Shown piece after piece: positions 1-64,000 of a DNA stretch of 64,000 bases. The translations under genes and the position numbers were made by a program. The stretch lies in NCBI GenBank assembly GCA_001304015.1, contig LJUY01000006.1, positions 22,605 to 86,604 of the forward strand, in the 5' to 3' direction. The DNA comes from a candidate division Zixibacteria bacterium SM23_81. GTDB taxonomy: Bacteria > SM23-81. Positions within the stretch are counted from its first letter, which is position 1; each line of letters starts with the position of its first letter. The notes below the pieces were generated by a model. That model was not told the origin of the DNA and made no database searches. It worked only from the letters and a program-made list of their open reading frames with translations.

Positions 1-22
1 AAAACGTCGGCAGCGCAATCGA

Positions 23-247
23 ATGGTCAAATCCCAGGTAAAATCCGCCGAGAAGAAGGTTCGTCAAGCGCAAAGCAGAGATCAAGCTTTAAAGGATCTG
101 GCCACAGTCACCTCTTTGCTAGACAAGGCCGCCTCCAAGGGAGTCGTCCACAGCAGAACAGCTGACCGCAAAAAATCCAAGCTGGCCAAGGCAGTGAACG
201 TCATGAAGACAGAGTCTGCCGAGAAACCCGCCGCCAAGAAAAACTAA
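23..247 (+). CDS. rpsT: 30S ribosomal protein S20
   Basis: A 74-aa basic protein. The N-terminal KSAEKKVRQ and the AAKGVVHSR-KKSKLAK stretches match the S20 family pattern (E. coli S20 KSAKKRAIQ ... AAKGLIHKNKAARHKANL). The ATG at 23 opens the frame. Confidence 0.8.
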   Translation: MVKSQVKSAEKKVRQAQSRDQALKDLATVTSLLDKAASKGVVHSRTADRKKSKLAKAVNVMKTESAEKPAAKKN

Positions 248-274
248 CACCTAACCTGTTTAGATAGAGAAAAT

Positions 275-311
275 AGCGCTTGGGTCAATTTGAGTCCGAG
301 TGCTTTTTTTA
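275..311 (+). terminator. Putative rho-independent terminator downstream of rpsT
   Basis: Imperfect hairpin with 275-285 pairing to 294-304 (11 bp, several G-U pairs) and an 8-nt loop, followed directly by a T7 run at 305-311. Confidence 0.45.
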
Positions 312-550
312 GGATACTACTATCAGGCGAGGGCGCCGTCACCAATCCGCAAATCGACGCATCGCTACCAAAGGGTAAGGCAAAAAGATCACCAACACCC
401 TCACAAGCCGCTCGGGCATGGATGACGACACGCCCGGGATGGTCCCCCCCCCGTGAACCTCGAGGAGCTATAAGGCTCAGAGGAAGCAACTTACGAGATA
501 GTCTTCCTTGATAATATGACAATTTGAGGCCTGTAGAAAGGTGTGGCTTT

Positions 551-2017
551 TTAGAGAAGGTACTCGGTGGGATTGATTTTGTGTTCCTTGGGATTGATGG
601 CTCTTTTGACCGTTCTCTTGAACTGCCCAGTCTTTTTTTCCTTTTCGCAAAGATCGACAACCTGCCTATCTAAAAGCTTTTTTCCTTTTTCATCGAAAAG
701 GAGAAGAACCCTTGGCCGACTCAGCATGCCCGGGTCAGGATTCTTCCCTAATACAAGCCCCTTCTCCCCGGTGTTGAGTTCGACGACGGTCCCCACTGGA
801 AAGATGCCCATCATCTGAATGAAGACTTTTAGGATAACGGGATCGAAGTCCTTTCCTGATTTCTCCAGCATTAAGCTCAAGCTCTGGTCTGGCGAGATAG
901 GATAAGGCCGATAACTCCGCGCTGAGGTCATGGCATCATAGCAATCCGCCACGGCCAGAATTCTTCCGAAGAAGCTGAGATCCGGTTTCGCCTCGACTTT
1001 CGGGTAACCCGTGCGATCATAACGTATGTGATGCTCGAAGGGAGCCAGGACGATCTTGGCCTTCAGCTCATGGGAAGCTTGGAGCTTTAAGATGGTGCCC
1101 ACACTGTAGAGGGGATGCTTTCTTATCTCAACCCATTCCTGATCGTCAAGCTGTCCCTTCTTGTGCAGGATTTCCTTGGGCAACATGACCTTCCCCAAAT
1201 CATGAAAAAGACCGCATATTCCCAGAACCCTCAGTGAATTTCGTTCCAGTCCGAGCCTTTTTCCAAGACAGATGGCCAGCACGGCCACGTTGACTGAATG
1301 ATTATACGTGTAATTATCATAGTTCTTCAGGGTCGTGAGACCTAAAACGATCCCTTCGTCTTCAATAACTATGTCCACGATGTTCTGAACCAGCCTTTTG
1401 GCCTTTCGGACCCCAGCTTTCTCATTGACAGTCAATTTTTGGCAGACCTCCTTCACGGCGGTGATGGAATAGAGATAGTTCTTCTTGGCCCGATCCTGAG
1501 GAGCACTGGGCTCTCTTTCGCTGTTCTCTTCATTCTCAGATTTGAGGTGGATATCGACCCAAGAAATCGAGTTCGAATCGAGCATCTCGCGAATCATTTT
1601 TTCCGGGCATTGTTCTTTCTCCGATTCTTGAAAGACCTTGAAAAATCGGAAGATTTCCTTTTCCGGTACCTGCAAAACCCCCTCTGCGAAGGAGAGTCCC
1701 GAAAGGCCTCTTCTGGAAAACACATCGATGGTCCGATTGAGAAGGTCAAAGTTCTTCGATGTGAACGGAATTTTCTCCCCGCCCAGATAGAAATGCCCCC
1801 TCGACCACAGCAAAGTGGCTTCAGCTCCAGAATTCAAAATTTCTCGGATCACTGCCTTAAAATCCGCGATTCCCTCAAGGCTCAGGCGGTTGACGGACTG
1901 ATAGATCACCACGCCCTTTATAAGACGGAAAACGGCCGCAACGAGCCTTTCTCCTTTCAGCTTAACCACTTGCTGGCCTAGGAAATCGCTGAGTTCTTTT
2001 TCTGTTTCTGAGATCAT
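551..2017 (-). CDS. HD-GYP domain protein (c-di-GMP phosphodiesterase-like)
   Basis: HD motif (GLFHDLGK), HHIRYDRTGYPK (the GYP signature) and ILAVADCYDAMTSAR. The start codon overlaps the upstream gene's stop (ATGA). Confidence 0.8.
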   Translation of the reverse strand: MISETEKELSDFLGQQVVKLKGERLVAAVFRLIKGVVIYQSVNRLSLEGIADFKAVIREILNSGAEATLLWSRGHFYLGGEKIPFTSKNFDLLNRTIDVFSRRGLSGLSFAEGVLQVPEKEIFRFFKVFQESEKEQCPEKMIREMLDSNSISWVDIHLKSENEENSEREPSAPQDRAKKNYLYSITAVKEVCQKLTVNEKAGVRKAKRLVQNIVDIVIEDEGIVLGLTTLKNYDNYTYNHSVNVAVLAICLGKRLGLERNSLRVLGICGLFHDLGKVMLPKEILHKKGQLDDQEWVEIRKHPLYSVGTILKLQASHELKAKIVLAPFEHHIRYDRTGYPKVEAKPDLSFFGRILAVADCYDAMTSARSYRPYPISPDQSLSLMLEKSGKDFDPVILKVFIQMMGIFPVGTVVELNTGEKGLVLGKNPDPGMLSRPRVLLLFDEKGKKLLDRQVVDLCEKEKKTGQFKRTVKRAINPKEHKINPTEYLL

Positions 2018-3873
2018 GACTTCTCTTCGGCTAAGGCTGCCACACAGGCCTTCCGGATGGATCGTTTCTTCGATCCCCTGCCCTCCTCCAGAAGAGAGAG
2101 AGATTCCGGCGTTCCCAGATCCTTCAGGGCCAGGGTTGCCCCGTGACGGACAGTGTGGTAATCACGGGGTAGAAATATCCCCTTTCTCAACAGCAACTTC
2201 TTGAGAAGAGGCAACGATCTTGTTGAGCCGCAGCGACCTAAAGTTTTTAATGTAATGAGGATCTGATCAGGGCCCTTCTTAAGGAAATCCTCTTCTTGAA
2301 TGTAATCGACCAAAAGGTCTTCACAAATTTTGTTCCTCTGCCTTCCGAGACACTGAAAGAGCGCCTTTCGAATACTTCTGTCCTCTTCCTCGATAAACTC
2401 GAAAATCTTTTTAAAATCCGGAGACTCTTGCCTCATCAAAACTGCCAGAGCCGATTTTTTGATCAGCGGATTCGGGCTTTGCAGAAACCCCTCTAAAACC
2501 CCGCAAGCCTCGACGCCTCCAATCCTGTCGAGAAGGAGGATCATGTCCTTTGATGGGGCTTCCTCGTTCCCATCGAGCAAGGAGGCGACCATCGAGAAGT
2601 CCTTCCTGCCCAATTCTGCCAAAACTTTTATTAATACCTCTCTGAGTTTGAAAGATTCGGTCTGCTGCAGAATCCGAAACAGCGGTTCCACCAACTGGGC
2701 CTTAAGACCTATAAGATGAAGTAGTTTGTTAAGCGGCTCCTCTTCCAAGTGGACGAGATTTTCTTCTATTATCTTAAAGGCCTGAGAGCTTACCGTCTTT
2801 GCGAAAAAGCGTTCAACCACAGGGAGAGCCCATTTTTTCTCTTTTGTACAATGAACCTCTATGAGTTGCATCCTCTTGAGAAGCTCATTGGCCCGTTCCA
2901 AATCGGACCGAACCAGACTATCGAGATAGAGTTTCTCCAGGAAGTCGATGATGGCCTCAAAGTCGCCCTGAAGATCATCCTCTGGCAGGGCATCGAGAAG
3001 CATGATCATCGTGTCGTCCATGGGGTCCCTGGTCGTCTCTCTTTGCATCAGGGAGCTCAAGTACTCCTTTTCTGCTTCGCTCAAATTGAACAGGTCCCCC
3101 TTATCTTGAATCTTAAGAGAAAGCTGTGGGGCTTTGTCCTTCGTCGTGTCGGGATCCACCCCTGGGAAGCCCTTATCGCTGTATTCCACAATTCTATCCA
3201 TGATACCCTCAGTGCTCAAGTCCTCCTGTTGGGCAAAAAGAAGCTCATCCGTTGCATAGTAATCCACATGGGGAAGCTGAGTCTCCCACAAAGCCGTCAC
3301 GATATCTCCCTTTTCAGCCTTTCGGACCTGCTCTGAGACGACGATACGAAACAAGCTGTGGAGTTCATCCAGCGCGATCCCAGAGCTTATTTCCAGCCAT
3401 TGAATCCCATCTCTGAAAAAGACGAAGGCGAAATTCCCCTCTTCCTCCGGGCCTTCGTAAACGGGTTGGCCCTCCAGGTGGAGCTCATATTTTAATATCT
3501 CCAACCTGAACCGCTGGGAAAACTTGAAATAGGCTTGGAGTCTCTTCATGGCGCTGAGAAGACTCCTCTTGCACTGGTCATTCTCTTCTGGGTAGAGGGA
3601 ATAGACCTTATAAACGATGAGAAAAGCCTTCATAACCTCTTTGGCAGCTTGAAGCGCCTCTTCTTCTATGGGGGATTTGTGCCCCTTTTTCTCGTTGACT
3701 TTGCGATTTACCACTTCTTCCTCTTTGATTTTTTTAACCTTATCGGGGAACAAAGGACGCCAAACAGGCGGTTCTCCTCTTTCAGGACGTTTCTCCGAAG
3801 GGGATCTGGCAGACGACCCACAACCACATCTCCCTGACATATGGCCAGATCTCTCAATGGAACAGCATTTCAC
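2014..3873 (-). CDS. HEAT / PBS-lyase-like repeat protein
   Basis: A 619-aa ORF with repeated HEAT-like helical units toward the C-terminus (ALAVLMRQESP..., ITLKTLGRCGSTRSLPLLKKLL, HGATLALKDLGTPESL). It is translationally coupled to the HD-GYP gene. The start is uncertain: GTG at 3873 in the track, with an alternative ATG at 3840. Confidence 0.6.
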   Translation of the reverse strand: MKCCSIERSGHMSGRCGCGSSARSPSEKRPERGEPPVWRPLFPDKVKKIKEEEVVNRKVNEKKGHKSPIEEEALQAAKEVMKAFLIVYKVYSLYPEENDQCKRSLLSAMKRLQAYFKFSQRFRLEILKYELHLEGQPVYEGPEEEGNFAFVFFRDGIQWLEISSGIALDELHSLFRIVVSEQVRKAEKGDIVTALWETQLPHVDYYATDELLFAQQEDLSTEGIMDRIVEYSDKGFPGVDPDTTKDKAPQLSLKIQDKGDLFNLSEAEKEYLSSLMQRETTRDPMDDTMIMLLDALPEDDLQGDFEAIIDFLEKLYLDSLVRSDLERANELLKRMQLIEVHCTKEKKWALPVVERFFAKTVSSQAFKIIEENLVHLEEEPLNKLLHLIGLKAQLVEPLFRILQQTESFKLREVLIKVLAELGRKDFSMVASLLDGNEEAPSKDMILLLDRIGGVEACGVLEGFLQSPNPLIKKSALAVLMRQESPDFKKIFEFIEEEDRSIRKALFQCLGRQRNKICEDLLVDYIQEEDFLKKGPDQILITLKTLGRCGSTRSLPLLKKLLLRKGIFLPRDYHTVRHGATLALKDLGTPESLSLLEEGRGSKKRSIRKACVAALAEEKS

Positions 3874-4182
3874 AGCAGCTCATTGGAAAGCAATTTTTAT
3901 ACCATTTTTATTTATAACCTTCAGCGAAAGTGTGGTTCTAGTATGACATCAAAAAGGTCTCGATGATCTTCCAGATAGATTTTGTCTTGCTGTCACAACT
4001 CCCTGTTTAGCAAGACAATATCTATACGCCCGGGAACACACAGTTTCCAAAGAAATAATCGAAGATCGATTTCTCGTGTAGTAAAATTCCGAAAATTCAC
4101 ATGAATCGATATGAAGAGAATATCGCCAAATGGGGCTGTTTCACTTTGACCTAAAAACATCGCAATTCTCAAGCCAACACAG

Positions 4183-4212
4183 AAAAAAGCCCACAACGGC
4201 GGGCTTTTTCTG
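4183..4212 (-). terminator. Rho-independent terminator, bidirectional in form, ending the HIT-leuD-like transcript
   Basis: On the minus strand the sequence AGCCCGC-CGTT-GTGGGCT forms a 7-bp stem followed by TTTTTTCTG. The same hairpin on the plus strand is preceded by an A-run and followed by a T5 run. Confidence 0.6.
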
Positions 4213-4484
4213 CATACGCGTCAGATTTTAGGTCTCTTAAACTGAATTTCGTCTAAGATCCAAAGTTCCTCTGGGGGGAGATAATGTTCTCCCCTCCAGT
4301 CCCAAGTGTTGCTCAACCCACGGGAATTCTTGGCGAAATTCGATCCTGCCGCCAGCGTTTGCCGAAACCCAAGCAGGACCGCGTTCTGAATTCTCTATGG
4401 GCAACGAGTTGCGAATAGATAACGGTGTGTTTCCCGCTTGGGACACGGGGAAATCCGCAGGGCAGCCTATGATCTTATTCCACC

Positions 4485-4973
4485 TCAGCCAACCTGGGCT
4501 TTAAAGGCTGCCTTCAATGTATCATAAGTCTCCCCCAGTGCTTGGGAAATCACTTTGGTAGAGGCTAGAGCCGGCATATAATTGGTGTCTCCCCTCCAGC
4601 GGGGTAGAATATGGAGATGGACGTGACCATCGATGCCCGCTCCGGCGATGCTGCCCAGGTTGATGCCCAGATTAAATCCCTGGGGTTGCATGGAGTTCTT
4701 CAGAGCTGTAATGCTTTTCTGAGCCAACTGCATCAGCTCAAGTGACTCATCGTTGTTCAGATTCTCCAGGCATGCCTCATGGCGATAGGGAACGATCATC
4801 AGGTGGCCGGCATTGTAGGGATATAAGTTGAGCATGACGTATCCCAATTCGCCCCGCCACAGGACATAATTGTCCTCGTCTTTATCCTCCCTGGAGACGC
4901 GACAAAGCAGGCAACCCTTCTCCTTGGGACCGAGAATGTATTTCGCCCTCCAGGGCGCCCAGAGCTTTTTCAT
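4485..4973 (-). CDS. HIT-family hydrolase/transferase
   Basis: Histidine-triad signature GHVHLHILPRW, a WAPWRAKYI N-terminus and an N-terminal CLLC pair. Confidence 0.8.
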   Translation of the reverse strand: MKKLWAPWRAKYILGPKEKGCLLCRVSREDKDEDNYVLWRGELGYVMLNLYPYNAGHLMIVPYRHEACLENLNNDESLELMQLAQKSITALKNSMQPQGFNLGINLGSIAGAGIDGHVHLHILPRWRGDTNYMPALASTKVISQALGETYDTLKAAFKAQVG

Positions 4974-4977
4974 CGAT

Positions 4978-5484
4978 TCACTCCTCCATCTCCTCTTTCA
5001 AATACGCTAGAAGACCACCTTTTTGCGTGATGTGGTGCTCCAGGCCAGAAAGAGGATGCCCCTGAATCTGTTGGCTTGTATCCAGATTCTGAATCGCCCC
5101 GGGCACCAAATCTACCTCAATCTTCTGGCCACTCTTGGCGAAACGTGAAATGCCGGAGCACTCCAACAGGGGAAAACCCAAGTTGATGGCGTTGCGATAA
5201 AAGATACGGCCGAAGGACTCGGCGATAACCAAAACGACACCGGCGTGCTGCAGGCAGAGGACAGCGTGCTCCCGAGATGAGCCGCAGCCAAAATTCCGGC
5301 CGGCCAGAATGATATCTCCCTTGTTCACTTCCCGAGCAAAGTTCTCCATACCGGGAACATACTCCATGGCATGCTTCGCCATCTCCGCTGGATCGGTCAA
5401 AGGGAGGTACTGCCCATGATAAATCTGGTCGGTGTCCACATCGTGGCCCACCACCCAGACCTTTCCCTGGATGGTCGCGCTCAT
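4978..5484 (-). CDS. 3-isopropylmalate dehydratase small-subunit-like protein (LeuD/aconitase swivel domain, short archaeal-type)
   Basis: VGHDVDTDQIY, GDIILAGRNFGCGSSREHA and VIAESFGRIFYRNAINLG match the LeuD family signature closely. No large subunit lies next to it. Confidence 0.75.
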   Translation of the reverse strand: MSATIQGKVWVVGHDVDTDQIYHGQYLPLTDPAEMAKHAMEYVPGMENFAREVNKGDIILAGRNFGCGSSREHAVLCLQHAGVVLVIAESFGRIFYRNAINLGFPLLECSGISRFAKSGQKIEVDLVPGAIQNLDTSQQIQGHPLSGLEHHITQKGGLLAYLKEEMEE

Positions 5485-6899
5485 AACTTAACCCTCTTTT
5501 CCACAACCTTTTGGAAATAATGATAAGACGAGTAGGTGGGCTCGGCGGTAATTTTTACTCTGTATTCTCCTGGTGCTGCTAAATTTCCAGCCGCATCTCG
5601 TCGATCCCACAAATATTTGCGGTCACCAAGTGGCTCTTCTTTTGCCGTCACGAGGGTTTTGATCTTCTCGCCACGGTCATCCCAGATATCGATCGTCAGG
5701 TAAGCCCTCTCGGTTAAAAAAAAACGAATCTTTACCTTTCCTTCTCCAGAATTTTGACCCACCTCCACTCGAAGCACATCCACCCCCACCCAATAGTACT
5801 GCGCCCCCTCCTTTTCGGCAACAAAAACTTGGCCGAATCTGCGCCAAATAGCCAGACCACGAGGGGAAAAAAATTCTCTGTCACCTTTGCCCTTCTTCCC
5901 GAAAGAGACGATATAATTCAGATGGCGATCGAACTTATGCACACAGTGATTTTCGGGGTCAGTAACCCACGCGTTGCCATAGTAATCTATGGCCACATAG
6001 CCAAACCGGGCTTTGGACAACCCAGTCTCTTGACTCTTGACCCTCTTGAGGAGACGGCCTTGCGGTGCCAACTTGTTGAGCCGATATCCCCCGCTGTCCA
6101 CCACGCAGATGTAAGGCTCGCCGTAATAAGACCATCTCTCCTGAGAGTCGATGACGGCGATGCTCCGCGGAGAGACGAGATCGGCCTTGATCTCCTGCAG
6201 GAAGTGGCCATAAGCATCGAAAACCTGAATCCGACCGTTGCCCGTATCGGTTACGTACAGGTGCCCCTGAGAGTCGAGAGCGACATCACAGGGCGATAGA
6301 AAATGACCCGGGCCATCCCCCTGAGACCCAACTATCCCTGCCCAATTGAGCTCTTTTCCGCTGTTGTATAGGTGAACCACCCGGTGATTTCCCGTGTCTG
6401 CCACATAAACGTTCCCCTGCTCATCAGCGGCGATACCCAGGGGATTCTGGAACCGGCCTGATCCATTTCCCTCCTGACCATAAACTCCCAGGCTGTACAT
6501 AGAGGTATTATAGATGATGTTGTGCTCGCCAGAGTTGACTCCATAGACGGTGAGCTCATCGTCGTCGTGCTGGGAGGCAGGATCGTCCCATGTCTGCAAG
6601 CGCACAGCGGCCAATCCCTGAGGATCATTGAACTTGGTTTTCAATCCCAAGAACATGAACAGGTGCAGGGAGGTGGCTTTATGTATTCCCCAGGTGTGAA
6701 GGAAAGTGGGGAAAACGAGGGTCGTGGGCGGCTCACTATGGACTTCTCCCGGGTGGTAAATCCCAGTCAGCAGGGATAACGATAATAGCGCGCATGCAAC
6801 TCTACCCGCGGGCACTCCAAATTCTCCTATAGAGTGCTTGGGTGGCCAGCACTCTCTTGACAAACTCACGGGTCTCTGGAAATTCGATGAACTCCACAA
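5481..6899 (-). CDS. NHL-repeat beta-propeller protein
   Basis: Repeated NHL units (YVADTGNHRVVHLY, YVTDTGNGRIQVFD, WVTDPENHCVHKFD, VFVAEKEGAQYY). The longest-ORF start overlaps the upstream gene by about 100 bp, so the true start is probably internal. Confidence 0.65.
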   Translation of the reverse strand: MWSSSNFQRPVSLSRECWPPKHSIGEFGVPAGRVACALLSLSLLTGIYHPGEVHSEPPTTLVFPTFLHTWGIHKATSLHLFMFLGLKTKFNDPQGLAAVRLQTWDDPASQHDDDELTVYGVNSGEHNIIYNTSMYSLGVYGQEGNGSGRFQNPLGIAADEQGNVYVADTGNHRVVHLYNSGKELNWAGIVGSQGDGPGHFLSPCDVALDSQGHLYVTDTGNGRIQVFDAYGHFLQEIKADLVSPRSIAVIDSQERWSYYGEPYICVVDSGGYRLNKLAPQGRLLKRVKSQETGLSKARFGYVAIDYYGNAWVTDPENHCVHKFDRHLNYIVSFGKKGKGDREFFSPRGLAIWRRFGQVFVAEKEGAQYYWVGVDVLRVEVGQNSGEGKVKIRFFLTERAYLTIDIWDDRGEKIKTLVTAKEEPLGDRKYLWDRRDAAGNLAAPGEYRVKITAEPTYSSYHYFQKVVEKRVKL

Positions 6900-8970
6900 A
6901 GAGTTCGGGATCTACCATCCCCCATCGCCGGAGCCAACGTTTCACGTTGCCCGGCCCGGCATTGTAAGCAGCAAGAGCTATCTCAGGTTGCCATCCAAAC
7001 GCCTCTAGCTGCTTCCAAAGATAGTAAGCCCCCATTCGGATGTTCAACTCAGGACGAAAAGAGCTGGAGGCGGGATTGACAGAAAAACCTAGCCGCTCCC
7101 CTATCTCTTTTTCCGTGGAGGGCATGATCTGCATCAGGCCCTTGGCCCCAGTGCGAGACACAGCTAGAGGGTCGAAGCGGCTCTCGATCCTGATCACCGA
7201 CATCAAAAAATATGGCTCTAAGCCGTATTTCCCCGCCTCAACACTCACCGTTTCCATGTAGCCAAGAGGGTATAGAAAAGGTTCCAGGCTTTCCCTCCAA
7301 CGGGGCCGACTTAAATGATCATTCGCTTGCTGGGCCAGCCGGAGGGCATCGCCGTATAGCTGTAACTTCTGGTAGAATCGCAGGAGATCGAGCATCACCT
7401 GCGGGTGTTCGTGAGCCACCAAATGGACTTTAGAGAGTTCCCGACGGGCATAAGGCAAGAGTCCCAGCTCGAGCAGGGATGTACCCCTCTGCAGGTGGCT
7501 GGCAAAATCATGGTCGAGACCGGGAGCTATCCTGTCCTCCTCATCCAGGAACACTTCTGGTTCGAGAGAATCCCGTTCAACCGAGGAAAGAACATCCGCA
7601 TCCAAAAGCTCTTTAGCCCTTGCGGCATAGTACCCCTGCGGATCCAACTGGACGACCTGATCCAAAAGCTGATGGGCGATGATTTCTCCACCGGATCTCT
7701 TATGAGCCCGAGCACCCCAGTAAAGAGCACCTTGAACCCAAGGACTCTGGGGATAGCGGACTCTCAGACGATCAAACAGAGCGATGGCAGCGGCATCTTC
7801 ATCCAGCCGGAAGGCGAAAAGGCCTGCCCGCCAAAGCGCCTCCTCCGCTCGCTCCCGGCTGGCATATTTCTGGCTCAAAGCCTGATATTCCCTCTGAGCT
7901 TGGTGGAGACTTCCCCTTTGCTCCTGCAGCATGGCCAATCGCCACAGCGCATCCTCGGCAAGCTCGCTCCAGGGATAGTCTTGAGCAAACTGACGATAGC
8001 GTTTCGTAGCCAGGGTGGTCCTTCCATCCGCCTCTGCACAGCGGGCCATCAGAAAACGGGCGGAAGTCGCATAGAGACCTCTGGGATAAGTCTGGAGCAA
8101 CAGTTGACACTTTGATTCGGCTTGAGAATATTGCTTACCCTGATAACAGGCCTGAGCACTTAGGTAAAGGGCTTCCTCAGCCTGCTGGCTTTCACGATGA
8201 AGCTCCGCAAATCGACTCCATAAATGGGCCGCCTCAGTAAATCGGCTCTGGTGAAATCTGACCCAGGCGGCCTCGAACAACTCTACGTCGGACAAGGGTT
8301 TCCCACGTATGGATTTCAGCTCTTCAAGAGCTCCTGGAGCTGCCGAGCTAGCCGGATGAAAGCTCAGGATCCGGGCGAAGAGAAGAGCAGCTTCATCCAG
8401 CCTGCCGGCTTTTTGGTGGGCCCGACCCAGGGAAAACCAGAGCTCAGGAAGCTGAACCTGCAGAGCAGGCTGGTGTACTAGTAGTTGAAGCATCCGGATG
8501 GCTTCATCAGCCTTTCCCGACTCCAAATACACCTGTGCCAGCAGCTGGTATGCCTCGTTCGCCAGGAAGCGATCCTCTGTCTCCAGAAGATGGATGAGCT
8601 GAGTTTGGGCCTTTTCAGGTTCACCTGAATGGGCGTAACAAATAGCCAGAAAATAATGGAGATACCCTTTTAGGAGGGCAGAATCCTCCAATAGCTTCTC
8701 AGAGATCAAAGCAGCTTCCTCCCAACGCTCTAGCTTTAGGAGACAATAGGCCATTTGGAACTGGCCAGAGAATGAGTCCGCTGCCGTTGTATCATCGGAA
8801 AGCCGCCTGTAGGCAGATTCATAGGAACCCTCCTGGATCAGCAGGCGGATGACATCGTCGCCGCCCAGAAGGCCCTCCGCGCACCAGGTCGTATCATCGA
8901 CACCTGCAGCCAAGACGACCAGGAGAACCAAGAATATCTTTTTCGCACCCATCATAGCCATCGCTGACAT
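6802..8970 (-). CDS. Soluble lytic murein transglycosylase (SLT domain with N-terminal TPR/superhelical region)
   Basis: C-terminal SLT motifs ESRFDPLAVSRTGAKGLMQIMPST and AYNAGPGNV. A signal-peptide start MSAMAMMGAKKIFLVLLVVLAAG at 8970 was chosen over the longer ORF start at 9075, which would overlap dnaE. Confidence 0.75.
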   Translation of the reverse strand: MSAMAMMGAKKIFLVLLVVLAAGVDDTTWCAEGLLGGDDVIRLLIQEGSYESAYRRLSDDTTAADSFSGQFQMAYCLLKLERWEEAALISEKLLEDSALLKGYLHYFLAICYAHSGEPEKAQTQLIHLLETEDRFLANEAYQLLAQVYLESGKADEAIRMLQLLVHQPALQVQLPELWFSLGRAHQKAGRLDEAALLFARILSFHPASSAAPGALEELKSIRGKPLSDVELFEAAWVRFHQSRFTEAAHLWSRFAELHRESQQAEEALYLSAQACYQGKQYSQAESKCQLLLQTYPRGLYATSARFLMARCAEADGRTTLATKRYRQFAQDYPWSELAEDALWRLAMLQEQRGSLHQAQREYQALSQKYASRERAEEALWRAGLFAFRLDEDAAAIALFDRLRVRYPQSPWVQGALYWGARAHKRSGGEIIAHQLLDQVVQLDPQGYYAARAKELLDADVLSSVERDSLEPEVFLDEEDRIAPGLDHDFASHLQRGTSLLELGLLPYARRELSKVHLVAHEHPQVMLDLLRFYQKLQLYGDALRLAQQANDHLSRPRWRESLEPFLYPLGYMETVSVEAGKYGLEPYFLMSVIRIESRFDPLAVSRTGAKGLMQIMPSTEKEIGERLGFSVNPASSSFRPELNIRMGAYYLWKQLEAFGWQPEIALAAYNAGPGNVKRWLRRWGMVDPELFVEFIEFPETREFVKRVLATQALYRRIWSARG

Positions 8971-9004
8971 TCCACGACTTGAGGAATCATGGAGCACATG
9001 AGGA

Positions 9005-12000
9005 TCACTCCCTGGCCGTGGAGCTCCAGGGAAAAGCATTGCGCGTGTTGGCCCGCAAGCCCACCTTGTCTTCACCCAGCATCTCTTTCAGCTGGGCGAT
9101 AAGTTCCTTAGATGGCAACACTTTGATGTTCTTCAATTGAATTCTTACATCGGGAAAATGAGGAGTCTGAACCTCCACGACGACCCGGCAGCTGCCCGGA
9201 TGTGCTTGCAGAACGCTTTTCAGATCCTCTATCACATCGGACTCCAGACCCACGCTGGATAGTGAAAGGCTCACAGTGGTCACGAACTTCTCCCTCACCT
9301 CAGACAGAGGGACCATCTCCACGATCCTCAGCTTGGCCTTCTTTTCCTCCCGGGTCGATACCCTGGCTCTGGCCAAAACGGCTGAGTCGTTGTAGATGAG
9401 GGTTCGAAATTTCTCAAAGAAATCGGCGAAGAGGATGGCCTCCGCCGATCCCGAAAAATCCTCGATGGTCACAAAAGCCATGGGCTGCCCTTTTCGATCG
9501 GTGGTCCTCTTGTATGCGGTGATGATCCCCGCCACGCTCACATCCTGCCCGTCTGTGGCCTTGTCCAGGTCAGCCAGAGAGATAGAGGCAAAGGCCTCGA
9601 CCTCATCCTGGAAGTTGGTTAAAGGGTGTCCCGAAACGTAAAATCCCAGGAGGGCCTTCTCCCTGGCCAAAAGTTCGTTGACATGCCATTCGGGAAGATC
9701 AGGCAGCTGGAGATGCGTGATGATGGAGGAGTGGTCCACTTCTGCCCTCTCGAACAGAGAAGTCTGTCCCCGCTCCCGATCCTTTTGGATTCCCTGGGCA
9801 TACTCAATAGCTGGCGCTACCCCGGCCAGCAACTGGGCTCGATTCCCCTCAAGAGAGTCCATGGCTCCGGCCTGGATGAGACTCTCCAGCACCCTCTTGT
9901 TCACAGCCCGTAGATCAACCCGCTGACATAGATCGAACAGGCTAGTAAAGGGGCCGCCTGCTTCTCGCGCCTCCACGACGGAGTTGGCGGGAGCCTGACC
10001 CACGTTCTTCACGGCCCCCAAGGCAAAGCGAATGCCCTCCTGGGTCACACGAAAATCATAGAAGCTCTCATTGACGTCTGGGGGAAATACCTGAATGCCC
10101 ATGCGACGACATTCCTCGATGAGGGCGACGATACGATCGCTGTCGTCCATCTCGCTGGTCAGGGTCGCTGCCATAAACTCCAAAGGATAGTGTGCTTTCA
10201 AATAGGCGGTTTGATAGGCAATGAGAGCATAACCTGTGGCGTGGGATTTGTTGAAACCATACCCAGCGAAAAAGGCCATCTTATCGAAAATTTTATTGGC
10301 CACGCCCTTGGCGATGCCTCGAGAATGGGCTCCTGTGATGAACTCCTCCCGCTGCTCTTTCATCACATCCACCTGCTTCTTGCCCATGGCTCGACGCAGC
10401 AAATCGGCTGTGCCCAAACTGAAACCAGCCAACTCGCTAGCGATGCGCATGACCTGCTCCTGATAGACGATGACCCCGTGAGTTTCTTTCAAAATGGGCT
10501 CCAGCAGGTGATGTTCGTATGAGCTTTCCTTCCTGCCGTGCTTGCGATGGATGAACTCATCGATCATGGCGCTGCCAAGTGGGCCGGGACGATAGAGGGC
10601 GTTCATGGCGATCATATCCTCCATAGTCTCGGGCTTTAATTTCCGGAGGTAGTCTCGCATCCCGGAGCTCTCAAACTGAAACACCCCTACCGTGTCGCCT
10701 TTGGAGAGCAGCTGAAAGGTCTTGACGTCATCCAGAGGCAGCCCTTTTAGATCGATGTCCAGCCCTTGAGCTTGTCTCAGCATCTCCACGGTGTCTTGAA
10801 TGACCGTAAGGGTTCTCAGGCCCAGGAAATCCATCTTCAGCAGGCCGATGTCCTCCAGGGACTTCATGTCGTATTGCGTGGTGATTTCGTCCTTACTGCT
10901 CTTAAACAAAGGAACATAATCGGTCAGCTTGGTGGGGGCGATGACCACGCCGGCGGCGTGAGTGGAGGCATGTCGGGCCAAACCCTCAAGGGTCCGGGCG
11001 TACGATATGAGCTGAGAGCATTTGGTATCCTGGTCCATGAGCTGTCGCAATTCCGGCACGCTTTTCAGTGCACGGTCCAGGGTCATCCCGGGCTCGGCGG
11101 GAATCATCTTGGCGATTCGGTCCACCTCCGAATAGGACATCTTCATCACGCGACCTACATCTCTGATTGCCGCCCGGGCAGCCATAGTTCCAAAGGTGAT
11201 AATCTGACACACGTTCTCCTTTTTATATTTCCCAACCACATACTGGATCACTTTCTCCCGCTCCCGGTCGGAGAAATCGATGTCGATGTCCGGCATGCTG
11301 ATTCTCTCCGGGTTTAAAAATCTCTCGAAGATCAAATTGTAATGGAGCGGATCGATGCCCGTGATGCCCATGGCATAGGCGACTAGGCTGCCGGCCACAG
11401 ATCCTCTCCCTGGTCCCACTGGCACACCCAGCCTTCTGGCCTCGTCGATAAAGTCTTTGACGATGAGAAAATAGCCGGCAAAGCCCATCTTTTCGATGAC
11501 CGAGAGCTCGTATTCCAATCGCTGTTCCATCCCTGGAGTAACCTTGGAAAATCGAGCCACAAGCCCCTTTCTGGCCAAGCTTTCCAGGTATGATTGGGCG
11601 TTCTCAAAACCTGCCGGCAAGGGAAAATGAGGAAGGTGAACCCGGCTGAAGTCCATAAGAAGGTGGCACTTTTCAGCTACCTCCCAGGTGTTGGTCAGGG
11701 CCTCCGGAAGTTCGGCGAATACCTCATACATTTCCTCCGGCGACTTGAAGTAAATCTGGTCAGTGGTGAAACGCATCCGGTCTTTGTCCTCGAGATCCTT
11801 TCCAGTCTGGATGCACAGCAGGATGTCATGAGCCGCTGAGTCCTCTCTGTTCAGATAATGGCAATCATTGGTGGCCACCAACGGAATGCCCAGCTCTTTG
11901 CCGATTTCCACCAGCCCTTTGATAACCGTGGTCTCCTCGGGGATGCCGTGGTTCTGAACTTCCAGATAGTAACTCCCCGGCCCAAACAGTTCCCGGTACT

Positions 12001-12493
12001 GGGCGGCTACTTCCTGAGCTTTCTTATGCTCCCCTCTCTGAATCAGCTGAGGCACCTCGCCATGGAGACAGCTTGATAGGGCAATGAGCCCCTCGTGATG
12101 CTCTGCTAAAACCTCCTTGTCCACTCGCGGACGGTAGTAGAAACCCTCCAGGTAACCGATGGTGGATAGCCTCATCAGATTTTGATACCCTGTCTTATTC
12201 TTGGCCAGTAATACCAGGTGGTAGGAGGTATCCGCCGCCCTGCGGACAACCTTCCTGTCCCGACGATCCCCAATGGCCACGTAGACCTCGGAGCCGATGA
12301 GAGGCCTCAGGCCAGCCTCCATGGTCTTTTTATAAAAGTGAATGGCTCCGAACATGTTGCCATGATCCGTGATGGCCACAGCCGGCATCCCAAAGGACTT
12401 CGCTGCGGCGACCATATCATCTATACGACAGGCCCCGTCCAACAGACTGTACTGGGTATGGTTATGTAAATGAACAAATTCTTTCACTGCCAT
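9005..12493 (-). CDS. dnaE: DNA polymerase III alpha subunit
   Basis: The 1162-aa protein has a PHP-domain N-terminus (FVHLHNHTQYSLLDGA, AITDHGNMFG), a polymerase core and an OB-fold tail. The full-length dnaE architecture is present. Confidence 0.95.
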   Translation of the reverse strand: MAVKEFVHLHNHTQYSLLDGACRIDDMVAAAKSFGMPAVAITDHGNMFGAIHFYKKTMEAGLRPLIGSEVYVAIGDRRDRKVVRRAADTSYHLVLLAKNKTGYQNLMRLSTIGYLEGFYYRPRVDKEVLAEHHEGLIALSSCLHGEVPQLIQRGEHKKAQEVAAQYRELFGPGSYYLEVQNHGIPEETTVIKGLVEIGKELGIPLVATNDCHYLNREDSAAHDILLCIQTGKDLEDKDRMRFTTDQIYFKSPEEMYEVFAELPEALTNTWEVAEKCHLLMDFSRVHLPHFPLPAGFENAQSYLESLARKGLVARFSKVTPGMEQRLEYELSVIEKMGFAGYFLIVKDFIDEARRLGVPVGPGRGSVAGSLVAYAMGITGIDPLHYNLIFERFLNPERISMPDIDIDFSDREREKVIQYVVGKYKKENVCQIITFGTMAARAAIRDVGRVMKMSYSEVDRIAKMIPAEPGMTLDRALKSVPELRQLMDQDTKCSQLISYARTLEGLARHASTHAAGVVIAPTKLTDYVPLFKSSKDEITTQYDMKSLEDIGLLKMDFLGLRTLTVIQDTVEMLRQAQGLDIDLKGLPLDDVKTFQLLSKGDTVGVFQFESSGMRDYLRKLKPETMEDMIAMNALYRPGPLGSAMIDEFIHRKHGRKESSYEHHLLEPILKETHGVIVYQEQVMRIASELAGFSLGTADLLRRAMGKKQVDVMKEQREEFITGAHSRGIAKGVANKIFDKMAFFAGYGFNKSHATGYALIAYQTAYLKAHYPLEFMAATLTSEMDDSDRIVALIEECRRMGIQVFPPDVNESFYDFRVTQEGIRFALGAVKNVGQAPANSVVEAREAGGPFTSLFDLCQRVDLRAVNKRVLESLIQAGAMDSLEGNRAQLLAGVAPAIEYAQGIQKDRERGQTSLFERAEVDHSSIITHLQLPDLPEWHVNELLAREKALLGFYVSGHPLTNFQDEVEAFASISLADLDKATDGQDVSVAGIITAYKRTTDRKGQPMAFVTIEDFSGSAEAILFADFFEKFRTLIYNDSAVLARARVSTREEKKAKLRIVEMVPLSEVREKFVTTVSLSLSSVGLESDVIEDLKSVLQAHPGSCRVVVEVQTPHFPDVRIQLKNIKVLPSKELIAQLKEMLGEDKVGLRANTRNAFPWSSTARE

Positions 12494-12522
12494 CTCACCT
12501 CCCTGGACCTACCCCATCCCCA

Positions 12523-14799
12523 TCATGGTATAATGGTAAACCGGCTTTGGGCTCGAGATTCATTGCCGGCCCGATCTCGAACGATAACCTCCAACAAATG
12601 CTCGCCCAGAGCCAAGGGCTTCTTGGGGCGATATGAAACCGCCTCCACGGGGGGATCGTACTGGCTGATGACCGTTTGCCCATCCAGCACCAGCATCACG
12701 TCCTCCTCTCTGCCGATGCCCGAGCCCTTATCCCTGATCCTGGCTGACAGGACTGGTCGTTGCTGCCGCGTCTGCAATCCGTTCTTGGGTCTCACCCGCC
12801 AGATGAGCGGGGCGATCTGATCCTCCAGTAAAGCAAAGGTCGAAAGGCTTTTCACTTGAGCGCCGACGGCGCCGCCCGTTCTCTCTACGATGCGCCCCGC
12901 AAAGCACCATTCCCCATCGCGACTTAGTCTATACACGCCGATGCGCTCATTCTGCTCCTGACCCTCTGGAGGGGCCAGAAATACGGTGGCTCGCCCATCG
13001 AAGACGATGTCATCAGGATATAGGAAAAAGGCCTTACTCCTCATGGATAATCCTGGCTGAGAGCCGATGGTCATTTCCTCCACGCGGCCCACGAAAGTCT
13101 GGTAGACACATCCTGGCTGGAAGACGGCCTCAATCCCCTCCTGGATGTCCCCCAAGCGCCCGCCTCCTTTCTTGGTGACGGTGTTTACGGGAAAAGAGAA
13201 ACCCGCGGCTCCCAGTCGACCGCTCAGATCCCTGCCGACGATGCTAACCACTGCATCCCCGTCCATGCCGGGGAGCAAGGGGGCCAGGCCACGATATTGA
13301 TACGGCCCCTCTAGGTGCACGGGCACCAGCCGAGGCTCCTCGCCCATCTGGTTGATCATCACCTTCGGCTCCTGGGCCAACAATCGGTCGCTTCTGATGA
13401 ATATTTCCGCGAAGTTGTGGTAAAAGGTGAGGTTCCAACCAAACTTTGGTTCTCCATCTTCACGAGGAAGAACTCCCGCGCTGCCAATTCTAGGATGGGA
13501 ACGAACGCCAAATTGATCTTCAGCCCAGGTCCGTATCAGCAGGACTGAATCGCCGGGATCCATCCGTCGGGCTCGGTAGACGTCTTCCTGGCCGGGAACA
13601 GAGACAGCCTTCAACGGTTCCCAACGGCCTCCCAGATCTTCTGAGACCTCCACCAGCACCCGTTGGATGGGGCCGTCCGGATCAGTGGCCCGAACTTCCA
13701 TGTGCAGGCTGATCGAATCCCGGTAGATGTGGACATCTTCCAGCTGCGGCCTGTTATCAAGCAACAGGAAAAACTCAACCTGGCTGGTATTCCCATAATG
13801 GTCCTCTGCCCGAATCCTGACCTGGTGTTGGCCCGGTTTTAAAATCCGAGCGTCGATGACCCCAGAGTTGAGCTCCTGGATTCCATAAAAGGGCAGATCG
13901 TTACCCTGGGCCACGTAGAGATTGTGGTAGATACCCCTACCTCTCCTGAACAGATCGTAATCGGTTTCCAGGTTCACTTTATCCGTGCTGGAGAAGGAAA
14001 ACCGGTCATAGGCGGCGGAGAAGATGCGACGCTCATCGACGAAAAGATGAAGGGCATAAACGTTCAGGCGATTCTCGGCCCCATCGGCCAAGTCATGAAC
14101 AGCCAGGGCTAACACAACCCTTCCCTCCACATGCGGGATACTGGTAAGTCGATACTGCCTTTCTTTTGCGTTCCATCTCAGCGGGTACAGTTGACTGCCC
14201 AGCTGTCCGTCCACCGCAGACCGCCAGTCAAGTGGGGTAATGCTCAGGGAAACCGGCAGAGGAGCCCGATGGTCTGCCACGGAAAAACCATGAGACAGAG
14301 GATTGACTGGGCAGTTTTCCTCGTCCCGGAGCTCGAAGTGGAGATGGGGATGGTCGCAGCCCGTTCTTCCGGAGAAACCCACCAATTCTCCCTCCCTCAC
14401 GGGAATTTCGTCGGGCTCCAGAGCGAGGTCTACGCTGTAGCGCCCCTGACGTGCCTGTTCCCCTTCTACGATCTCCCGGATAGGGATAGCGAAATCGGAA
14501 AGATGGGCATATAAGGCCGTCTTTCCGTCCTGCAGCCTCAGGTAGAGGGCTTTTCCGTAATTCCAGGGCGAGGTCCTGACGCGCCACACATACCCGTCCC
14601 CCACGGCGTGTACCCCACAGCCCACCTGGCCCCAGGTCTTTAAATCGATGCCGGCGTGGAGGTGGCCAGAGCGATGCTCGGCAAAGGTGGAGGTTAAGGC
14701 CCTGGGAGCATCCAGGGGCCAATGGTAACCGTCACCTCGAGAGGAGGCCGTCAGAACGACAAGAGACAGGCTGATGGATAGCAAAATGGGACGGGGCAT
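12523..14799 (-). CDS. Secreted M23-family metallopeptidase with a long C-terminal extension
   Basis: Signal peptide MPRPILLSISLSLVVLTASS. M23 motifs HAGIDL, YAHL and HLHFE occupy the first ~200 aa, followed by ~550 aa of unassigned beta-rich sequence. Confidence 0.8.
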   Translation of the reverse strand: MPRPILLSISLSLVVLTASSRGDGYHWPLDAPRALTSTFAEHRSGHLHAGIDLKTWGQVGCGVHAVGDGYVWRVRTSPWNYGKALYLRLQDGKTALYAHLSDFAIPIREIVEGEQARQGRYSVDLALEPDEIPVREGELVGFSGRTGCDHPHLHFELRDEENCPVNPLSHGFSVADHRAPLPVSLSITPLDWRSAVDGQLGSQLYPLRWNAKERQYRLTSIPHVEGRVVLALAVHDLADGAENRLNVYALHLFVDERRIFSAAYDRFSFSSTDKVNLETDYDLFRRGRGIYHNLYVAQGNDLPFYGIQELNSGVIDARILKPGQHQVRIRAEDHYGNTSQVEFFLLLDNRPQLEDVHIYRDSISLHMEVRATDPDGPIQRVLVEVSEDLGGRWEPLKAVSVPGQEDVYRARRMDPGDSVLLIRTWAEDQFGVRSHPRIGSAGVLPREDGEPKFGWNLTFYHNFAEIFIRSDRLLAQEPKVMINQMGEEPRLVPVHLEGPYQYRGLAPLLPGMDGDAVVSIVGRDLSGRLGAAGFSFPVNTVTKKGGGRLGDIQEGIEAVFQPGCVYQTFVGRVEEMTIGSQPGLSMRSKAFFLYPDDIVFDGRATVFLAPPEGQEQNERIGVYRLSRDGEWCFAGRIVERTGGAVGAQVKSLSTFALLEDQIAPLIWRVRPKNGLQTRQQRPVLSARIRDKGSGIGREEDVMLVLDGQTVISQYDPPVEAVSYRPKKPLALGEHLLEVIVRDRAGNESRAQSRFTIIP

Positions 14800-15075
14800 G
14801 GTTTCAGGCGTGGCGTACTTGAAGATGGATGGGTAAACGAGTGTTCCTTTCCGCTAAAAATACAATTTTCCTTCACCCTTGTCAACATCTTAAACCTCTT
14901 CGAAAGAGAAAAAACCCGCCTGTAATGGCTCACAGGTGGGCTGCCACTGTGGCGAAGAAACCAGTTCACCACCGGCCCTTTCCGTATTGGCCCTGTCTCT
15001 CATCTAGGGCTATGGTAAGGAAATTCACCAAGCGCGGCGGCCCAGCCTGGGGAGACCCGCGACCCCGGCTAGGTG

Positions 15076-15115
15076 CCAAAAAACAAGGCCGGCCCTCGGA
15101 AAAGGACCGGCCTTG
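15076..15115 (-). terminator. Rho-independent terminator after the PorV-like OMP gene
   Basis: Perfect 9-bp stem (CAAGGCCGG / CCGGCCTTG, 15084-15115) with a 12-nt loop. On the minus strand it is followed by TTTTTTGG. Confidence 0.6.
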
Positions 15116-15160
15116 CTGCCCTTGGCCTCAAGAAAAGGCCATCAGCGTGGTGGGGTTAGT

Positions 15161-16255
15161 CTAAAAACCTATGCCCACCGTGAACCATTGGGGAGCGTCG
15201 AAGAACTCGGCCATGCGATACGCATAATCGAATGAGACGGGTGTGGTGGGGGTCAGGTTGAACTTCAGGCCCGCTCCAAAACTGGGACCCCACAGGTAGT
15301 CTTCATCGCTGGCCAGAAACCCGCTGCCGTAATCAGAACCATCTTCGTCCGCCAAGGGGTGGTCTTCGCGGTAAGCTGTGGAGAAGGCTCCTCGGAGGAA
15401 AAACATGTTGTCGTAGCTATACTCCACAGCGAAGTTATACTGATCGTAGGTGTACCCGTTGTTCTGAAAACTCCCCATGGCGGTCACCATGTGCACGTCG
15501 TTAAATGGGTAGTCGTAGGACAGACCCAATTGCAGGGCTGAGGGTAAGTCAAAGGAGGCCAGGGTCGTGCGGATGGCTTCCTCCTGAGTGCCACCCTCGG
15601 TGCCCGGGAGCAGAACGGCGTGCTCAAGGTCGGGGCCGTCGAAACGCATGTTGGGACCGAGGTTCAACAGAACCACTCCGAGCTTCAGGCCGGAGATTCC
15701 GGTCATGTACTGCAGCCCGAAGTCAAAGCCCACGCCCAGGGCGCTCTCCCGCATGATCTTTTCGGAGATGAGTTTGCCGGTAACTCCGAAGAGGATGCGG
15801 TCGGTCATGGCTCGGGAGTAAGTCACGCCGATGTTGAGATAGTTGGGCGAGTAAGTGCTGCCGGTCCCGTCGGGATTCTCCACGGTCGTCTGCTGGATAT
15901 CGCCGAAGCCTATGGTCTTGAAGCTGGTGCCCAGATAGCCGAACTCGCCGACCTTTGTAATGACGGCCAGGTACTCCACATCGATGTCGGCAATCCAGTT
16001 CAGGTGGGAGAACATGACCTCCGTCCTGACATCGCTGGCAGCCACGCCCGCAGGGTTAAAGTAGAGCGCCTCCACACCGCTGATCCCCGAGGTGAAAGCA
16101 CCCCCCAAAGCGGTGCCTCTGGCGCTGACGGGAATGAGCAGCTCCGTGGCACCAGCCGTGCCCTTGCGCAGCCCGCTGCCGGCCTGCACGTCGGTGCTGA
16201 AGGCGAAGATGACCAGCAGCAAGGTACTGAATGTTAAGATCTTCCAGGCTTTCAT
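15161..16255 (-). CDS. Outer-membrane beta-barrel protein, PorV/FadL-like
   Basis: Signal peptide; an N-terminal LLIPVSARGTALGGAFTSGISGVEALYFNPAG motif typical of FadL/PorV-type barrels; alternating amphipathic strands; C-terminal aromatic residue (IGF). AAGGAG Shine-Dalgarno 9 nt upstream of the ATG. Confidence 0.7.
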   Translation of the reverse strand: MKAWKILTFSTLLLVIFAFSTDVQAGSGLRKGTAGATELLIPVSARGTALGGAFTSGISGVEALYFNPAGVAASDVRTEVMFSHLNWIADIDVEYLAVITKVGEFGYLGTSFKTIGFGDIQQTTVENPDGTGSTYSPNYLNIGVTYSRAMTDRILFGVTGKLISEKIMRESALGVGFDFGLQYMTGISGLKLGVVLLNLGPNMRFDGPDLEHAVLLPGTEGGTQEEAIRTTLASFDLPSALQLGLSYDYPFNDVHMVTAMGSFQNNGYTYDQYNFAVEYSYDNMFFLRGAFSTAYREDHPLADEDGSDYGSGFLASDEDYLWGPSFGAGLKFNLTPTTPVSFDYAYRMAEFFDAPQWFTVGIGF

Positions 16256-16338
16256 AGGATTACTCCTTCTTTTTCAGTGTCCCTTCCATGTTGGACCTCT
16301 GCCGGGGCAGGTGACCAAACATGATGTCAGCTGGCCAA

Positions 16339-19269
16339 TTAGAAATAATCCAGCCTTTCTTCCGGCGTGAACACCGCCAGCTTGAGAATCTTGTCGCCCA
16401 CGCCATCCACCTCAATATGGGCGATGTACATGCCGCTTGCCACTGGAACTTCTCCCTCGTTTCTCAGATCCCACTCCGCCATAGGCGTGTCGATGGTCCC
16501 TTGGTCCTCCCGCTCGTCATCGTCGATGACCTTGACCAGGCTGCCGCTCAAGGTGAAGATCCTGATGGTGGCACCTCTGCCGGGCAGATGGGTGAAGGTG
16601 ACGAAGCGGTCGGTGGGGATCCTCTCCTGCAGATTGAAGGCGAAGTATGGATTGGGCACCACGTTGATCTTATCCAGGTTCGTTTCCTCCACAACAGCTC
16701 CGGTTTTGGGAGCCGGTGCGTTGAACGTGAACAGATCGTTGGCGGTGTTGACGTAGTTGGGAATGAGCGTCCAGGTGCCCTCCGTCTCCAGGTAGGGATG
16801 TGTCCCTCTCAGCCTGGGCCAGTAGGCCCATTGGACATCGGCCTCAGGTGCAAAATTGACGTCATCGTATCCACCAGCCGTGGTCGCATCGTAGTCGCTG
16901 TCCATGATGAACAGATACTCCCTGCCGCCATAGGTGCTGTTGTCCGGATCCCAGATCATGTTGGCCGGCTTCACACCGGGCTCGTCGTTCTCCACAAAGG
17001 CGATGTTCAGTCTGCGGCCACCGTCGTCCATGTCATAGGCGCCACCGGGAAAAGTACCCAAACCCGGCTGAACGGCGTAACCCAGATCGCGACGGTACAC
17101 CTTGCAGTTGGTCTGGTCGGCCGGATCGCTGCTGAACCGGATCTCCACGGTGTGGTAATCCGCCGCGGTCAGGGTGCTGCCGAAGAAGTAGACCCCCAGA
17201 TCGACGGCGCCGCCGAAGATGCTGCCGCCCCAATCGACCCAGCTGAACCAGCGTTCATCATCGTAAGTATACTCCTTTCCTATCATCGGTGGACCCATGA
17301 CCTTAACCAACAATCCTTCCGCAATATCATAGTCCTGGTCCCCGGACTGGTTGGCCTGATCGTCGAGCACGACGCTATCAGGATCTACGGTTGTGTTCGT
17401 CAGCCTCCAGAGTATCTCCCCATCGGACTCGTAAAATGAGATCGCGTAATCATCGCCGGTCAGGGCGTAGGGATCCAGCACGATGGCAACGGCTGACCCG
17501 TCGCTCCCGCCTTCGTGGGTCACCTCCAGGCTGTCGCCCAAGGTGCTTTGGGCATCCTTTTTGAATTGCTCCTGGGGGAAGATGATATAGGCATCCTTGG
17601 CGGTTTCCACGACCCGCGGGATGGCGCTGGCATCGGGGTGAACCAAATAGGCAGTGACCGCGAAGTAGTATCGTCGATAGTTGCTGAAGGACGTCTGAGT
17701 AAGAATGTCTTCATCGATGATGATAAATCGCTGAAGTCCGGAATTTGAGCCTATCATCGCTGGTAGAGAAACCGGCAGCAGTGTCACCGGATCAAGGGTC
17801 TGGTCGAAGACGACATCATAGCTGTTGATCGCATCAAACGTGGCAACGCGGTGCCAGGGGCCTGCGACAGACTCACCCTGGTAGACGTTGTAACCCTCGA
17901 ACTCGTAGCCGGCAAAAGCGTAACTCTCCACGTCTTCATGGTCTTCGTACCAGGTCAGCGCGAGTCCTTGGTCTGCCTCAGCCACCTCCACCTTTGGGGC
18001 AATTGGTGAAGGTATCTGAAAATTCCCGTCATAGGCAGTCTGCGCGAAAGCGTCATAGAATTTCAACATGGCCACGGAGGTACGATTGGTGGTTGCCTGC
18101 GCGATGATCTTGGCGCCCATCACGACCTGGGTGTCCCCTGGGGCCAGGGTGAAGGGACCGGAGGACATCAAAAACCTTCGGTCACCAGGACTCTCCACCA
18201 CGCCGTCCAGATGCCCGGTGCCCGCCAGAGGATCGCCAGAGAAGGGAAACACCGTTGGATTCCCCTCGTGGTCTGTGTACGGAGTGCCGTCTCCGCCATA
18301 CCCGTTCATGAACCAGTATGCCTCGGTGGCGATCTCCGGATCGTCCCAGGGGTCGGGAGCGCCATTCCAGTACCAGGCAAAAGCCGTCATGCCTAGGTAA
18401 TTGCCACTGCCCTTAGGTACCTCAGGACCCTGGAAGAAGTCAAAGCCCAGGGCCGGGGGATTATCACCATAGTCTGAGTCGACCGGCAGGCCGTTGTAGC
18501 AGTAACCCAGACCCAGGGTGGGATCGCAGCCCACCAGGTCATCGGAGGCGTCGCCCAGATCGGGATCGTCCCACAGGGCCACAAAGCAGGAGTCAAATTG
18601 TTGGGTGCCCTTGTGGAGAAATTCCCACTTGATGAACATGATGTTGCCCAAGGGGTCGGCGCGGTTGTACCCGAAAATAGTGACCCGAGTCTCCACGTCC
18701 ATGGGCGGGGTGCTGAACACGTTGGAGTGCTGGGCAACGTTGCCGTCGTTACAGACATAGAACATGGTCTGATCACCCATTAGCAGGGGATCTCCAAATT
18801 CATCCACAGGAGCGCCCTGATCCGCGGGCCAGGTGTCCCAGTCGCCGGTGCCATCCCTGTTGATCTTGTAGATTTTGTAAGCCGGATCTGCAGATACCGA
18901 GCCCCAGGGGCCGGGCACCAGCTCGCTGGAATACTCGTTGCAGGCCGTGTAGATATTGCCATCATCGTGGCCGATGCCCACCAGCCACAGGCCGGAGTGG
19001 TAGTCGATGAGCTTGTCCGTCCCCTTGGGCCACTCCATGCCCGAGCTGCCCGTGACTCTGTGATCTACGATGGAGCCGTCGTTGGTGATGATGGCGTCGA
19101 TGGTGTTACCGTCGAAGTGCGCGTGATCGATGATGGTGGCCTTGGCCAGGGGCTCCTTTCTCGTCGCCGATGTAGCCCGGGGAGCCGCCCAAGCCGAACT
19201 CACCAGCAGCAGGGCAAGCAGAGGCACTATGACGGAGCCGATGGTCAGGAACCCTCGTTTCCGACTCAT
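16339..19269 (-). CDS. Large secreted protein with a T9SS C-terminal sorting domain (cargo, function unknown)
   Basis: Signal peptide after the ATG at 19269, with a GGAGG Shine-Dalgarno 8 nt upstream. The C-terminal ~90 aa (VVPNPYF...IRIFTLSGSLVKVI...ASGMYIAHIEVDG...KLAVF) match the T9SS / Por secretion tail pattern. Confidence 0.75.
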   Translation of the reverse strand: MSRKRGFLTIGSVIVPLLALLLVSSAWAAPRATSATRKEPLAKATIIDHAHFDGNTIDAIITNDGSIVDHRVTGSSGMEWPKGTDKLIDYHSGLWLVGIGHDDGNIYTACNEYSSELVPGPWGSVSADPAYKIYKINRDGTGDWDTWPADQGAPVDEFGDPLLMGDQTMFYVCNDGNVAQHSNVFSTPPMDVETRVTIFGYNRADPLGNIMFIKWEFLHKGTQQFDSCFVALWDDPDLGDASDDLVGCDPTLGLGYCYNGLPVDSDYGDNPPALGFDFFQGPEVPKGSGNYLGMTAFAWYWNGAPDPWDDPEIATEAYWFMNGYGGDGTPYTDHEGNPTVFPFSGDPLAGTGHLDGVVESPGDRRFLMSSGPFTLAPGDTQVVMGAKIIAQATTNRTSVAMLKFYDAFAQTAYDGNFQIPSPIAPKVEVAEADQGLALTWYEDHEDVESYAFAGYEFEGYNVYQGESVAGPWHRVATFDAINSYDVVFDQTLDPVTLLPVSLPAMIGSNSGLQRFIIIDEDILTQTSFSNYRRYYFAVTAYLVHPDASAIPRVVETAKDAYIIFPQEQFKKDAQSTLGDSLEVTHEGGSDGSAVAIVLDPYALTGDDYAISFYESDGEILWRLTNTTVDPDSVVLDDQANQSGDQDYDIAEGLLVKVMGPPMIGKEYTYDDERWFSWVDWGGSIFGGAVDLGVYFFGSTLTAADYHTVEIRFSSDPADQTNCKVYRRDLGYAVQPGLGTFPGGAYDMDDGGRRLNIAFVENDEPGVKPANMIWDPDNSTYGGREYLFIMDSDYDATTAGGYDDVNFAPEADVQWAYWPRLRGTHPYLETEGTWTLIPNYVNTANDLFTFNAPAPKTGAVVEETNLDKINVVPNPYFAFNLQERIPTDRFVTFTHLPGRGATIRIFTLSGSLVKVIDDDEREDQGTIDTPMAEWDLRNEGEVPVASGMYIAHIEVDGVGDKILKLAVFTPEERLDYF

Positions 19270-19344
19270 AATGTTTCCTCCTTCTGGTAAATGATAGAAC
19301 GCATTCATGCGCATCGCCTCATGATCTCCGGATCAGTCCGGCGA

Positions 19345-22300
19345 TCAAGGGTTGAAGTCGAAGCGCAAGCCCAGACGAATCTGCCTGGGGGTTCCCCAGT
19401 TATAAGGATGATTGATGAAGGCGCGGTACTGAGCCTCAGCCGGCGCACCACCATTGGCGGCAAGCCAGCTCTGGCCTTCAGGAGTGCTCAACCAGCCATT
19501 GTCCTCCGCAGAACCGGTGGCCTCGTAGATGCCCCGGTAATCGGTGTTGCCGATGTCCATGTTGTAGTTCCAGCGATCGAACTTGCGGCTGAACGGATTC
19601 TCGGTGCCCAGCAGGTTTATGACCCACACGTAGGCGTCAAAGTCCACACCTCCCACCTCGAAGGTCTTGTCCAGCTTCATGTCCATCTGGTGGGTCCAAT
19701 CGGTGTAGGCCGAGTTGATGGCCCCCTCGGGGAAGGCCGTGCTGAAGCGCGCCTGAAAGATGGTATCGGCAATCCTCTTGGGCGTGTATGGCAGGCCGCT
19801 GCCGAAGGACCAGTTCAAGTTCAATCCCATTCGGCCCAGAGGATGTCCGCCCATCAGCACGGGACCGTCATCGGGCTTGCTGCGGATGTCCAGGTTGACG
19901 CTACCGGTGTGTCGCTGGTCGAAGTCCAGAGGAGCTACGAAGGTGGGATAGTACTCCCGGCCGATCCAGGTCACGTAGAAGTCGCTCCCGGAGGTGGATC
20001 CGGTGCCGCCGGCAAATTGCAGCGTATAGCTGGCATGAGCTGAAATCCTCTCCGTCCGGCGCATATCGAAGTTCACGCTCAGCCCCTTGACAGAGCCATA
20101 ATCCCCGTTTTGGTACTGAGGATAGGTGTTGGGATGGGCCTCATAGCGGTTACGCAGCACGATGAGATCCCGAATCTCTTTGTAAAAAGCAGAGATGTCT
20201 ACGGCGGCGTTGTCTCCCACTTGCTGGCTGAGCCCCACCTCATACTGGGTGGTCTTGGTGGGCTTCAGATCCGGATTGCCGATCTCCACCTGATTGCCCT
20301 GGGAAATCTGGCCAGCCATGTAATCCCAGCCCGTATACAGGAAGGCCAATTGCGGCTGCTGGACAAACTTGCCAAACTGGGCGTGGAACACGGTCCGGTC
20401 GGTGACGGGAAATCCAATCCCCACCCTGGGGCTGAAGTTGTGCTGGGCCTCGGTGTCCTCCAGGCTGTCCAGTTCGATGAATCCAAACTCGTTCAGGGGA
20501 ATATGATAGGGATCCACCAGCCTCTTGTCTTTGGCATCCATCATGTCCCAGCGAAGACCCAGGTTGAGCACCAGGTCGGAGATCTCGATCTTGTCCTGAA
20601 CGTAGGCCGAGACGATGACCGGGTGCTTGGCATTATCAGGATCTGTGTCATCATCAATGGTGTCGTCAGGATCCACCGGCTGCTCGCCCCAATCGCCGAA
20701 GTAGATGGGATAGCCGAAATTGTCGGTGTAACCCACTCGGTAAGCGGCCCTCACGTCAGCGGCACTATCCGGCGGGTTGTCCGCCAGGGTTCCGGCAATC
20801 TGCATGGGTCGCGTCACGGAGTAACGCCTCAGGGTATTGTAACGGTACTCAAAACCGGCCTTGAACTCGTGGACATCCCACATCTGGCTGGTGCCGTCGA
20901 ACTTGAGCCCCCACGAGCTGGAGCGGTTGAGATAGTAGTCGTCGTACACGCTGATGGAGTCGAAAATTCCCGACCCAAATCGGAAGGGCTCGCCGGGGTT
21001 GGTACCGGGCTCGGGGAGAAATGCATTCCAGATGCCATTGCTATAAATACCATCTGGTGTGGTCAAGGTGTCGTTGTTGTCGCCATAGTCATAGATGTTA
21101 CGGCCCAAAATCCCATCGCCCCGCTCGCTGCCATGCGAGTGATAGCTAAAGGTGGCCGTGTAAAAGGTATTCGGATTGAGCGTGTGAGTGATCTTCCCAT
21201 ATGTGGACCAGGAGAACTCCTCGTCGGTGGCCATATGGGCCAGGGTTTCCTCGAGCAGGGAGCGGTGTTGATCGTACTCCTCGAAGTCCGCATTCCAGTA
21301 ATGTCCGCCGAGCTTGATCTGGATGGGCCTGAGATCCACCAGCACGTTGCCGTTGAACATCCAGTTCTTTTCGTAGTTGTGGGGCAGAGGGCCGGTGGTC
21401 GTGGTAATCTCGGCCACGCCCGCGCTGTCGCCGATATCGACCAGCACCGGATGCTCACCCAAGGAGGGCCGGCGGTCCTTCATCTCGCGCCATTCGCCGG
21501 TCAGGAAGAATTTCAGCTTGTTCTCCAGCCCGGGAACGGGGCCGCTGAGGCCCAGGTTGCCGACGTTATACCCGTAGGAGTAAGCCCCCAGGTTCTCGTC
21601 ATCCTGGCTCAACCAACTGTCGGTGACGAACTCTCCGTTGATATTGTAACTCCGTCTCCCCGTCCTGGTGGTGGTGTGAATCACGCCGGAGTTAGCGAAG
21701 CCGTATTCGGCATTGAAGCCACCAGACTGGTAGGAGATCTCCTCCACCGAGTTGATGGGCACCTCCCCTTGCGGCTCGCCGGTGCGCAGGTCGTTGACAT
21801 ACACGCCGTCCACATACCAGGCGATCTCATCTTCACGCCCGCCGCGCACGTGCATCCTATCGCCCAAAAAGACCACTCCGGGCTGAGAGGCCACTATCTC
21901 GGAGTAGCTCCTCATGGGCAGGTTTTGGAAGTCCTCCAGGCGCAGAGTCCGGGTCACGTTGGTGGCGGCCCGCTCGACCAGCGGCCGTGCGGCCGTAACC
22001 ACGATCACCTGACCCTCCAAAACGGTCTCTTCCAATGCCACATCCTGGATGGTGGTGAGATCCACATTCACGATGACATTCTGGACGCGAGTCGTCGTGT
22101 AACCGACCACACTCACGGCCATATTATAGCTGCGAGGTGGGACGTTCAGGATGATGAACACTCCCCCTCTATCGCTCGCCGCGCCCATGGTGGTCCCTTC
22201 CAGAATGACGTTGGCTCCGGGCAGCGGGTCACCGGTTCTGGCATCGGTAACAGTGCCCATGATCTTTCCCGTATCACCAGCCAACACTAAGGAGGGTAAT

Positions 22301-22350
22301 AGCAGGCCGAGGATCAGAAGACCTGCCAACGGTAAGATTTTTCTTTTCAT
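19345..22350 (-). CDS. TonB-dependent outer-membrane receptor with N-terminal carboxypeptidase-regulatory-like domain
   Basis: Signal peptide, a CarbopepD_reg-like stretch (GKIMGTVTDARTGDPLPGANVIL), a plug domain, a long barrel and a C-terminal aromatic-rich end. AAGGGGG Shine-Dalgarno upstream. Confidence 0.8.
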   Translation of the reverse strand: MKRKILPLAGLLILGLLLPSLVLAGDTGKIMGTVTDARTGDPLPGANVILEGTTMGAASDRGGVFIILNVPPRSYNMAVSVVGYTTTRVQNVIVNVDLTTIQDVALEETVLEGQVIVVTAARPLVERAATNVTRTLRLEDFQNLPMRSYSEIVASQPGVVFLGDRMHVRGGREDEIAWYVDGVYVNDLRTGEPQGEVPINSVEEISYQSGGFNAEYGFANSGVIHTTTRTGRRSYNINGEFVTDSWLSQDDENLGAYSYGYNVGNLGLSGPVPGLENKLKFFLTGEWREMKDRRPSLGEHPVLVDIGDSAGVAEITTTTGPLPHNYEKNWMFNGNVLVDLRPIQIKLGGHYWNADFEEYDQHRSLLEETLAHMATDEEFSWSTYGKITHTLNPNTFYTATFSYHSHGSERGDGILGRNIYDYGDNNDTLTTPDGIYSNGIWNAFLPEPGTNPGEPFRFGSGIFDSISVYDDYYLNRSSSWGLKFDGTSQMWDVHEFKAGFEYRYNTLRRYSVTRPMQIAGTLADNPPDSAADVRAAYRVGYTDNFGYPIYFGDWGEQPVDPDDTIDDDTDPDNAKHPVIVSAYVQDKIEISDLVLNLGLRWDMMDAKDKRLVDPYHIPLNEFGFIELDSLEDTEAQHNFSPRVGIGFPVTDRTVFHAQFGKFVQQPQLAFLYTGWDYMAGQISQGNQVEIGNPDLKPTKTTQYEVGLSQQVGDNAAVDISAFYKEIRDLIVLRNRYEAHPNTYPQYQNGDYGSVKGLSVNFDMRRTERISAHASYTLQFAGGTGSTSGSDFYVTWIGREYYPTFVAPLDFDQRHTGSVNLDIRSKPDDGPVLMGGHPLGRMGLNLNWSFGSGLPYTPKRIADTIFQARFSTAFPEGAINSAYTDWTHQMDMKLDKTFEVGGVDFDAYVWVINLLGTENPFSRKFDRWNYNMDIGNTDYRGIYEATGSAEDNGWLSTPEGQSWLAANGGAPAEAQYRAFINHPYNWGTPRQIRLGLRFDFNP

Positions 22351-23000
22351 GAGAAAAACCCCCTTTGATTGTATCTCAGAGGACTGAAATCATCGATGAC
22401 GTGAGCTCGTGCCCACGAATTTCAATAGACTCTTTCGCTTCTGTTCATCACCTCCTTCTATATCTAAAAACCCTATCTTCTCTCCGGTGGCTGAAAAATG
22501 CCTCATATCAGCGCACCGAAAGTTACAAAAATAGAAAGTAACACTTCTTATAGAATTGTCAAGGAAAAAATTTATAATACTATACACCTCCCCCTTTCCT
22601 TTGCTTCTCGAAAATATCAAATCCGCAAAGGCTCTTGGACAGTGATCATGGATTGCTACAAAATCAGCAACTATTATGCCGGACCATTACGATAGGCTAT
22701 ATTTGTGCTGCTAAAGGGAATAGAACTTCGGAGCGGGAGAGTTTATAACACACGAGCTGATGAGCTGTATAGTATTTGAACACTATCCCCTTCGCAGTGC
22801 GCAAAATTATTCAGACTCTCTAAAAATTTATATCTTTTTGAACCATTGTCAAGTAAAATTTTACCCGGCCTTAAAAAAATTGAGAGATTAACTTAGATGA
22901 AAAACCCCTTGCCTTGATCTTCTCCTTTTCGTAATTTACACATCAAAGGTTTCATTTTCATAGCGATTAGCAGATCGATAAGCAAAAAAGGAGCCAATCC

Positions 23001-24797
23001 ATGCTCAAAGCCATGCGCCAAAATACGAAACTCATCTTGTGGATTATCCTGGCCGCCTTTGTGGGCACGATCATCTTCGCCTGGGGGATGAATGTCACGG
23101 GCAGGCAGGGAAGCAGGCAGGCGGTGGTGGGTGTTGTAAACGGTCAAAAAATCTCCTATCAACAGTTTTCATACATATTTCAGAACCTCTACGATCAAAC
23201 TCAAGAGCAGTTGGGCCAGGCGTTGGACGAGGAAACTTCCCGGCAGCTCCTGGACGAAACTTGGAACCAAATTGTCAACCAGATTCTGCTCACCGAGGAG
23301 ATCGAAAAGCGAGAGATACGCGTCACCGACCTGGAAGTGGTCACCTACATTCGAGACAACCCCCCGGATTTTCTCCTGAACAACGAGAGCTTGCAGACAG
23401 ACGGCGAGTTCGATCCCCAGAAATATGCGGCGGCCCTGGCCGATCCCAGATACGACTGGAGACCTCTGGAGAATCAGGTTCGAGCAATACTGCCCGTGCA
23501 GAAGCTGCAGAGCATGATCATGGCCGCCGTCCGGGTCACCGATGCAGAGGTGTGGAACGATTACAAGGCAAAAAACGAACGAGTTCAGGTTCGCTACGTG
23601 GCTCTCCGACCCACGGATTTCGAGGTGGATCAAGCCAAAATCACTGAAGGGGAAATCAGGCATTATTTCGATGAACACCAGCACGAGTATCACCAACCGA
23701 GCAGAGCCAACCTGGATTACGTGTTCTTGGAGAAGACCGCCAGCCAAGCAGATGAGGACACCGTTCGAGCCGAGCTGGAGGCTCTCAGAGAAAGGGCCTT
23801 GGATGGAGAGGATTTCGGAGAGTTAGCCGAGATTTTCTCTCAAGGACCTTCTGGCAAGGACGGTGGGGATTTGGGATTCTTTGGTCGAGGGGTCATGGAC
23901 AGCGCCTTTGAGGCCGGGGCTTTTGCCCTTCAGGAAGGAGAGATCTCAATGCCCATCCGCTCCTCTTTTGGCTGGCATATCATTAAGTTGGAGGAAAGAC
24001 GAGCCAGCGGCACAGAAGAGGAGGTTCGAGCCCGTCATATTCTCCTGAAGGTCACTCCCAGCCAGCAGACGCTAGAGGCCCTTCTGGATCAGGTGGACAA
24101 GTTGGCTCAAAGCGCTAAGGAAGTCGGCCTGGAACAAGCCGCTCAGGAGGCTGGTTTCGAGGTCATGCAAACGGGTCTTTTCCATGAGGGCAGCCAATTT
24201 GTGCCTGGGCTGGGAAAGGCCAGCGACGCTGCCAAGTTCGCCTTTTCAAGCAAGAGAGGAGAGATCGGAGGCCCGTTCGAGAACGAGAAGGGACTTTCTT
24301 TAGTCTCCATTCGAGAACGGGAAAATGCCGGGATTCCCCCACTGGACAAAGTGAAGAAACAAGTTGAATCAGCATTGATTCGCGAAAAGCAGAAGCAGCT
24401 CGCTCGAGAAAAGGCTATGGGCTTTCAGAATCGCCTCCAGGAGGGCCAAACCCTGGCGGCGGCGGCCCAAGACATCTCCCTCATTGTGGAGGAAACCGAA
24501 CCTTTCGCCCGCAAGGATTATGTCCCCAAGATTGGTCTAGCCAACGAATTTGTGGGAACGGCCTTTGGACTCCAAGTGGGTGAGATCAGCGGTTTAGTGG
24601 AAACCAATCGCGGATACTATTTCTTGCAGGTAGTGGCTCGAGAGGAAGCAGATCTGGAGGAGTTCCAAGAACAAAAGCAGGCATTGACGTTAGATCTTCT
24701 CAGAAGAAAGCAGAATCAGGTATATGGAGACTGGTTTGAAGGAGTGAGACAAAAGGCCAACATCGAGGACTATCGCGACCGTTTCTTCAGGGTATAA
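23001..24797 (+). CDS. PpiD-like periplasmic chaperone / PpiC-type peptidyl-prolyl isomerase
   Basis: N-terminal membrane anchor, a SurA-N-like domain and a PpiC rotamase motif (GDLGFFGRGVMDSAFEAGAF...GWHIIKL). AAGGAG Shine-Dalgarno upstream. Confidence 0.8.
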   Translation: MLKAMRQNTKLILWIILAAFVGTIIFAWGMNVTGRQGSRQAVVGVVNGQKISYQQFSYIFQNLYDQTQEQLGQALDEETSRQLLDETWNQIVNQILLTEEIEKREIRVTDLEVVTYIRDNPPDFLLNNESLQTDGEFDPQKYAAALADPRYDWRPLENQVRAILPVQKLQSMIMAAVRVTDAEVWNDYKAKNERVQVRYVALRPTDFEVDQAKITEGEIRHYFDEHQHEYHQPSRANLDYVFLEKTASQADEDTVRAELEALRERALDGEDFGELAEIFSQGPSGKDGGDLGFFGRGVMDSAFEAGAFALQEGEISMPIRSSFGWHIIKLEERRASGTEEEVRARHILLKVTPSQQTLEALLDQVDKLAQSAKEVGLEQAAQEAGFEVMQTGLFHEGSQFVPGLGKASDAAKFAFSSKRGEIGGPFENEKGLSLVSIRERENAGIPPLDKVKKQVESALIREKQKQLAREKAMGFQNRLQEGQTLAAAAQDISLIVEETEPFARKDYVPKIGLANEFVGTAFGLQVGEISGLVETNRGYYFLQVVAREEADLEEFQEQKQALTLDLLRRKQNQVYGDWFEGVRQKANIEDYRDRFFRV

Positions 24798-25974
24798 CCT
24801 GGCCATGGGCGCCTTCGTCTTCTTCCCCAGCCCCGAAGGCATATAAATAGCCATCCATGGAGCCAACGTAAATCCGACCCTCCCAGGCGGCAGGAGAGGA
24901 GACGATAGCTCTTCCGGTCCTGTGGCTCCAGTTCAGTTCCCCAGTCTCAGCATCCAGGGCGTAAAGAACGCCATTGCTGGCGCCGAAGATAACTACTTGC
25001 CCGTTGCCCAATGGGGCGCTAAGTATTGGACTTCCCACCGTAAAGGACCAATTCAAAGTACCGTTCGTAGCATTAAGAGCGTACAGCGTGCCGTTATCCG
25101 ATCCAGTATACACCGTCCCGTGGCAAACCGCCGGCGAGCTAGATAGGTCTCCTTCCGTCTGGAACGACCAGACCACCTCCCCATCATCCTCCCTCAAGGC
25201 ATGGATCTTTCCATCGAAGGATGACACGTAGATGTGTCCCTCATGGGCTATGGGCGATGACCAGATGCTTCCGCCCAGCTCTCTTCTCCAAGCCTCACGA
25301 CCGGTATCAGCCTCCAGAGCATAGACAAAACCCTCCGCGGAGCCAAGGTAGATCATACCTCTCATAAAGGCGGCTGCAGTGCTCGTTCGCCCCTCTGTCT
25401 GAAACCGCCACAGCTCCTGTCCGTCCTCGGTCGACAGGGCATGGATGCTGCCCGAACCGGAGCTCACGAACACCACTCGACCAGCCAGCGTCAGCGAGGC
25501 GGAGACGTCGGGGATGTCCTTTTTCCAACGCATATCCCCGTTGATAAGATCCAAGGCGTAGACTCCATCATCGCCGAACTCTGTACCGAAAAAAACGGTC
25601 CGCACGCCGATGGCCGGTGAGGCGGATATGCTGGAACCCACTTTGAGAAAGCTGTAAGGACGACCATCGCGGGCTGACAGGAGATAAAACCTCTTGCCAA
25701 GGGAGCCAATACAGACCAACCCATCTACCACCGCCGGCGAGGAGACGATGGGACCCTTGGTGCGAAATCGCCACAAAAGGTGCATCGGGAGCCGAATATC
25801 CCCATAATATTGACCGGTATGCCCGCTGTTTCCGCCCAGCATGGGCCAACCGCCTCCGGGCTCAAAGGCATCGGGAACAACAAGACGTCCTTGACAACAG
25901 AGACCAAAAATCACCGCCAGCATAGCGAGGACGCCCAGGTATCTCAGGCTTTTTCTTCCTGTCAATAGTTCCAT
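24787..25974 (-). CDS. PQQ-like beta-propeller repeat protein (BamB-like)
   Basis: Repeating LYALD / VYALE / LYALN blades with tandem W-containing units. N-terminal signal/anchor. Overlaps the upstream Omp85-like gene by 13 nt. Confidence 0.7.
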   Translation of the reverse strand: MELLTGRKSLRYLGVLAMLAVIFGLCCQGRLVVPDAFEPGGGWPMLGGNSGHTGQYYGDIRLPMHLLWRFRTKGPIVSSPAVVDGLVCIGSLGKRFYLLSARDGRPYSFLKVGSSISASPAIGVRTVFFGTEFGDDGVYALDLINGDMRWKKDIPDVSASLTLAGRVVFVSSGSGSIHALSTEDGQELWRFQTEGRTSTAAAFMRGMIYLGSAEGFVYALEADTGREAWRRELGGSIWSSPIAHEGHIYVSSFDGKIHALREDDGEVVWSFQTEGDLSSSPAVCHGTVYTGSDNGTLYALNATNGTLNWSFTVGSPILSAPLGNGQVVIFGASNGVLYALDAETGELNWSHRTGRAIVSSPAAWEGRIYVGSMDGYLYAFGAGEEDEGAHGQVIP

Positions 25975-28781
25975 CCGAAGAAAAACTGAACCTTGGTCTC
26001 GGGGAAGATCCTGTCAAAATCGGTAATCTTGGCAAAGTCCAGCCGTAGAACGGTGAAATAACTCAGTCTGGCCCGCAGTCCCAGGCCAAAGGCACCGTGA
26101 ACCTGAGTCAGTTCCTTCTTGAGGCTGAGATCTTCGCTCCAAGCATTGCCGATGTCCATGAAAACGGCTCCCCGAATGGCCTGGAGTTCAAAATTCCCGA
26201 AAGGAAATCCCACTAGAAGGTTATCAATCACCGGGACTCTCAGTTCGTTATTCAACAGAATCAGTTTCCGTCCCATGAAGTACCTGCGAGGGTACCCTCT
26301 CATGTCCCAGCTTCCGCCCATATAGAATATCTGTGGTTCTGCCCCCTGGCTGTACAGACCGACCAGCCGAATGGCGTGACAGATCCTCCGGCTGAGCCGA
26401 AAATACTGACGCAGGTCACCCATGATGGTCCGATTAAACAGGCGACCTGACCACGGTCCCCAGGTAAGACCCATGGTCAAGTTCATCCTCAAGCCATCTA
26501 TGGGGCCCACCGGCCCCCAGAGGGAGGTGTCTTTGATGAAAGAAAGATAGGTAGAAGAAAGGAAGGCCGATCTCTTTCTTCCAGAATCGTAATTCTCCTT
26601 GTACGAATTCTTCAGGAAGGTACTCAACTCGAGTCTATGGAACTTAGAAAAGGGATGTCTTACCGCGACAAAACCCCCGTATTGCCGTTCGAAGTACCAA
26701 CCACGATAGGTATCGAAGTAGTCATCTACAAAGTGAAAACCCCCCGCTCCTATATTCGTGCGCCGGGAAAGGTTAAAATAGCTAAAGCCCAGGTTGAAGC
26801 TGGAAAGGAAATCCCGCCGGTCGCTGGCCGTGTTATTGAGCAAGAAATAGTATTGGTGATCCCCCAACATATCCGTCAATGCTATTTGAAGCCCCCCGCC
26901 AAGCCCCAAAACGGGATCGTATGAGATGGCGCTTTGAGCAATATCCAGGGAAAGCTTCTTTCGATACTTGGCTGGGGAAGGAGATCGAGCGGCAGGAAGT
27001 TTCATCGGCTCCCAAGGCTCCATTATCTGCTCCGGTCGTGAGGCTAAAACTCCAGGACCCAGGGAATCGGGGAGTTCCATACGATAGATTTGGAAGCGAC
27101 TTTGGCCATAGGCACAGAAGATGAGATGCTCTCCATTCTGGGACCAGTCGGGGTCAAAGACTCCTGTGAGAATATTGGTCAGTCGATGAACGCGACGATT
27201 CTGACCATTGACATCCTGGATGTACAGATTAAAAACGCCTTCCCGGTCCGAGCAGAAAACGATACGATTTCCCTCTGGCGCCCAGGAGGGTGATTGGTCA
27301 TTATGTGCCCCCTCAGTCAACCGCTCAAGGTCTCCGTCCTCCAGGCGACATAGATAGAGATTGTGAAATCCATGGCGACCTTGGGGGGAACGATCTGAGC
27401 TGAAAACCAAGGAACGGCCATCGGGAGACCAGCTCGGGTCCCGATCGTCATAAAGATCTGACGTGATCTGGCGAAGTTCACCACTGCGGACCTCTACTGC
27501 ATACAGGTTGACATGGCCATGGCGGTCAGCGGCCGAGAAAGCAATTCTGTCGCCCTGCGGCGACCAGCAAGGAGAGGACATGGAGATCAAGCGAGGAAAT
27601 TGGAACCTCTCTATAACCCGACCACTCTCCATGTCCCATAGGTAGAGGACATCTGTCTCCTGGCTTTTGGACACAAAGGCCAGGGTGCCAGAGCATGAAA
27701 CGTCCAGTTTGCTCTTGAGCAGATGCAGAGTTTCAAACTCGGTTGTTCGCTCACCTCGGATCAGGCGTCGAACCGCTTTCCCCTCCTCCCCAATGGTCAG
27801 CAGGTAAACGTCCACATATCCCATTCGATTGGTCATGAAGACGATCCCCCCGCCATTGGAATCCGTGGCGTGATAAACAGTCGGCTTCACGTTGGAGCCC
27901 ACAAAGGTCAACTGCTCAGCCGCCTGTTCTGGCATGTCAAGCTCCCTCAGCAGTGGATAATACCGTTTCTTGAGGCAATACTGCCACTTCCTATCCACCT
28001 CTTCGAGAGAGCTTCCCAGTGTCATTTCCAAGGCGTCGGGGAATTTCTTCGCCTTCCACCAATTTTCGCATAGCCGCAGGATTTTGTCCTCCCCATACCG
28101 CTGGGCGATAAACTCCACCGCAGACTGCCCCTCTTTATACATCTGAAAGGTGCCGTTGATGCGGTACATCTGATCCAAAGGCACCAGGTTCCCGGAGATG
28201 ACGGCATCTCGCAGGACCATCTCGGCCTCGGCATCCCATCGGCCGGACCAGTACTCGGCCAGCCCCTCGATCATCCACAGTGGGGGAAGATAATACTGAA
28301 ATTTATCGTGGTCCCGCAGCACGACCTTGAGCTTAGAGAGTGTGAACACATGAACGAGCTCATGCCGGATGACTTTCTCCAAGCTGGCATGGGAGCCCGT
28401 AAAGGGCACCACAACCCGACCCTTCATAAATTCCATAAAGCCGCCCACGCCCTCGGGCAGCATGGAGGGGATCGTGTTGGTCTGTTGAAAATAGTTATGC
28501 GCACTGTAGAGAATCAGGGGAATGGGGCGAGATATATGGTGATGAAACTTGGCCGCCAGTTGCTGGTAACTTTTTTCGGCCATGGCGGCCGCCGCCTCGG
28601 CTAACTCCCTTTCCTCGGAATAGAAGTAAATCTCGAGGTGATCGGTCTTCATGACCAGCCATTGAAAGTTGGTGTACTGAATCTTATTCTTGCCAAAATG
28701 ATACTGAGCCTGGCCATTTGCAAACAGGCCGAGGAGGCAGATCAGGCCAGTTGCCAGAAAGAGGGTTTTGATTTTTCTCAT
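25962..28781 (-). CDS. Multidomain outer-membrane protein: N-terminal HExxH domain, PD40/TolB-like beta-propeller repeats, C-terminal Omp85-like barrel
   Basis: Signal peptide; IRHELVHVF (HExxH); several PD40-type repeats (DRDPSWSPDGRSLVFSSDRS, DQSPSWAPEGNRIVFCSDREG); a C-terminal barrel ending FFFGWNY. Confidence 0.7.
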   Translation of the reverse strand: MRKIKTLFLATGLICLLGLFANGQAQYHFGKNKIQYTNFQWLVMKTDHLEIYFYSEERELAEAAAAMAEKSYQQLAAKFHHHISRPIPLILYSAHNYFQQTNTIPSMLPEGVGGFMEFMKGRVVVPFTGSHASLEKVIRHELVHVFTLSKLKVVLRDHDKFQYYLPPLWMIEGLAEYWSGRWDAEAEMVLRDAVISGNLVPLDQMYRINGTFQMYKEGQSAVEFIAQRYGEDKILRLCENWWKAKKFPDALEMTLGSSLEEVDRKWQYCLKKRYYPLLRELDMPEQAAEQLTFVGSNVKPTVYHATDSNGGGIVFMTNRMGYVDVYLLTIGEEGKAVRRLIRGERTTEFETLHLLKSKLDVSCSGTLAFVSKSQETDVLYLWDMESGRVIERFQFPRLISMSSPCWSPQGDRIAFSAADRHGHVNLYAVEVRSGELRQITSDLYDDRDPSWSPDGRSLVFSSDRSPQGRHGFHNLYLCRLEDGDLERLTEGAHNDQSPSWAPEGNRIVFCSDREGVFNLYIQDVNGQNRRVHRLTNILTGVFDPDWSQNGEHLIFCAYGQSRFQIYRMELPDSLGPGVLASRPEQIMEPWEPMKLPAARSPSPAKYRKKLSLDIAQSAISYDPVLGLGGGLQIALTDMLGDHQYYFLLNNTASDRRDFLSSFNLGFSYFNLSRRTNIGAGGFHFVDDYFDTYRGWYFERQYGGFVAVRHPFSKFHRLELSTFLKNSYKENYDSGRKRSAFLSSTYLSFIKDTSLWGPVGPIDGLRMNLTMGLTWGPWSGRLFNRTIMGDLRQYFRLSRRICHAIRLVGLYSQGAEPQIFYMGGSWDMRGYPRRYFMGRKLILLNNELRVPVIDNLLVGFPFGNFELQAIRGAVFMDIGNAWSEDLSLKKELTQVHGAFGLGLRARLSYFTVLRLDFAKITDFDRIFPETKVQFFFGWNY

Positions 28782-29012
28782 TATAGATATTTCCGCTCGT
28801 GGGTTTCAGTATCCTTCACCAAGAGAATACTCGACCATCAGTTTCGGCTAAGAAAACGGCTTAATACTAGCCCTTCTGTCCATTTTAAAATAGTTATCGA
28901 GCCTTCATCTGTCAACCTCAATTTATCGTTCGTACGGATCTATGTGGCTCAGATACATATTGCAGAAACGATAAAAATAAGAAGTTACCTCAATTAGTGG
29001 AGCAAAAAGGCG

Positions 29013-29041
29013 TTGACAAGATCAGATTGTAGCAATATATT
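29013..29041 (+). promoter_or_regulatory. Candidate sigma-70 promoter (TTGACA-N17-TATATT)
   Basis: Exact -35 hexamer at 29013-29018 and a near-consensus -10 at 29036-29041 with a 17-nt spacer, about 280 nt upstream of the sulfotransferase start. Confidence 0.3.
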
Positions 29042-29323
29042 GATTTAATGTCGGGAAGGTGCGAATTTTTCCTCTCCTTTGCGTGACAAGCTAGACTAAC
29101 CCACCAAAGGGGATAGATCAATCATAGCCAGTCTGTTCTATATTCGAGCAAGGCCTTAGGAACTATCAGCATGAAGGAACCTCTACGAGTAATTTCTGTG
29201 GATAAAGGTCTTCGATTGGTTCTTCTGCAGAGTTTCTTGACGAAAGGATTCGTGCAAAAAACTTTAGAGAAGTACATATTTTGAACTTAAGACAACAGAC
29301 CACTTTCCTTAGGAGTAATTACT

Positions 29324-30364
29324 GTGGTGGACGTGTCCCCTTTGTTTTTGATAGGCGCACAGAGATCGGGCACCACTCTTATGCGCCTGATACTGAATGC
29401 CCATTCGCAGATAGCCATTCCGGAAGAAGGTACCTTTTTAATGCCATTATTAAAAAAAAGGTTACTTAAACGGGAAATATCGGGCCCTTTTCTGAAAACT
29501 CTCCTTAGTTATTTTGCCTTAAATCCGCAGTTTAAACTATGGGGACATGACTTCAGTGAATATTTTGCACAACTCTCTAAAAGAGGTAGGACTACTGTCC
29601 GTGAATTGATGAGCGGTATTTTTTCCGTCTATTCTGGCAGCGAAGGCAAAATAATATGGGGGGACAAAACTCCTTCCTTCTTCAGAAAGATCGACATCCT
29701 CTTCGCCCTATTTCCCAAGGCCAAATTCATACATATTGTTCGCGACGGTAGAGATGTTTTTGACAGCTGGAGAAAAATGGATCCTTCTAAAAACAACTCC
29801 CCTCTTATAGCCATAGACTGGAGTTATAAACTATTTAGAATTGAAAAATCCTTCACCAAGATACCCCCCGAAAATAGAATAACGATTCGATATGAAGATC
29901 TCCTTGAAAATCCAGAAAAAGCCATAAAATCAGTCTGTTCCCTTGCGGGAGTCGAATATGAGGCCACGATGTTGGAATTCCATCGAACTAGCCATAAGTA
30001 TATTGGCACACACCACTCCAAACTGATATTTAAGCCTTTAAGCAAGAACAACAGGTACAAATGGAAAAACAATTTGACTAACCGGGAGACAAGGAGCTTT
30101 ACCCTCCTGGCCAGATATTTTCTAAAGAAGTATAATTATGAAATCGAAGACACCGGGATGAACATTCCTGACATGCTTTCTATACTTAAGAACATCATTA
30201 TCGGAGTTCCCATGAGAATAATGAGTGTATGGCGAGCAAAGAGATCTTTAGAAACAATCCTTAAGAAAGGGCAACTGATTGATTCCATGAAAGTTGGTGA
30301 ACTACCACGAGGCGTCCGAAAGAGGGCGGGGGGGATTAAAAACGCACCGGGGAAGGAGATCTGA
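29324..30364 (+). CDS. PAPS-dependent sulfotransferase (Sulfotransfer_3-like)
   Basis: 5'-PSB motif GAQRSGTTL and 3'-PB motif IVRDGRDVFDS. GTG start with an AGGAG Shine-Dalgarno 8 nt upstream. AT-rich gene. Confidence 0.8.
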   Translation: MVDVSPLFLIGAQRSGTTLMRLILNAHSQIAIPEEGTFLMPLLKKRLLKREISGPFLKTLLSYFALNPQFKLWGHDFSEYFAQLSKRGRTTVRELMSGIFSVYSGSEGKIIWGDKTPSFFRKIDILFALFPKAKFIHIVRDGRDVFDSWRKMDPSKNNSPLIAIDWSYKLFRIEKSFTKIPPENRITIRYEDLLENPEKAIKSVCSLAGVEYEATMLEFHRTSHKYIGTHHSKLIFKPLSKNNRYKWKNNLTNRETRSFTLLARYFLKKYNYEIEDTGMNIPDMLSILKNIIIGVPMRIMSVWRAKRSLETILKKGQLIDSMKVGELPRGVRKRAGGIKNAPGKEI

Positions 30365-30778
30365 GGATACCCTGAAGTTGGCAAAAGGGCTTCCAGTCAC
30401 ATTAAGAAAAAGGTAAGAGAAAAAGCCTCTCAAGCACAAACGAATGGGAATGACCGCTTGGGTCAAATCATTGGCAATTCAGCCGGTTCCTGAGTGGTTT
30501 TCCAGATCGCTTTTTGAACCAGTTGGAATCCCCATTTTGACAGCTTAAGCCATTAGAGCAATCCAAGCTGGTGTAAACCGCCACGGCTTTTCCTCGGCAA
30601 AAGACTGGCTACTGCCATCTGATGAACTTCTTCTTCACGACCTTGCATCCTTGACCTCCCACATAAATATAAAAAAGTCACCAGTAAGACTTTTCGAGGA
30701 TATTTTCAAAGAGCCAATTCGTATCGCCGATGTCCTGTTATTTAACAATAAGCTGTTGAAAAGAGGCACATATATATT

Positions 30779-31741
30779 ATGGAAGACATTCAATGCATTT
30801 TCTGCAACAGGAGCAGTGACCGAATTGTCATAGTAGAAAATGGATACACGGGCAGAAAATGTCCTCAGTGCGGTTTGATATTCATTTCACCACGGCCGAC
30901 TTTGGCCAAAATTTTGAATCTCTACGGTCACGATCAGACCGTCGTATCCGCTAGATCACATATATCAGCGGCTTTTAGCAAAAGGCTCTATGCAAAGCAC
31001 AATGTTCGTATAATTAAAAAATTTATAAAAACGGGTTCTATGCTGGAAATTGGTGCTGGTGCAGGATATTTCTTAGATGAAGCCAGAAAAGAGGGATTTG
31101 AAGTCTATGCGAATGAGCTCAATACTATTCTAGCTAATTATATTGAAAAAGTATTAGCAATACCTTGTGAAAGTTCTCCTTTGGATATTTCTCTCTTTAA
31201 CGGGAAGAAATTTGACATTATTTATCATTGTAATGTCCTAAGTCACTTGTATAACCCAGTCGTGGAATTTCAAAAGATTAATGATAAATTGAAAAAAAAT
31301 GGATTGGTTGTATTTCAGACTGGAAACCTTGGCGATGTAAAAGAAAAGTATTTTAAATTCATTTCAAAATTTATGTATCCAGACCATTTATTCTTTTTTA
31401 GTGAGGATAACTTACGGGAGCTGCTGAGACGAACTGGATTTGAATTTGTAAAAATACACAGATATTCTATATTACCACAGTTGATGTTTTCTAAAATGGC
31501 AAGAAAGGTAATGAATTTCGTCAAATCTAAAGCCAGAGCTAAAAACTTGGATCAACATAATCCGACTGAAGTTCCATCTTTTAATGTCCCTCATGCTCAC
31601 AACAACGCTGTCCATTTCAAGCAATTTATTAAGAATGCATATAGTTGTATTCTCTATCTTATTCGTTATAAAATAGGATACGTAATACCCAAAAAGCAAC
31701 GACCACAAACAGTTATTGTTGTTGCTCGCAGAACCAATTGA
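30779..31741 (+). CDS. Class I SAM-dependent methyltransferase with N-terminal Zn-ribbon
   Basis: CIFC...CPQC pair followed by SAM motif I LEIGAGAGYF and an acidic post-I residue (LDEARKEG). Confidence 0.75.
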   Translation: MEDIQCIFCNRSSDRIVIVENGYTGRKCPQCGLIFISPRPTLAKILNLYGHDQTVVSARSHISAAFSKRLYAKHNVRIIKKFIKTGSMLEIGAGAGYFLDEARKEGFEVYANELNTILANYIEKVLAIPCESSPLDISLFNGKKFDIIYHCNVLSHLYNPVVEFQKINDKLKKNGLVVFQTGNLGDVKEKYFKFISKFMYPDHLFFFSEDNLRELLRRTGFEFVKIHRYSILPQLMFSKMARKVMNFVKSKARAKNLDQHNPTEVPSFNVPHAHNNAVHFKQFIKNAYSCILYLIRYKIGYVIPKKQRPQTVIVVARRTN

Positions 31742-32100
31742 TGCCTCGCTTGACATTTGCTGGAGATATTGTAAGAACTTTTTCCCTACGGTATATGTTG
31801 TTCCTGTTGCCGTGGAAAGGCAAGACTTGGGATCTTATACCGGCCGTCAATCATATGGGCACTGGATGGCTGCAGGCCATCTGTCGGGAGTTATATTCCA
31901 GATACTACTGGATCGTTAAAAAGTTTGGAGAGGCTACCGGCATACCAGTCCTTATGAACACGTCTTTCAACCTACGCGGTAAGCTCATCGTAAGCAGTCC
32001 CGCCGGTGCGTGCAATACGTTTTCCAAAAGCGAAATAGACATATTGGTAATGAGCCAATATTTGGTAAATAAGGAGGCTTTTCAACGAATCGCCAACTAA
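31716..32100 (+). pseudogene. Carbamoyltransferase (NodU/CmcH family) C-terminal remnant, frameshifted
   Basis: IPAVNHMGTGWLQ...GIPVLMNTSFNLRG...IVSSPAGACNTF matches the conserved carbamoyltransferase C-terminal domain. The preceding segment (VVPVAVERQ) sits in a different frame, with a shift near 31835. The ~450 N-terminal residues are absent. Confidence 0.55.
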
Positions 32101-32108
32101 TAAAAAAG

Positions 32109-33287
32109 TTGTCGCTATCAGTCTTCTCCGTCTTGGCGACGCTTGTGGTCATCGAGGGGGCCCTTCGAGTTGTCAAGTTAGCGCCGACTGTCCATCATCG
32201 GCGGCAGGTGCATGAGCTATTTTGTGAGCATGACTCTCTGCTCGGATGGCGTAAAATTCCAAACTTCTCTGGATTGCGCGTAACCGAGGAGTATCAGGTT
32301 TTGGAGAAGTTCAATTCGAAGAGTATACGCGGTCCAGAGTATTCTTATGACAAGGAAGAGGGAAGCCTTCGTATACTCATCCTGGGAGACTCGTTTGTTG
32401 AAGGTTACACGGTTCCTTTTGAAAGCTTGTTCTCTGAAACAATGGAGAGGGAGCTAAAACAAGCAGGTGTATCCGCTCAAGTTATCAATATGGGCACAGG
32501 AGGATACAGTACTGACCAGGAGCTGTTGCGCTTTGAACAAGAAGGTGTCAAATATCATCCCGATATCGTCGTGCTCATGGTCTATAGTAACGACATTTGG
32601 TATAATGCTCAGAATATATATTGGATAGGACCAAAACCGATGTTCATCATCGAAGATGATGAGCTCAGGCTCACCAACGTTCCCGTGCCACTTCCGTCCG
32701 AGGGTGGGGACATCTTCGCTCAGAGAGAGCTTGGCTTCCACCGCAAGCTCATGAAATGGTTTGGGGAGAACTTTTACTTGTATCGACTGCTGGCTAAGGC
32801 CGTGACGAATGTGCATTGGTCGCGGAATATCGCTGCATCGTTAGGCCTTATTGAAGGAGGGATACCAGATCAATTAAGGGTATGGCAACGGGAACATGAT
32901 CCTGAAGTGCGTTTTGCATGGGACATCACCAAAAGGCTTCTTCTCAGACTTGAGGAGCGCGTTGAGCGATCCGGGGGAAAATTCATCATTTCCTACGTTC
33001 CGGAGCGAGCAAGCATTTATCCGCAAGAATGGGCTGCAACGAAGAGGAAGTACGGCCTCTCCGATCAGGAGTGGAGCATTGAGCAAGTGGGAATAGATTT
33101 AGAACAATTTTGTCGCCAACACTCTATACCATTTGTAGACCCGACCCGGCGATTTAGAGAAGCGGCCGATGAATTGCACTCCAGCGGTGAGAGCCTCTAT
33201 TGCGTAACAGAGGGACATTGGAATGTCAGCGGACACCGATTAGTCGGAGAAATATTGGCCCAGTATATTGAAGATTTGCTGGAATGA
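32109..33287 (+). CDS. SGNH/GDSL-family hydrolase with N-terminal membrane anchor
   Basis: ILILGDSFVEGY (GDS-x block I) and a hydrophobic N-terminus. Only a TTG start is available in frame, so the start is uncertain. Confidence 0.6.
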   Translation: MSLSVFSVLATLVVIEGALRVVKLAPTVHHRRQVHELFCEHDSLLGWRKIPNFSGLRVTEEYQVLEKFNSKSIRGPEYSYDKEEGSLRILILGDSFVEGYTVPFESLFSETMERELKQAGVSAQVINMGTGGYSTDQELLRFEQEGVKYHPDIVVLMVYSNDIWYNAQNIYWIGPKPMFIIEDDELRLTNVPVPLPSEGGDIFAQRELGFHRKLMKWFGENFYLYRLLAKAVTNVHWSRNIAASLGLIEGGIPDQLRVWQREHDPEVRFAWDITKRLLLRLEERVERSGGKFIISYVPERASIYPQEWAATKRKYGLSDQEWSIEQVGIDLEQFCRQHSIPFVDPTRRFREAADELHSSGESLYCVTEGHWNVSGHRLVGEILAQYIEDLLE

Positions 33288-33461
33288 AAAAGACGAGAAT
33301 ATTCATGTGAACTTCCCATCAACAGGTTGCCTTGATTCAGTCACTCCTCCATGACCATGAGGAGAACACGCTCATGGGAATGTCATCTTTTCCCAACGCT
33401 TGAATTCTCAAACATTGTAAAAAAGTTCTCTCTTCTGACAAACATTCATCTTCATTTTGCA

Positions 33462-33487
33462 TAAAAAAAGCCACTGTTTCCGGCGGC
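33462..33487 (-). terminator. Weak candidate terminator after the T9SS hydrolase-like gene
   Basis: On the minus strand a short GC stem (GCCGC...GTGGC with one G-U) is followed by a T7 run. Confidence 0.3.
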
Positions 33488-33514
33488 CACTTCTTGCCCA
33501 CCTTCCCTGCCCCT

Positions 33515-35440
33515 TTACTTGACCAGCAGCATCTTACAAGTTTCCCTGAAATCGCCAGCCTCAAGTGAGCAGAAGTACACTCCACTGGCCACTTCCTCCC
33601 CTCGACCGTTTCTTGCATCCCAAGATATCTGGTACTCCCCTGGTGGCTGATTCTCCTCCACCAGGGTTTTGACCGACTGTCCCAAGGAATTGTATATCCT
33701 TACCTCTACCGGCGCCTCCACAAGCAGATGATAACGAATGTTGGTGGAACCATTGAAGGGATTGGGAAAATTCTGCCACAGCTTATACTTTGAGGGCCTC
33801 GAACCTGATAAGTTGTCAGCAGATCTTTTCAGCTCTATAGCCGTCAGGGAGTGGGCGGGAAATGTATACGAAAAACTCGTATCAACAGAAGCCAAGGTTG
33901 AGTGTATGATGGTGACTGTATTGGGATCGTCCTCGTTATGAGCGGTGATGTCGGGCCCATTCAGAGTCCAAATGTTGGCCTCAGGGTGGGGCTCAAATCC
34001 CACCACCTGGATGGCCACCTCGACATCTTGTTCAAGTTGTTTATTGATCACCATGATATGCAGTTTTTTCTTTGCGGTGTCAATTGAGGTCGCGACGGAC
34101 AGTTCTGGGACTGCGGGCATGGCTGGAACGCAAGAAACTCTAACGGTTGAAAATGTGTTGCAGTCGATGGTGTTGTCAAGCAGCATATCGCCGCAATGTT
34201 CTGTGAACATCTGCTGTGCGTAGTACATTGGCCTTGCGAACCTGCGTGGCGGCCCCCAAGCGTAGCCGATGTGCCCGTGATAGACGTTGGAGCAGAGCAT
34301 CCAGCTGCAGACGAACTCGATATCCCATTCGGGGCCGTCTTCCAAAAACATCATCAGCAAATCGGCGTAATAGAGGCCCGCCAGAAGGCTGACAGCTGAC
34401 TGTTTGCCAGTTTTCTCAAAGTTAATTCCGTTGCTTCCAGCCACAATGCTGATATATGGATCAGCCTCTTGGTTAATAATCTCTCTCAACTCGCCGATGT
34501 CAATGGGCGCCTGTTGTGTTGCCGCCATGCAACCGCGGTATATATCCTCTATATCGTCGGGTAAAGCGTATGTACCAGGGTATCCCGTGTGGATGTCCAA
34601 AAAATCCATATAGCCGCAGGCGATGCTCACCAGGGCGGCGTTCCATTCCAAAGAATCCCCAGATTGAATAAAGTGGGGAATGACGACTCCAGAAACCCCG
34701 ATCTTGATCGTCGGGTCAACGGCTTTCATGGCTTCGGAGAAAGCACAGAAATCTTGTGCGTAGGTGATGACGTCCATGCCCACTTTGGGATTGTGTATCT
34801 CGTCGCCAACAACCCAGTATTTAACGCCGTATGGTTCAGGATGTCCGTTTTCGGCTCTTACTGCTGCCCAATCCGTGCCCCCTCTGGGGTTGGTGCCGTC
34901 GTTGGGCGCATTGCAGTATTCCACCCAATTGGTGGCTCTTTCTATTTTTTGTGTCAGGGGTGCTGTTTTGGATAGGTCACCGTCCATAATGCCAGAGACG
35001 GGATTAACGCAGATAAACGCCTCTGCCCCGATCATTTCGCACAGGGCCATGTGTTCGTCTGTGCCGTAGTGGAAATTACGGTCGGGTTGGCTGGGGCGTG
35101 AGTCTGGTCTGAGGTTATGGGGGCCGATGCCGTCTTCCCAGAAGTATTCATTGGCACCCCCTGGAAATCGCATTATGGTGGGTCGCAGGCCCAATACCAG
35201 CTCCTCGGCCTCTGGCGCAAATCCCCAGACCGTAAGGCTGTCGGGCTGTGTCATATCCAGCAGTCTGTTGCCGTGATGATGGGGTTGCGAGTTGCCCAGG
35301 AAAAGCGGATTAACAGGGCCAAGATACTCATTGGCATAGACGGAAATGGTGGCCGCCGATAACGGGGTCACTAACGGAGGGCAGAAAAACAGGAGAGATG
35401 GGAGAAAAAAGAAGAGAATCGCCTGTGTTGTCCTCCTCAT
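33515..35440 (-). CDS. Secreted TIM-barrel-like glycoside-hydrolase-like protein with T9SS C-terminal sorting domain
   Basis: Signal peptide after the ATG at 35440 (GGAGG Shine-Dalgarno 5 nt upstream). A central ~450-aa domain with alternating beta/alpha character (WVVGDEIHN region). The C-terminal NFPNPFNGSTNIRY...VRIYNSLGQSVKTL...ASGVYFCSLEAG...KMLLVK is a canonical T9SS CTD. The hydrolase family is not assignable by eye. Confidence 0.65.
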   Translation of the reverse strand: MRRTTQAILFFFLPSLLFFCPPLVTPLSAATISVYANEYLGPVNPLFLGNSQPHHHGNRLLDMTQPDSLTVWGFAPEAEELVLGLRPTIMRFPGGANEYFWEDGIGPHNLRPDSRPSQPDRNFHYGTDEHMALCEMIGAEAFICVNPVSGIMDGDLSKTAPLTQKIERATNWVEYCNAPNDGTNPRGGTDWAAVRAENGHPEPYGVKYWVVGDEIHNPKVGMDVITYAQDFCAFSEAMKAVDPTIKIGVSGVVIPHFIQSGDSLEWNAALVSIACGYMDFLDIHTGYPGTYALPDDIEDIYRGCMAATQQAPIDIGELREIINQEADPYISIVAGSNGINFEKTGKQSAVSLLAGLYYADLLMMFLEDGPEWDIEFVCSWMLCSNVYHGHIGYAWGPPRRFARPMYYAQQMFTEHCGDMLLDNTIDCNTFSTVRVSCVPAMPAVPELSVATSIDTAKKKLHIMVINKQLEQDVEVAIQVVGFEPHPEANIWTLNGPDITAHNEDDPNTVTIIHSTLASVDTSFSYTFPAHSLTAIELKRSADNLSGSRPSKYKLWQNFPNPFNGSTNIRYHLLVEAPVEVRIYNSLGQSVKTLVEENQPPGEYQISWDARNGRGEEVASGVYFCSLEAGDFRETCKMLLVK

Positions 35441-35830
35441 GGGAGCCTCCTGAATGGGTAGATGGTGATAGAAAACCATAGGAACCCATTCAAGCTTATT
35501 GCAAGAATCAAGCCAGAAAAAAAAGATACCCAGGAATCCTCCTAAGTATCATTTTTTTACTTTATTACCTCGATGTAAGGACGATAATATTTAAGAAACT
35601 CAGTCCAGATCTGGTTAAGTTATAAACAAAATGACCTCCAATGGATTAGATATGATAATCATGGGAAGATCCGCAAGAAAAAACAGTTCTCCTCCAAGAG
35701 GTTAACGCCCTGACGAAAAATTCACCCAATGTTCAATTGCTGAAAGCCTTGAATGTAAATTGCACATTGATAAATTGAGGCCAGAAATGACCATAACTGG
35801 TCAGATACTTTCACGCAAAGCAGCTCACTT

Positions 35831-36679
35831 TTACTTTTCAATCATGGGCGAAGGTACAAAACTCGCCGCCACCTCAGCGCCAGTTACGACGACTACTCCG
35901 GGGTTGGAAGCGGCGATCTTTATAAAATTTCTAAAAGCCGCTAATCTCCCCTTTTCCTTCCCTAACATCCAGGGATGGAAACCGATGGCAAAACATTTTC
36001 CCAGATGTTCAGGCTGCAAATACATCAACCACTGAGAAAGCATCTCTGGGGGTGATATACCTTTTCTAATATACATCCCATCAGTGCTTACTAGAGGGAT
36101 TCTCAGTATCTTCTCTCCGCGCCCTGGTGTTTCTCCCGCACATTTGATCCAATGCAGATTCTGCCAGGAGGATTTGGACGCTCTATCAATGTTATATCTA
36201 AAGCCAAGCGTGATCAGAATTTTCATCAAGGCATGTGACCAAGCGCCGTATGGGGAGCGAAAGCCCCAAAGCTCTACTGTGAATTTGCGTCTGAAGAACT
36301 CCTTTGCCTTGTGAATATCATAACGCAAATCATCTGCTGACATTTTAAGCGGTGCAACATGTCCAAAAGTATGGCAGGCTATTTCATGGCCATCCCTGAT
36401 GAGGTGTTCGATGGTTTCAGGATATTTCTCAGCAACATGCCCAACGCAATTCCAGGTACTCTTCACTCTATACTCACAGAGAATGCGCAAGATTTCATGA
36501 AAGACGTCAGATGACAATTCGCCTTGCTCGTTCCCAAACTCACGTTCGTAGTCGAAAGACAGAACGAGCCGGATCTTGCCGGAATCCTCGGCTGTCGGCC
36601 GGATGAGTTCGTGGCGCACAGATATATTCCGTATCTTCCGCCTCAAACGGTAAGGAATGAAACCGAACTGTTCAAACAA
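35831..36679 (-). CDS. Polysaccharide deacetylase (NodB-homology domain)
   Basis: NodB-domain motifs IACHTFGHV, a LVLSFDY segment and a RSPYGAW block. Confidence 0.8.
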   Translation of the reverse strand: MFEQFGFIPYRLRRKIRNISVRHELIRPTAEDSGKIRLVLSFDYEREFGNEQGELSSDVFHEILRILCEYRVKSTWNCVGHVAEKYPETIEHLIRDGHEIACHTFGHVAPLKMSADDLRYDIHKAKEFFRRKFTVELWGFRSPYGAWSHALMKILITLGFRYNIDRASKSSWQNLHWIKCAGETPGRGEKILRIPLVSTDGMYIRKGISPPEMLSQWLMYLQPEHLGKCFAIGFHPWMLGKEKGRLAAFRNFIKIAASNPGVVVVTGAEVAASFVPSPMIEK

Positions 36680-36844
36680 GAGTGACCGTCTCCTCCATAT
36701 CTGATACTCATCTCATCAGCGCTAGGCAAATACAACTCATTTTGTCCTCAACAATCACCAAGTTCTTAAAAAAAGTAGAGAGCCCAAGAAGTGTTGCCGA
36801 TGCCCTGTTTTGGTCAGCTAAAATCTATGGGTATTGAGTTAGCT

Positions 36845-37711
36845 TCATATCAACCCTGGTGCCCAATCGAGAAGAATTTCAATAAGATGTTGCTGCTTAC
36901 AAAGCGGCGTAAAGGTATGATCTGTATCTTGAATAACTTCTATCCTTAATTTGCCATATTTCTTCAACTCATGAATCTCATCTCCGAGTCTGCTTTGTAG
37001 GTAGTCCAAACCTCGATCGCCTCCGGAGTAAATAAAGAGAGGGCTAATGCCGCGGGCTGACAATACCTGCAAATCTGCTACCAGATTGTTCGCTCTTGAA
37101 GACATATCTCTTTTACGAACAAACAAGCGCTTTATCTGACTCGTGGTTGATCGTATAATCTGCTGGTAACGAGACTTCCCTTTCATCGCTCTTCGCCAAC
37201 TTTTGAGACTAAACAAGGCACTTCTCCAGTAATGGCGAGCTACTCTGTCATATACCACAGAAGACCGCATCTCTTCATTATCATCAAAATACACCGGAGC
37301 ATTGATGGGAACAACACCCACAACTCGAGGATCACACAAAGCCGCTTTAAATGATATAACTGCTCCAGAACATATGCCAATGAGAATAAATCGATCAATG
37401 CCTCTTGTCGCATTCAGATAGTTCAGCGCTTCCTGGGTTTCGTTAATCGCTCTCTCATCGGAAAGAGATTCAACCTCACTTGCTCTGCTGTCTCCAATTC
37501 CAGAGAAGTCAAATCTCAATACAAAGAACCCTTCCTCAGCCAACTTCCGCGCCGCTTTCACGTAGAGACGATGGGGACCGACTCGATGCAAGAATCCAGA
37601 ATTGAGAAAGACAAACGCAGGAAAGTCATTGCCACTGAAAACCGGAGTTGGCTCGGTAATGATACCAACCAAAGATTTGGTTTTCCCAAAAAGCACAGCT
37701 TTGTCTCTCAT
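36845..37711 (-). CDS. Alpha/beta-hydrolase fold protein (Cys at nucleophile elbow)
   Basis: LRFDFSGIGDS, then nucleophile-elbow sequence GICSG (G-x-C-x-G). Paralogous to the upstream gene and overlaps it by 4 nt. Confidence 0.7.
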   Translation of the reverse strand: MRDKAVLFGKTKSLVGIITEPTPVFSGNDFPAFVFLNSGFLHRVGPHRLYVKAARKLAEEGFFVLRFDFSGIGDSRASEVESLSDERAINETQEALNYLNATRGIDRFILIGICSGAVISFKAALCDPRVVGVVPINAPVYFDDNEEMRSSVVYDRVARHYWRSALFSLKSWRRAMKGKSRYQQIIRSTTSQIKRLFVRKRDMSSRANNLVADLQVLSARGISPLFIYSGGDRGLDYLQSRLGDEIHELKKYGKLRIEVIQDTDHTFTPLCKQQHLIEILLDWAPGLI

Positions 37712-38526
37712 GGGAACATCTCAGAAATCCAGGAGACCACAAACTGCAGTACTTTAATAGGTACCATGCCCTGACCCCAGTCATCCCTTTCAATCCAAGG
37801 TTCAAAACCAGGGATGTGTTTATACCGCAAAGAAACACCAATGCTGTTTAGATGCTCACGAAACCTTCCATCCTCACTCACGTCACTGCTTTCGATGAAC
37901 AGTATTTTGCTAGCCGGTTTCTGCCGAATTGCGTAAAGGTCCAACTTTTCAAGATCTTTCAGCATAGAATCTGGAAGGGGAAACCCAAGCGCTTCTCTGT
38001 AACTTTCTCCTTCGGAGAAGGACTTTACCCCAGGAAAAAAGTTCCTTATCTTTTCCTGATGCAAGGTTGTCAGCTCCTCAATGTATTTCCTTCCATTGAT
38101 AACCGGATTCCAAAGGACTATACCATCAATATCACCTCGTTCGGCTCCAGCCAGCATCGCAAGGTTGCCCCCTAAACGAAGGCCCGCTAAACAAATCTGA
38201 TTCAGATCGCTTCCGCCTTTTAGTTCTTCTACCGCCGTTGATATATCGGCAAGCCATTGGCGAATTTCGCCCTGGTCGCTATCGCCCTCAGAATCACCAC
38301 ATCCGTAATAATCAAACCGTAAGGTGTGAAAACCAGCCGAAGAAAGAAGCATAGCTAATCGTACAAAGGCACGATGAGAACGGATGTAGTCTTCCCCCAT
38401 GGGATAACACAGAATAACTCCAACATTGCGAGCTTTTTCGAGTTGTGGCGGGTGATAAATCCCAAAAAGCGATCTGGCTGAATTCCCGAAATAGAATGGC
38501 TCCATCATATCATACTCAGATATCAC
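37708..38526 (-). CDS. Alpha/beta-hydrolase fold protein, paralog (Arg at nucleophile-elbow position)
   Basis: LRFDYYGCGDS aligns with the partner. The corresponding elbow reads GLRLG (G-x-R-x-G) by hand alignment. Confidence 0.7.
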   Translation of the reverse strand: MISEYDMMEPFYFGNSARSLFGIYHPPQLEKARNVGVILCYPMGEDYIRSHRAFVRLAMLLSSAGFHTLRFDYYGCGDSEGDSDQGEIRQWLADISTAVEELKGGSDLNQICLAGLRLGGNLAMLAGAERGDIDGIVLWNPVINGRKYIEELTTLHQEKIRNFFPGVKSFSEGESYREALGFPLPDSMLKDLEKLDLYAIRQKPASKILFIESSDVSEDGRFREHLNSIGVSLRYKHIPGFEPWIERDDWGQGMVPIKVLQFVVSWISEMFP

Positions 38527-39214
38527 TCCGGTTGTTGGAATCTCCTACTGTCATTCCAGTAAAAATATAGCCTCGATGAAAGAAAAACTTACCCTTATGG
38601 CAAGTTCCCTTCGCAAAAAAGAGATCGGTATCAGCCATATATCTGGCTTCGAACTCACCAATATTTGGATTCACAGAAATGGTTATATCATGAAAATTCA
38701 CCCATCTTTTGCTGGTTGTATATTGACATTTATAAAAGCATTCCTTTGCACTAAAGATAAGAGCGATATATTCTTGCTGAACATCGAGAGGCAAAGAATG
38801 TATCCATGACAACTCTTGTTTGGTGCATATTGCTTTCCAATAATCCCGCTCTAATCTGCCTACACACTCCGCATCGAATCCCACGCTTTCGATCTCTGTT
38901 TTCCGGGCAAGGGCTACTCCACAGTACCCCTCGGTATGGGAGATGCTGCCAATGATACCGGGCGGCCAAATAGGACTTCTGTCAGTGGCCATCAATATGG
39001 GAAAATTTCTTATGGCCACTTGGGCTAAGGCCCTGCGAGCACAGAGACGTCCAGCGATGAATTCTTGTTTTCTTTTGGGCACGGCGTTGCATATGAACGC
39101 CTCTTCTTGGGGATAAAGCGTCCCTTCGCTGAATACAGGATTTGCCTCCTCTGTTATGACTTGATCAGGAAAAAGGCAAGCTATGATGGTATGATCGCAC
39201 TTTTCTGTTAACAT
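38516..39214 (-). CDS. 4'-phosphopantetheinyl transferase (Sfp/EntD type)
   Basis: GSISHTEGYCGVALA and VGFDAE core motifs. Confidence 0.8.
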   Translation of the reverse strand: MLTEKCDHTIIACLFPDQVITEEANPVFSEGTLYPQEEAFICNAVPKRKQEFIAGRLCARRALAQVAIRNFPILMATDRSPIWPPGIIGSISHTEGYCGVALARKTEIESVGFDAECVGRLERDYWKAICTKQELSWIHSLPLDVQQEYIALIFSAKECFYKCQYTTSKRWVNFHDITISVNPNIGEFEARYMADTDLFFAKGTCHKGKFFFHRGYIFTGMTVGDSNNRSDI

Positions 39215-39216
39215 AG

Positions 39217-42200
39217 TTACTTCTTCTGCAATTGTCTTTCCAAATTGGCCGACATTTGGCCCAAAGTTTGATTGACAAATTCTGCAAAAGGCACTTCTAT
39301 ATTAAGATTCTCTTCTATCAATGAGATTGCTCGAATGACCAAAAGCGAATGTCCTCCCAGATCAAAGAAATTGTCATGAAGCCCGACTTTATCAACGCCT
39401 AATACACCTCTCCAGATCTCAGCGATCTTTTTTTCCATGGAACTACGTGGCGCGATGTAATCCAACTTCTCTATTTCGTGACCCTCGCTCAATTGACGCA
39501 AAAGCTGGTAATCAATTTTACCATTAGGAGTGAGAGGAATGGCATCAAGTGGAATAAATTGAGAGGGAATCATGTAATCAGGAAGCACCTCTCTCAAGAA
39601 ACGCCGTAAGGACAAAGAGGAGACAAGCTCGTCACAGATGATATATGCGATTAACCTTTTATCTCCCTGGCCAATATCGGATGTTACTACAACGCAATCT
39701 TTGATGACTTCATGCTTGGACAGCGCTGATTCTATCTCACCTAATTCAATACGAAATCCCCGGATCTTCACCTGCTGGTCGATGCGCCCCAAAAACTCGA
39801 TGTTCCCATCGGGCAAATAGCGGGTCAAATCCCCTGTCTTGTACAAACGTGCGCCTGGCTTCTCATTGAAGACGTTGGGGACGAACTTCTCCGCTGTCAA
39901 CTCTGGATGCTTTAGATAACCCCTGGCCAGGCCCACACCTCCAATGTGCAATTCAGCCGGCACGCCAATGGGAACGGGTTGTAAATGGGCATCCAGCAGA
40001 AAAACTTGCGTGTTGCTAATAGGCCGACCAATAGGTGGCGTTCGCCTATCTTCTGCGCATTCAGCTACGGTTGACCAGATGGTATCTTCGGTGGGACCAT
40101 AGAGGTTAAAGATACGACGTCCCTTGATCCAGCGTGGAACGAGGTCTCCAGGACAGGCTTCTCCAGCTACATTGAGTATTCCCAACGCCGGTAATTTCTC
40201 GGTCGGTAAGGCACCCAGAACCGATGGGGTGAGTACCATACAAGTTATGCTCAAATCTTGCATTAACTTTATCAGGGCGGGGCCGGGTAGCAGGGTCTCC
40301 TCCTTCCCCAGGCAGAGCGTTGCTCCAACTCGCAAAGCCAAAACGATATCGAAGATTGATGCATCAAAACTAAAAGAAAAAAACTGCAGGACACGGTCGG
40401 TAGAGCCGAGCTTAAATGTCCTCATATGTGCGTCAGACACATTACATAGACCACCGTGCGTCACAAGGACGCCTTTGGGTTTACCCGTAGATCCCGAGGT
40501 GTAAATCACATAGGCCAGGTTGTCGGGCATCACACCGCTGATGGGATTCTTCTCGCTCAGTTCATGGATGGTGGCCCAATCTGTATCCAAGCAGACCACA
40601 CGTGCCCTATGCTCAGGCAATCCAGCGAGCAACTTTTCTTGAGTCAACAGCACCGGCACTTGGGAGTCTGACAGCATGAAGGCCAGGCGTTTCTTGGGAT
40701 AGGCCGGGTCTAAGGGCATAAACGCTCCGCCAGCCTTGAGCACACCGAGTAGTCCCACTATCATCTCCAATGACCGCTCCATGCATATCCCCACGGGCAC
40801 CTCTGGTCCCACGCCAAGATTCCGCAAGTGGTGCGCCAACTGATTGGCACGTGCATTCAAGGCACGATAGGTCAACTGCTCCCCTTCATAAACCACACCG
40901 ATGGCGTCGGGCGTCCGCCCCACCTGATCTTCAAACAGATGGTGGAAACACGTATTCTGGGGATAATCCGCCCCGGTATCGTTCCATTCCACGAGCATTT
41001 GGTGACGCTCTGTGGTTGAGAAAAGCGGAAGGTCCCAGATAGGCCGGTCTGGATGAGCAACAACGCCTTCCAGCAGAATCTGGTATTGTTTCGCCATCCG
41101 GGCAATAGTGGCAGCATCAAATAAGTCTGTATTGTACTCCAACGACCCGATCAGCCCTTCTCCTGTATCCTTCACGATCAGAGTCAAGTCAAACTTCGCT
41201 GTTCCTGTGTGGACCTCCTCCGCGGAGCCAAACACCAGTCCCGGGAGCTCCACATCCTGCCTGGGAGCATCCTGCAGAACAAACATCACCTGAAACAGCG
41301 GATTGCGGCTCATATCCCGCTCCGGCTGTATTTCCTCAACAAGTTTCTCAAAGGGCAGATCTTGATGAGCATAAGCCCTCAGTGCTTCTTGGCGCACTCG
41401 ATCTAACAATTCCCGAAAGGTTGGCCTTCCCGAGAGATCGGTCCGCATCACCAGTGTGTTGACGAAGAAGCCTATCAATCTCTCCAGCTCGGCCCGGTTA
41501 CGATTGGCGATAACCGAGCCCACAACGATGTCTTCCTGGCCGCTATAACGAGCGAGCAAGGTCACGAAGACCGCCAGCAGAGTCATAAACAGACTGGTCC
41601 CTGAACGTTGACTCAGGGCTCTTAGATTTCCTCTCAGTTGAGAATCGATCTCAAGGTGCTCGATACTCCCCTGGAAGGTCTGAACTGCCGGTCGAGGACG
41701 ATCAGTGGGAAGCTCCAGCACAGGGATATTGGCAAGATGATTCTTCCAGTAGGCCAGCTGTGCCTCCAACACATCTCCCTCTAAACAACGCCGTTGCCAA
41801 ATAGCATAGTCTGCATACTGAATGGGCAGTTCGGTCAGCGGTGAGGGTTTTTTGGAAGAGAAAGCCTCGTAGAGTGCCGCCAACTCCCGAAAGATGATTC
41901 CCAGAGACCAACCATCGGAGATAATGTGGTGCATGGTCACAAGCAACACATGCTCCTTTTCATCCAGACATAGGAGCTTGGCGCGCAGTAGCGGCCCACG
42001 GGTTAGGTTAAAAGTCCGCTTAGCCTCCTCAGCAGCCAGCCTTTGCAGCTCAGCCTCCTGTTCTGATCCCGGGAGTTCCCGAAGGGCAATCACTGGCAGG
42101 GTTAGGTTCTGAGCAGGGGTCACAACCTGAAATGGTTGTCCATCCAGCGCCACAAAAGCAGTCCGCAAGATTTCATGACGCCGCACGATTTCTCCGAGAG

Positions 42201-42501
42201 TCCGCTCGAGCGCCGCCACATCGAGCGAACCTCTCAGGCGCAAGTGCACAGGCATGTTGTAGAAAGGATTGTCAGAGACCAATTGTTCGAGAAACCACAA
42301 CCCCTGTTGGGAAAAGGAGGCCAACACGAACTTTCTATGTTCACCTAAAAGAGTGAGAATCTCTGCCTTACGTTTTGAAAGTTCCCTCCGCGAAGATGGC
42401 GTGAGAACTCCTTCAGGTGCACGACAGTGTACTTTACCACTCTCGGTCCAGAGTTCTACTCCCTTTTGTAAAAGGTTGGCTAGAAAGCTAACGGTATTCA
42501 T
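39217..42501 (-). CDS. Non-ribosomal peptide synthetase, module 2 (docking region-C-A-T)
   Basis: Condensation motif HHIISDGWS. Adenylation cores LTYRALNARANQLA, YTSGSTGKPKGV, FDASIFD, NLYGPTE, YKTGDL, GRIDQQVKIRGFRIELGEIE. Thiolation domain FFDLGGHSL. No TE or reductase domain. Confidence 0.95.
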   Translation of the reverse strand: MNTVSFLANLLQKGVELWTESGKVHCRAPEGVLTPSSRRELSKRKAEILTLLGEHRKFVLASFSQQGLWFLEQLVSDNPFYNMPVHLRLRGSLDVAALERTLGEIVRRHEILRTAFVALDGQPFQVVTPAQNLTLPVIALRELPGSEQEAELQRLAAEEAKRTFNLTRGPLLRAKLLCLDEKEHVLLVTMHHIISDGWSLGIIFRELAALYEAFSSKKPSPLTELPIQYADYAIWQRRCLEGDVLEAQLAYWKNHLANIPVLELPTDRPRPAVQTFQGSIEHLEIDSQLRGNLRALSQRSGTSLFMTLLAVFVTLLARYSGQEDIVVGSVIANRNRAELERLIGFFVNTLVMRTDLSGRPTFRELLDRVRQEALRAYAHQDLPFEKLVEEIQPERDMSRNPLFQVMFVLQDAPRQDVELPGLVFGSAEEVHTGTAKFDLTLIVKDTGEGLIGSLEYNTDLFDAATIARMAKQYQILLEGVVAHPDRPIWDLPLFSTTERHQMLVEWNDTGADYPQNTCFHHLFEDQVGRTPDAIGVVYEGEQLTYRALNARANQLAHHLRNLGVGPEVPVGICMERSLEMIVGLLGVLKAGGAFMPLDPAYPKKRLAFMLSDSQVPVLLTQEKLLAGLPEHRARVVCLDTDWATIHELSEKNPISGVMPDNLAYVIYTSGSTGKPKGVLVTHGGLCNVSDAHMRTFKLGSTDRVLQFFSFSFDASIFDIVLALRVGATLCLGKEETLLPGPALIKLMQDLSITCMVLTPSVLGALPTEKLPALGILNVAGEACPGDLVPRWIKGRRIFNLYGPTEDTIWSTVAECAEDRRTPPIGRPISNTQVFLLDAHLQPVPIGVPAELHIGGVGLARGYLKHPELTAEKFVPNVFNEKPGARLYKTGDLTRYLPDGNIEFLGRIDQQVKIRGFRIELGEIESALSKHEVIKDCVVVTSDIGQGDKRLIAYIICDELVSSLSLRRFLREVLPDYMIPSQFIPLDAIPLTPNGKIDYQLLRQLSEGHEIEKLDYIAPRSSMEKKIAEIWRGVLGVDKVGLHDNFFDLGGHSLLVIRAISLIEENLNIEVPFAEFVNQTLGQMSANLERQLQKK

Positions 42502-45500
42502 AGCTCTAACTTCTCAAAGTCCTCACGAGAGGTGATGGTGTCGATTTCAGTAGCCGACTGAGCCTTGAGGATGTCTCCATTAGCCTGGGTAAAGCCGGCT
42601 ATCGTGGGTGCCTCAAATACGCTACTGAGAGGAAGCTCCACCTTAAAGGTGTCTCGGATGTGGGACACCACCTGCATGGTAAGCAATGAGTGTCCTCCCA
42701 ACTCAAAGAAATTATCGTGCACACCGACGCGTTCAACCCCGAGTACTTGGGCCCAGATTCTGGCCAGAATTTCCTCAACTGGATTTCGTGGAGCAACAAA
42801 GTCCTTTTCCAATTCAGGTCTTATTCGCTCCGGTGCAGGAAGCCGCTGACGGTCTACCTTCTTGTTGGGCGTTAGGGGAAGCGCCTGCAGCATCATGAAA
42901 GAAGAGGGAACCATATAATCTGGCAATTTCTTGCGCAGGAAACCACTCAATTCATTGATTGTGGGTGTCTGCTGCTGCTGTGGAACCACATAGGCCACCA
43001 GGCGTTTGTCACCAGGCTGATCCTCCCGAGCCATAACAACGGTCTCTCGCACAGCAGGGTGTCCTACCAGTACAGTTTCAATTTCTCCCAACTCGATGCG
43101 GAAACCGCGAACCTTTACCTGATAATCAAGGCGACCGATAAACTCGATGTTGCCGTCGGGCAGGTAGCGGGCCAGATCCCCAGTTTTGTACAGGCGCGCT
43201 CCCGGCTCCGCGCTGAAGGGGTTGGGGATGAACTGCTCAGCCGTCATCTCAGGGTAGTTCAGATAGCCTCGGGCAAGGCCAGCGCCGCCCAGGTACAGTT
43301 CGCCAAGAACTCCAATGGGAACAGACTGGAGATGTCGGTCCTGTAGATAGACTTGCGTATTAGCGATGGGGCGGCCGATGGGCGGTGATCCCGTGGCCTC
43401 CCCCCTCACCAAGGCAAATGTAGAATAGGTGGTGTCTTCCGAGGGGCCGTAGAGATTAAAGACCTGTTGAATCGTGTTCTGCTGATAGATCTGCTGCACA
43501 AGATGTTTCTGGAGCGGTTCCCCAGCCAAGTTCACGGTGTGCACCGAGGCAGGGATGCTATCGGCTCTCACCAACTCGGCTATCGTGGAGGGAACCGTGT
43601 TGATCAGGGTTACATCATTGGCGGCGGGTAAAGTGCGCAAATGTAATGCATTCTTGACCAAAATAACCTTGCCACCCCAGCTCAGAGGCACAAACTGCTC
43701 AAAGATCGACAGGTCAAAGCAGATTGATGTAGACAGCAAGACGCTAGCAAAATCCTCTGGAGCAAAGACTTCTCTCGCCCAGTTCAACATCACCACGGTG
43801 CTATGATGCTCGATACCCACCCCTTTAGGCCTGCCGGTAGACCCCGAGGTATAGAGCACGTAGGCCATGTTATTGGCTGTCACATCAGTGACGGGGGTTC
43901 GCGCGCTCTCGCGAGCAATAATCTCCCTATCTGCATCTAGGCATACCACACTTGTTTCCTCTTTGGAAAACCGATGAGCTAACCGCTGTTGGGTCAATAG
44001 CACTGGTGCTTGGGTGTCCTCCAGCATGAAGGCCAGACGCTCTTTTGGATACCATGGATCAAATGGAACGTAGGCTCCACCGGCTTTGAGAATACCAAGT
44101 AGCCCCACCATCATCTCTACCGATCTCTCGACGCAAATACCCACTAATACCTCAGGCCCTACACCCAGCTTTTGCAGGTAGTGCGCCAGTTGATTGGCTT
44201 GGCTGTTTAGCTCTCGGTAGGTCAGCTGCTCATCTTCAAAAACCAAAGCGATGGCGTCCGGAGTCTGATCCACTTGATCTTCAAACAACTGATGGATACA
44301 CTTTTCCTCAGCATACTCTCTATGAGTGTCGTTCCAGTCTAATATCAACTGATGTCTCTCGGCCTCGGTCAGCAAAGACAATTCCGAAAGCCGTTGCTGT
44401 GGATTCTCTACAATGCCTTCCAAGAGGGTTTGCAAATGCCCCAGCATGCGAGCAATGGTAGCGTCGTTGAAGTAATGTCGATCGTATCCAATCTCCAGCA
44501 AAAGTTCTGGCTCTGAATATCCGGACAGTACCAAGGGATAATTCGTCTGACCGGTGAACCGAACTTCTCGCTTCTCCCAACCACCACCCTCCGCCTGCAA
44601 AATAGAATGAAATGTGAAGTTCTCGAACACTACCAGGCTTTCAAATAATGGTTTACCCGCGGGTATGTCACTCCATTCCATAATTCTTGGCAGTGGCGTG
44701 TGCTCATACTCTCGTAATGCCACCCACTGCGCCCGAAGTTCCTTCAACAATAGCAGTAACGACTTTTCAGGAGACAGGGATGCCCGCATTGGAAGGGTGT
44801 TGAGAAGTATTCCCACCATGGATTCAATTCCCTCCAGAGCCGAATGACGACAGGCTCTTGTGGCTCCAAAAACCACATCCTCTTCGCCGCTATAGCGGCT
44901 CAGGAGCAGGACCCAAGCTCCTTGTATGAGGGTGTTGAGGGTTAATTCATGTCGTTCAGCCAGGGATCGCAATGCTGTCGTCATGGTTTCCGTGAGTCGA
45001 ATTCCTTTCTCTTTATAATCCCCTTTCTCAACAGACTTATCACCATGGACGCGGTCTACGACCAAAGGTGTGGGAGCGGTGAAGCCTTTGAGCGTACGTC
45101 GCCAGAAAGTCTCTGCCTCAGTCAGGTCCTGTTCCTCCAGCCAATTGATGTAGTCCCGATAAGGAGGGGCATGTTTGAGGGACAAGTCCTGGTTCTGAGA
45201 AAAAGCTTCGTAAAAGGCAAAGATCTCTAACCAGAGTAAATAGGCAGATCGACCATCTAACAAGGCATGGTGCAAGGTCCAGATGAACCGGTAGTCGGCC
45301 TGGCCCACTCGAAAAAGCGCCAAGCGCACAAGGGGGGCCTCGGTGAGTTCGAAACTACGACATCGATCCGTCTGGAGATATGACAAGAGCCGGCTTTTCT
45401 GCTCCTCCGTAGGAAGATCCCGCCAGTCTTGTTCTTCGAATGGGAGGGTAACATGCGTGTGTACGTCCTGAAGAGGCTCCTTGAGCCCCTCCCAACGGAA

Positions 45501-45704
45501 ACTTGTTCTTAAGATGGCGTGCCGTTCCGCAACTCGCTGCCAGGCCCTCTTGAAGGCAGAGACGTTTAGGTCTTCATGGAAAGCACAGATAAACTGCACA
45601 TGATATACGCCGGACTGTCGCGTATTTAGGCTATGGAAGAGCATGCCCTGCTGTACGGGTGAAAGGCGGTATGAATCTTCGATATTCTCTGTTTTCATTC
45701 GCAT
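42498..45704 (-). CDS. Non-ribosomal peptide synthetase, module 1 (starter C-A-T)
   Basis: N-terminal C domain (LSPVQQGMLF, HHALLDGRS). A-domain cores (LTYRELNSQANQLA, YTSGSTGRPKGV, FDLSIFE, NLYGPSE, YKTGDL, GRLDYQVKVRGFRIELGEIE). T domain FFELGGHSL. Overlaps module 2 by 4 nt. Confidence 0.95.
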   Translation of the reverse strand: MRMKTENIEDSYRLSPVQQGMLFHSLNTRQSGVYHVQFICAFHEDLNVSAFKRAWQRVAERHAILRTSFRWEGLKEPLQDVHTHVTLPFEEQDWRDLPTEEQKSRLLSYLQTDRCRSFELTEAPLVRLALFRVGQADYRFIWTLHHALLDGRSAYLLWLEIFAFYEAFSQNQDLSLKHAPPYRDYINWLEEQDLTEAETFWRRTLKGFTAPTPLVVDRVHGDKSVEKGDYKEKGIRLTETMTTALRSLAERHELTLNTLIQGAWVLLLSRYSGEEDVVFGATRACRHSALEGIESMVGILLNTLPMRASLSPEKSLLLLLKELRAQWVALREYEHTPLPRIMEWSDIPAGKPLFESLVVFENFTFHSILQAEGGGWEKREVRFTGQTNYPLVLSGYSEPELLLEIGYDRHYFNDATIARMLGHLQTLLEGIVENPQQRLSELSLLTEAERHQLILDWNDTHREYAEEKCIHQLFEDQVDQTPDAIALVFEDEQLTYRELNSQANQLAHYLQKLGVGPEVLVGICVERSVEMMVGLLGILKAGGAYVPFDPWYPKERLAFMLEDTQAPVLLTQQRLAHRFSKEETSVVCLDADREIIARESARTPVTDVTANNMAYVLYTSGSTGRPKGVGIEHHSTVVMLNWAREVFAPEDFASVLLSTSICFDLSIFEQFVPLSWGGKVILVKNALHLRTLPAANDVTLINTVPSTIAELVRADSIPASVHTVNLAGEPLQKHLVQQIYQQNTIQQVFNLYGPSEDTTYSTFALVRGEATGSPPIGRPIANTQVYLQDRHLQSVPIGVLGELYLGGAGLARGYLNYPEMTAEQFIPNPFSAEPGARLYKTGDLARYLPDGNIEFIGRLDYQVKVRGFRIELGEIETVLVGHPAVRETVVMAREDQPGDKRLVAYVVPQQQQTPTINELSGFLRKKLPDYMVPSSFMMLQALPLTPNKKVDRQRLPAPERIRPELEKDFVAPRNPVEEILARIWAQVLGVERVGVHDNFFELGGHSLLTMQVVSHIRDTFKVELPLSSVFEAPTIAGFTQANGDILKAQSATEIDTITSREDFEKLEL

Positions 45705-45824
45705 TTTCTCTCTCGGCTTGACCGATTTTGATGATCAGATGGAAACCAGATAGGGCGGCCAGCTGCTTTTTGTATACAGGAATTAAACCGCTCTCTTTTG
45801 TCGGTAACTCACAATTTTACCAAA

Positions 45825-46457
45825 CTATGCCTCTACAAACTCAAGATGCCCTTGACCTGTTAGGGTATTGAGATCAATGTCAGCGACACACTGGACTTTA
45901 ACGTAATTAAGCGTCAGACCCCCCACAAGATGAGCATTCCCAGTTTGGTTATCGAAATCGGCCTGGTTTAAATCGGTCGTACCATGATCAAGTCTAACTC
46001 CCAGCTCTGTCCCCCCCCTTGTATCCGTGAACTTAACAAGGATATATCCTCGATCGATAGCTTCTCTAAAGAGTTTAACAGTCTTTTCAGGTCGCAGAGC
46101 TATTTCCACTGGATGATCGCCTTCTGAAAGAAATTGTCCCAAATCGTCCCTCGGGTCTTTCTTTTTATTTTTCTCTGCCTCATTTACTTTCAAGGCTTTT
46201 TCCTTATCTCCTTCCTCTCTCTTTTGGGCCATCTCCTCCATTTTCTTTCTGAGACTGAGTGGCCGCATATCCGTCCAGACTTTCTTTATGAAAGCCAGGC
46301 ACTCATCTTTAGACCCACTTTGACCAACCTTTTTCCAGCCAAGAGGCGGATTTCCTTTATGCTCAAGCCAAATAGAATACTGCTCTTCTTGATTTACGAC
46401 GACTTCGTATGTCGTCGTGTCCTCCTGGTTGTCTCTATTCATCTCGCCATCCTCCAA
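45825..46457 (-). CDS. MbtH-like protein fused to a C-terminal domain of unknown function
   Basis: The N-terminal ~70 aa (YEVVVNQEEQYSIWLEHKGNPPLGWKKVG...CLAFIKKVWTDMRP) match the MbtH signature. A K/E-rich linker and a ~100-aa beta-rich C-terminal domain follow. Confidence 0.75.
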   Translation of the reverse strand: MEDGEMNRDNQEDTTTYEVVVNQEEQYSIWLEHKGNPPLGWKKVGQSGSKDECLAFIKKVWTDMRPLSLRKKMEEMAQKREEGDKEKALKVNEAEKNKKKDPRDDLGQFLSEGDHPVEIALRPEKTVKLFREAIDRGYILVKFTDTRGGTELGVRLDHGTTDLNQADFDNQTGNAHLVGGLTLNYVKVQCVADIDLNTLTGQGHLEFVEA

Positions 46458-46754
46458 ATGGAGCCGTCTATCGAATTCTTTGACAGCCTTTCCAGTGAGA
46501 TGACACCCTACCTGATCTCTTTAGCTGCATTTCTCCAACGAAAGATAAAAAGGAAAGAGCGTCACCACTTTATCGACCTTGATTACGAAGTGCGCTCAGC
46601 GACCAGCTAGCGTGAAAGAGTTCAGTGACCCTGACAGCAGAAAAAGGACTACATTTCCGCAGGCTCTGGCAATTTATAGCAGATCAGGTAAGGCCCTTCC
46701 AATTTTCCACTGACTTCCTGGTGCGCCCATCTTCCCCGGATTCCCCTGAGCACT

Positions 46755-48116
46755 TTACACAGCCACACGCCCATCTACATCCTGGGGCACGCGAACGTCC
46801 ATCATGCTCAGAATGGTGGGCATAAGATCCATAATCTCCACATCTTCCTGTACAGAGCGCCGACCCAGCACCAACAAAAAAGCATCATCGTAAGTGTGCA
46901 TACCCACTAAGGCCGTTTTTTCAAACAACAAAGCTTTCTTAACATCCGCCTTGAGATCAAATCCATCAGTGGGAATGGCGATGAGATCTGCCGCCTGGAA
47001 CAGACTATCCCCGTGATAAATCTCCTCCCTCCTCGCTACCTTCCGGATGACCCTCTCCCCTGTATCTGGGTTCCGAAGCTCTAGGAGACCCTCGGCTACC
47101 TCCCCTCTGACTCGATCATAATCAGAGGGGTCTACACTTCCCTTGGGTTCCCGCCCCTTCATGTTGATGTAGATGCGCCCGGGAAGGAGCGTGTAGGCTT
47201 TGGAGCTGGGATGAATATCCTGGAGGCTCTCAGGTGGATTCTCTCCGAATCTCAGCCATCCCTTCTCCAATAAATATCGACTGAGATTCACCTCTTTCTT
47301 AACGGTGCAAAAGCCGTGGTCGGACAACAGGATAAAGGTAACATCATCGTTCATCCTATTGTGGAACATACCTAGAATCTCGTCGATCTGCTCATAGTAA
47401 TTCAGGAAGGGCGTTTTGTATTCGGGATGTTCCTGCTCCATATGCTCCCACATGAAGTGATTAATTCTATCGGTGCCCATAACATGGAGCTGAAAATAAT
47501 CCCAGGACTGGCGGTCCATGAAATAGGACACGGCCTGAATTCTCCTTTCCAAGGTAATGCGCAAGTCCTCCAAGAACTTGTCCAAGGATTCCCGGGCCTG
47601 GGCAGAATCCACGTCGATTCGGTAACCCATCTGTTCCAGCTGTCCAGCGATCTCCCTGGGGAATGTGGCCTTTTTCAGGTTGGTGGCCAAAAAGCCAGCC
47701 ACCAATATTCCGTTTACGGATCTGACTGGATATGTGACCGGAACGTTGATGACCACGACCCTCTTTCCTCGTTCGCTGAGGATCTCCCACAGAGTCTTGC
47801 TGGTCATGTTCAAAGAGGTGGGTATGAACATCTCGTAGGAGCTAGGACGGTGATCCACGAAGCCGAAGATGCCATGCTTTCCCGGATTTTTCCCGGTCAT
47901 GAAGGTGGACCAGGCCACTGAGGAGATGGTGGGTAATACGGATCTCATCCTGGTGAATGAGCCTTCTTCCACCATCTTGGCAAGGTGCGGAAGCCGTCCT
48001 TGGGACATCTGTGCTTCCAGGAAGCTATAAGGGACACCGTCGAGGCTGAGAACGAAAACGCGGCGTTTTTTTGGCCTAGTTCTAAAAAAAGCCATGTCCT
48101 GTGTTCCTCTGCTCAT
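46755..48116 (-). CDS. AlkP-superfamily PF01663 (type I phosphodiesterase / nucleotide pyrophosphatase-like) protein, paralog 1
   Basis: N-terminal metal-site VLSLDG. LPTISSVAW...GKNPGKHGIFGF aligns to the NPP nucleophile region P-S-x-T-F-P-N-H. The start is probably the ATG at 48095 (AGAGGA upstream). Confidence 0.75.
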   Translation of the reverse strand: MSRGTQDMAFFRTRPKKRRVFVLSLDGVPYSFLEAQMSQGRLPHLAKMVEEGSFTRMRSVLPTISSVAWSTFMTGKNPGKHGIFGFVDHRPSSYEMFIPTSLNMTSKTLWEILSERGKRVVVINVPVTYPVRSVNGILVAGFLATNLKKATFPREIAGQLEQMGYRIDVDSAQARESLDKFLEDLRITLERRIQAVSYFMDRQSWDYFQLHVMGTDRINHFMWEHMEQEHPEYKTPFLNYYEQIDEILGMFHNRMNDDVTFILLSDHGFCTVKKEVNLSRYLLEKGWLRFGENPPESLQDIHPSSKAYTLLPGRIYINMKGREPKGSVDPSDYDRVRGEVAEGLLELRNPDTGERVIRKVARREEIYHGDSLFQAADLIAIPTDGFDLKADVKKALLFEKTALVGMHTYDDAFLLVLGRRSVQEDVEIMDLMPTILSMMDVRVPQDVDGRVAV

Positions 48117-48129
48117 TCAATCTGTGGAC

Positions 48130-48765
48130 TTAGAGATACCCGAGATCCTCTAGCCTTCTCTGGATCTTCTCTTCCTCTTCCTGGGAATAAACCTCATCCT
48201 CCTCCAGCGAAGCCATCTGGTCTGCCACCGTTGACAGGGCCGGAACGTAACCCAATTCTTCTAGCTTCCGGATGACCGTATCTCGACATTCCTCTGGGCC
48301 AGTCTTATCGACCTTTAGGAGAACTTCTGGATGAAGCGGCTCTTCATAAGGATCGTCCACCCCAGTGAAGTCCTTAATCTCTCCCGCCCTGGCCTTCTTG
48401 TACATGCCCTTCACATCTCTTTGCTCACAGACCGCCACAGGGGCAGCCACAAAGACTTCCACAAAGTTGGTGGTCTCCCTTCTGGCATTGTCTCTTGCCT
48501 CTCTATATGGAGAGACAAAAGAAACCAGCACAGCTACCCCATTTCGACTTAACAGCTTGGCTACGAAAGTGACTCGCTCGATGTTTTTGTCTCGGTCCTC
48601 TTTGGAAAAACCCAAATCGCGGGTCAGGCTCTGTCTGACGATGTCTCCATCCAGACGCTCGACCCTCAAATTTCTCCTCTTCAACTCTTCGGCCACCAAA
48701 TCGGCCACCGTCGTCTTGCCGGAGCAGGGAAGCCCTGTGAACCACACGGTACATCCTGGTTGCAT
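48130..48765 (-). CDS. cysC: Adenylylsulfate (APS) kinase
   Basis: P-loop GLPCSGKTT, LDGDIVRQSL and a ~40-aa acidic C-terminal tail. Confidence 0.9.
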   Translation of the reverse strand: MQPGCTVWFTGLPCSGKTTVADLVAEELKRRNLRVERLDGDIVRQSLTRDLGFSKEDRDKNIERVTFVAKLLSRNGVAVLVSFVSPYREARDNARRETTNFVEVFVAAPVAVCEQRDVKGMYKKARAGEIKDFTGVDDPYEEPLHPEVLLKVDKTGPEECRDTVIRKLEELGYVPALSTVADQMASLEEDEVYSQEEEEKIQRRLEDLGYL

Positions 48766-48784
48766 TTTAGGATCCTCCTTGAAC

Positions 48785-50170
48785 TTAGATGATAGATTTT
48801 CCCTCCATATCTTCTGGAACTGGTAGATTGAAAATCCGAAGTATCGTCGGGGCGAGATCCATCAAATGCAGATGAGATACCTTGCCCCTGGGAAGTCCTG
48901 AGTTCTTCATAACAAATATGCCGTATTGCGAGTGATTGGCGTCGTCCGGTCCAGTATCGTTCTCAAAGGTGTGGATGTCTCCGAAGCCCACACTGCCCAC
49001 GGAACGCCAAGATAGGTTCCCGAAGTAGATGATCAAATCTGGAGCCACGTTCTTCACCTGAGGATAGATATCCTGAGGCTTGAAGACACGGGTATTGATG
49101 TTCTCACCATTCTCATCCTCGATGGCCTCCAGCTTGGTAATGAGATGGTCGCGGAACTTCTCATAGTCTTGGGGTTCGATAACTCCCTGGGGCTCCCGGT
49201 TCTTTACATTGAGGAACAGCCGGCCATAATAACCCCCGGAGCCCCAGGCTTTGGTGTGAGGCCAGTCTATGTTATCGTGGCTCAGAGGAAAAACCTCCCT
49301 GGGAGGATTTTTCAATCGCAGATACCCTTCCCTCATGAGCCATTCGTTGATGCAAATCCCACCGTCCATACGTTGAGCGCCGTGATCGGAGACGATGAAG
49401 ATCACGGTCCGCTCGTCCACCTTGCTCACTATTCGACCAACCAGGCTGTCAACATACTGGTAATATTCCTTGAGAACACTCTTGTACGGTGAGTTTGGCT
49501 CATACTTTCTATGCTGCTCATCGAAATACTTCCAGAGGCCATGATGAATCCGATCGATGCCCATATCCACGAACATAAAAAAGTCCCATTCCTTGTTTAC
49601 CAGAAGATGGTTCACAACCCGAAACCTGTTCTCGGTCATATCGTAAATCTGCTTGATGAGATCATCCTTGTCCTCTGTCCTGAACTTCTTCACGTCCAAG
49701 ATGTACTCTCCCACCACATCTTCGATCTCCCTCTTCAACTCCTGCGGATAGGTATATTGGCAGTTTGTGTCCGGGGCCAGAAATCCGGATATCATAGAAC
49801 CATTGAGAGGTTTCGGTGGATAGGTTTGAGGAACGCCAACCAGAACGCTTTTTTTGCCTGCTCGGGACAGTATGTCCCAAACTCGATCCTCCTTGACCGC
49901 TTGAGAGGTAGCGAAGTACATCTCATCATAGGAATAGTTCTTCCGATTGCGAAAGCCATAGAAACCCAACACTCCAGGACTTTTGCTAGACACCATAGAG
50001 GTCCAGGCTGGAACGGTAATGGGTGGTATTGTGCTCTCAAGTTCCCCATACACGCTCTGCTCTAGAATTGCTTTGAAATGAGGTAAATCATCAACCCAGC
50101 GGTCAAAGATCAGCTGAGGGGTAGCGCAATCCAGGCCTATGACCAGCACTTTCCTGCCGGTGTGAGGCAA
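48785..50170 (-). CDS. AlkP-superfamily PF01663-like protein, paralog 2
   Basis: VLVIGLDCATP, IPPITVPAWTSM...GFYGF. Same architecture as paralogs 1 and 3. Confidence 0.75.
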   Translation of the reverse strand: MPHTGRKVLVIGLDCATPQLIFDRWVDDLPHFKAILEQSVYGELESTIPPITVPAWTSMVSSKSPGVLGFYGFRNRKNYSYDEMYFATSQAVKEDRVWDILSRAGKKSVLVGVPQTYPPKPLNGSMISGFLAPDTNCQYTYPQELKREIEDVVGEYILDVKKFRTEDKDDLIKQIYDMTENRFRVVNHLLVNKEWDFFMFVDMGIDRIHHGLWKYFDEQHRKYEPNSPYKSVLKEYYQYVDSLVGRIVSKVDERTVIFIVSDHGAQRMDGGICINEWLMREGYLRLKNPPREVFPLSHDNIDWPHTKAWGSGGYYGRLFLNVKNREPQGVIEPQDYEKFRDHLITKLEAIEDENGENINTRVFKPQDIYPQVKNVAPDLIIYFGNLSWRSVGSVGFGDIHTFENDTGPDDANHSQYGIFVMKNSGLPRGKVSHLHLMDLAPTILRIFNLPVPEDMEGKSII

Positions 50171-50457
50171 AAAGCATCTCCTTTCATCAGATAGTTAAAA
50201 GAGTAACTCTCATCCTCTCAGAATTCACAAAACCTTCATTTTGCTCAGAAAACTCTAGCACACGCGACAAGTTACTCTAAAAAGGATTTCTTGCTTCTTA
50301 TTTTCTTAACAAGCTTTCCTCGTTGTAAACCTTTCCCACCGATTCTCCGGTGCGACAAGAAAATCGAACCTCTTGTTTCTTCCCTGTGGCATGAAGGGTC
50401 TTTCTACGAAAACCTCGAGAACTTCCTAATGATCCAGCCAGGAAGTGAATATTCTGG

Positions 50458-51981
50458 TTATGGGCTAAAAGAATCCTGAAAAATCCCTTTGAGGACTTTT
50501 CCATCAGTATCAATGGGAATGCCTATTTTTAACATATGAAGTATAGTTGGAAAGAGATCGACTATTTCCGCTCCAAAGAACTGCTTTCCCTTTTGTATAA
50601 TTTTGCCGTGTGCGATGAAAATACCCTCCAAACTGTGATCTCCAGAAGCCCAACCTGTCAATTCATATAATCTCTTTTTATATGGACTCGTGGCATAGTT
50701 TTCGTAGGTGTGAAAAACCAAATCAGGTGCTAGGTCAGAAAAGGGACCATTGAAATATTCCTCACGGTAAAATACATCCCGAATGACGGCATGGTTGTTT
50801 TGAGGATCGCGGGTGTTCAACAAGGCCTGCTTTATAAAACTCCTTAATTTCTCATACTCTTCCCCCTGGCTTACAATACCCTCTGGCTCTCTGCCCCTTA
50901 AATTTACCTGTATCCCAACTTGCTGATCCCCAGCACAATAAGCCTTAGTGTTTTTCCAGGAAACTTGGCTTTTAGGAGAGAGTATCTTCCTTCGGCCCGA
51001 TAAATTCCTTAGAACTTGGCGTCTAAGCTTGTGTATAAAGGGAATGTCCAGCGCTCGTAAGAAAGCGAGAGTTCTGGCTTTCCCCTTGCGGAACTTAAGC
51101 AGGTGGTGGGTCATCAACCAATCATTGACATCAAACTGCTTATGCGCCGACTGAAAACCGTGATCTGAGATAAGAATCAACACGGTGTCTTCATCCAACC
51201 TGGCTCGGATTTCTCCTATAGCACTGTCCAACATCATGAAAAATTCATCTATCAATGGCATATACTTTTTAGACTCTTCAGCATTGAATTCGGGATGAGT
51301 ACCATCGATATACTTCCACAAGCAATGTTGCACTCTATCTGGTCCGGTAAAAACGACTATACAAAAATCTGGCTGATAGAGGTCGAGAAGAAAAAGTGTC
51401 GCCTCTTTTCTTATTGTGGTCATTTTTTTCACGTCTTCAATGAGATCGCTCACTCTATTTTTGTACCACTTCCAGACTAGATTTATGGGGTAGTCTCCGA
51501 TTTTCTCTTTAAGCTTCTTTCCCAGCTCCTCAGGATAGGTGAATGTGCTATTTGTACTCGGGGTAAGCATGCCCGAGATTAAAAAACCATTCACTGGCTG
51601 CGGTGGGTAAGTGAGGGGCACATTTATCACGCCAACCTTTTTGCTATTGCGACTTAAAATTCTCCATAAAGTCTCACTTTTCATTACTTTCGAATGGACA
51701 ACCCTCTTTCGGTAAAAATCGGAAGAGTCAGGGATTCTAAATCCAAAAATGCTGTGTTTCCCGGGTTTTTTCCCGCTCATGAAGGAGGCCCAAGCTGCCA
51801 TGGAATTTGGCGGAATTACAGATTTTAATTCACCAAAGGTCCCTGTTTTAATGAGCTCTGCCAAATTCGGCATTTTGCCCCTGGATATCATTGGGTCCAA
51901 TATTTTGAATGTGGCTCCATCTAAACCAATAACCATCACTTTGCTCTTCACATGTCCTCCATAGATGACCTTTTTATACAA
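50458..51981 (-). CDS. AlkP-superfamily PF01663-like protein, paralog 3
   Basis: VMVIGLDGATF, IPPNSMAAWASF...GKKPGKHSIFGF. 507 aa. The start is uncertain (ATG at 51981 or 51936). Confidence 0.75.
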   Translation of the reverse strand: MYKKVIYGGHVKSKVMVIGLDGATFKILDPMISRGKMPNLAELIKTGTFGELKSVIPPNSMAAWASFMSGKKPGKHSIFGFRIPDSSDFYRKRVVHSKVMKSETLWRILSRNSKKVGVINVPLTYPPQPVNGFLISGMLTPSTNSTFTYPEELGKKLKEKIGDYPINLVWKWYKNRVSDLIEDVKKMTTIRKEATLFLLDLYQPDFCIVVFTGPDRVQHCLWKYIDGTHPEFNAEESKKYMPLIDEFFMMLDSAIGEIRARLDEDTVLILISDHGFQSAHKQFDVNDWLMTHHLLKFRKGKARTLAFLRALDIPFIHKLRRQVLRNLSGRRKILSPKSQVSWKNTKAYCAGDQQVGIQVNLRGREPEGIVSQGEEYEKLRSFIKQALLNTRDPQNNHAVIRDVFYREEYFNGPFSDLAPDLVFHTYENYATSPYKKRLYELTGWASGDHSLEGIFIAHGKIIQKGKQFFGAEIVDLFPTILHMLKIGIPIDTDGKVLKGIFQDSFSP

Positions 51982-53146
51982 TAGCTCGATAAATATCGAT
52001 AACTCTTTCAGCGTTTCTTTTCCAAGTATGGTGCTTTCTTATATGCTCCATAATCTTAGATCCAAGCTCCTTCCGAAGCTTGGAATCATTAACCAGAATG
52101 AGGATTTTCTCTTTCAAGTCCTCTGCATCACCAGGATTTATCAAAATCCCATTTTTGCCATCCTCTATGACTTCTTGAACGGGTGCTGTACGCGGGGCAA
52201 TCACCGGTTTCCCCATGGCCCCGTACTCAAAAATCTTAATTGGCGAACCATTCCAATTGGAGTTGGGCATCACACAAATATCCATTGCTGCAATATGAGC
52301 GGGCACCGCCTCAAAGGGAATCCCACCGGTGAGCGTAAAATGTTCGCTTACGCCTCTGCCTTTTAAATTCTCTTCAAACTGCCTCCTATCCCTAAAGCGA
52401 CCAACTACAAGAAAATGTAGTTCCTTCCTCTCTCTGATCAAATCCTGGGCCAATCTTATGAGAAGCTCTACGCCATGATGTTTGTGCATACTTCCCACAA
52501 ACCCAATGACTATTTTACCTCGCAGACTATATTTATTCCGAATGTCTTGGAAGGCACTGCTAGAATCAAACAATTCAGTATCTACACCATTTGGCAAGAC
52601 ATGTATCTTCCTTGAAGGAACCCCTCTTTTGACAAGATAATCCCTCATAACCCCAGATATAGTGATTATGGCATTCGTACATTTTTCAACTTTTCTTTGA
52701 ATCAATGAGGCCAAGAATGAAAAGTGAGCTGGACCAAACCGACTTCTTGCCTCTATGGGGGCATTGATTTCCAGAATGTGGGGTATTTTGAGATCTCGCG
52801 CTATTGTTGAACTTGCCCAAAAAAAATAGGAATACCTTTCATAAATAAAGTCGGGGATCTCCCTCTTAAAAAAAGACTTATAAGAGCTTAAGAAATTGTA
52901 GTTATAGTATATTTTGTACCCATCTCTCACCATCGAAGCAATAGATAGGGGTAAAATGTACTTCTGGTTTGAGAAAGACAATTTGGCTTGGCTTTCTCTT
53001 GTGCCTTGCCCAGCAATTATGGGGACGACCATATGTCCAAGTTTACGATATGCCTCTATTAAATTGACTATATGAGATGTCGATCCTGTATAAACAGAAT
53101 TATCTATTCTTAGCCCTGGATTCCCAACAACATAAAGAATCTTCAT
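51974..53146 (-). CDS. Glycosyltransferase family 4 (GT-B, retaining)
   Basis: The C-terminal EYGAMGKPVIAPRTAPVQEVIEDGKNGILI motif is the GT1/GT4 E-x7-E region. Typical ~390-aa length. Confidence 0.8.
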   Translation of the reverse strand: MKILYVVGNPGLRIDNSVYTGSTSHIVNLIEAYRKLGHMVVPIIAGQGTRESQAKLSFSNQKYILPLSIASMVRDGYKIYYNYNFLSSYKSFFKREIPDFIYERYSYFFWASSTIARDLKIPHILEINAPIEARSRFGPAHFSFLASLIQRKVEKCTNAIITISGVMRDYLVKRGVPSRKIHVLPNGVDTELFDSSSAFQDIRNKYSLRGKIVIGFVGSMHKHHGVELLIRLAQDLIRERKELHFLVVGRFRDRRQFEENLKGRGVSEHFTLTGGIPFEAVPAHIAAMDICVMPNSNWNGSPIKIFEYGAMGKPVIAPRTAPVQEVIEDGKNGILINPGDAEDLKEKILILVNDSKLRKELGSKIMEHIRKHHTWKRNAERVIDIYRAIV

Positions 53147-53258
53147 GAGGTATCACTGCGTTTCCACTTATGGTTCAAGGTAACATTTTTAGGCACAGCA
53201 GTTGCTTTGATTCCCCTGAATGCGGTGAGAGAACTTGCTTTTTCGACTTTCTCTGCCT

Positions 53259-54410
53259 CTATTCAACAAAGGGATCATCTGCGCTAGCCAAAACTTCCAC
53301 TATTTCCGGTCTCATAATCTCCGAGGCCACCTCAGCGCCCTCGGTGATGATCCCCCGTATTTTGGTCCCGCTGGGAGTTAGCCACGAGTCTTTCTGGTGG
53401 GGACAGGTCTTAGCTGTGGCCATGTTCTCACAGGCTTGACAGTAAAAAGAGTGCTCGAAGAAGAGAGGTTGAATTCCTAGATCGGGAAAATCGGCGAAAA
53501 TCCTGTGTGCGGCATAGGTATCGTAATAATCGCCAACGCCAGCGTGATCCCGTCCGATGATGTGATGGGTACAGCCGAAGTTCTTTCTGACTATGGCGTG
53601 GAAAATGGCCTCTTTGGGCCCCGCGTAGCGCATCTGCCATGGCAGAATGCTCATCACCACCCTGTTCTGAGGATAGAAGTCGTCGATGAGAGTCTGATAG
53701 GCCTTTAGGATCAGCTCATCGGTAAAGTCGCCGCTTTTTTTTCTCCCGATAACTGGATTGATGAACAAACCGTCACAGATTTCCAAAGCACACTTCTGAA
53801 TATATTCGTGGGCTCGGTGGGGCGGATTTCGCGTCTGAAAGGCTACCACCGTATCCCATCTCCTTTTCCGAAATAGATAGCGAGTCTCCTTGGGAGAGAG
53901 ATTATAGCGCTTATATGGTATCCTGATGTCCTCCAGTAAATCCACAGCACCGCTCAAGAAGACATCGTGAAGGCCGAGGAATTTTTTCACTCCAGGATGT
54001 TTTTCATCGTCGGTTCCGAAAACGCCCCTGGCGATTTTCAATTTGTCAAATCGATATTTCTCCTCTAAATGTAATAGGGCCAGAGGAATTCCGGCCTCAT
54101 CCATAAGGGTGAGGGTTTGTCCTTCCTTCAAGAACCTGGCCTGAGATTCCTCCACGGCCAACAGAATGGGAATCGTCCAGGCCAGCCCTTTGGCCAAACG
54201 CCCCTCCTTGACCACAGATTCCACATCGGCGCTGCCCATGAATCCTTCCAGAGGACTGAAGACACCCCGAGCGAGATTCTGGACCTCAGAGACGGTCTCA
54301 GCAGACACGGTCAACTGAAACATTCCAGGAATCTCAGTCAGGATGTCTGCTCCTTTCTCTGGGCTCAATATTCGATTGACCAGTTTTCCACCATGAGGTT
54401 TAATCAACAA
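53259..54410 (-). CDS. sat: Sulfate adenylyltransferase (ATP sulfurylase, single-chain Sat type)
   Basis: QTRNPPHRAHE and GRDHAG motifs. 383 aa. Confidence 0.9.
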   Translation of the reverse strand: MLIKPHGGKLVNRILSPEKGADILTEIPGMFQLTVSAETVSEVQNLARGVFSPLEGFMGSADVESVVKEGRLAKGLAWTIPILLAVEESQARFLKEGQTLTLMDEAGIPLALLHLEEKYRFDKLKIARGVFGTDDEKHPGVKKFLGLHDVFLSGAVDLLEDIRIPYKRYNLSPKETRYLFRKRRWDTVVAFQTRNPPHRAHEYIQKCALEICDGLFINPVIGRKKSGDFTDELILKAYQTLIDDFYPQNRVVMSILPWQMRYAGPKEAIFHAIVRKNFGCTHHIIGRDHAGVGDYYDTYAAHRIFADFPDLGIQPLFFEHSFYCQACENMATAKTCPHQKDSWLTPSGTKIRGIITEGAEVASEIMRPEIVEVLASADDPFVE

Positions 54411-54497
54411 TATCCCATCTCCCTTCTATGTATGATTTCTAAAAACAGGTATAGGTCGAATCGAGCATATATTCTCCTCTTCAACTATCCCACCCGG

Positions 54498-55529
54498 CTA
54501 TTGGGAGCTTCTTTTGAACACCCCCTCTCCCCAGGTGCCGGCGTAGACGACATGAGGAGTAAAGGGAGCCACCGCCAGGGCTTTGACATCTACTTCGGTG
54601 AGCCCCTCGTTCCACTGCGCCCAGTTCTGGCCTGCATCAGTGCTTCGATAAACTCCATTGTTGGTAGCGGCGTATAAGCAGTCGGTGTTAGAGGGACTCA
54701 TGCCGATCACCCTCACATCCCTGGTTCCTCCAAATCCTTTGACGACATTGGTCCACAGCCCGGCCGCATTGGTACTCTTGTAAACGCCCATGACGTTTGA
54801 ACCGACATATAAAATATTCGGGTCGATGGGATTGATCAGAACCCATTGAATTCTCGCCGAGGGGCCATTTAGGTTAATCCCATTGTTGCCGACGGACCAA
54901 CTATCGCCGCCATCTTCACTTTTGTAAAAGTTATCGAATTTCCCTCCAGCGTAGACAATCTGGGAATTCTGGGGATGAACAGCCAAAGAGGCACGATTGT
55001 AATAGAAGATATAAAACAAAGTGTCGGCGCCATTATAACTCCTGTTGATACCACCATCACACCCAATGAAGAGGGTGTCCGAATGAGTAGGGTCGGTGGC
55101 TATGCTGTAAATAGTGGGATCCACGAGACCCACCTTTTTCCCCTCCCAACTCTCGCCTCCATCCTCGCTTTTAAAAACTCCAGACCCGTAAGTGCCCACA
55201 TACATTGTTTCCGGATGCAGCGCATCGAAAGCGATGGCGGATATCTGGGAATAAGTCCACCCACTGTCCAATCGCGTCCAAGTTTGGGCACCGTCGGTGC
55301 TTTTATAAAGACCACCCCAAGTACCACTGAAAATAATGTCGGAATTGCTGGGATGAACAGCTAAAAATCGCACAAAAAGATTCTCCAGACCAGAATTAAC
55401 CGCCGACCACTGATTTGAGTCAGAATCAGTGGGCGATTTTTTACCGCAGGATATGGCCAGGATACAAAAAAAGCACCCTAGGAGAAAAAACTTGGCGGCG
55501 ATGGACCTGTCTGTCGAATATAGGTTCAT
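54498..55529 (-). CDS. BNR/Asp-box repeat beta-propeller lipoprotein (Ycf48/sortilin-like)
   Basis: Lipoprotein signal (ILAISCG). Repeated S-x-D-x-G-x-T-W boxes (STDGAQTW, SEDGGESW, SEDGGDSW, STDAGQNW). Confidence 0.7.
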   Translation of the reverse strand: MNLYSTDRSIAAKFFLLGCFFCILAISCGKKSPTDSDSNQWSAVNSGLENLFVRFLAVHPSNSDIIFSGTWGGLYKSTDGAQTWTRLDSGWTYSQISAIAFDALHPETMYVGTYGSGVFKSEDGGESWEGKKVGLVDPTIYSIATDPTHSDTLFIGCDGGINRSYNGADTLFYIFYYNRASLAVHPQNSQIVYAGGKFDNFYKSEDGGDSWSVGNNGINLNGPSARIQWVLINPIDPNILYVGSNVMGVYKSTNAAGLWTNVVKGFGGTRDVRVIGMSPSNTDCLYAATNNGVYRSTDAGQNWAQWNEGLTEVDVKALAVAPFTPHVVYAGTWGEGVFKRSSQ

Positions 55530-55559
55530 GACTCAGTTCTCCTTTGAAAACAGGAGTTC

Positions 55560-57041
55560 CTAATCCCCCTGGGTTGATGTCATATCATATAATCCACCGT
55601 AAAGGTTCGTGAAGCTGGTCTCTATCACCGTGGGGAAAGTTCTCTTCATATAGTCTTTCAACTTTCCCTCCGGATCCATCAGCCATGGCCTGCCCAGGAC
55701 CAACCACGCCCGCTGGTGACCTTGAACGCGCGCCGCGATCATCTTCTCATGGAAGCTAGGTGACCAAAAAGCTGTGTGGACGGTGAGTGGACCCTGGTAG
55801 TAGTATGTGAACGGCTTCAGGGGTGCGGCCAAGATTACATCTCCATCTTCAGAATGTGCGCTTATATATTGCGCAGCCCACCGATAGCGCGCTTTGGCGT
55901 GTCTATCTTGGAAGTAATGGCCGTGGACAGAATATAAAGTGACAACGACGACGACTCCCATGAGCCCCCACCGGATGATCCCCCTTCGTGGGGCCAGAAG
56001 GCCTCGGGTCAGGATGAGTCCATAGGCTGGCAAGGCCACTGAGGCATAACGTACATTATAGGAGATCTGTGGCCACACCAGAGATACCAGACACCCGCCC
56101 ACGATGGGGGTTATCAGATAAAGCAGAATGAAAACCAGCCGCTCCCGATCCCGCCACAGAGATCGCAGACCCAGAGCAAAGATGGCTGCGAATAAAAGGG
56201 CTACTGGCAGAATCTGACTTAGGTAAGGTCGAAGGGTGCTCAGGGAGGCCGACCAGTGCAGCTCCGCTACAGAAGGGCCATAGCTAAATCCCAGGCTAAA
56301 TGCAAAAAAAGTATAGGGAACTGAGAAAACTTGAAGAGGATTTCCGCCAGCTCCTTGGGTCAAGAAGACCACATACCGCCCACCCCCGAGGAGAAGATAA
56401 ACGATGGGCAGGACCATAATTGCTACAATTCCCAGGGAATAGCCAAATCGACGTATGACAGGGCGGTACGTCTTCAGGAATATAAAGAAGAATGCCACTT
56501 GGCACAATAGGACGAAGATGGCATAATAATGTGTGTATATGGCCAATCCCATAGTTACAGCCCACCATACGCCTGGGCGACCCCTCTGCTCTTGAAGGAA
56601 CTTGACGAAATATAGCGCCGATGCTGCGCTCAGCAAGATGAGCAGACTGTACATCCTGGCATCCTGGGAATACCAGATGTGAAATGGGGAGATGGCCAAT
56701 AAAAAAGCGCACACAAGACCGTGTTTGGTATCCCAAAGGCTTCTCCCCAGCAGATAGGCAATCCCTAGGGTGGCTATCCCGAAAAGAGCTGGTAGCAATC
56801 TGATCATCACATCGCTGCGACCCAAGTAAAGCCAAAAATGAAGCAGGATGTGATACAGAACAGGCGTTTGGCAAAAGCGGATGGCTACTACCCCCAGGTC
56901 CCTGGCCGAGAGGCAGACACTATAAACTTCGTCATAAGAGAAACTCTGGCCACCCAGCCTCACGAGCCTGAGAACGGTGCCCAGCACCAAGATGAGCAAC
57001 AGATAGATGCTCACACGCTTTTTGGGGATGGCTTCATTCAT
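55560..57041 (-). CDS. GT-C fold membrane glycosyltransferase (ArnT/PMT-like, GT39/GT83, COG1807)
   Basis: About 12 predicted TM helices. First periplasmic loop has SFSYDEVY (the DE motif of PMT/ArnT-type transferases). Hydrophilic C-terminal domain. Confidence 0.75.
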   Translation of the reverse strand: MNEAIPKKRVSIYLLLILVLGTVLRLVRLGGQSFSYDEVYSVCLSARDLGVVAIRFCQTPVLYHILLHFWLYLGRSDVMIRLLPALFGIATLGIAYLLGRSLWDTKHGLVCAFLLAISPFHIWYSQDARMYSLLILLSAASALYFVKFLQEQRGRPGVWWAVTMGLAIYTHYYAIFVLLCQVAFFFIFLKTYRPVIRRFGYSLGIVAIMVLPIVYLLLGGGRYVVFLTQGAGGNPLQVFSVPYTFFAFSLGFSYGPSVAELHWSASLSTLRPYLSQILPVALLFAAIFALGLRSLWRDRERLVFILLYLITPIVGGCLVSLVWPQISYNVRYASVALPAYGLILTRGLLAPRRGIIRWGLMGVVVVVTLYSVHGHYFQDRHAKARYRWAAQYISAHSEDGDVILAAPLKPFTYYYQGPLTVHTAFWSPSFHEKMIAARVQGHQRAWLVLGRPWLMDPEGKLKDYMKRTFPTVIETSFTNLYGGLYDMTSTQGD

Positions 57042-57780
57042 GAGTATTTTTCACCTCGGGGACTCTCTGTTGCATCTGTTCAATTCCCAGAAGGATCTTC
57101 AACGCCGAGGCCACGTATCCCCACCCATCCCGCATAAATCGAGTTTTAGCCTGCCCCTTTTCTCGAGGTCGATACACCACGGGTATCTCGCCAACGGCCG
57201 CGGAGTCGCGAATGGCATTGTACATGAGGCGGAAATGAAAATCCCCATACCCATAAAAAATCCGATTCAGATCCCATCGATTCAACAGAGATCGTTTAAC
57301 GGCCAGGAATCCATTGGTATTATCGGTTGTCTTCAGTCCCAAGGTAATCTTGAGAAACCAATTGATGGCCAGGCTGAATATGCGGGCCCGGGCGTTCCCC
57401 TGAAAACCCCCCAGGTGCAAGTAGCGAGAGCCACTGACCAAGTCGTATTCCCCCACCTTCAGGAGCAGCGCCGGCAGGTCTTCAGGATTATGGCTGAAAT
57501 CGGCATCCATCAGAACCACAACATCCGCGTAAGATGCTTTAATACCTGCCTTTATCGCGGTGGCCAGACCCCTTTGGCCATTGCGCAAGACGAGCTTGAC
57601 CTGACTCATAGTTGAGCAGTTCTGCCTGACGACATCCGCTGTTCCGTCTGGGCTGTCATCGTCCACCACCACGATCTGGTAGTCGATGCCGGAATCGGCC
57701 ATGATGCGAGAGAGACTCTGGATCAGAGGGACGATGTTCTCCCTCTCATTGTATGTGGGTAGAATTACCGCAACATTCAT
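57034..57780 (-). CDS. Polyprenyl-phosphate glycosyltransferase, GT2 (ArnC/DPM1-like, short form)
   Basis: ILPTYNEREN, VVVDDDSPDGT and LMDADFSH (DXD-equivalent) motifs. 248 aa without C-terminal TM helices. Confidence 0.85.
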   Translation of the reverse strand: MNVAVILPTYNERENIVPLIQSLSRIMADSGIDYQIVVVDDDSPDGTADVVRQNCSTMSQVKLVLRNGQRGLATAIKAGIKASYADVVVLMDADFSHNPEDLPALLLKVGEYDLVSGSRYLHLGGFQGNARARIFSLAINWFLKITLGLKTTDNTNGFLAVKRSLLNRWDLNRIFYGYGDFHFRLMYNAIRDSAAVGEIPVVYRPREKGQAKTRFMRDGWGYVASALKILLGIEQMQQRVPEVKNTHE

Positions 57781-58907
57781 AGTTTCTTAAATCCTAAAAA
57801 ATTCTTGATCTCCTGGCAGACGAAGACAATTTGATCTTCCGTTAGGGTCGCAGATGAGGGCAGAGAGAGACCTTGCCCGTAAACGCGATCGGTGGTGGGA
57901 AACTCCTCCGACCACCTCCCCCGATAACATGGCTGACGATGAAGGGGATGAAAAAAACGCCTAGTGCCAACACCCGCTTTGCTCAAGTGCGCACCCAAGG
58001 CCCCGGGATCGTCCACCAAGATGTTGGTGAACCACGGCACGGCATCACAACGGGGGTCGCCAGCGGGAAAGCGGACAGTTTCCAATTCGGATAAGCATGC
58101 CCTATACAGCTCAATGCTGTTTCGCTTTCTTTCCAAAATGTGATCCAGTCTGGTTAACTGGGCCAGGCCAAGAGCTGCCTGGAGGTCGGTGAAGCAAAAA
58201 TTGTACCCGATGTGATGATGGATAAAAGTTCCCTTCTCCGTGCGCCCATGGTTTTTCAGAATTAAGCACCTTCGCTGGATCTGCTCATCATCGGTGGTGA
58301 TCATTCCCCCCTGGCCGGTGGTGATGGTCTTATTCCCGTAAAAGGAAAAACAGCCCACAGCGCCCAAACCTCCCACATGTCGATCCTGGAATTTAGCCCC
58401 CACTCCTTGGGCGGCATCCTCGACGACGACGAGACCATGCCGTCTGGCAATGGCTAAGATGGCCTCCATGTCTGCCGATTGACCGTAAAGATGCACTGGC
58501 ATGAGAGCGCGAGTCCTGGAGGAGATCTTCTCCTCGACGCTGGCTGGGTCTATATTGAAGGTGTTCTCGTCGATGTCTGCCAGTACCGGCGTCGCACCGG
58601 CCCATATCACCGAATTGGCTGTGGCGATGAAAGTCAGGTCTGGTATTATCACCTCATGGCCTGCTCCCACCCCAAGGGCTTTGAGACAGCAGTAGAGCCC
58701 GGCGGTGGCGTTGTTCACAGCAACGGCGTGACGACACCCAACCAGCTCAGCAAACTTCATCTCGAACAGATGAGTTTTCTCCCCCTCGATGAGCCAGGTG
58801 GACTCCACCACCTCAGCGAGCTGGCGGAGCTCTTCTTCACCAATCCAGGGCTCAATCTGCGGGATCACGCCTTCCTCATGGCCACCGATGTGCTTCTTTA
58901 CCCCCAT
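57777..58907 (-). CDS. DegT/DnrJ/EryC1/StrS-family PLP-dependent sugar aminotransferase (ArnB-like)
   Basis: VNNATAGL and the lysine motif FSFYGNKTITTGQGGM. Confidence 0.85.
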   Translation of the reverse strand: MGVKKHIGGHEEGVIPQIEPWIGEEELRQLAEVVESTWLIEGEKTHLFEMKFAELVGCRHAVAVNNATAGLYCCLKALGVGAGHEVIIPDLTFIATANSVIWAGATPVLADIDENTFNIDPASVEEKISSRTRALMPVHLYGQSADMEAILAIARRHGLVVVEDAAQGVGAKFQDRHVGGLGAVGCFSFYGNKTITTGQGGMITTDDEQIQRRCLILKNHGRTEKGTFIHHHIGYNFCFTDLQAALGLAQLTRLDHILERKRNSIELYRACLSELETVRFPAGDPRCDAVPWFTNILVDDPGALGAHLSKAGVGTRRFFHPLHRQPCYRGRWSEEFPTTDRVYGQGLSLPSSATLTEDQIVFVCQEIKNFLGFKKL

Positions 58908-58921
58908 CTCTTTCGGGTTCC

Positions 58922-60823
58922 TTAAAAGTAATACCAGATGGTCCTGTAATCATCCAAGTTCTCACCCATCTCCTCAAGGCGTCTCAGATAGCTCAGGATG
59001 GGGACATCTACGTGGATGAAGCTATCCACTGGAGAGATGTTCCGCTCCCAGGGAAAAAATTCGTAGATTCGCCGACCATCTGGGGTCAACATGATCACGT
59101 CGTGATCCTGCCAAGCGATAAGGTAGCTTTTTCCCAACCGGGGAACGTTGAAGACGGCGGCATCAGAGCGGACCATTCCCGAGAACAGCCGAACTTCCTC
59201 CCTTTTTTCCTGAAGCAGCCGAGCAATGGGAGCCCGGTAGGACTCCGTCTCCTCTTTTCCTTTGGCGACAAAGGTGTAGTAAGGTTCGATGCCTATAACC
59301 CGCAATTGTCGTCGAAGAGCTGCGCTTTCAAACCTCCTACTGTTGTATGTGGTAAAGACCAGCTGATTGTACACCGGGATGCCCCTGCGACGAATTCTGG
59401 CCACAGCCATGACCATCTCTGGAGTCACCTCGTAGAGGTGCTCCACGTGGGTAACTACGACGATCTCCCTTTTAGCTGGCACGTGGTACTTGCCCAGCAG
59501 GCTCACCAGAGAGGCTGTGAACCTCTGAGGGATGGTAACCAGAAGCCGCGTTCCTAGCCGAATCCGCTCTACATGGTCAATCTCGCTGAGGTTTCTCAAA
59601 AGAGCGTCGAGCTTATTGTCGCTCATCACCAGGGGATCTCCACCGGTGACCAGCACCTCTCTAATGGCCGGATGGTTCCTGATCCAGGTGAGCGCCGCCC
59701 TTATCGCCTTTTGGGAAGCCAAGGCCCGAGGGCCCAGCACCTGATGAATCTCCCAATTTCTCTGGCAGTAAACGCAGATCTGCGGACAAGAGTTATAAGG
59801 CTTAAAAGCCACAATCTGCGGATAGCGTCTGGTGATCAAATCCATGGGAGAGGTGTCATGCTCGCCCATATAGTCCGCGGAGAGTTCTCGATCCTTTTTA
59901 TGCTGGATCATCCAACTTACATAGCTTTCCGGGGGAATAACCTGAGCCCTGATGGCGCGATCGTTTCGGTGGCTGTCAGTCCTGTCTAGCAGAGATAAGT
60001 AAAATGGCGTAATGCCAAAAGGGAGGCCGTTGGCTCGGGCACGTGCAATCTGCCGGCCCTCTTCCTCGGTCAGTTCCACCAGGCAGTTCAGGGTTCGCTC
60101 ATCTCGAATGACCTGTTGTAGATGCCAATGCCAATCATCCCAATCCTTCCTCCGGCTACTAAAATAGCGCAGGATCCGTTGTCTGTTTCGCTGGCGTCTC
60201 CTAACTACCTTGGGGTTCAGACCCGATGGATAGCGTGCCATGAACCTGTCCATAGAACGGTACATGCCATCTAGAAGTCGGGACCTCGCCTGAGCGGCTC
60301 TCCTCCCTCTCATGTCCAAGTAAGTCGGACGCCTCATATGGTCGTAGATGCCGGATTGGCCACTTATTCCCCGGAAAAGGTGGATCAGATCCTCCACGAA
60401 ATCCTCGGTCACCGACTGCAAAACCTCCACATCATCACCCCTAATTAGGTGATACAGATAATAGAGAGAACTCACACCGGTGACCTTTTCATTCCGTTTG
60501 GCCAGAATATTCCTGAACACGGCCAAGCACTCCCGTATGTTCGCTCGCTCCAGGTACTGGGTCTCTTTGAATCCCATCTCCAAAGCTCTCTGCTGGCTGT
60601 CCAGGAATTGATAGAGGCGACGGCGGGCTTCCTCGAGACTCCTGCTCCGGGATAGGATAGTGCAGATTTGCGGAGACGCATTCTTGAGCCGTTGTAGCAA
60701 GGACTTCTCCATCTGCATTGGTTCAGAAGAAGCTTGACCCACTTTGCTCTTGGTCGAAACCCCCGTTTCGGTCACGGTTTGTCCTCCGTTAGTTTCTGGG
60801 GCAATCGGAGACCTCGGGAACAA
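58922..60823 (-). CDS. KamA-family radical SAM aminomutase with ~215-aa Arg-rich N-terminal extension
   Basis: CPQICVYCQR (C-x3-C-x2-C), a KamA-like region (DWDDWHWHLQQ, ITPFYLSLLDRTD) and downstream GGDPL. Several internal Met residues make the exact start uncertain. The ORF overlaps the upstream gene by 35 nt. Confidence 0.8.
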   Translation of the reverse strand: MFPRSPIAPETNGGQTVTETGVSTKSKVGQASSEPMQMEKSLLQRLKNASPQICTILSRSRSLEEARRRLYQFLDSQQRALEMGFKETQYLERANIRECLAVFRNILAKRNEKVTGVSSLYYLYHLIRGDDVEVLQSVTEDFVEDLIHLFRGISGQSGIYDHMRRPTYLDMRGRRAAQARSRLLDGMYRSMDRFMARYPSGLNPKVVRRRQRNRQRILRYFSSRRKDWDDWHWHLQQVIRDERTLNCLVELTEEEGRQIARARANGLPFGITPFYLSLLDRTDSHRNDRAIRAQVIPPESYVSWMIQHKKDRELSADYMGEHDTSPMDLITRRYPQIVAFKPYNSCPQICVYCQRNWEIHQVLGPRALASQKAIRAALTWIRNHPAIREVLVTGGDPLVMSDNKLDALLRNLSEIDHVERIRLGTRLLVTIPQRFTASLVSLLGKYHVPAKREIVVVTHVEHLYEVTPEMVMAVARIRRRGIPVYNQLVFTTYNSRRFESAALRRQLRVIGIEPYYTFVAKGKEETESYRAPIARLLQEKREEVRLFSGMVRSDAAVFNVPRLGKSYLIAWQDHDVIMLTPDGRRIYEFFPWERNISPVDSFIHVDVPILSYLRRLEEMGENLDDYRTIWYYF

Positions 60824-61946
60824 GGTTCTCTCCCCTGGAGACAGACTCGATGGAGGGTGCCAGCAGTCCCTTTTTCCGGGACATCATCCGAACCAAACGG
60901 GTCAGACCGGTTCCATACGTGACTAGTCCGCTCACTAACAGCAAGGACCAGTAACATATCAAACGACTGGTGAGAATGGTGACACCTCTGAATGCCCTGG
61001 CTAACCCGATGAGGGAGAACAGGGAGAACTGAACGGCATCGATCTGTCCCACAGCGCCTGGCGTGATGGGAATAGTGGCCACTAAGTTGACCGTGAAAGA
61101 AACGAAAGCCACCCAGGGCCATGGCAGGGGATAGTCCAGGGCCATAAGCACCAGATACGTGACCAAAGCGTCACAGAACCATATGATCAGCGTGAGGAAA
61201 AACGCCAGGAGTATCCGCCCCCGGTTTCTGGCGATGAGTCGCACATTGTCCATCAACCGAAATATGAAAAAGATAAACCTTTGATACCTTGCCGAGGCAA
61301 ATACACCCCGTAGCCTTTTCTCCGTTTTGGGCACGAAATACAGGAACATCAACAACAGGAGAAAACAGGAGAAGGTCACTTGATACAGGCTCAAGATCCA
61401 CCTGGGTAGCCCAAAGCTGAGGATGAAAAAGCTGAACACGAGGGAACAACTCAGGATAACAAACCCATCCAGGCCACGCTCCACGAAAATGCTGCCCAAT
61501 CCGACTCGAAGGGAGATCTTCCGATCGCTTCTCAGCAGATATGCCCGGGCGACATCGCCAGCCCTGGCGGGCACAACAGCGCTGATGAACCAGCCGACCA
61601 ACAAATAGGAAAAAAGCGTGACGGAGGATAGCTTTTGATCCAAAGCCCCCAAGAGAAGCTTCCAACGCAGCGTGCGCACCGCAAAGGAAGAGTAATATAA
61701 TGCAAAAGCAGCCACAATGAACCGTGGGTCCAGAGTCCGAAACTTCTCCCAGGACGCCTGGAAACCAGACAGCTTTAAGATGGCCAAAAAGGTCACCACT
61801 CCCAAGGCGACCAGAGTGGCTGCCCGTCGCATGCTGACCTTCTTGGAAACTGGAAAAGCCCCTGTTGACATCAGCTCAATTCCCACGATCGTACTCGCTG
61901 CCCCTCTCCACGGGATTGAAGGTCCCCCTGGTGATGAGACAGACAA
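60789..61946 (-). CDS. Polytopic membrane protein, flippase-like (LPG-synthase TM-domain / UPF0104-like)
   Basis: About 8 hydrophobic helices with an RWKLLL motif region. This is the family that commonly partners with GT2 enzymes. The likely start is the ATG at 61871 or 61832. Confidence 0.6.
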   Translation of the reverse strand: MSVSSPGGPSIPWRGAASTIVGIELMSTGAFPVSKKVSMRRAATLVALGVVTFLAILKLSGFQASWEKFRTLDPRFIVAAFALYYSSFAVRTLRWKLLLGALDQKLSSVTLFSYLLVGWFISAVVPARAGDVARAYLLRSDRKISLRVGLGSIFVERGLDGFVILSCSLVFSFFILSFGLPRWILSLYQVTFSCFLLLLMFLYFVPKTEKRLRGVFASARYQRFIFFIFRLMDNVRLIARNRGRILLAFFLTLIIWFCDALVTYLVLMALDYPLPWPWVAFVSFTVNLVATIPITPGAVGQIDAVQFSLFSLIGLARAFRGVTILTSRLICYWSLLLVSGLVTYGTGLTRLVRMMSRKKGLLAPSIESVSRGENLVPEVSDCPRN

Positions 61947-63237
61947 ATGGGTAAATCATCTCCACGACAAAGGGCAGCGGGTCTTCCAGCGCAAAATCGT
62001 CATAGGATGTGTCACGCCGAAAAAATTTCAGGTAATCCAAAAGGACCCTATGCTGGCTTATGGGCCTTCTGAGATAGTCGCACAGGGCCCGCCAGTCGCC
62101 CCAAAGCCAGCGCGTCTTGACGCCCAGTGGATATTCTAATACGGGATCAACATCCCCATCCACGGCCATGCGATACAGCAAATAAGGGAAGTCAACCCCA
62201 GAGGCGACACCCTGGTACAGCGAGCCCCAAAACCGCGGATTGATCTCCATGAGAACCGGCCCCCGGTCCTCGGTGAGAGTAAACTCAGCCTCGGCGATGC
62301 CGTGCCATTCCAAGCGCTCCAGAACTTGATGGGCAATCTGCTCCATCGCGTCGTTCCTGACGCTGGTTCGCAACACCGCTGTGCCTCCCTCAATAGGGAA
62401 CTCTCGCAAGAACTTGAAGGTGAATTTTGCGCGCAGTTTTCCCCGATTATACAACATGCATACCGAGTGTTTGGCACCCGCCACGTACTCCTGGATAACG
62501 GGCGCATCTTCTGGCTGGAACCCAAATCGAGATGTCAGCTCCCCATAGGCCTCCTTTAGCTCCCTAGAGGAGTTCACGTAACGAAGTCCAAAGGCTCCGT
62601 GAGCTCGCCGCGGTTTGACCACTGCCGGATAGCTGAGCTCGTCAGCGATCTCCTCCAGCTCTTCTATCTGGCCAACATGGTAAGTTTTGGGGATGGGTAT
62701 TCCCAACTGCTGGGCCAAAGCATAAAATCGATCCTTAGAATGAAGAGTCATAATCTGGTCGTAGTCGGGCAGAGGAACTTTCAATACAGGCGTCAATCGG
62801 TCTCGATAGCGAGCGATGATGAAACCCTCCTCATGCATGGGCATTAGCACGCGACACCCGAACTCTCGAGCCTTCCGGGCCAGAGTTTCAATAAACCGCT
62901 CCGGGTACAGGTATGGCGAGGGGTAGACGAATCGGCCATGACAATATCGAGAGTAAAAACACATAGACGGGGAAAAGCTATCTCCCGCCACGACCTTAAT
63001 TCCTCTCCGGGATAGGCTCTTGAGGGCCGTATAGGCCATCCGATTTCTCCCAAAAGTGACCAGAGCGCTCACAATGGTGATACCCCCGGTGGGCAGATCT
63101 CCTTTGCCCGAGAACTGAGAGAGGAGCTGAGATTCATGGGCCTGATGTGCCTCCATGGTCAGGAGATTTGCCTTCCTCCCCACCATGCCAAACTTCTTCT
63201 TCCGTGGCCATCTTGGTCTCCCAGACCCAGCGACCAC
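61876..63237 (-). CDS. ATP-grasp domain ligase
   Basis: The central fold shows KVVAGD pre-ATP-grasp, AVVKPRRAHGAFG and EINPRFWGS (the E-x-N motif). The start is probably an internal Met at about 63156. Confidence 0.7.
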   Translation of the reverse strand: MVAGSGRPRWPRKKKFGMVGRKANLLTMEAHQAHESQLLSQFSGKGDLPTGGITIVSALVTFGRNRMAYTALKSLSRRGIKVVAGDSFSPSMCFYSRYCHGRFVYPSPYLYPERFIETLARKAREFGCRVLMPMHEEGFIIARYRDRLTPVLKVPLPDYDQIMTLHSKDRFYALAQQLGIPIPKTYHVGQIEELEEIADELSYPAVVKPRRAHGAFGLRYVNSSRELKEAYGELTSRFGFQPEDAPVIQEYVAGAKHSVCMLYNRGKLRAKFTFKFLREFPIEGGTAVLRTSVRNDAMEQIAHQVLERLEWHGIAEAEFTLTEDRGPVLMEINPRFWGSLYQGVASGVDFPYLLYRMAVDGDVDPVLEYPLGVKTRWLWGDWRALCDYLRRPISQHRVLLDYLKFFRRDTSYDDFALEDPLPFVVEMIYPFVCLITRGTFNPVERGSEYDRGN

Positions 63238-64000
63238 CGTTCTGCCGATACCAGTCGATGGTCCGTCCTAATCCCTCCTCAAGCGATATCTGAGGCCGCC
63301 AGTTAAACAGGGTCATGGCCTTAAAATAGCTGCAATTCAAGCGCTCCACGTCCAATGGACGGAGTCTGACCTTTTCAACCTGGATGTCAACTTGCTGTCG
63401 TTCCATAAGTCGAGCGATGATCTGGGCCAGCTCCTCCACAGACCAATCCCGTCCTTGTCCCAGGTTGACCACTTCACCCACGGCCTTATCGCACTGCATC
63501 AGCTCGATGGCCCCTTTGACAGCGTCGTCCACGTATGTCAAGTCTCTTCGGGCTTTCACGTTCCCCAGCTTCAGACGATTGCCCCTGTCCAGCTGCGTAA
63601 TCAGCTCGGGGATGATGTAGGGGTGTGTTTCGCGAGGGCCATAAGTATTGAACTGGCGCAGGATAATGATGGGCAGATTTTGCTCCTTGTACAAACTATA
63701 GCAGAGCCTATCGGCGGCCAGCTTGCTCACGGCGTAGGTGGAACAGGGCCTCAGGGGATGGTGTTCGTCCATGGGCACATATCGTGCGCTGCCATAAACC
63801 TCCGAGGAGGAATACTGGAGAACCCTCTGAACCCCGGCATCTTTGCAGGCCAACATCACGTTTAAAGCCCCAGTGGCGTTTACCTCAAAGAACTTGCGAG
63901 GTCGGTCGTAACAATGCGGGATGTAAGGCTCGGCGGCCAAATTGAACACGCAGTCAATTCCATTCTGGCGCATAATGTCATTCAGGTTCGGATCTAAGAT
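63134..64000 (-). CDS. NAD-dependent sugar-nucleotide epimerase/dehydratase (extended SDR; UXS / ArnA-C-terminal-like). The 5' end lies beyond the window.
   Basis: FNLAA, Y-x3-K (YAVSK) and RQFNTYGPRE motifs. The reading frame continues upstream of the first in-frame ATG to the window edge. Confidence 0.8.
   Translation of the reverse strand: MLDPNLNDIMRQNGIDCVFNLAAEPYIPHCYDRPRKFFEVNATGALNVMLACKDAGVQRVLQYSSSEVYGSARYVPMDEHHPLRPCSTYAVSKLAADRLCYSLYKEQNLPIIILRQFNTYGPRETHPYIIPELITQLDRGNRLKLGNVKARRDLTYVDDAVKGAIELMQCDKAVGEVVNLGQGRDWSVEELAQIIARLMERQQVDIQVEKVRLRPLDVERLNCSYFKAMTLFNWRPQISLEEGLGRTIDWYRQNGGRWVWETKMATEEEVWHGGEEGKSPDHGGTSGP

What the first reader, a model, noticed from the sequence alone, without database searches (positions are those of the whole stretch)
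57034..64000. Arn-like amino-sugar lipid-carrier module with a radical-SAM aminomutase and an ATP-grasp ligase added
Seven consecutive co-directional genes encode an extended-SDR sugar-nucleotide dehydratase/decarboxylase-like enzyme, an ATP-grasp ligase, a flippase-like polytopic membrane protein, a KamA-family radical SAM 2,3-aminomutase, a DegT aminotransferase, a short GT2 polyprenyl-phosphate glycosyltransferase and a GT-C ArnT/PMT-like transferase. SDR, DegT, GT2 and GT-C are the functional equivalents of ArnA-C-terminal domain, ArnB, ArnC and ArnT, the pathway that attaches 4-amino-4-deoxy-L-arabinose to lipid A through an undecaprenyl-phosphate carrier. The aminomutase and the ATP-grasp ligase have no counterpart in arn operons. 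A plausible chemistry is formation of a beta-amino acid (beta-lysine or similar) and its amide ligation to the sugar 4-amino group or another amine, giving a cationic aminoacyl-amino-sugar delivered to an envelope acceptor. I know of no characterised pathway with this gene set.
Basis: partly seen in the sequence, partly recalled or inferred. Interest (0 to 1): 0.85.

Follow-up and report, generated by a model that had tools for sequence, protein, structure and literature searches.

The report
Glycan-modification operon with recruited glutamate aminomutase
An uncultured Zixibacteria lineage has inserted a radical-SAM aminomutase that most likely makes beta-glutamate, plus an ATP-grasp ligase, into an operon that builds a 4-amino sugar on a lipid carrier and moves it to the cell envelope; this predicts an amino-acid-decorated surface sugar that has not been described.

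Summary
Seven tightly packed minus-strand genes encode a 4-keto-sugar-forming SDR, an ATP-grasp ligase, an MprF-type flippase-like membrane protein, a KamA-family radical SAM enzyme, a DegT aminotransferase, a DPM1/ArnC-like GT2 and a PMT_2 GT-C. The GT-C (55560-57041) lies just outside the stated coordinates, and the SDR is cut by the window end.

The block is conserved gene for gene in every related Zixibacteria locus with enough flank.

The interpretation needs three corrections:
- **Not an arn operon.** It is an analogous three-component lipid-carrier glycosylation module. The SDR and DegT score best as LegB/RmlB-type dehydratase and perosamine/LegC-type aminotransferase, not ArnA/ArnB.
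- **Aminomutase is glutamate-type, not lysine-type.** It belongs to a widespread ~600-aa long-form KamA family. This family carries the glutamate 2,3-aminomutase signature (LAM D293→K, D330→N) and includes Methanococcus and Methanotorris proteins. Beta-glutamate is therefore more likely than cationic beta-lysine.
- **The aminomutase is a recent recruit.** All 156 loci of the main family lack the glyco genes. Relatives of the ATP-grasp, in contrast, recur beside DegT, deacetylase and FemAB-like genes in polysaccharide loci.

Best model: ATP-dependent beta-glutamylation of a 4-amino sugar, followed by export on polyprenyl phosphate. This is a new variant of a known kind, and nothing has been tested experimentally.

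The parts
63134..64000 (-). 3' part of an extended-SDR NDP-sugar 4-keto-forming enzyme (4,6-dehydratase-like). The N-terminus lies beyond the window end; the full gene is 339 aa in L001.
   Evidence: Pfam GDP_Man_Dehyd/Epimerase. For the full-length protein, NCBIfam LegB gives 270 bits, RmlB 182 and ArnA 53. PDB best hits are Pal 6BWL, RmlB 1e-40 and UXS 2e-36. The active-site motif reads SSSEVYG. An RmlD-type 4-reductase and a GalE-like SDR lie directly upstream in L001, L003, L168 and L169.
61876..63156 (-). ATP-grasp carboxylate-amine ligase (426 aa from ATG; the mechanical ORF runs to 63237).
   Evidence: Pfam ATP-grasp_3 and ATPgrasp_Ter. AF2 pLDDT 87.5. Foldseek matches ATP-grasp folds at E~4e-20 with no specific functional neighbour. 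Closest solved sequence is 2PN1, only 2e-8. Relatives at 38-46% id lie in polysaccharide loci beside DegT, deacetylase and FemAB-like genes.
60789..61832 (-). Stand-alone LPG_synthase_TM (MprF flippase-type, UPF0104/PplT) polytopic membrane protein, 347 aa. Candidate flippase for the lipid-linked sugar.
   Evidence: Pfam PF03706, 162 bits; TIGR00374, 145 bits. At least 6 hydrophobic segments. The same domain is fused to the Dol-P glycosyltransferase in archaeal AglD (PMC5898192). An LPG_synthase_TM gene also overlaps the ATP-grasp relative in L167.
58922..60775 (-). Long-form KamA-family radical SAM/PLP aminomutase (617 aa from GTG with GGAGGA upstream). Predicted glutamate 2,3-aminomutase.
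   Evidence: TIGR00238 gives 317 bits against a cut-off of 199; the best equivalog is Glu 2,3-aminomutase at 238 bits, below its cut-off. CxxxCxxC and Arg134 are kept; the PLP lysine is read by eye in the motif NVPRLGK because the alignment gapped that column. LAM D293->K and D330->N; zinc cysteines are lost. 54% id to the Methanotorris igneus protein and 47% to the M. maripaludis protein. It sits in a monophyletic 18-member subclade.
57777..58907 (-). DegT/DnrJ/EryC1 NDP-4-keto-sugar aminotransferase (376 aa).
   Evidence: Pfam 392 bits. NCBIfam LegC 305, PseC 282, ArnB 236, all below their cut-offs. PDB best hit is GDP-perosamine synthase at 8e-77; ArnB 5e-63.
57034..57780 (-). Short soluble-type GT2, polyprenyl-phosphate glycosyltransferase-like (248 aa, no TM segment).
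   Evidence: PDB best hits are DPMS 5MLZ 4.6e-26, ArnC 2.8e-16 and GtrB 1e-10. NCBIfam top hits are AglJ, ArnC, PgfS, Dol-P-hexose transferase and PpgS. The motif LMDADFSH matches the DPM1-type DAD motif (sequence; motif recalled from memory).
55560..57041 (-). GT-C fold glycosyltransferase, PMT_2/ArnT-like (493 aa). It lies outside the finding's stated coordinates.
   Evidence: Pfam PMT_2, 50.9 bits. TIGR03663, 64 bits, below cut-off. About 10 hydrophobic segments. An Asp-Glu pair (SYDEVY, residues 35-40) follows TM1 directly, where GT-C enzymes carry their catalytic acid.
54498..55529 (-). BNR/Sortilin-repeat predicted lipoprotein, always directly after the GT-C. Role unknown (acceptor or glycan-processing protein).
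   Evidence: Pfam Sortilin-Vps10; NCBIfam F510_1955-like, 116 bits, below cut-off. Signal peptide with a Cys lipobox-like LAISC. Conserved in L003, L085, L168 and L169.
53259..54410 (-). ATP sulfurylase, a conserved member of the syntenic block.
   Evidence: NCBIfam PRK04149, 526 bits against a cut-off of 387. Same position in L003, L085, L168 and L169.

Best explanation
The operon is a three-component, lipid-carrier-dependent envelope glycosylation module of a Zixibacteria lineage. Its sugar is additionally N-acylated with a beta-amino acid, most likely beta-glutamate.

Proposed steps (only the family assignments are shown; the chemistry is inferred):
1. The SDR oxidises and dehydrates an NDP-hexose to an NDP-4-keto-6-deoxy sugar.
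2. DegT converts it to the NDP-4-amino-4,6-dideoxy sugar.
3. The long-form KamA enzyme isomerises L-glutamate to beta-glutamate, using radical SAM, PLP and a [4Fe-4S] cluster.
4. The ATP-grasp ligase activates one carboxylate of beta-glutamate as an acyl phosphate and joins it to the sugar 4-amino group. The result is a zwitterionic 3-aminoglutaryl amide. This could happen on the nucleotide sugar or on the lipid-linked sugar.
5. The DPM1/ArnC-like GT2 transfers the sugar to polyprenyl phosphate.
6. The MprF-type flippase-like protein moves the lipid-linked sugar to the outer leaflet.
7. The PMT_2 GT-C transfers it to a periplasmic acceptor. The acceptor is unknown. Candidates are the Wzx/Wzy-made polysaccharide of the surrounding locus, LPS, or a protein such as the adjacent BNR lipoprotein.

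The aminomutase gene was recruited from a widespread, normally stand-alone family. The archaeal members of that family make the osmolyte beta-glutamate.
For: - **Families and operon structure:**
- **GT2:** its nearest solved relatives are all polyprenyl-P glycosyltransferases (DPMS, ArnC, GtrB).
- **GT-C:** it carries an Asp-Glu pair after TM1.
- **Flippase-like protein:** the LPG_synthase_TM domain is a proven lipid flippase in MprF. It is fused to a Dol-P glycosyltransferase in AglD and serves GlcN-PG.
- **SDR and DegT:** the SDR scores best as a 4,6-dehydratase. It sits beside an RmlD-type 4-reductase that passes its equivalog cut-off (273 against 224). That reductase needs a 4-keto-6-deoxy substrate. 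DegT is closest to GDP-perosamine synthase and LegC.
- **KamA substrate signature:** D293->K and D330->N, with Arg134, the PLP Lys and the cluster Cys residues retained. This holds in the window protein, M. igneus and M. maripaludis alike.
- **KamA model scores:** Glu 238, Lys 196, Arg 168, EpmB 132 bits.
- **Physiology of family members:** M. igneus accumulates beta-glutamate (PMC1224877). Tunckanat et al. 2022 report an archaeal glutamate 2,3-aminomutase that makes the osmolyte (cited).
- **Function probably retained:** only 10 mostly conservative clade-specific substitutions separate the operon-borne subclade from the main family.
- **Conserved position:** KamA lies between the flippase-like gene and DegT, with 13-14 nt spacers, in all 8 loci of the subclade that have flanks.
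- **ATP-grasp relatives:** they recur immediately beside DegT (JGI contig 0SuTGsAN, L170/171). They always occur with DegT and/or a sugar deacetylase, that is, with enzymes that create a free sugar amine.
Against: - No step is shown experimentally.
- The KamA scores below the curated cut-off of the bacterial Glu 2,3-aminomutase equivalog (238 against 650). Substrate assignment rests on two residues and on homology of 47-54%.
- The details of the archaeal enzyme study (locus MmarC7_1783, ~160-aa N-terminal extension) are recalled from memory. The paper could not be read.
- The SDR motif SSSEVYG is also that of UDP-glucuronate decarboxylases, and UXS is only about 15 bits behind RmlB among solved relatives. 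An Ara4N-like pentose is therefore not excluded.
- The direction of the ATP-grasp ligation is unknown. In two relatives the neighbour is an Orn/DAP/Arg-type decarboxylase. That would fit an amine nucleophile attacking a sugar carboxylate.
- DegT and deacetylases are common in glycan loci, so their co-occurrence is weak evidence.
- The flippase role of the LPG_synthase_TM protein for polyprenyl-linked sugars has not been demonstrated for any member.
Confidence: 0.45

Rival explanations
1. Same operon, opposite ligation polarity. The ATP-grasp activates a sugar or polymer carboxylate (a uronic acid), and the amino group of beta-glutamate is the nucleophile. The product is an anionic N-(uronoyl)-beta-glutamate decoration. 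The DegT amino sugar is then a separate component.
For: ATP-grasp amidation of a glucuronate C6 carboxylate within a capsule pathway is established for Cj1438C (PMC11800379). Two ATP-grasp relatives sit next to Orn/DAP/Arg-type decarboxylases, which make amines.
Against: No UDP-sugar 6-dehydrogenase lies in the conserved block. Cj1438C is a TupA-like ATP-grasp, a different subfamily. DegT adjacency of relatives is more frequent than decarboxylase adjacency.
Confidence: 0.17
2. One reading: the aminomutase makes beta-lysine (or beta-arginine), and the product is a cationic aminoacyl amino sugar that lowers envelope charge, as Ara4N does.
For: It is a KamA-family member with all catalytic motifs. 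Sources annotate relatives as 'lysine 2,3-aminomutase'. A cationic decoration would have an obvious selective value.
Against: Both lysine epsilon-ammonium ligands of LAM are replaced: D293->K and D330->N. The Lys would repel a cationic side chain. Lys and Arg aminomutase models score lower than the Glu model. The family includes proteins of beta-glutamate-accumulating methanogens.
Confidence: 0.07
3. The ATP-grasp and the LPG_synthase_TM protein form a tRNA-independent analogue of MprF. The ligase attaches beta-glutamate to a membrane lipid head group (phosphatidylglycerol or a glycolipid) and the TM protein flips it. The glycosyltransferases act in a parallel pathway.
For: ATP-grasp and LPG_synthase_TM genes are adjacent here and overlap in the unrelated locus L167. 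The only proven substrates of this flippase family are modified phospholipids.
Against: The MprF synthase domain (DUF2156) is absent. Most ATP-grasp relatives have no LPG_synthase_TM neighbour. The gene lies inside a tight operon with DegT, GT2 and GT-C. Fusion of this TM domain to a Dol-P glycosyltransferase (AglD) fits a polyprenyl-sugar role.
Confidence: 0.1
4. There is no chemical link. The aminomutase makes free beta-glutamate as a compatible solute, as in methanogens. It merely sits in, or is co-regulated with, an envelope operon.
For: The wider family is stand-alone in 156 of 156 loci. The subclade shows almost no active-site change.
Against: The gene keeps an invariant internal position with 13-14 nt spacers across loci that have diverged to 64% identity. 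The subclade is monophyletic with a long stem. The co-conserved ATP-grasp otherwise lacks an obvious substrate supplier.
Confidence: 0.1
5. The beta-amino acid feeds the two-module NRPS that lies 13 kb downstream on the same strand, for example to build a glyco-lipopeptide.
For: MbtH, two C-A-T modules, a PPTase and hydrolases are co-directional with the glycan genes in this window.
Against: No NRPS lies within 10 kb in the syntenic loci L003, L168 and L169. The NRPS is separated from the operon by gaps of 287-297 nt and by other genes.
Confidence: 0.04

Closest known systems
Arn (PmrHFIJKLM) pathway for 4-amino-4-deoxy-L-arabinose on lipid A
   Same: The logic is the same: NDP-4-keto sugar, DegT-type 4-transamination, GT2 transfer to undecaprenyl phosphate, flipping, then GT-C transfer on the periplasmic side. 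ArnB, ArnC and ArnT belong to the same superfamilies as the DegT, GT2 and GT-C here.
   Different: No gene reaches an Arn equivalog cut-off. There is no formyltransferase domain and no ArnE/F SMR flippase; an MprF-type TM protein takes that place. The SDR scores best as a 4,6-dehydratase rather than a UDP-GlcA decarboxylase. An aminomutase and an ATP-grasp ligase are added.
Three-component periplasmic glycosylation systems (GtrA/GtrB/GtrC; mycobacterial PpgS/Rv3779 GalN system)
   Same: A polyprenyl-P GT2, a small flippase and a GT-C are encoded together. The GT2 here hits GtrB (1e-10) and the PpgS model.
   Different: The flippase candidate is of the LPG_synthase_TM type, not GtrA. The donor sugar is tailored by four extra enzymes. 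The description of these systems is from memory of the literature.
Long-form (archaeal-type) glutamate 2,3-aminomutase of Methanococcus maripaludis (Tunckanat et al., Biochemistry 2022)
   Same: Same protein family: ~600 aa with an N-terminal extension, 47% identity to the M. maripaludis protein and 54% to the M. igneus protein. The Lys/Asn substrate signature is identical.
   Different: The archaeal and most bacterial members are stand-alone genes for an osmolyte. Here the gene is embedded in a glycosylation operon. That the characterised locus is this 594-aa protein is inferred from the recalled abstract, not read.
Cj1438 C-terminal ATP-grasp amidoligase of the Campylobacter jejuni HS:2 capsule
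   Same: An ATP-grasp enzyme in a polysaccharide locus forms an amide between a sugar and a small amine. A dedicated PLP enzyme encoded nearby makes that amine (PMC11800379).
   Different: It is a TupA-like ATP-grasp subfamily that activates the sugar carboxylate. No detectable specific similarity to the ATP-grasp here.
Blasticidin S-type peptidyl nucleoside pathways (arginine 2,3-aminomutase plus amide ligation of the beta-amino acid to a 4-amino sugar)
   Same: A KamA-family aminomutase supplies a beta-amino acid that ends up N-linked to the 4-amino group of a DegT-derived sugar. This is recalled from memory; no paper was retrieved.
   Different: That is a soluble secondary metabolite of actinomycetes with no lipid carrier, flippase or GT-C, and the side chain is cationic.
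MprF, AglD and the GlcN-PG flippase (LPG_synthase_TM / PplT domain proteins)
   Same: Same membrane domain (162 bits). Known or proposed role in flipping head-group-modified lipids.
   Different: Stand-alone protein without the aminoacyl-PG synthase domain. GlcN_PG_flip model gives only 24 bits against a cut-off of 320.

Membership tests
Arn (Ara4N) operon | ArnA C-terminal UDP-glucuronate oxidative decarboxylase | tested here: not met
   The ArnA model gives 53 bits against a cut-off of 777. LegB 270 and RmlB 182 score higher. Among solved structures UXS is close behind RmlB, so decarboxylase chemistry is not strictly excluded.
Arn (Ara4N) operon | ArnA N-terminal formyltransferase, ArnD deformylase and ArnE/F flippase | tested here: not met
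   No formyltransferase or SMR-type gene lies in the operon or in L001 upstream. A polysaccharide deacetylase lies further downstream only.
Arn (Ara4N) operon | ArnB, ArnC and ArnT orthology | tested here: not met
   ArnB model 236/631 and ArnC model 66/529. The GT-C hits only the general PMT_2 family. The relationship is superfamily level only.
Three-component lipid-carrier glycosylation module | GT2 of the polyprenyl-phosphate glycosyltransferase type | tested here: met
   The three best solved relatives are DPMS, ArnC and GtrB. The top NCBIfam hits are AglJ, ArnC, PgfS, Dol-P-hexose transferase and PpgS.
Three-component lipid-carrier glycosylation module | GT-C fold transferase encoded next to the GT2 | tested here: met
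   PMT_2, 50.9 bits against a cut-off of 26.1. About 10 hydrophobic segments, a DE pair after TM1 and an 8-nt overlap with the GT2.
Three-component lipid-carrier glycosylation module | Dedicated flippase for the polyprenyl-P sugar | tested here: inconclusive
   A flippase-like LPG_synthase_TM protein is present. Activity of this family on polyprenyl-linked sugars has not been shown; the AglD fusion is suggestive.
KamA-family radical SAM 2,3-aminomutase | CxxxCxxC cluster motif, PLP lysine, alpha-carboxylate Arg, and family HMM above cut-off | tested here: met
   TIGR00238, 317 bits against a cut-off of 199. C125/C129/C132 and R134 equivalents are conserved. The PLP lysine is read by eye in NVPRLGK; the MAFFT alignment put a gap at the K337 column.
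Glutamate 2,3-aminomutase | Lys and Asn in place of LAM Asp293 and Asp330 (signature as recalled from Ruzicka and Frey 2007) | tested here: met
   K and N are found at these columns in the window protein and in all aligned family members. They are invariant in an 18-sequence alignment.
Glutamate 2,3-aminomutase | Score above the curated equivalog cut-off (TIGR04368, bacterial short form) | tested here: not met
   238 bits against a cut-off of 650. The protein belongs to a separate long-form clade.
Glutamate 2,3-aminomutase | Conversion of L-glutamate to beta-glutamate | not testable with these tools
   Requires an anaerobic enzyme assay or metabolite analysis.
EpmB (EF-P beta-lysylation) | EpmB equivalog score | tested here: not met
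   132 bits against a cut-off of 369. No efp or epmA-like gene was seen among the window ORFs that were scanned; not every ORF was scanned.
ATP-grasp superfamily | ATP-grasp fold and family HMM | tested here: met
   ATP-grasp_3, 48.7 bits against a cut-off of 23.2. Model pLDDT 87.5 with Foldseek E~4e-20 to biotin carboxylases and 2PN1. The substrates cannot be read from this.
MprF | C-terminal aminoacyl-phosphatidylglycerol synthase domain fused to the flippase domain | tested here: not met
   Only PF03706 is found in the 347-385 aa protein.

The most novel reading that the evidence does not exclude
Beta-glutamate, so far known only as a free osmolyte and as a precursor in a few antibiotics, is used here as a structural building block of the cell envelope. 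It would be ligated without tRNA, by a new ATP-grasp family, to a lipid-carried 4-amino sugar. An MprF-type flippase and a GT-C transferase would then export it. The related ATP-grasp, DegT and FemAB-like modules in many polysaccharide loci would then mark a broader, uncharacterised class of aminoacylated surface glycans.
Probability: 0.35. Interest if true: 0.75.

Novelty: new variant of a known kind. Interest (0 to 1): 0.6.

Why it matters
If the model is right, four things follow:
- It adds a radical-SAM aminomutase and an ATP-grasp ligase to the toolkit of lipid-carrier-dependent envelope glycosylation.
- It predicts a new sugar substituent, a 3-aminoglutaryl group.
- It gives a testable function to two large uncharacterised families. 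One is the long-form KamA enzymes of bacteria, found in at least 593 species genomes. The other is a polysaccharide-locus ATP-grasp family.
- It offers a concrete system for testing whether MprF-type flippase domains move polyprenyl-linked sugars.

The finding also shows a housekeeping osmolyte enzyme being recruited into a surface-modification operon in an uncultured phylum.

Tried and rejected
- **Exact look-up of the 633-aa ORF** found nothing. The called gene starts 16 codons later, at a GTG.
- **Arn membership** was tested and rejected on equivalog scores.
- **EpmB** was rejected.
- **A conserved partner for the wider long-KamA family** was sought by clustering all neighbours within 6 kb. 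Nothing general emerged. ABC-type proteins occurred in 19 loci and saccharopine-dehydrogenase-like genes in about 10 Bacteroidales loci.
- **Solved-structure sequence searches** for the flippase-like protein and the GT-C gave no hit.
- **The fold search of the ATP-grasp model** gave only generic ATP-grasp enzymes and no clue to substrate.
- **The two key aminomutase papers** (Ruzicka and Frey 2007; Tunckanat 2022) are not held. Their content is cited from memory and from citing papers.
- **Literature searches** for a KamA + ATP-grasp + amino-sugar system, and for beta-glutamate in polysaccharides, found nothing relevant.
- **NRPS A-domain specificity** was not analysed.
HMM scores and signature residues were used instead.

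Full report
**1. What is there**

Between 55560 and the window end, seven genes lie head to tail on the minus strand.

| Gene | Coordinates | Key evidence |
|---|---|---|
| Extended SDR | 63134->64000 | GDP_Man_Dehyd/Epimerase, E 1.7e-49 |
| ATP-grasp | 61876-63156 | ATP-grasp_3, ATPgrasp_Ter |
| Flippase-like membrane protein | 60789-61832 | LPG_synthase_TM 162 bits; TIGR00374 145 bits |
| KamA-family radical SAM | 58922-60775 | TIGR00238, 317 bits against a cut-off of 199 |
| DegT aminotransferase | 57777-58907 | 392 bits |
| Short GT2 | 57034-57780 | 248 aa, no TM segment |
| PMT_2 GT-C | 55560-57041 | 50.9 bits, about 10 hydrophobic segments |

Intergenic distances are -23, 43, 13, 14, -4 and -8 nt.

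Two details differ from the finding as written. The GT-C lies outside the stated start (57034). The SDR is cut by the window end. An identical public contig (ENA ERZ27275891 k141_3465535, locus L001) continues upstream. It carries a GalE-like SDR, an RmlD that passes its cut-off (273 bits against 224), a Wzx flippase, a Wzy_C protein and a WecA/MraY-type transferase.

**2. Conservation and taxon**

The operon keeps the same gene order in L003, L004, L085, L086, L087, L168 and L169, where the KamA is 64-77% identical. In the long loci the order is:

Wzx - GT4 - Phosphodiest x2-3 - RmlD - GalE-like - SDR - ATP-grasp - flippase-like - KamA - DegT - GT2 - GT-C - BNR/Sortilin lipoprotein - ATP sulfurylase - polysaccharide deacetylase - ....

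**3. The aminomutase**

The protein is about 200 residues longer at the N-terminus than lysine 2,3-aminomutase. It aligns with LAM (2A5H) over residues 225-537.

Curated models rank glutamate 2,3-aminomutase first at 238 bits. Lysine follows at 196, arginine at 168 and EpmB at 132. All are below their equivalog cut-offs.

I aligned the protein to the LAM sequence. I recalled that sequence from memory. Its residues at the 11 literature-numbered positions came out as expected (Cys125/129/132, Arg134, Cys268, Asp293, Asp330, Lys337, Cys375/377/380). The result:
- The cluster cysteines and Arg134 are conserved. The PLP lysine is read by eye in NVPRLGK, because the alignment gapped that column.
- The two aspartates that hold the lysine epsilon-ammonium are Lys and Asn.
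- The zinc cysteines are absent.

Lys/Asn at these positions is the signature by which glutamate 2,3-aminomutase was first recognised (Ruzicka and Frey 2007; from memory, the paper is not held).

Full-length homologues at 46-54% identity form a large family, with at least 593 confirmed hits among species genomes. Its members span many bacterial phyla and Methanococcales.
- The M. maripaludis cluster (594 aa, e.g. A4FXI7) and the M. igneus protein carry the same signature.
- M. igneus accumulates beta-glutamate (PMC1224877).
- An archaeal glutamate 2,3-aminomutase that produces this osmolyte was reported by Tunckanat et al. 2022 (cited). From memory of the abstract, it is MmarC7_1783, with an N-terminal extension of about 160 aa. 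That fits 594 aa against about 430 aa.

I therefore assign the window enzyme as a probable glutamate 2,3-aminomutase. Beta-lysine is unlikely.

**4. The aminomutase is a recruit**

In 156 loci of the main family no homologue of the ATP-grasp, flippase-like, GT2 or GT-C gene occurs within up to 10 kb. Of these loci, 53 have at least 5 kb on both sides and 93 have at least 5 kb on one side. One locus, L073, has an unrelated DegT. No other neighbour family is general.

The operon-borne proteins (P0001-P0018) form a monophyletic group with a long stem in a neighbour-joining tree. Yet they differ from the main family at only ten strongly conserved positions, mostly conservatively. The simplest reading is an unchanged reaction in a new context.

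**5. The ATP-grasp**

No characterised close relative exists. The best solved sequence is 2PN1 at 2e-8. The AF2 model (pLDDT 87.5) matches generic ATP-grasp enzymes.

Outside the Zixibacteria clade, relatives at 38-46% identity occur in Wzx/Wzy, exosortase or archaeal glycan loci. The seven distinct contexts examined were:

| Context | Neighbours of the ATP-grasp relative |
|---|---|
| JGI contig 0SuTGsAN | DegT directly adjacent |
| L170/171 | DegT directly adjacent; FemAB-like; deacetylase |
| L164/165 | DegT two genes away; Orn/DAP/Arg-type decarboxylase; FemAB-like; deacetylase |
| Second JGI contig | Decarboxylase directly adjacent; two polysaccharide deacetylases in the locus |
| Methanolobus (L166) | FemAB-like, deacetylase, radical SAM; DegT in the locus |
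| L167 | Overlapping LPG_synthase_TM gene; FemAB-like; deacetylase |
| Zixibacteria operon (this window) | DegT in the operon; deacetylase downstream in relatives |

Every context has an enzyme that creates a free sugar amine. The decarboxylase neighbours keep the opposite polarity alive, in which an amine attacks a sugar carboxylate, as in Cj1438C.

**6. The carrier part**

- **GT2.** The nearest solved relatives are dolichol-P-mannose synthase, ArnC and GtrB. It carries an MDADFSH motif of the DPM1 type.
- **GT-C.** It has an Asp-Glu pair right after TM1.
- **Flippase-like protein.** The LPG_synthase_TM domain flips lysyl-PG in MprF. It is fused to the Dol-P glycosyltransferase AglD and is associated with GlcN-PG.

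Together these form a three-component lipid-carrier glycosylation module. It is analogous to Arn, Gtr and PpgS/Rv3779 systems, but it is not an arn operon. Arn equivalog models fail, and there is no formyltransferase and no ArnE/F.

**7. The sugar**

The SDR scores best with LegB (270 bits) and RmlB (182 bits) models. DegT scores best with LegC and with GDP-perosamine synthase. An RmlD-type reductase sits in the same block. This points to a 4-amino-4,6-dideoxyhexose.

The SSSEVYG motif and the close UXS scores leave an Ara4N-like pentose possible.

**8. Surroundings**

The minus-strand block continues downstream to about 35.8 kb. It contains ATP sulfurylase, APS kinase, three alkaline-phosphatase-superfamily proteins, a GT4, MbtH, two NRPS modules, a PPTase, hydrolases and a deacetylase. 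The NRPS part is not present within 10 kb in the syntenic loci of relatives. I therefore treat it as a separate, window-specific neighbour.

**9. Verdict**

- **Best model (confidence about 0.45).** A beta-glutamyl-4-amino sugar is assembled in the cytoplasm, carried on polyprenyl phosphate, flipped by the MprF-type protein and transferred by the GT-C to an unknown envelope acceptor.
- **Rivals.** Opposite ligation polarity (0.17); an MprF-like lipid aminoacylation (0.10); mere co-location of an osmolyte gene (0.10); beta-lysine (0.07); NRPS supply (0.04).
- **Novelty.** I found no described pathway with this gene set. It is a new variant of a known kind.
- **Status.** It is interesting mainly because it predicts new chemistry and gives functions to two large unstudied families, but everything beyond family assignment is inference.

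Noticed in passing
window 36845-46457 (minus strand): An MbtH-like gene, two NRPS modules (C-A-T, and docking-C-A-T), a PPTase and two alpha/beta hydrolases lie co-directional with the glycan genes. They are absent within 10 kb of the syntenic operon in L003, L168 and L169. A-domain specificities were not analysed.
   Followed up: partly
window 46755-54410: PAPS-synthesis genes (ATP sulfurylase 53259-54410, APS kinase 48130-48765) are interleaved with three Phosphodiest (alkaline-phosphatase superfamily) proteins and a GT4. No recognisable sulfotransferase is present. Phosphodiest genes and ATP sulfurylase also accompany the operon in relatives, so a sulfated glycan with an unidentified sulfotransferase is possible.
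   Followed up: partly
window 54498-55529: A BNR/Sortilin-repeat predicted lipoprotein (F510_1955-like glycosylhydrolase family, below cut-off) always follows the GT-C by about 30 nt in the syntenic loci. It may be the acceptor or a glycan-processing partner.
   Followed up: partly
L005-L163 (long-KamA family loci): The ~600-aa KamA family with the Glu-type signature is found in at least 593 species genomes across many bacterial phyla. It includes the cultured Prolixibacter denitrificans (L063). The gene is nearly always stand-alone, which suggests that beta-glutamate synthesis is far more widespread in bacteria than documented.
   Followed up: partly
L030, L051, L054, L068 and about six other Bacteroidales loci: The long-KamA gene is followed within 1-2.5 kb by two saccharopine-dehydrogenase-like genes (lysine-ketoglutarate reductase type and glutamate-forming type).
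   Followed up: no
L020, L023, L034: Two long-KamA paralogues lie on one contig. They are adjacent in a Bacillota MAG (L023) and about 3 kb apart in two Vulcanimicrobiota MAGs (L020, L034).
   Followed up: no
L164/L165, L166, L167, L170/L171: A recurrent module of ATP-grasp + FemAB-like (Acetyltransf_6) + DegT and/or DUF2334/polysaccharide deacetylase occurs in exosortase, EPS and archaeal (Methanolobus) glycan loci. Some copies also have PHP and B12-radical SAM genes. It looks like an uncharacterised system for peptide or amino-acid decoration of amino sugars.
   Followed up: partly
window 16339-19314 (minus strand): A 991-aa ORF has no Pfam match. It lies directly downstream of a TonB-dependent-receptor-like/CarboxypepD_reg protein (19345-22350).
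   Followed up: no
window 33515-35479: An alpha-L-arabinofuranosidase-like protein carries a C-terminal Por_Secre_tail (type IX secretion sorting domain). This is consistent with an FCB-group organism.
   Followed up: no

What the first reader, a model, noticed from the sequence alone, without database searches (positions are those of the whole stretch)
58922..60823. KamA-family enzyme carries an unusual ~215-residue arginine-rich N-terminal extension
The canonical KamA core (matching the C. subterminale DWNDWRWQV and ITPYYLSLID regions) starts around residue 220 of this ORF. The preceding ~650 bp are stop-free in frame and rich in Arg/Gln (for example VVRRRQRNRQRILRYFSSRRKDW). A stop-free stretch of that length in this GC range is unlikely by chance. 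The extension could be a substrate-carrier or partner-docking domain, or an RNA/lipid-binding region.
Basis: seen in the sequence. Interest (0 to 1): 0.55.

Follow-up and report, generated by a model that had tools for sequence, protein, structure and literature searches.

The report
Long-form KamA aminomutase, likely glutamate-specific
The extra ~200 residues ahead of this radical-SAM aminomutase are a real, conserved helical domain that marks a large known family (the methanogen-type glutamate 2,3-aminomutases that make beta-glutamate), so the extension is ordinary for its family; the one new point is that here the gene sits inside a cell-envelope sugar-modification operon.

Summary
A minus-strand ORF (58922-60823) encodes a KamA-family radical SAM/PLP aminomutase. 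Its canonical core starts near residue 216 of the 633-codon ORF.

The true start is most likely GTG at 60775. It has a GGAGG site 7 nt upstream, just after the upstream gene's stop. That gives 617 aa.

The extension is not an ORF-calling artefact, and it is not unusual:
- At least 597 species genomes from many bacterial phyla, plus Methanococcales, encode 590-650 aa homologues that align end to end.
- The extension has invariant residues and is predicted as a confident all-alpha domain.
- It has no Pfam model and no relative among solved structures.

The substrate-pocket residues are Lys/Asn where lysine 2,3-aminomutase has Asp293/Asp330. These are invariant across the family. The protein is 47% identical over its full length to the Methanococcus maripaludis long KamA. 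From my recollection of Tunckanat et al. 2022, that protein's C7 orthologue was shown to be a glutamate 2,3-aminomutase with a ~160-aa N-terminal extension.

Strong arginine richness is specific to a small clade, not to the family. In that clade, probably Zixibacteria-like, the gene is fixed inside a conserved Arn-like operon: dehydratase, ATP-grasp, flippase-like, KamA, sugar aminotransferase, GT2, GT-C.

Verdict: new member of a known kind, with low to moderate interest.

The parts
58922..60775 (-). CDS of the long-form KamA-family radical SAM/PLP aminomutase (617 aa plus stop), a probable glutamate 2,3-aminomutase
   Evidence: ORF. Start inferred from the RBS. Identical to the 617-aa P0002. 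TIGR00238 scores 317 bits. Foldseek to 2A5H gives E 1.8e-22.
60783..60787 (-). Shine-Dalgarno GGAGG, 7 nt upstream of the GTG start at 60775-60773. The upstream gene's TAA stop lies at 60789-60791.
   Evidence: Read directly from the sequence.
60710..60775 (-). Residues 1-22: a poorly conserved and probably disordered N-terminal tail
   Evidence: pLDDT is below 50 for residues 1-21. Mean column identity is 0.29. The length of this leader ranges from 0 to 82 aa across homologues.
60161..60709 (-). Residues 23-205: the conserved all-alpha N-terminal domain, which is the 'extension'. Invariant residues are R51, E96, S102, F126, G139, R164, L168, Y182, G185 and R194.
   Evidence: Alignment A1. AF2 helices 18-204 with pLDDT mostly above 90. 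193 representative clusters found by HMMER. No Pfam or PDB relative.
58925..60160 (-). Residues 206-617: the KamA catalytic core plus a family-specific C-terminal beta/alpha domain that ends in the conserved ...DYRTIWYYF
59765..59788 (-). Radical SAM cluster motif C330-P-Q-I-C334-V-Y-C337, followed by Q-R339. R339 corresponds to LAM R134, the alpha-carboxylate ligand.
   Evidence: Sequence, alignment to 2A5H, invariance in A1.
59261..59263 (-). K505, at the position of LAM Asp293 in the substrate side-chain pocket. Invariant in the family.
   Evidence: alignment (PYYTFVAKGKEE against PYYIYQCDLSLG)..
59147..59149 (-). N543, at the position of LAM Asp330. Invariant in the family.
   Evidence: Motif FNVPRLGK against LAM VVDAPGGGGK. 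The LAM motif is recalled from memory, because the alignment stops at residue 309. Invariance.
59129..59131 (-). K549, the presumed PLP-binding lysine (LAM Lys337). Invariant in the family.
   Evidence: The motif comparison rests on my knowledge of the LAM sequence.
60789..61946 (-). Upstream operon gene: flippase-like membrane protein (TIGR00374 / PF03706 LPG_synthase_TM)
   Evidence: Conserved neighbour.
61876..63237 (-). Operon gene: ATP-grasp ligase. The real start is probably downstream of the ORF's first GTG, since homologues are 398-434 aa.
63134..63973 (-). Operon gene: NDP-sugar 4,6-dehydratase (LegB-like). The NCBIfam match starts at profile position 69 of 297, so its true start probably lies upstream of this ATG, at or beyond the window edge.
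57777..58907 (-). Downstream operon gene: DegT/PseC/LegC-type sugar aminotransferase. It begins 14 nt after the KamA stop.
57034..57780 (-). Operon gene: GT2 polyprenyl-phosphate glycosyltransferase (ArnC/AglJ-like). It overlaps the end of DegT by 4 nt.
55560..57041 (-). Operon gene: GT-C membrane glycosyltransferase (PMT_2, ArnT/Agl23-like)

Best explanation
The gene encodes a long-form KamA-family radical SAM/PLP 2,3-aminomutase of 617 aa, starting at GTG 60775.

The N-terminal ~185-residue helical domain plus a short disordered tail is a fixed, family-defining part of the enzyme. It is not an ORF artefact and it is not an add-on peculiar to this genome.

The enzyme most likely converts L-glutamate to beta-glutamate. 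A [4Fe-4S] cluster on C330/C334/C337 would reductively cleave SAM. The 5'-deoxyadenosyl radical would abstract the substrate's C3 hydrogen. The amino group, held as a PLP aldimine (K549 in the resting state), would migrate through an azacyclopropylcarbinyl radical. K505 and N543 replace the two aspartates that hold the lysine epsilon-ammonium in LAM, so the pocket suits a carboxylate side chain.

The N-terminal domain most likely acts in cis. It would serve as a structural, oligomerisation or active-site-capping module that packs on the core. It may compensate for the loss of LAM's inter-subunit zinc site. This step is inferred, not shown.

In this lineage the gene is embedded in a conserved Arn-like operon. 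The beta-amino acid is therefore probably consumed by the neighbouring ATP-grasp ligase to acylate an amino sugar, or amidate an acidic sugar. That sugar would be carried on polyprenyl phosphate, flipped and transferred to an envelope acceptor. This is also inferred.
For: The extension is real and conserved:
- RBS and start.
- Homologues of 590-650 aa align from about residue 24 to 617 at 47-90% identity, in many phyla and in Methanococcales.
- Ten residues inside the extension are invariant.
- Distant members are on average 39% identical to the query in the extension and 57% in the core.
- Full-length AF2 gives pLDDT 89.5 and pTM 0.88, with helices 18-204 mostly above 90.
- HMMER with the extension alone finds 193 representative clusters. 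In the full-length (~600-aa) hits, and in the longer fusions, the domain lies directly ahead of where the KamA core sits. Most of the rest are short, fragment-length proteins.

Aminomutase identity:
- TIGR00238 is above its cutoff.
- LAM structure match.
- CxxxCxxC, the R134 equivalent and the PLP Lys are invariant.

Glutamate specificity:
- D293 is K505 (alignment) and D330 is N543. Both are invariant.
- The best-scoring specific NCBIfam model is glutamate 2,3-aminomutase at 238 bits. Lysine scores 196, arginine 168 and EpmB 132.
- 47% end-to-end identity to the M. maripaludis C5 long KamA.
- The existence of a methanogen glutamate 2,3-aminomutase that makes the osmolyte beta-glutamate is cited (Tunckanat et al. 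2022).
- The identity of that enzyme (MmarC7_1783, ~160-aa extension) is from my memory of the abstract.

N-domain acting in cis:
- Its length is constant at 173-190 aa.
- pTM is 0.61 when the domain is modelled alone and 0.88 in context.
- The Zn ligand Cys268 is replaced by Arg, and there are no C-terminal cysteines.

Operon:
- Gaps or overlaps of 14 nt or less between KamA and its flanking genes and through the genes downstream of it.
- Identical gene order in L004, L085, L086 and L087, and partly in L005, at 66-77% protein identity.
Against: - No activity data exist for this protein or for any bacterial member.
- It fails the curated cutoff of the canonical glutamate 2,3-aminomutase equivalog (238 against 650 bits).
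- The K/N rule for glutamate specificity and the MmarC7_1783 result are recalled from the literature. I could not read either paper here.
- An older review states that NMR labelling argued against an aminomutase route to beta-glutamate in methanogens.
- The D330-to-N543 correspondence needs a one-residue gap and lies outside the HMMER alignment.
- I could not inspect model coordinates, so contacts between the N-domain and the core or active site are not shown.
- Outside this clade the gene has no conserved neighbours. The glycan link is therefore clade-specific and rests only on gene order.
Confidence: 0.7

Rival explanations
1. The extension is an ORF-calling artefact. Under this reading translation starts at an internal Met near the KamA core (about 410-450 aa), and the upstream stop-free stretch is chance or a decayed remnant.
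For: The maximal ORF does begin at a weak TTG that overlaps the upstream gene. Canonical KamA/Eam enzymes are about 330-420 aa (profile lengths; 2A5H is 416 aa).
Against: - A strong RBS sits in front of GTG 60775.
- The extension is conserved with invariant residues across more than 60 aligned sequences and at least 597 species genomes.
- Codon-position GC is the same as in the core.
- AF2 confidence is above 90.
- Homologues of the extension alone reach E values as low as 1e-35.
Confidence: 0.01
2. The enzyme is a 2,3-aminomutase for a substrate other than free L-glutamate. Candidates are aspartate, 2-aminoadipate, glutamine or a sugar-linked or carrier-linked amino acid. Under this reading the N-terminal domain recognises that larger substrate or a partner protein of the glycan pathway.
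For: - The score is far below the Eam equivalog cutoff.
- In this clade the gene is fixed in a glycan operon, next to an ATP-grasp ligase and a flippase-like protein.
- The N-domain is unusually basic only in this clade, at +8 to +20.
- In Bacteroidales the gene lies near saccharopine-dehydrogenase-like genes in 9 of 83 loci.
Against: - The pocket residues K505 and N543 and all catalytic residues are invariant from Methanococcus to this clade.
- Only 9 clade-specific substitutions occur at otherwise conserved positions. They are mostly conservative and none is at a known active-site position.
- In most genomes the gene stands alone, as expected for an enzyme that acts on a free metabolite.
Confidence: 0.2
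3. The N-terminal domain is a regulatory or sensor module that tunes aminomutase activity to osmotic state, for example by sensing salt, K+ or ionic strength, or that docks a reductant. Under this reading it is not a structural part of the catalytic unit.
For: - Family members in Methanococcales are linked to osmolyte (beta-glutamate) production.
- The domain is a separate all-helical unit ahead of the core.
- Its surface charge varies widely between lineages, as might be expected of an environment-tuned module.
Against: - It has no similarity to any known sensor or docking domain.
- Its invariant residues and constant length suggest tight integration with the core.
- No cofactor-binding motif or Cys/His cluster is conserved in it.
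- This is not tested by anything I could run.
Confidence: 0.15

Closest known systems
Methanogen-type glutamate 2,3-aminomutase (Methanococcus maripaludis MmarC7_1783; Tunckanat et al., Biochemistry 2022, cited)
   Same: Same architecture, with an N-terminal helical extension followed by a KamA core and a family-specific C-terminus. The protein is 47% identical end to end to the M. maripaludis C5 orthologue P0346 and 54% identical to the M. igneus protein. The CxxxCxxC motif, the PLP Lys and the K/N pocket residues are the same.
   Different: This one is bacterial and probably Zixibacteria-like, since its closest named relatives are Zixiibacteriota at 71-77%. Its N-domain is much more basic. 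The gene sits inside a glycan-modification operon instead of standing alone. I could not confirm that the tested C7 protein is in the same 90% cluster as P0346. The paper's details are from memory.
Canonical glutamate 2,3-aminomutase Eam (Clostridioides difficile; NCBIfam TIGR04368; Ruzicka & Frey 2007)
   Same: It is the best-scoring specific NCBIfam model (238 bits), and it aligns from ORF residue 180, which is before the LAM-like core. From memory of the paper, Eam has the same Lys/Asn substitution of LAM Asp293/Asp330.
   Different: The score is well below the equivalog cutoff of 650. Eam is about 404-420 aa and lacks the ~165-aa helical domain. The C-terminal region also differs.
Lysine 2,3-aminomutase KamA/AblA (C. 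subterminale 2A5H; TIGR03820)
   Same: Same fold (Foldseek E 1.8e-22), the same radical SAM and PLP motifs, and the same Arg134-equivalent carboxylate ligand.
   Different: Asp293 and Asp330 are replaced by Lys and Asn. The Zn-site Cys268 is replaced by Arg, and the C-terminal Cys triad is absent. There is an extra ~205-aa N-terminus. The model scores 196 bits against a cutoff of 525.
Arn pathway (ArnB/ArnC/ArnT: L-Ara4N modification of lipid A) and archaeal Agl-type polyprenyl-phosphate glycosylation, as an analogue for the surrounding operon
   Same: The operon has a sugar aminotransferase, a GT2 polyprenyl-phosphate sugar transferase with ArnC/AglJ-like hits, a flippase-like protein and a GT-C transferase, all in one operon. 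The host is a diderm, since the window also encodes a TonB-dependent receptor and SurA.
   Different: It contains a 4,6-dehydratase instead of ArnA. It also has an ATP-grasp ligase and a radical SAM aminomutase, neither of which has a counterpart in Arn. All matches are far below the equivalog cutoffs.

Membership tests
KamA family radical SAM/PLP aminomutases (TIGR00238) | Family HMM score above the curated cutoff | tested here: met
   317.3 bits against a cutoff of 199.2, over residues 216-564 of the 633-aa ORF.
KamA family radical SAM/PLP aminomutases (TIGR00238) | CxxxCxxC [4Fe-4S]/SAM motif | tested here: met
   C330-PQI-C334-VY-C337 (59765-59788). Aligned to the LAM CSMYCRHC motif and invariant in 64 sequences.
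KamA family radical SAM/PLP aminomutases (TIGR00238) | PLP-binding lysine (LAM Lys337) in a G-K motif after the last core strand | tested here: met
   K549 in FNVPRLGK is invariant. Its correspondence to LAM PGGGGK337 is made by motif comparison from memory of the LAM sequence, not by a tool alignment.
KamA family radical SAM/PLP aminomutases (TIGR00238) | LAM-like three-dimensional fold | tested here: met
   The AF2 model matches 2A5H with Foldseek E 1.8e-22 and TM (target-normalised) 0.73.
Lysine 2,3-aminomutase (KamA/AblA, TIGR03820) | Asp293 and Asp330 binding the lysine epsilon-ammonium; equivalog HMM cutoff | tested here: not met
   D293 is K505 and D330 is N543 (motif comparison). The score is 196 bits against a cutoff of 525.
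Lysine 2,3-aminomutase (KamA/AblA, TIGR03820) | Inter-subunit zinc site (Cys268 plus the C-terminal Cys375/377/380) | tested here: not met
   Cys268 aligns to Arg (the NSRRFE motif). There are no cysteines in the C-terminal 100 residues.
Canonical glutamate 2,3-aminomutase (Eam, TIGR04368) | Equivalog HMM score above the curated cutoff | tested here: not met
   237.9 bits against a cutoff of 650. It is nevertheless the best specific model.
Canonical glutamate 2,3-aminomutase (Eam, TIGR04368) | Lys and Asn at the LAM Asp293/Asp330 positions (criterion recalled from Ruzicka & Frey 2007, not readable here) | tested here: met
   K505 and N543 are invariant in A1.
Long-form (methanogen-type) glutamate 2,3-aminomutase | Homologous ~160-200 aa N-terminal helical extension fused to the KamA core | tested here: met
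   End-to-end alignment with M. maripaludis P0346 (residues 25-617 against 8-594, 47% identity) and with M. igneus P0021. An N-domain-only HMMER search recovers the family.
Long-form (methanogen-type) glutamate 2,3-aminomutase | Conversion of L-glutamate to beta-glutamate | not testable with these tools
   This needs an anaerobic enzyme assay or heterologous expression with metabolite detection.
Arn-like polyprenyl-phosphate amino-sugar modification system (operon context) | Co-operonic sugar aminotransferase, GT2 polyprenyl-P transferase, flippase and GT-C transferase | tested here: inconclusive
   All four domain types are present and syntenic in 5 related contigs. Every match is far below equivalog cutoffs, and neither the acceptor nor the sugar is known.

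The most novel reading that the evidence does not exclude
In this Zixibacteria-like clade, a glutamate-2,3-aminomutase-type enzyme has been recruited into an Arn-like envelope pathway. It would make a beta-amino acid, probably beta-glutamate. The adjacent ATP-grasp ligase would couple that to a 4-amino-4,6-dideoxy sugar or to an acidic sugar. The aminoacylated sugar would be loaded on polyprenyl phosphate by the GT2, flipped by the MprF-TM-like protein and transferred by the GT-C enzyme to lipid A or another envelope glycan. This would be the first beta-glutamyl envelope decoration, and the first case of a radical SAM aminomutase as a dedicated part of a cell-surface glycan pathway. The clade-specific, strongly basic N-domain might tether the enzyme to the membrane-bound machinery.
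Probability: 0.3. Interest if true: 0.55.

Novelty: new member of a known kind. Interest (0 to 1): 0.3.

Why it matters
For annotation: genes of this type are labelled 'lysine 2,3-aminomutase' or generic 'KamA family' in public data. Their pocket residues argue against lysine and for glutamate, so hundreds of genomes probably carry a mislabelled beta-glutamate synthase.

For enzymology: the ~185-residue helical domain is universal in the family. It has no Pfam model and no structural relative, and its role is unknown, so it is a defined target for truncation and structure work.

For envelope biology: the fixed placement of the gene in a sugar-modification operon in one clade gives a testable lead to a beta-amino-acid-decorated glycan or lipid. 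None of this overturns current understanding.

Tried and rejected
- Word-indexed homologue search with the extension alone found only one near-identical fragment. This was a sensitivity limit, not absence. Full HMMER found 193 clusters.
- Searching genomes with the N-domain alignment failed because it has no stretch conserved enough. I used the full-length alignment instead.
- Looking for family-wide conserved neighbours found none. The best neighbour family occurs in 9 of 83 loci and is a lineage-restricted saccharopine-dehydrogenase-like pair. I rejected 'conserved partner gene' as a general explanation for the N-domain.
- A stand-alone N-domain protein (P0129) turned out to be an in-frame TGA at a conserved Trp/Tyr codon within an otherwise intact fused gene. 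I rejected it as evidence for a trans-acting domain.
- RNA- or lipid-binding by a conserved basic surface was rejected for the family, because net charge is not conserved.
- The key papers could not be read: Tunckanat 2022 and Ruzicka & Frey 2007, and MJ0634 returned no literature. Their content is cited from memory where it is used.
Full report
**1. Observation**

The minus-strand ORF 58922..60823 (633 codons from a TTG) is present. NCBIfam TIGR00238 ('KamA family radical SAM protein') matches ORF residues 216-564 at 317 bits against a cutoff of 199. Clostridium subterminale lysine 2,3-aminomutase (PDB 2A5H) aligns to residues 225-537.

The stretch ahead of the core is stop-free. From the window's base composition, the chance of about 205 stop-free codons is near 8e-5. 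GC at the three codon positions is the same in the extension (0.54/0.42/0.63) and the core (0.57/0.40/0.63).

The TTG overlaps the upstream gene by 35 nt. Directly after that gene's TAA (60791-60789) the sequence reads C-GGAGG-ACAAACC-GTG. The likely start is therefore GTG 60775, giving 617 aa. This is exactly the length and N-terminus of the identical database protein P0002 and its 79-90% relatives. Residue numbers below follow this 617-aa protein.

**2. Is the extension real?**

Yes. A full-length search returned proteins of about 590-650 aa covering 95-100% of the query. These include Zixiibacteriota (71%), KSB1, Marinimicrobia/Fidelibacterota, Bacteroidota, Desulfobacterales, Thermoanaerobaculia, Eremiobacterota and the archaeon Methanotorris igneus (598 aa, 54%).

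The 80 best hits align from about residue 24 to 617, so they include the extension. One of them is the cultured Prolixibacter denitrificans.

In a 64-sequence alignment (A1), the extension contains invariant residues R51, E96, S102, F126, G139, R164, L168, Y182, G185 and R194. Distant members average 39% identity to the query in the extension and 57% in the core.

HMMER with the extension alone, run against 1.84 billion representatives, found 193 clusters at E<=1e-3, with scores down to 1e-35. In the full-length proteins of ~600 aa the domain lies directly ahead of the core, and many other hits are fragment-length. A few are longer fusions, such as DnaJ...M54 peptidase and TetR_N.

AlphaFold2 on A1 gives pLDDT 89.5 and pTM 0.88. 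Residues 1-21 are disordered. Residues 18-204 form about ten helices, mostly above pLDDT 90.

**3. Is it unusual?**

No. This is the standard architecture of a very large family. 4627 database clusters score E<=1e-100 against the M. igneus protein.

The 'arginine-rich' character is modest: Arg is 14.6% in the extension and 11.2% in the core. It is also clade-specific. The N-domain's net charge is +8 to +20 in the 13 closest relatives, but the family median is +2 with a range of -7 to +20.

The quoted string VVRRRQRNRQRILRYF... is the last helix (188-204). Its consensus in the family is V-I-x-x-R-x-x-N-R-x-R-I-L-x-Y-F. This helix already aligns to the N-terminus of the canonical glutamate 2,3-aminomutase model, since TIGR04368 aligns from ORF residue 180. 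The part that is truly extra relative to that enzyme is therefore about 165 aa.

**4. What the enzyme is**

The radical SAM motif C330-x3-C334-x2-C337, R339 (LAM Arg134, the alpha-carboxylate ligand) and K549 (LAM Lys337, the PLP lysine) are all invariant.

The two aspartates that bind the lysine epsilon-ammonium in LAM are replaced. Asp293 aligns to K505 (PYYTFVAKGKEE against PYYIYQCDLSLG). Asp330 corresponds to N543 (FNVPRLGK against VVDAPGGGGK). That second comparison is mine, made from the known LAM sequence, and it needs a one-residue gap. Both K505 and N543 are invariant across the family.

From my memory of Ruzicka & Frey 2007, Lys/Asn at these positions is the signature of glutamate 2,3-aminomutase. 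I could not read the paper here. In line with that, the best specific NCBIfam model is glutamate 2,3-aminomutase at 238 bits. Lysine scores 196, arginine 168 and EpmB 132. All are far below their equivalog cutoffs.

The LAM zinc site is absent. Cys268 aligns to Arg, and the C-terminus has no cysteines.

**5. Link to the literature**

A 2026 preprint cites Tunckanat et al. (Biochemistry 61:1077, 2022). [quoted passage not shown] It is cited for archaeal production of beta-glutamate as an osmolyte (the reference is also seen). The paper itself is not held.

From my memory of its abstract, the new enzyme is MmarC7_1783. It is a KamA homologue with a ~160-aa N-terminal extension. Its substrate-binding residues suggested glutamate, and its expression in a methanogen produced beta-glutamate.

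It includes P0346 (strain C5, A4FXI7, 594 aa) and other strains. Our protein is 47% identical to P0346 from residue 25 to 617, N-domain included, and P0346 has the same K and N pocket residues. I could not verify that the C7 protein is in that 90% cluster.

One caveat: an older review says early NMR labelling argued against an aminomutase route to beta-glutamate in methanogens. The 2022 title contradicts this.

**6. The N-terminal domain**

Its length is nearly constant at 173-190 aa. Modelled alone it reaches pTM 0.61, against 0.88 for the whole chain. This fits a helical array that packs on the core and is not an autonomous globule.

A seemingly stand-alone copy (P0129, 195 aa) is followed in the same frame by the core. 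The two are separated only by one TGA at the conserved Trp/Tyr of the DWxD[WY]xWH motif. It is a mutation, an error or a recoding event, not a separate subunit.

My best inference is that the N-domain is an integral structural, oligomerisation or active-site-capping module. It may compensate for the lost Zn clamp of LAM. I could not examine coordinates, so this remains an inference. Regulatory, osmosensing or reductant-docking roles are not excluded.

**7. Genomic context**

In the window the gene lies in a tight same-strand operon, listed here 5' to 3' on the minus strand:
- 4,6-dehydratase, LegB-like (63134-63973+)
- ATP-grasp ligase (61876-63237)
- flippase-like TIGR00374/LPG_synthase_TM protein (60789-61946)
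- KamA (58922-60775)
- DegT/PseC/LegC-type sugar aminotransferase (57777-58907)
- GT2 polyprenyl-phosphate glycosyltransferase, ArnC/AglJ-like (57034-57780)
- GT-C PMT_2 protein (55560-57041)

From KamA downstream the gaps are 14 nt or less, or the genes overlap. The same order recurs in five independent contigs whose KamA is 66-77% identical: L004, L005 (partial), L085, L086 and L087. In each it is flanked by two more SDR epimerases, Phosphodiest-family genes, a BNR/Sortilin-like protein, ATP sulfurylase and a polysaccharide deacetylase.

Outside this clade none of these neighbours is present. Family-wide, no neighbour is conserved.

The clade differs from the rest of the family at only nine otherwise conserved positions, none catalytic. 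The chemistry is therefore probably unchanged. In this lineage the product is likely consumed by the ATP-grasp ligase to decorate an amino sugar or acidic sugar on a polyprenyl-phosphate carrier.

The host is a diderm. The same window encodes DnaE, SurA, a TonB-dependent receptor and an SLT transglycosylase.

**8. Verdict**

The claim of unusualness is not supported.

The feature is a new member of a known kind: the long-form, methanogen-type glutamate 2,3-aminomutase family. That family is widely mis-annotated as lysine 2,3-aminomutase.

Two points remain open and are mildly interesting:
- the function of the universal N-terminal helical domain, which has no known homologue;
- the clade-specific recruitment of the enzyme, with an unusually basic N-domain, into an Arn-like envelope glycan operon.

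Interest is 0.3.

Noticed in passing
L088 312-2108 (also L089, which is the same contig as L047): A long-KamA homologue is split into a 195-aa 'N-domain' gene and a 386-aa core gene. The only cause is one in-frame TGA, exactly at the conserved Trp/Tyr of the DWxD[WY]xWH motif. It could be a TGG>TGA mutation, a sequencing error or TGA=Trp decoding in this 'uncultured Pseudomonadota' MAG.
   Followed up: partly
P0150 (926 aa, sequence): A family member whose CxxxCxxC motif is degraded (…SQSILYC…) and whose PLP lysine is replaced by Arg. It also carries a ~330-aa acidic, low-complexity leader. It is probably a catalytically dead paralogue that retains the N-terminal helical domain.
   Followed up: no
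window 39217-46457 (minus strand): Two NRPS modules with Condensation, AMP-binding and PP-binding domains. The downstream one (39217-42501) has a TubC_N docking domain. They are preceded by a 210-aa MbtH-like protein whose C-terminal half gives an odd hit to CBF_beta.
   Followed up: no
window 46755-55529 (minus strand): Three Phosphodiest (alkaline-phosphatase superfamily) genes, an APS kinase, an ATP sulfurylase, a GT4 glycosyltransferase and a BNR/Sortilin-like protein lie next to the glycan operon. Two Phosphodiest genes, the sulfurylase and the BNR/Sortilin-like protein recur beside the same operon in L004, L085, L086 and L087. This suggests a larger sulfated or aminoacylated glycan locus.
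   Followed up: partly
window 60161-60709 (N-domain), compared across alignment A1: The N-domain's net charge is +8 to +20 (Arg 14-19%) only in the 13 sequences of the operon-associated clade. In the rest of the family it is about neutral. The core is also somewhat more basic in this clade.
   Followed up: partly
L021 745-2646 and 6083-7870: A Vulcanimicrobiota contig carries two long-form KamA paralogues about 3.4 kb apart.
   Followed up: no
L037, L053, L070 and other Bacteroidales loci, 1-3 kb downstream of the KamA gene: A pair of saccharopine-dehydrogenase-like genes (LKR-like and SDH-like) recurs near the long KamA in 9 of 83 loci. This may be lineage synteny or a link to lysine/glutamate metabolism.
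   Followed up: no
window 16339-19314 (minus strand): A 991-aa ORF with no Pfam hit at E<=1e-8 lies next to a TonB-dependent receptor-like gene (19345-22350).
   Followed up: no
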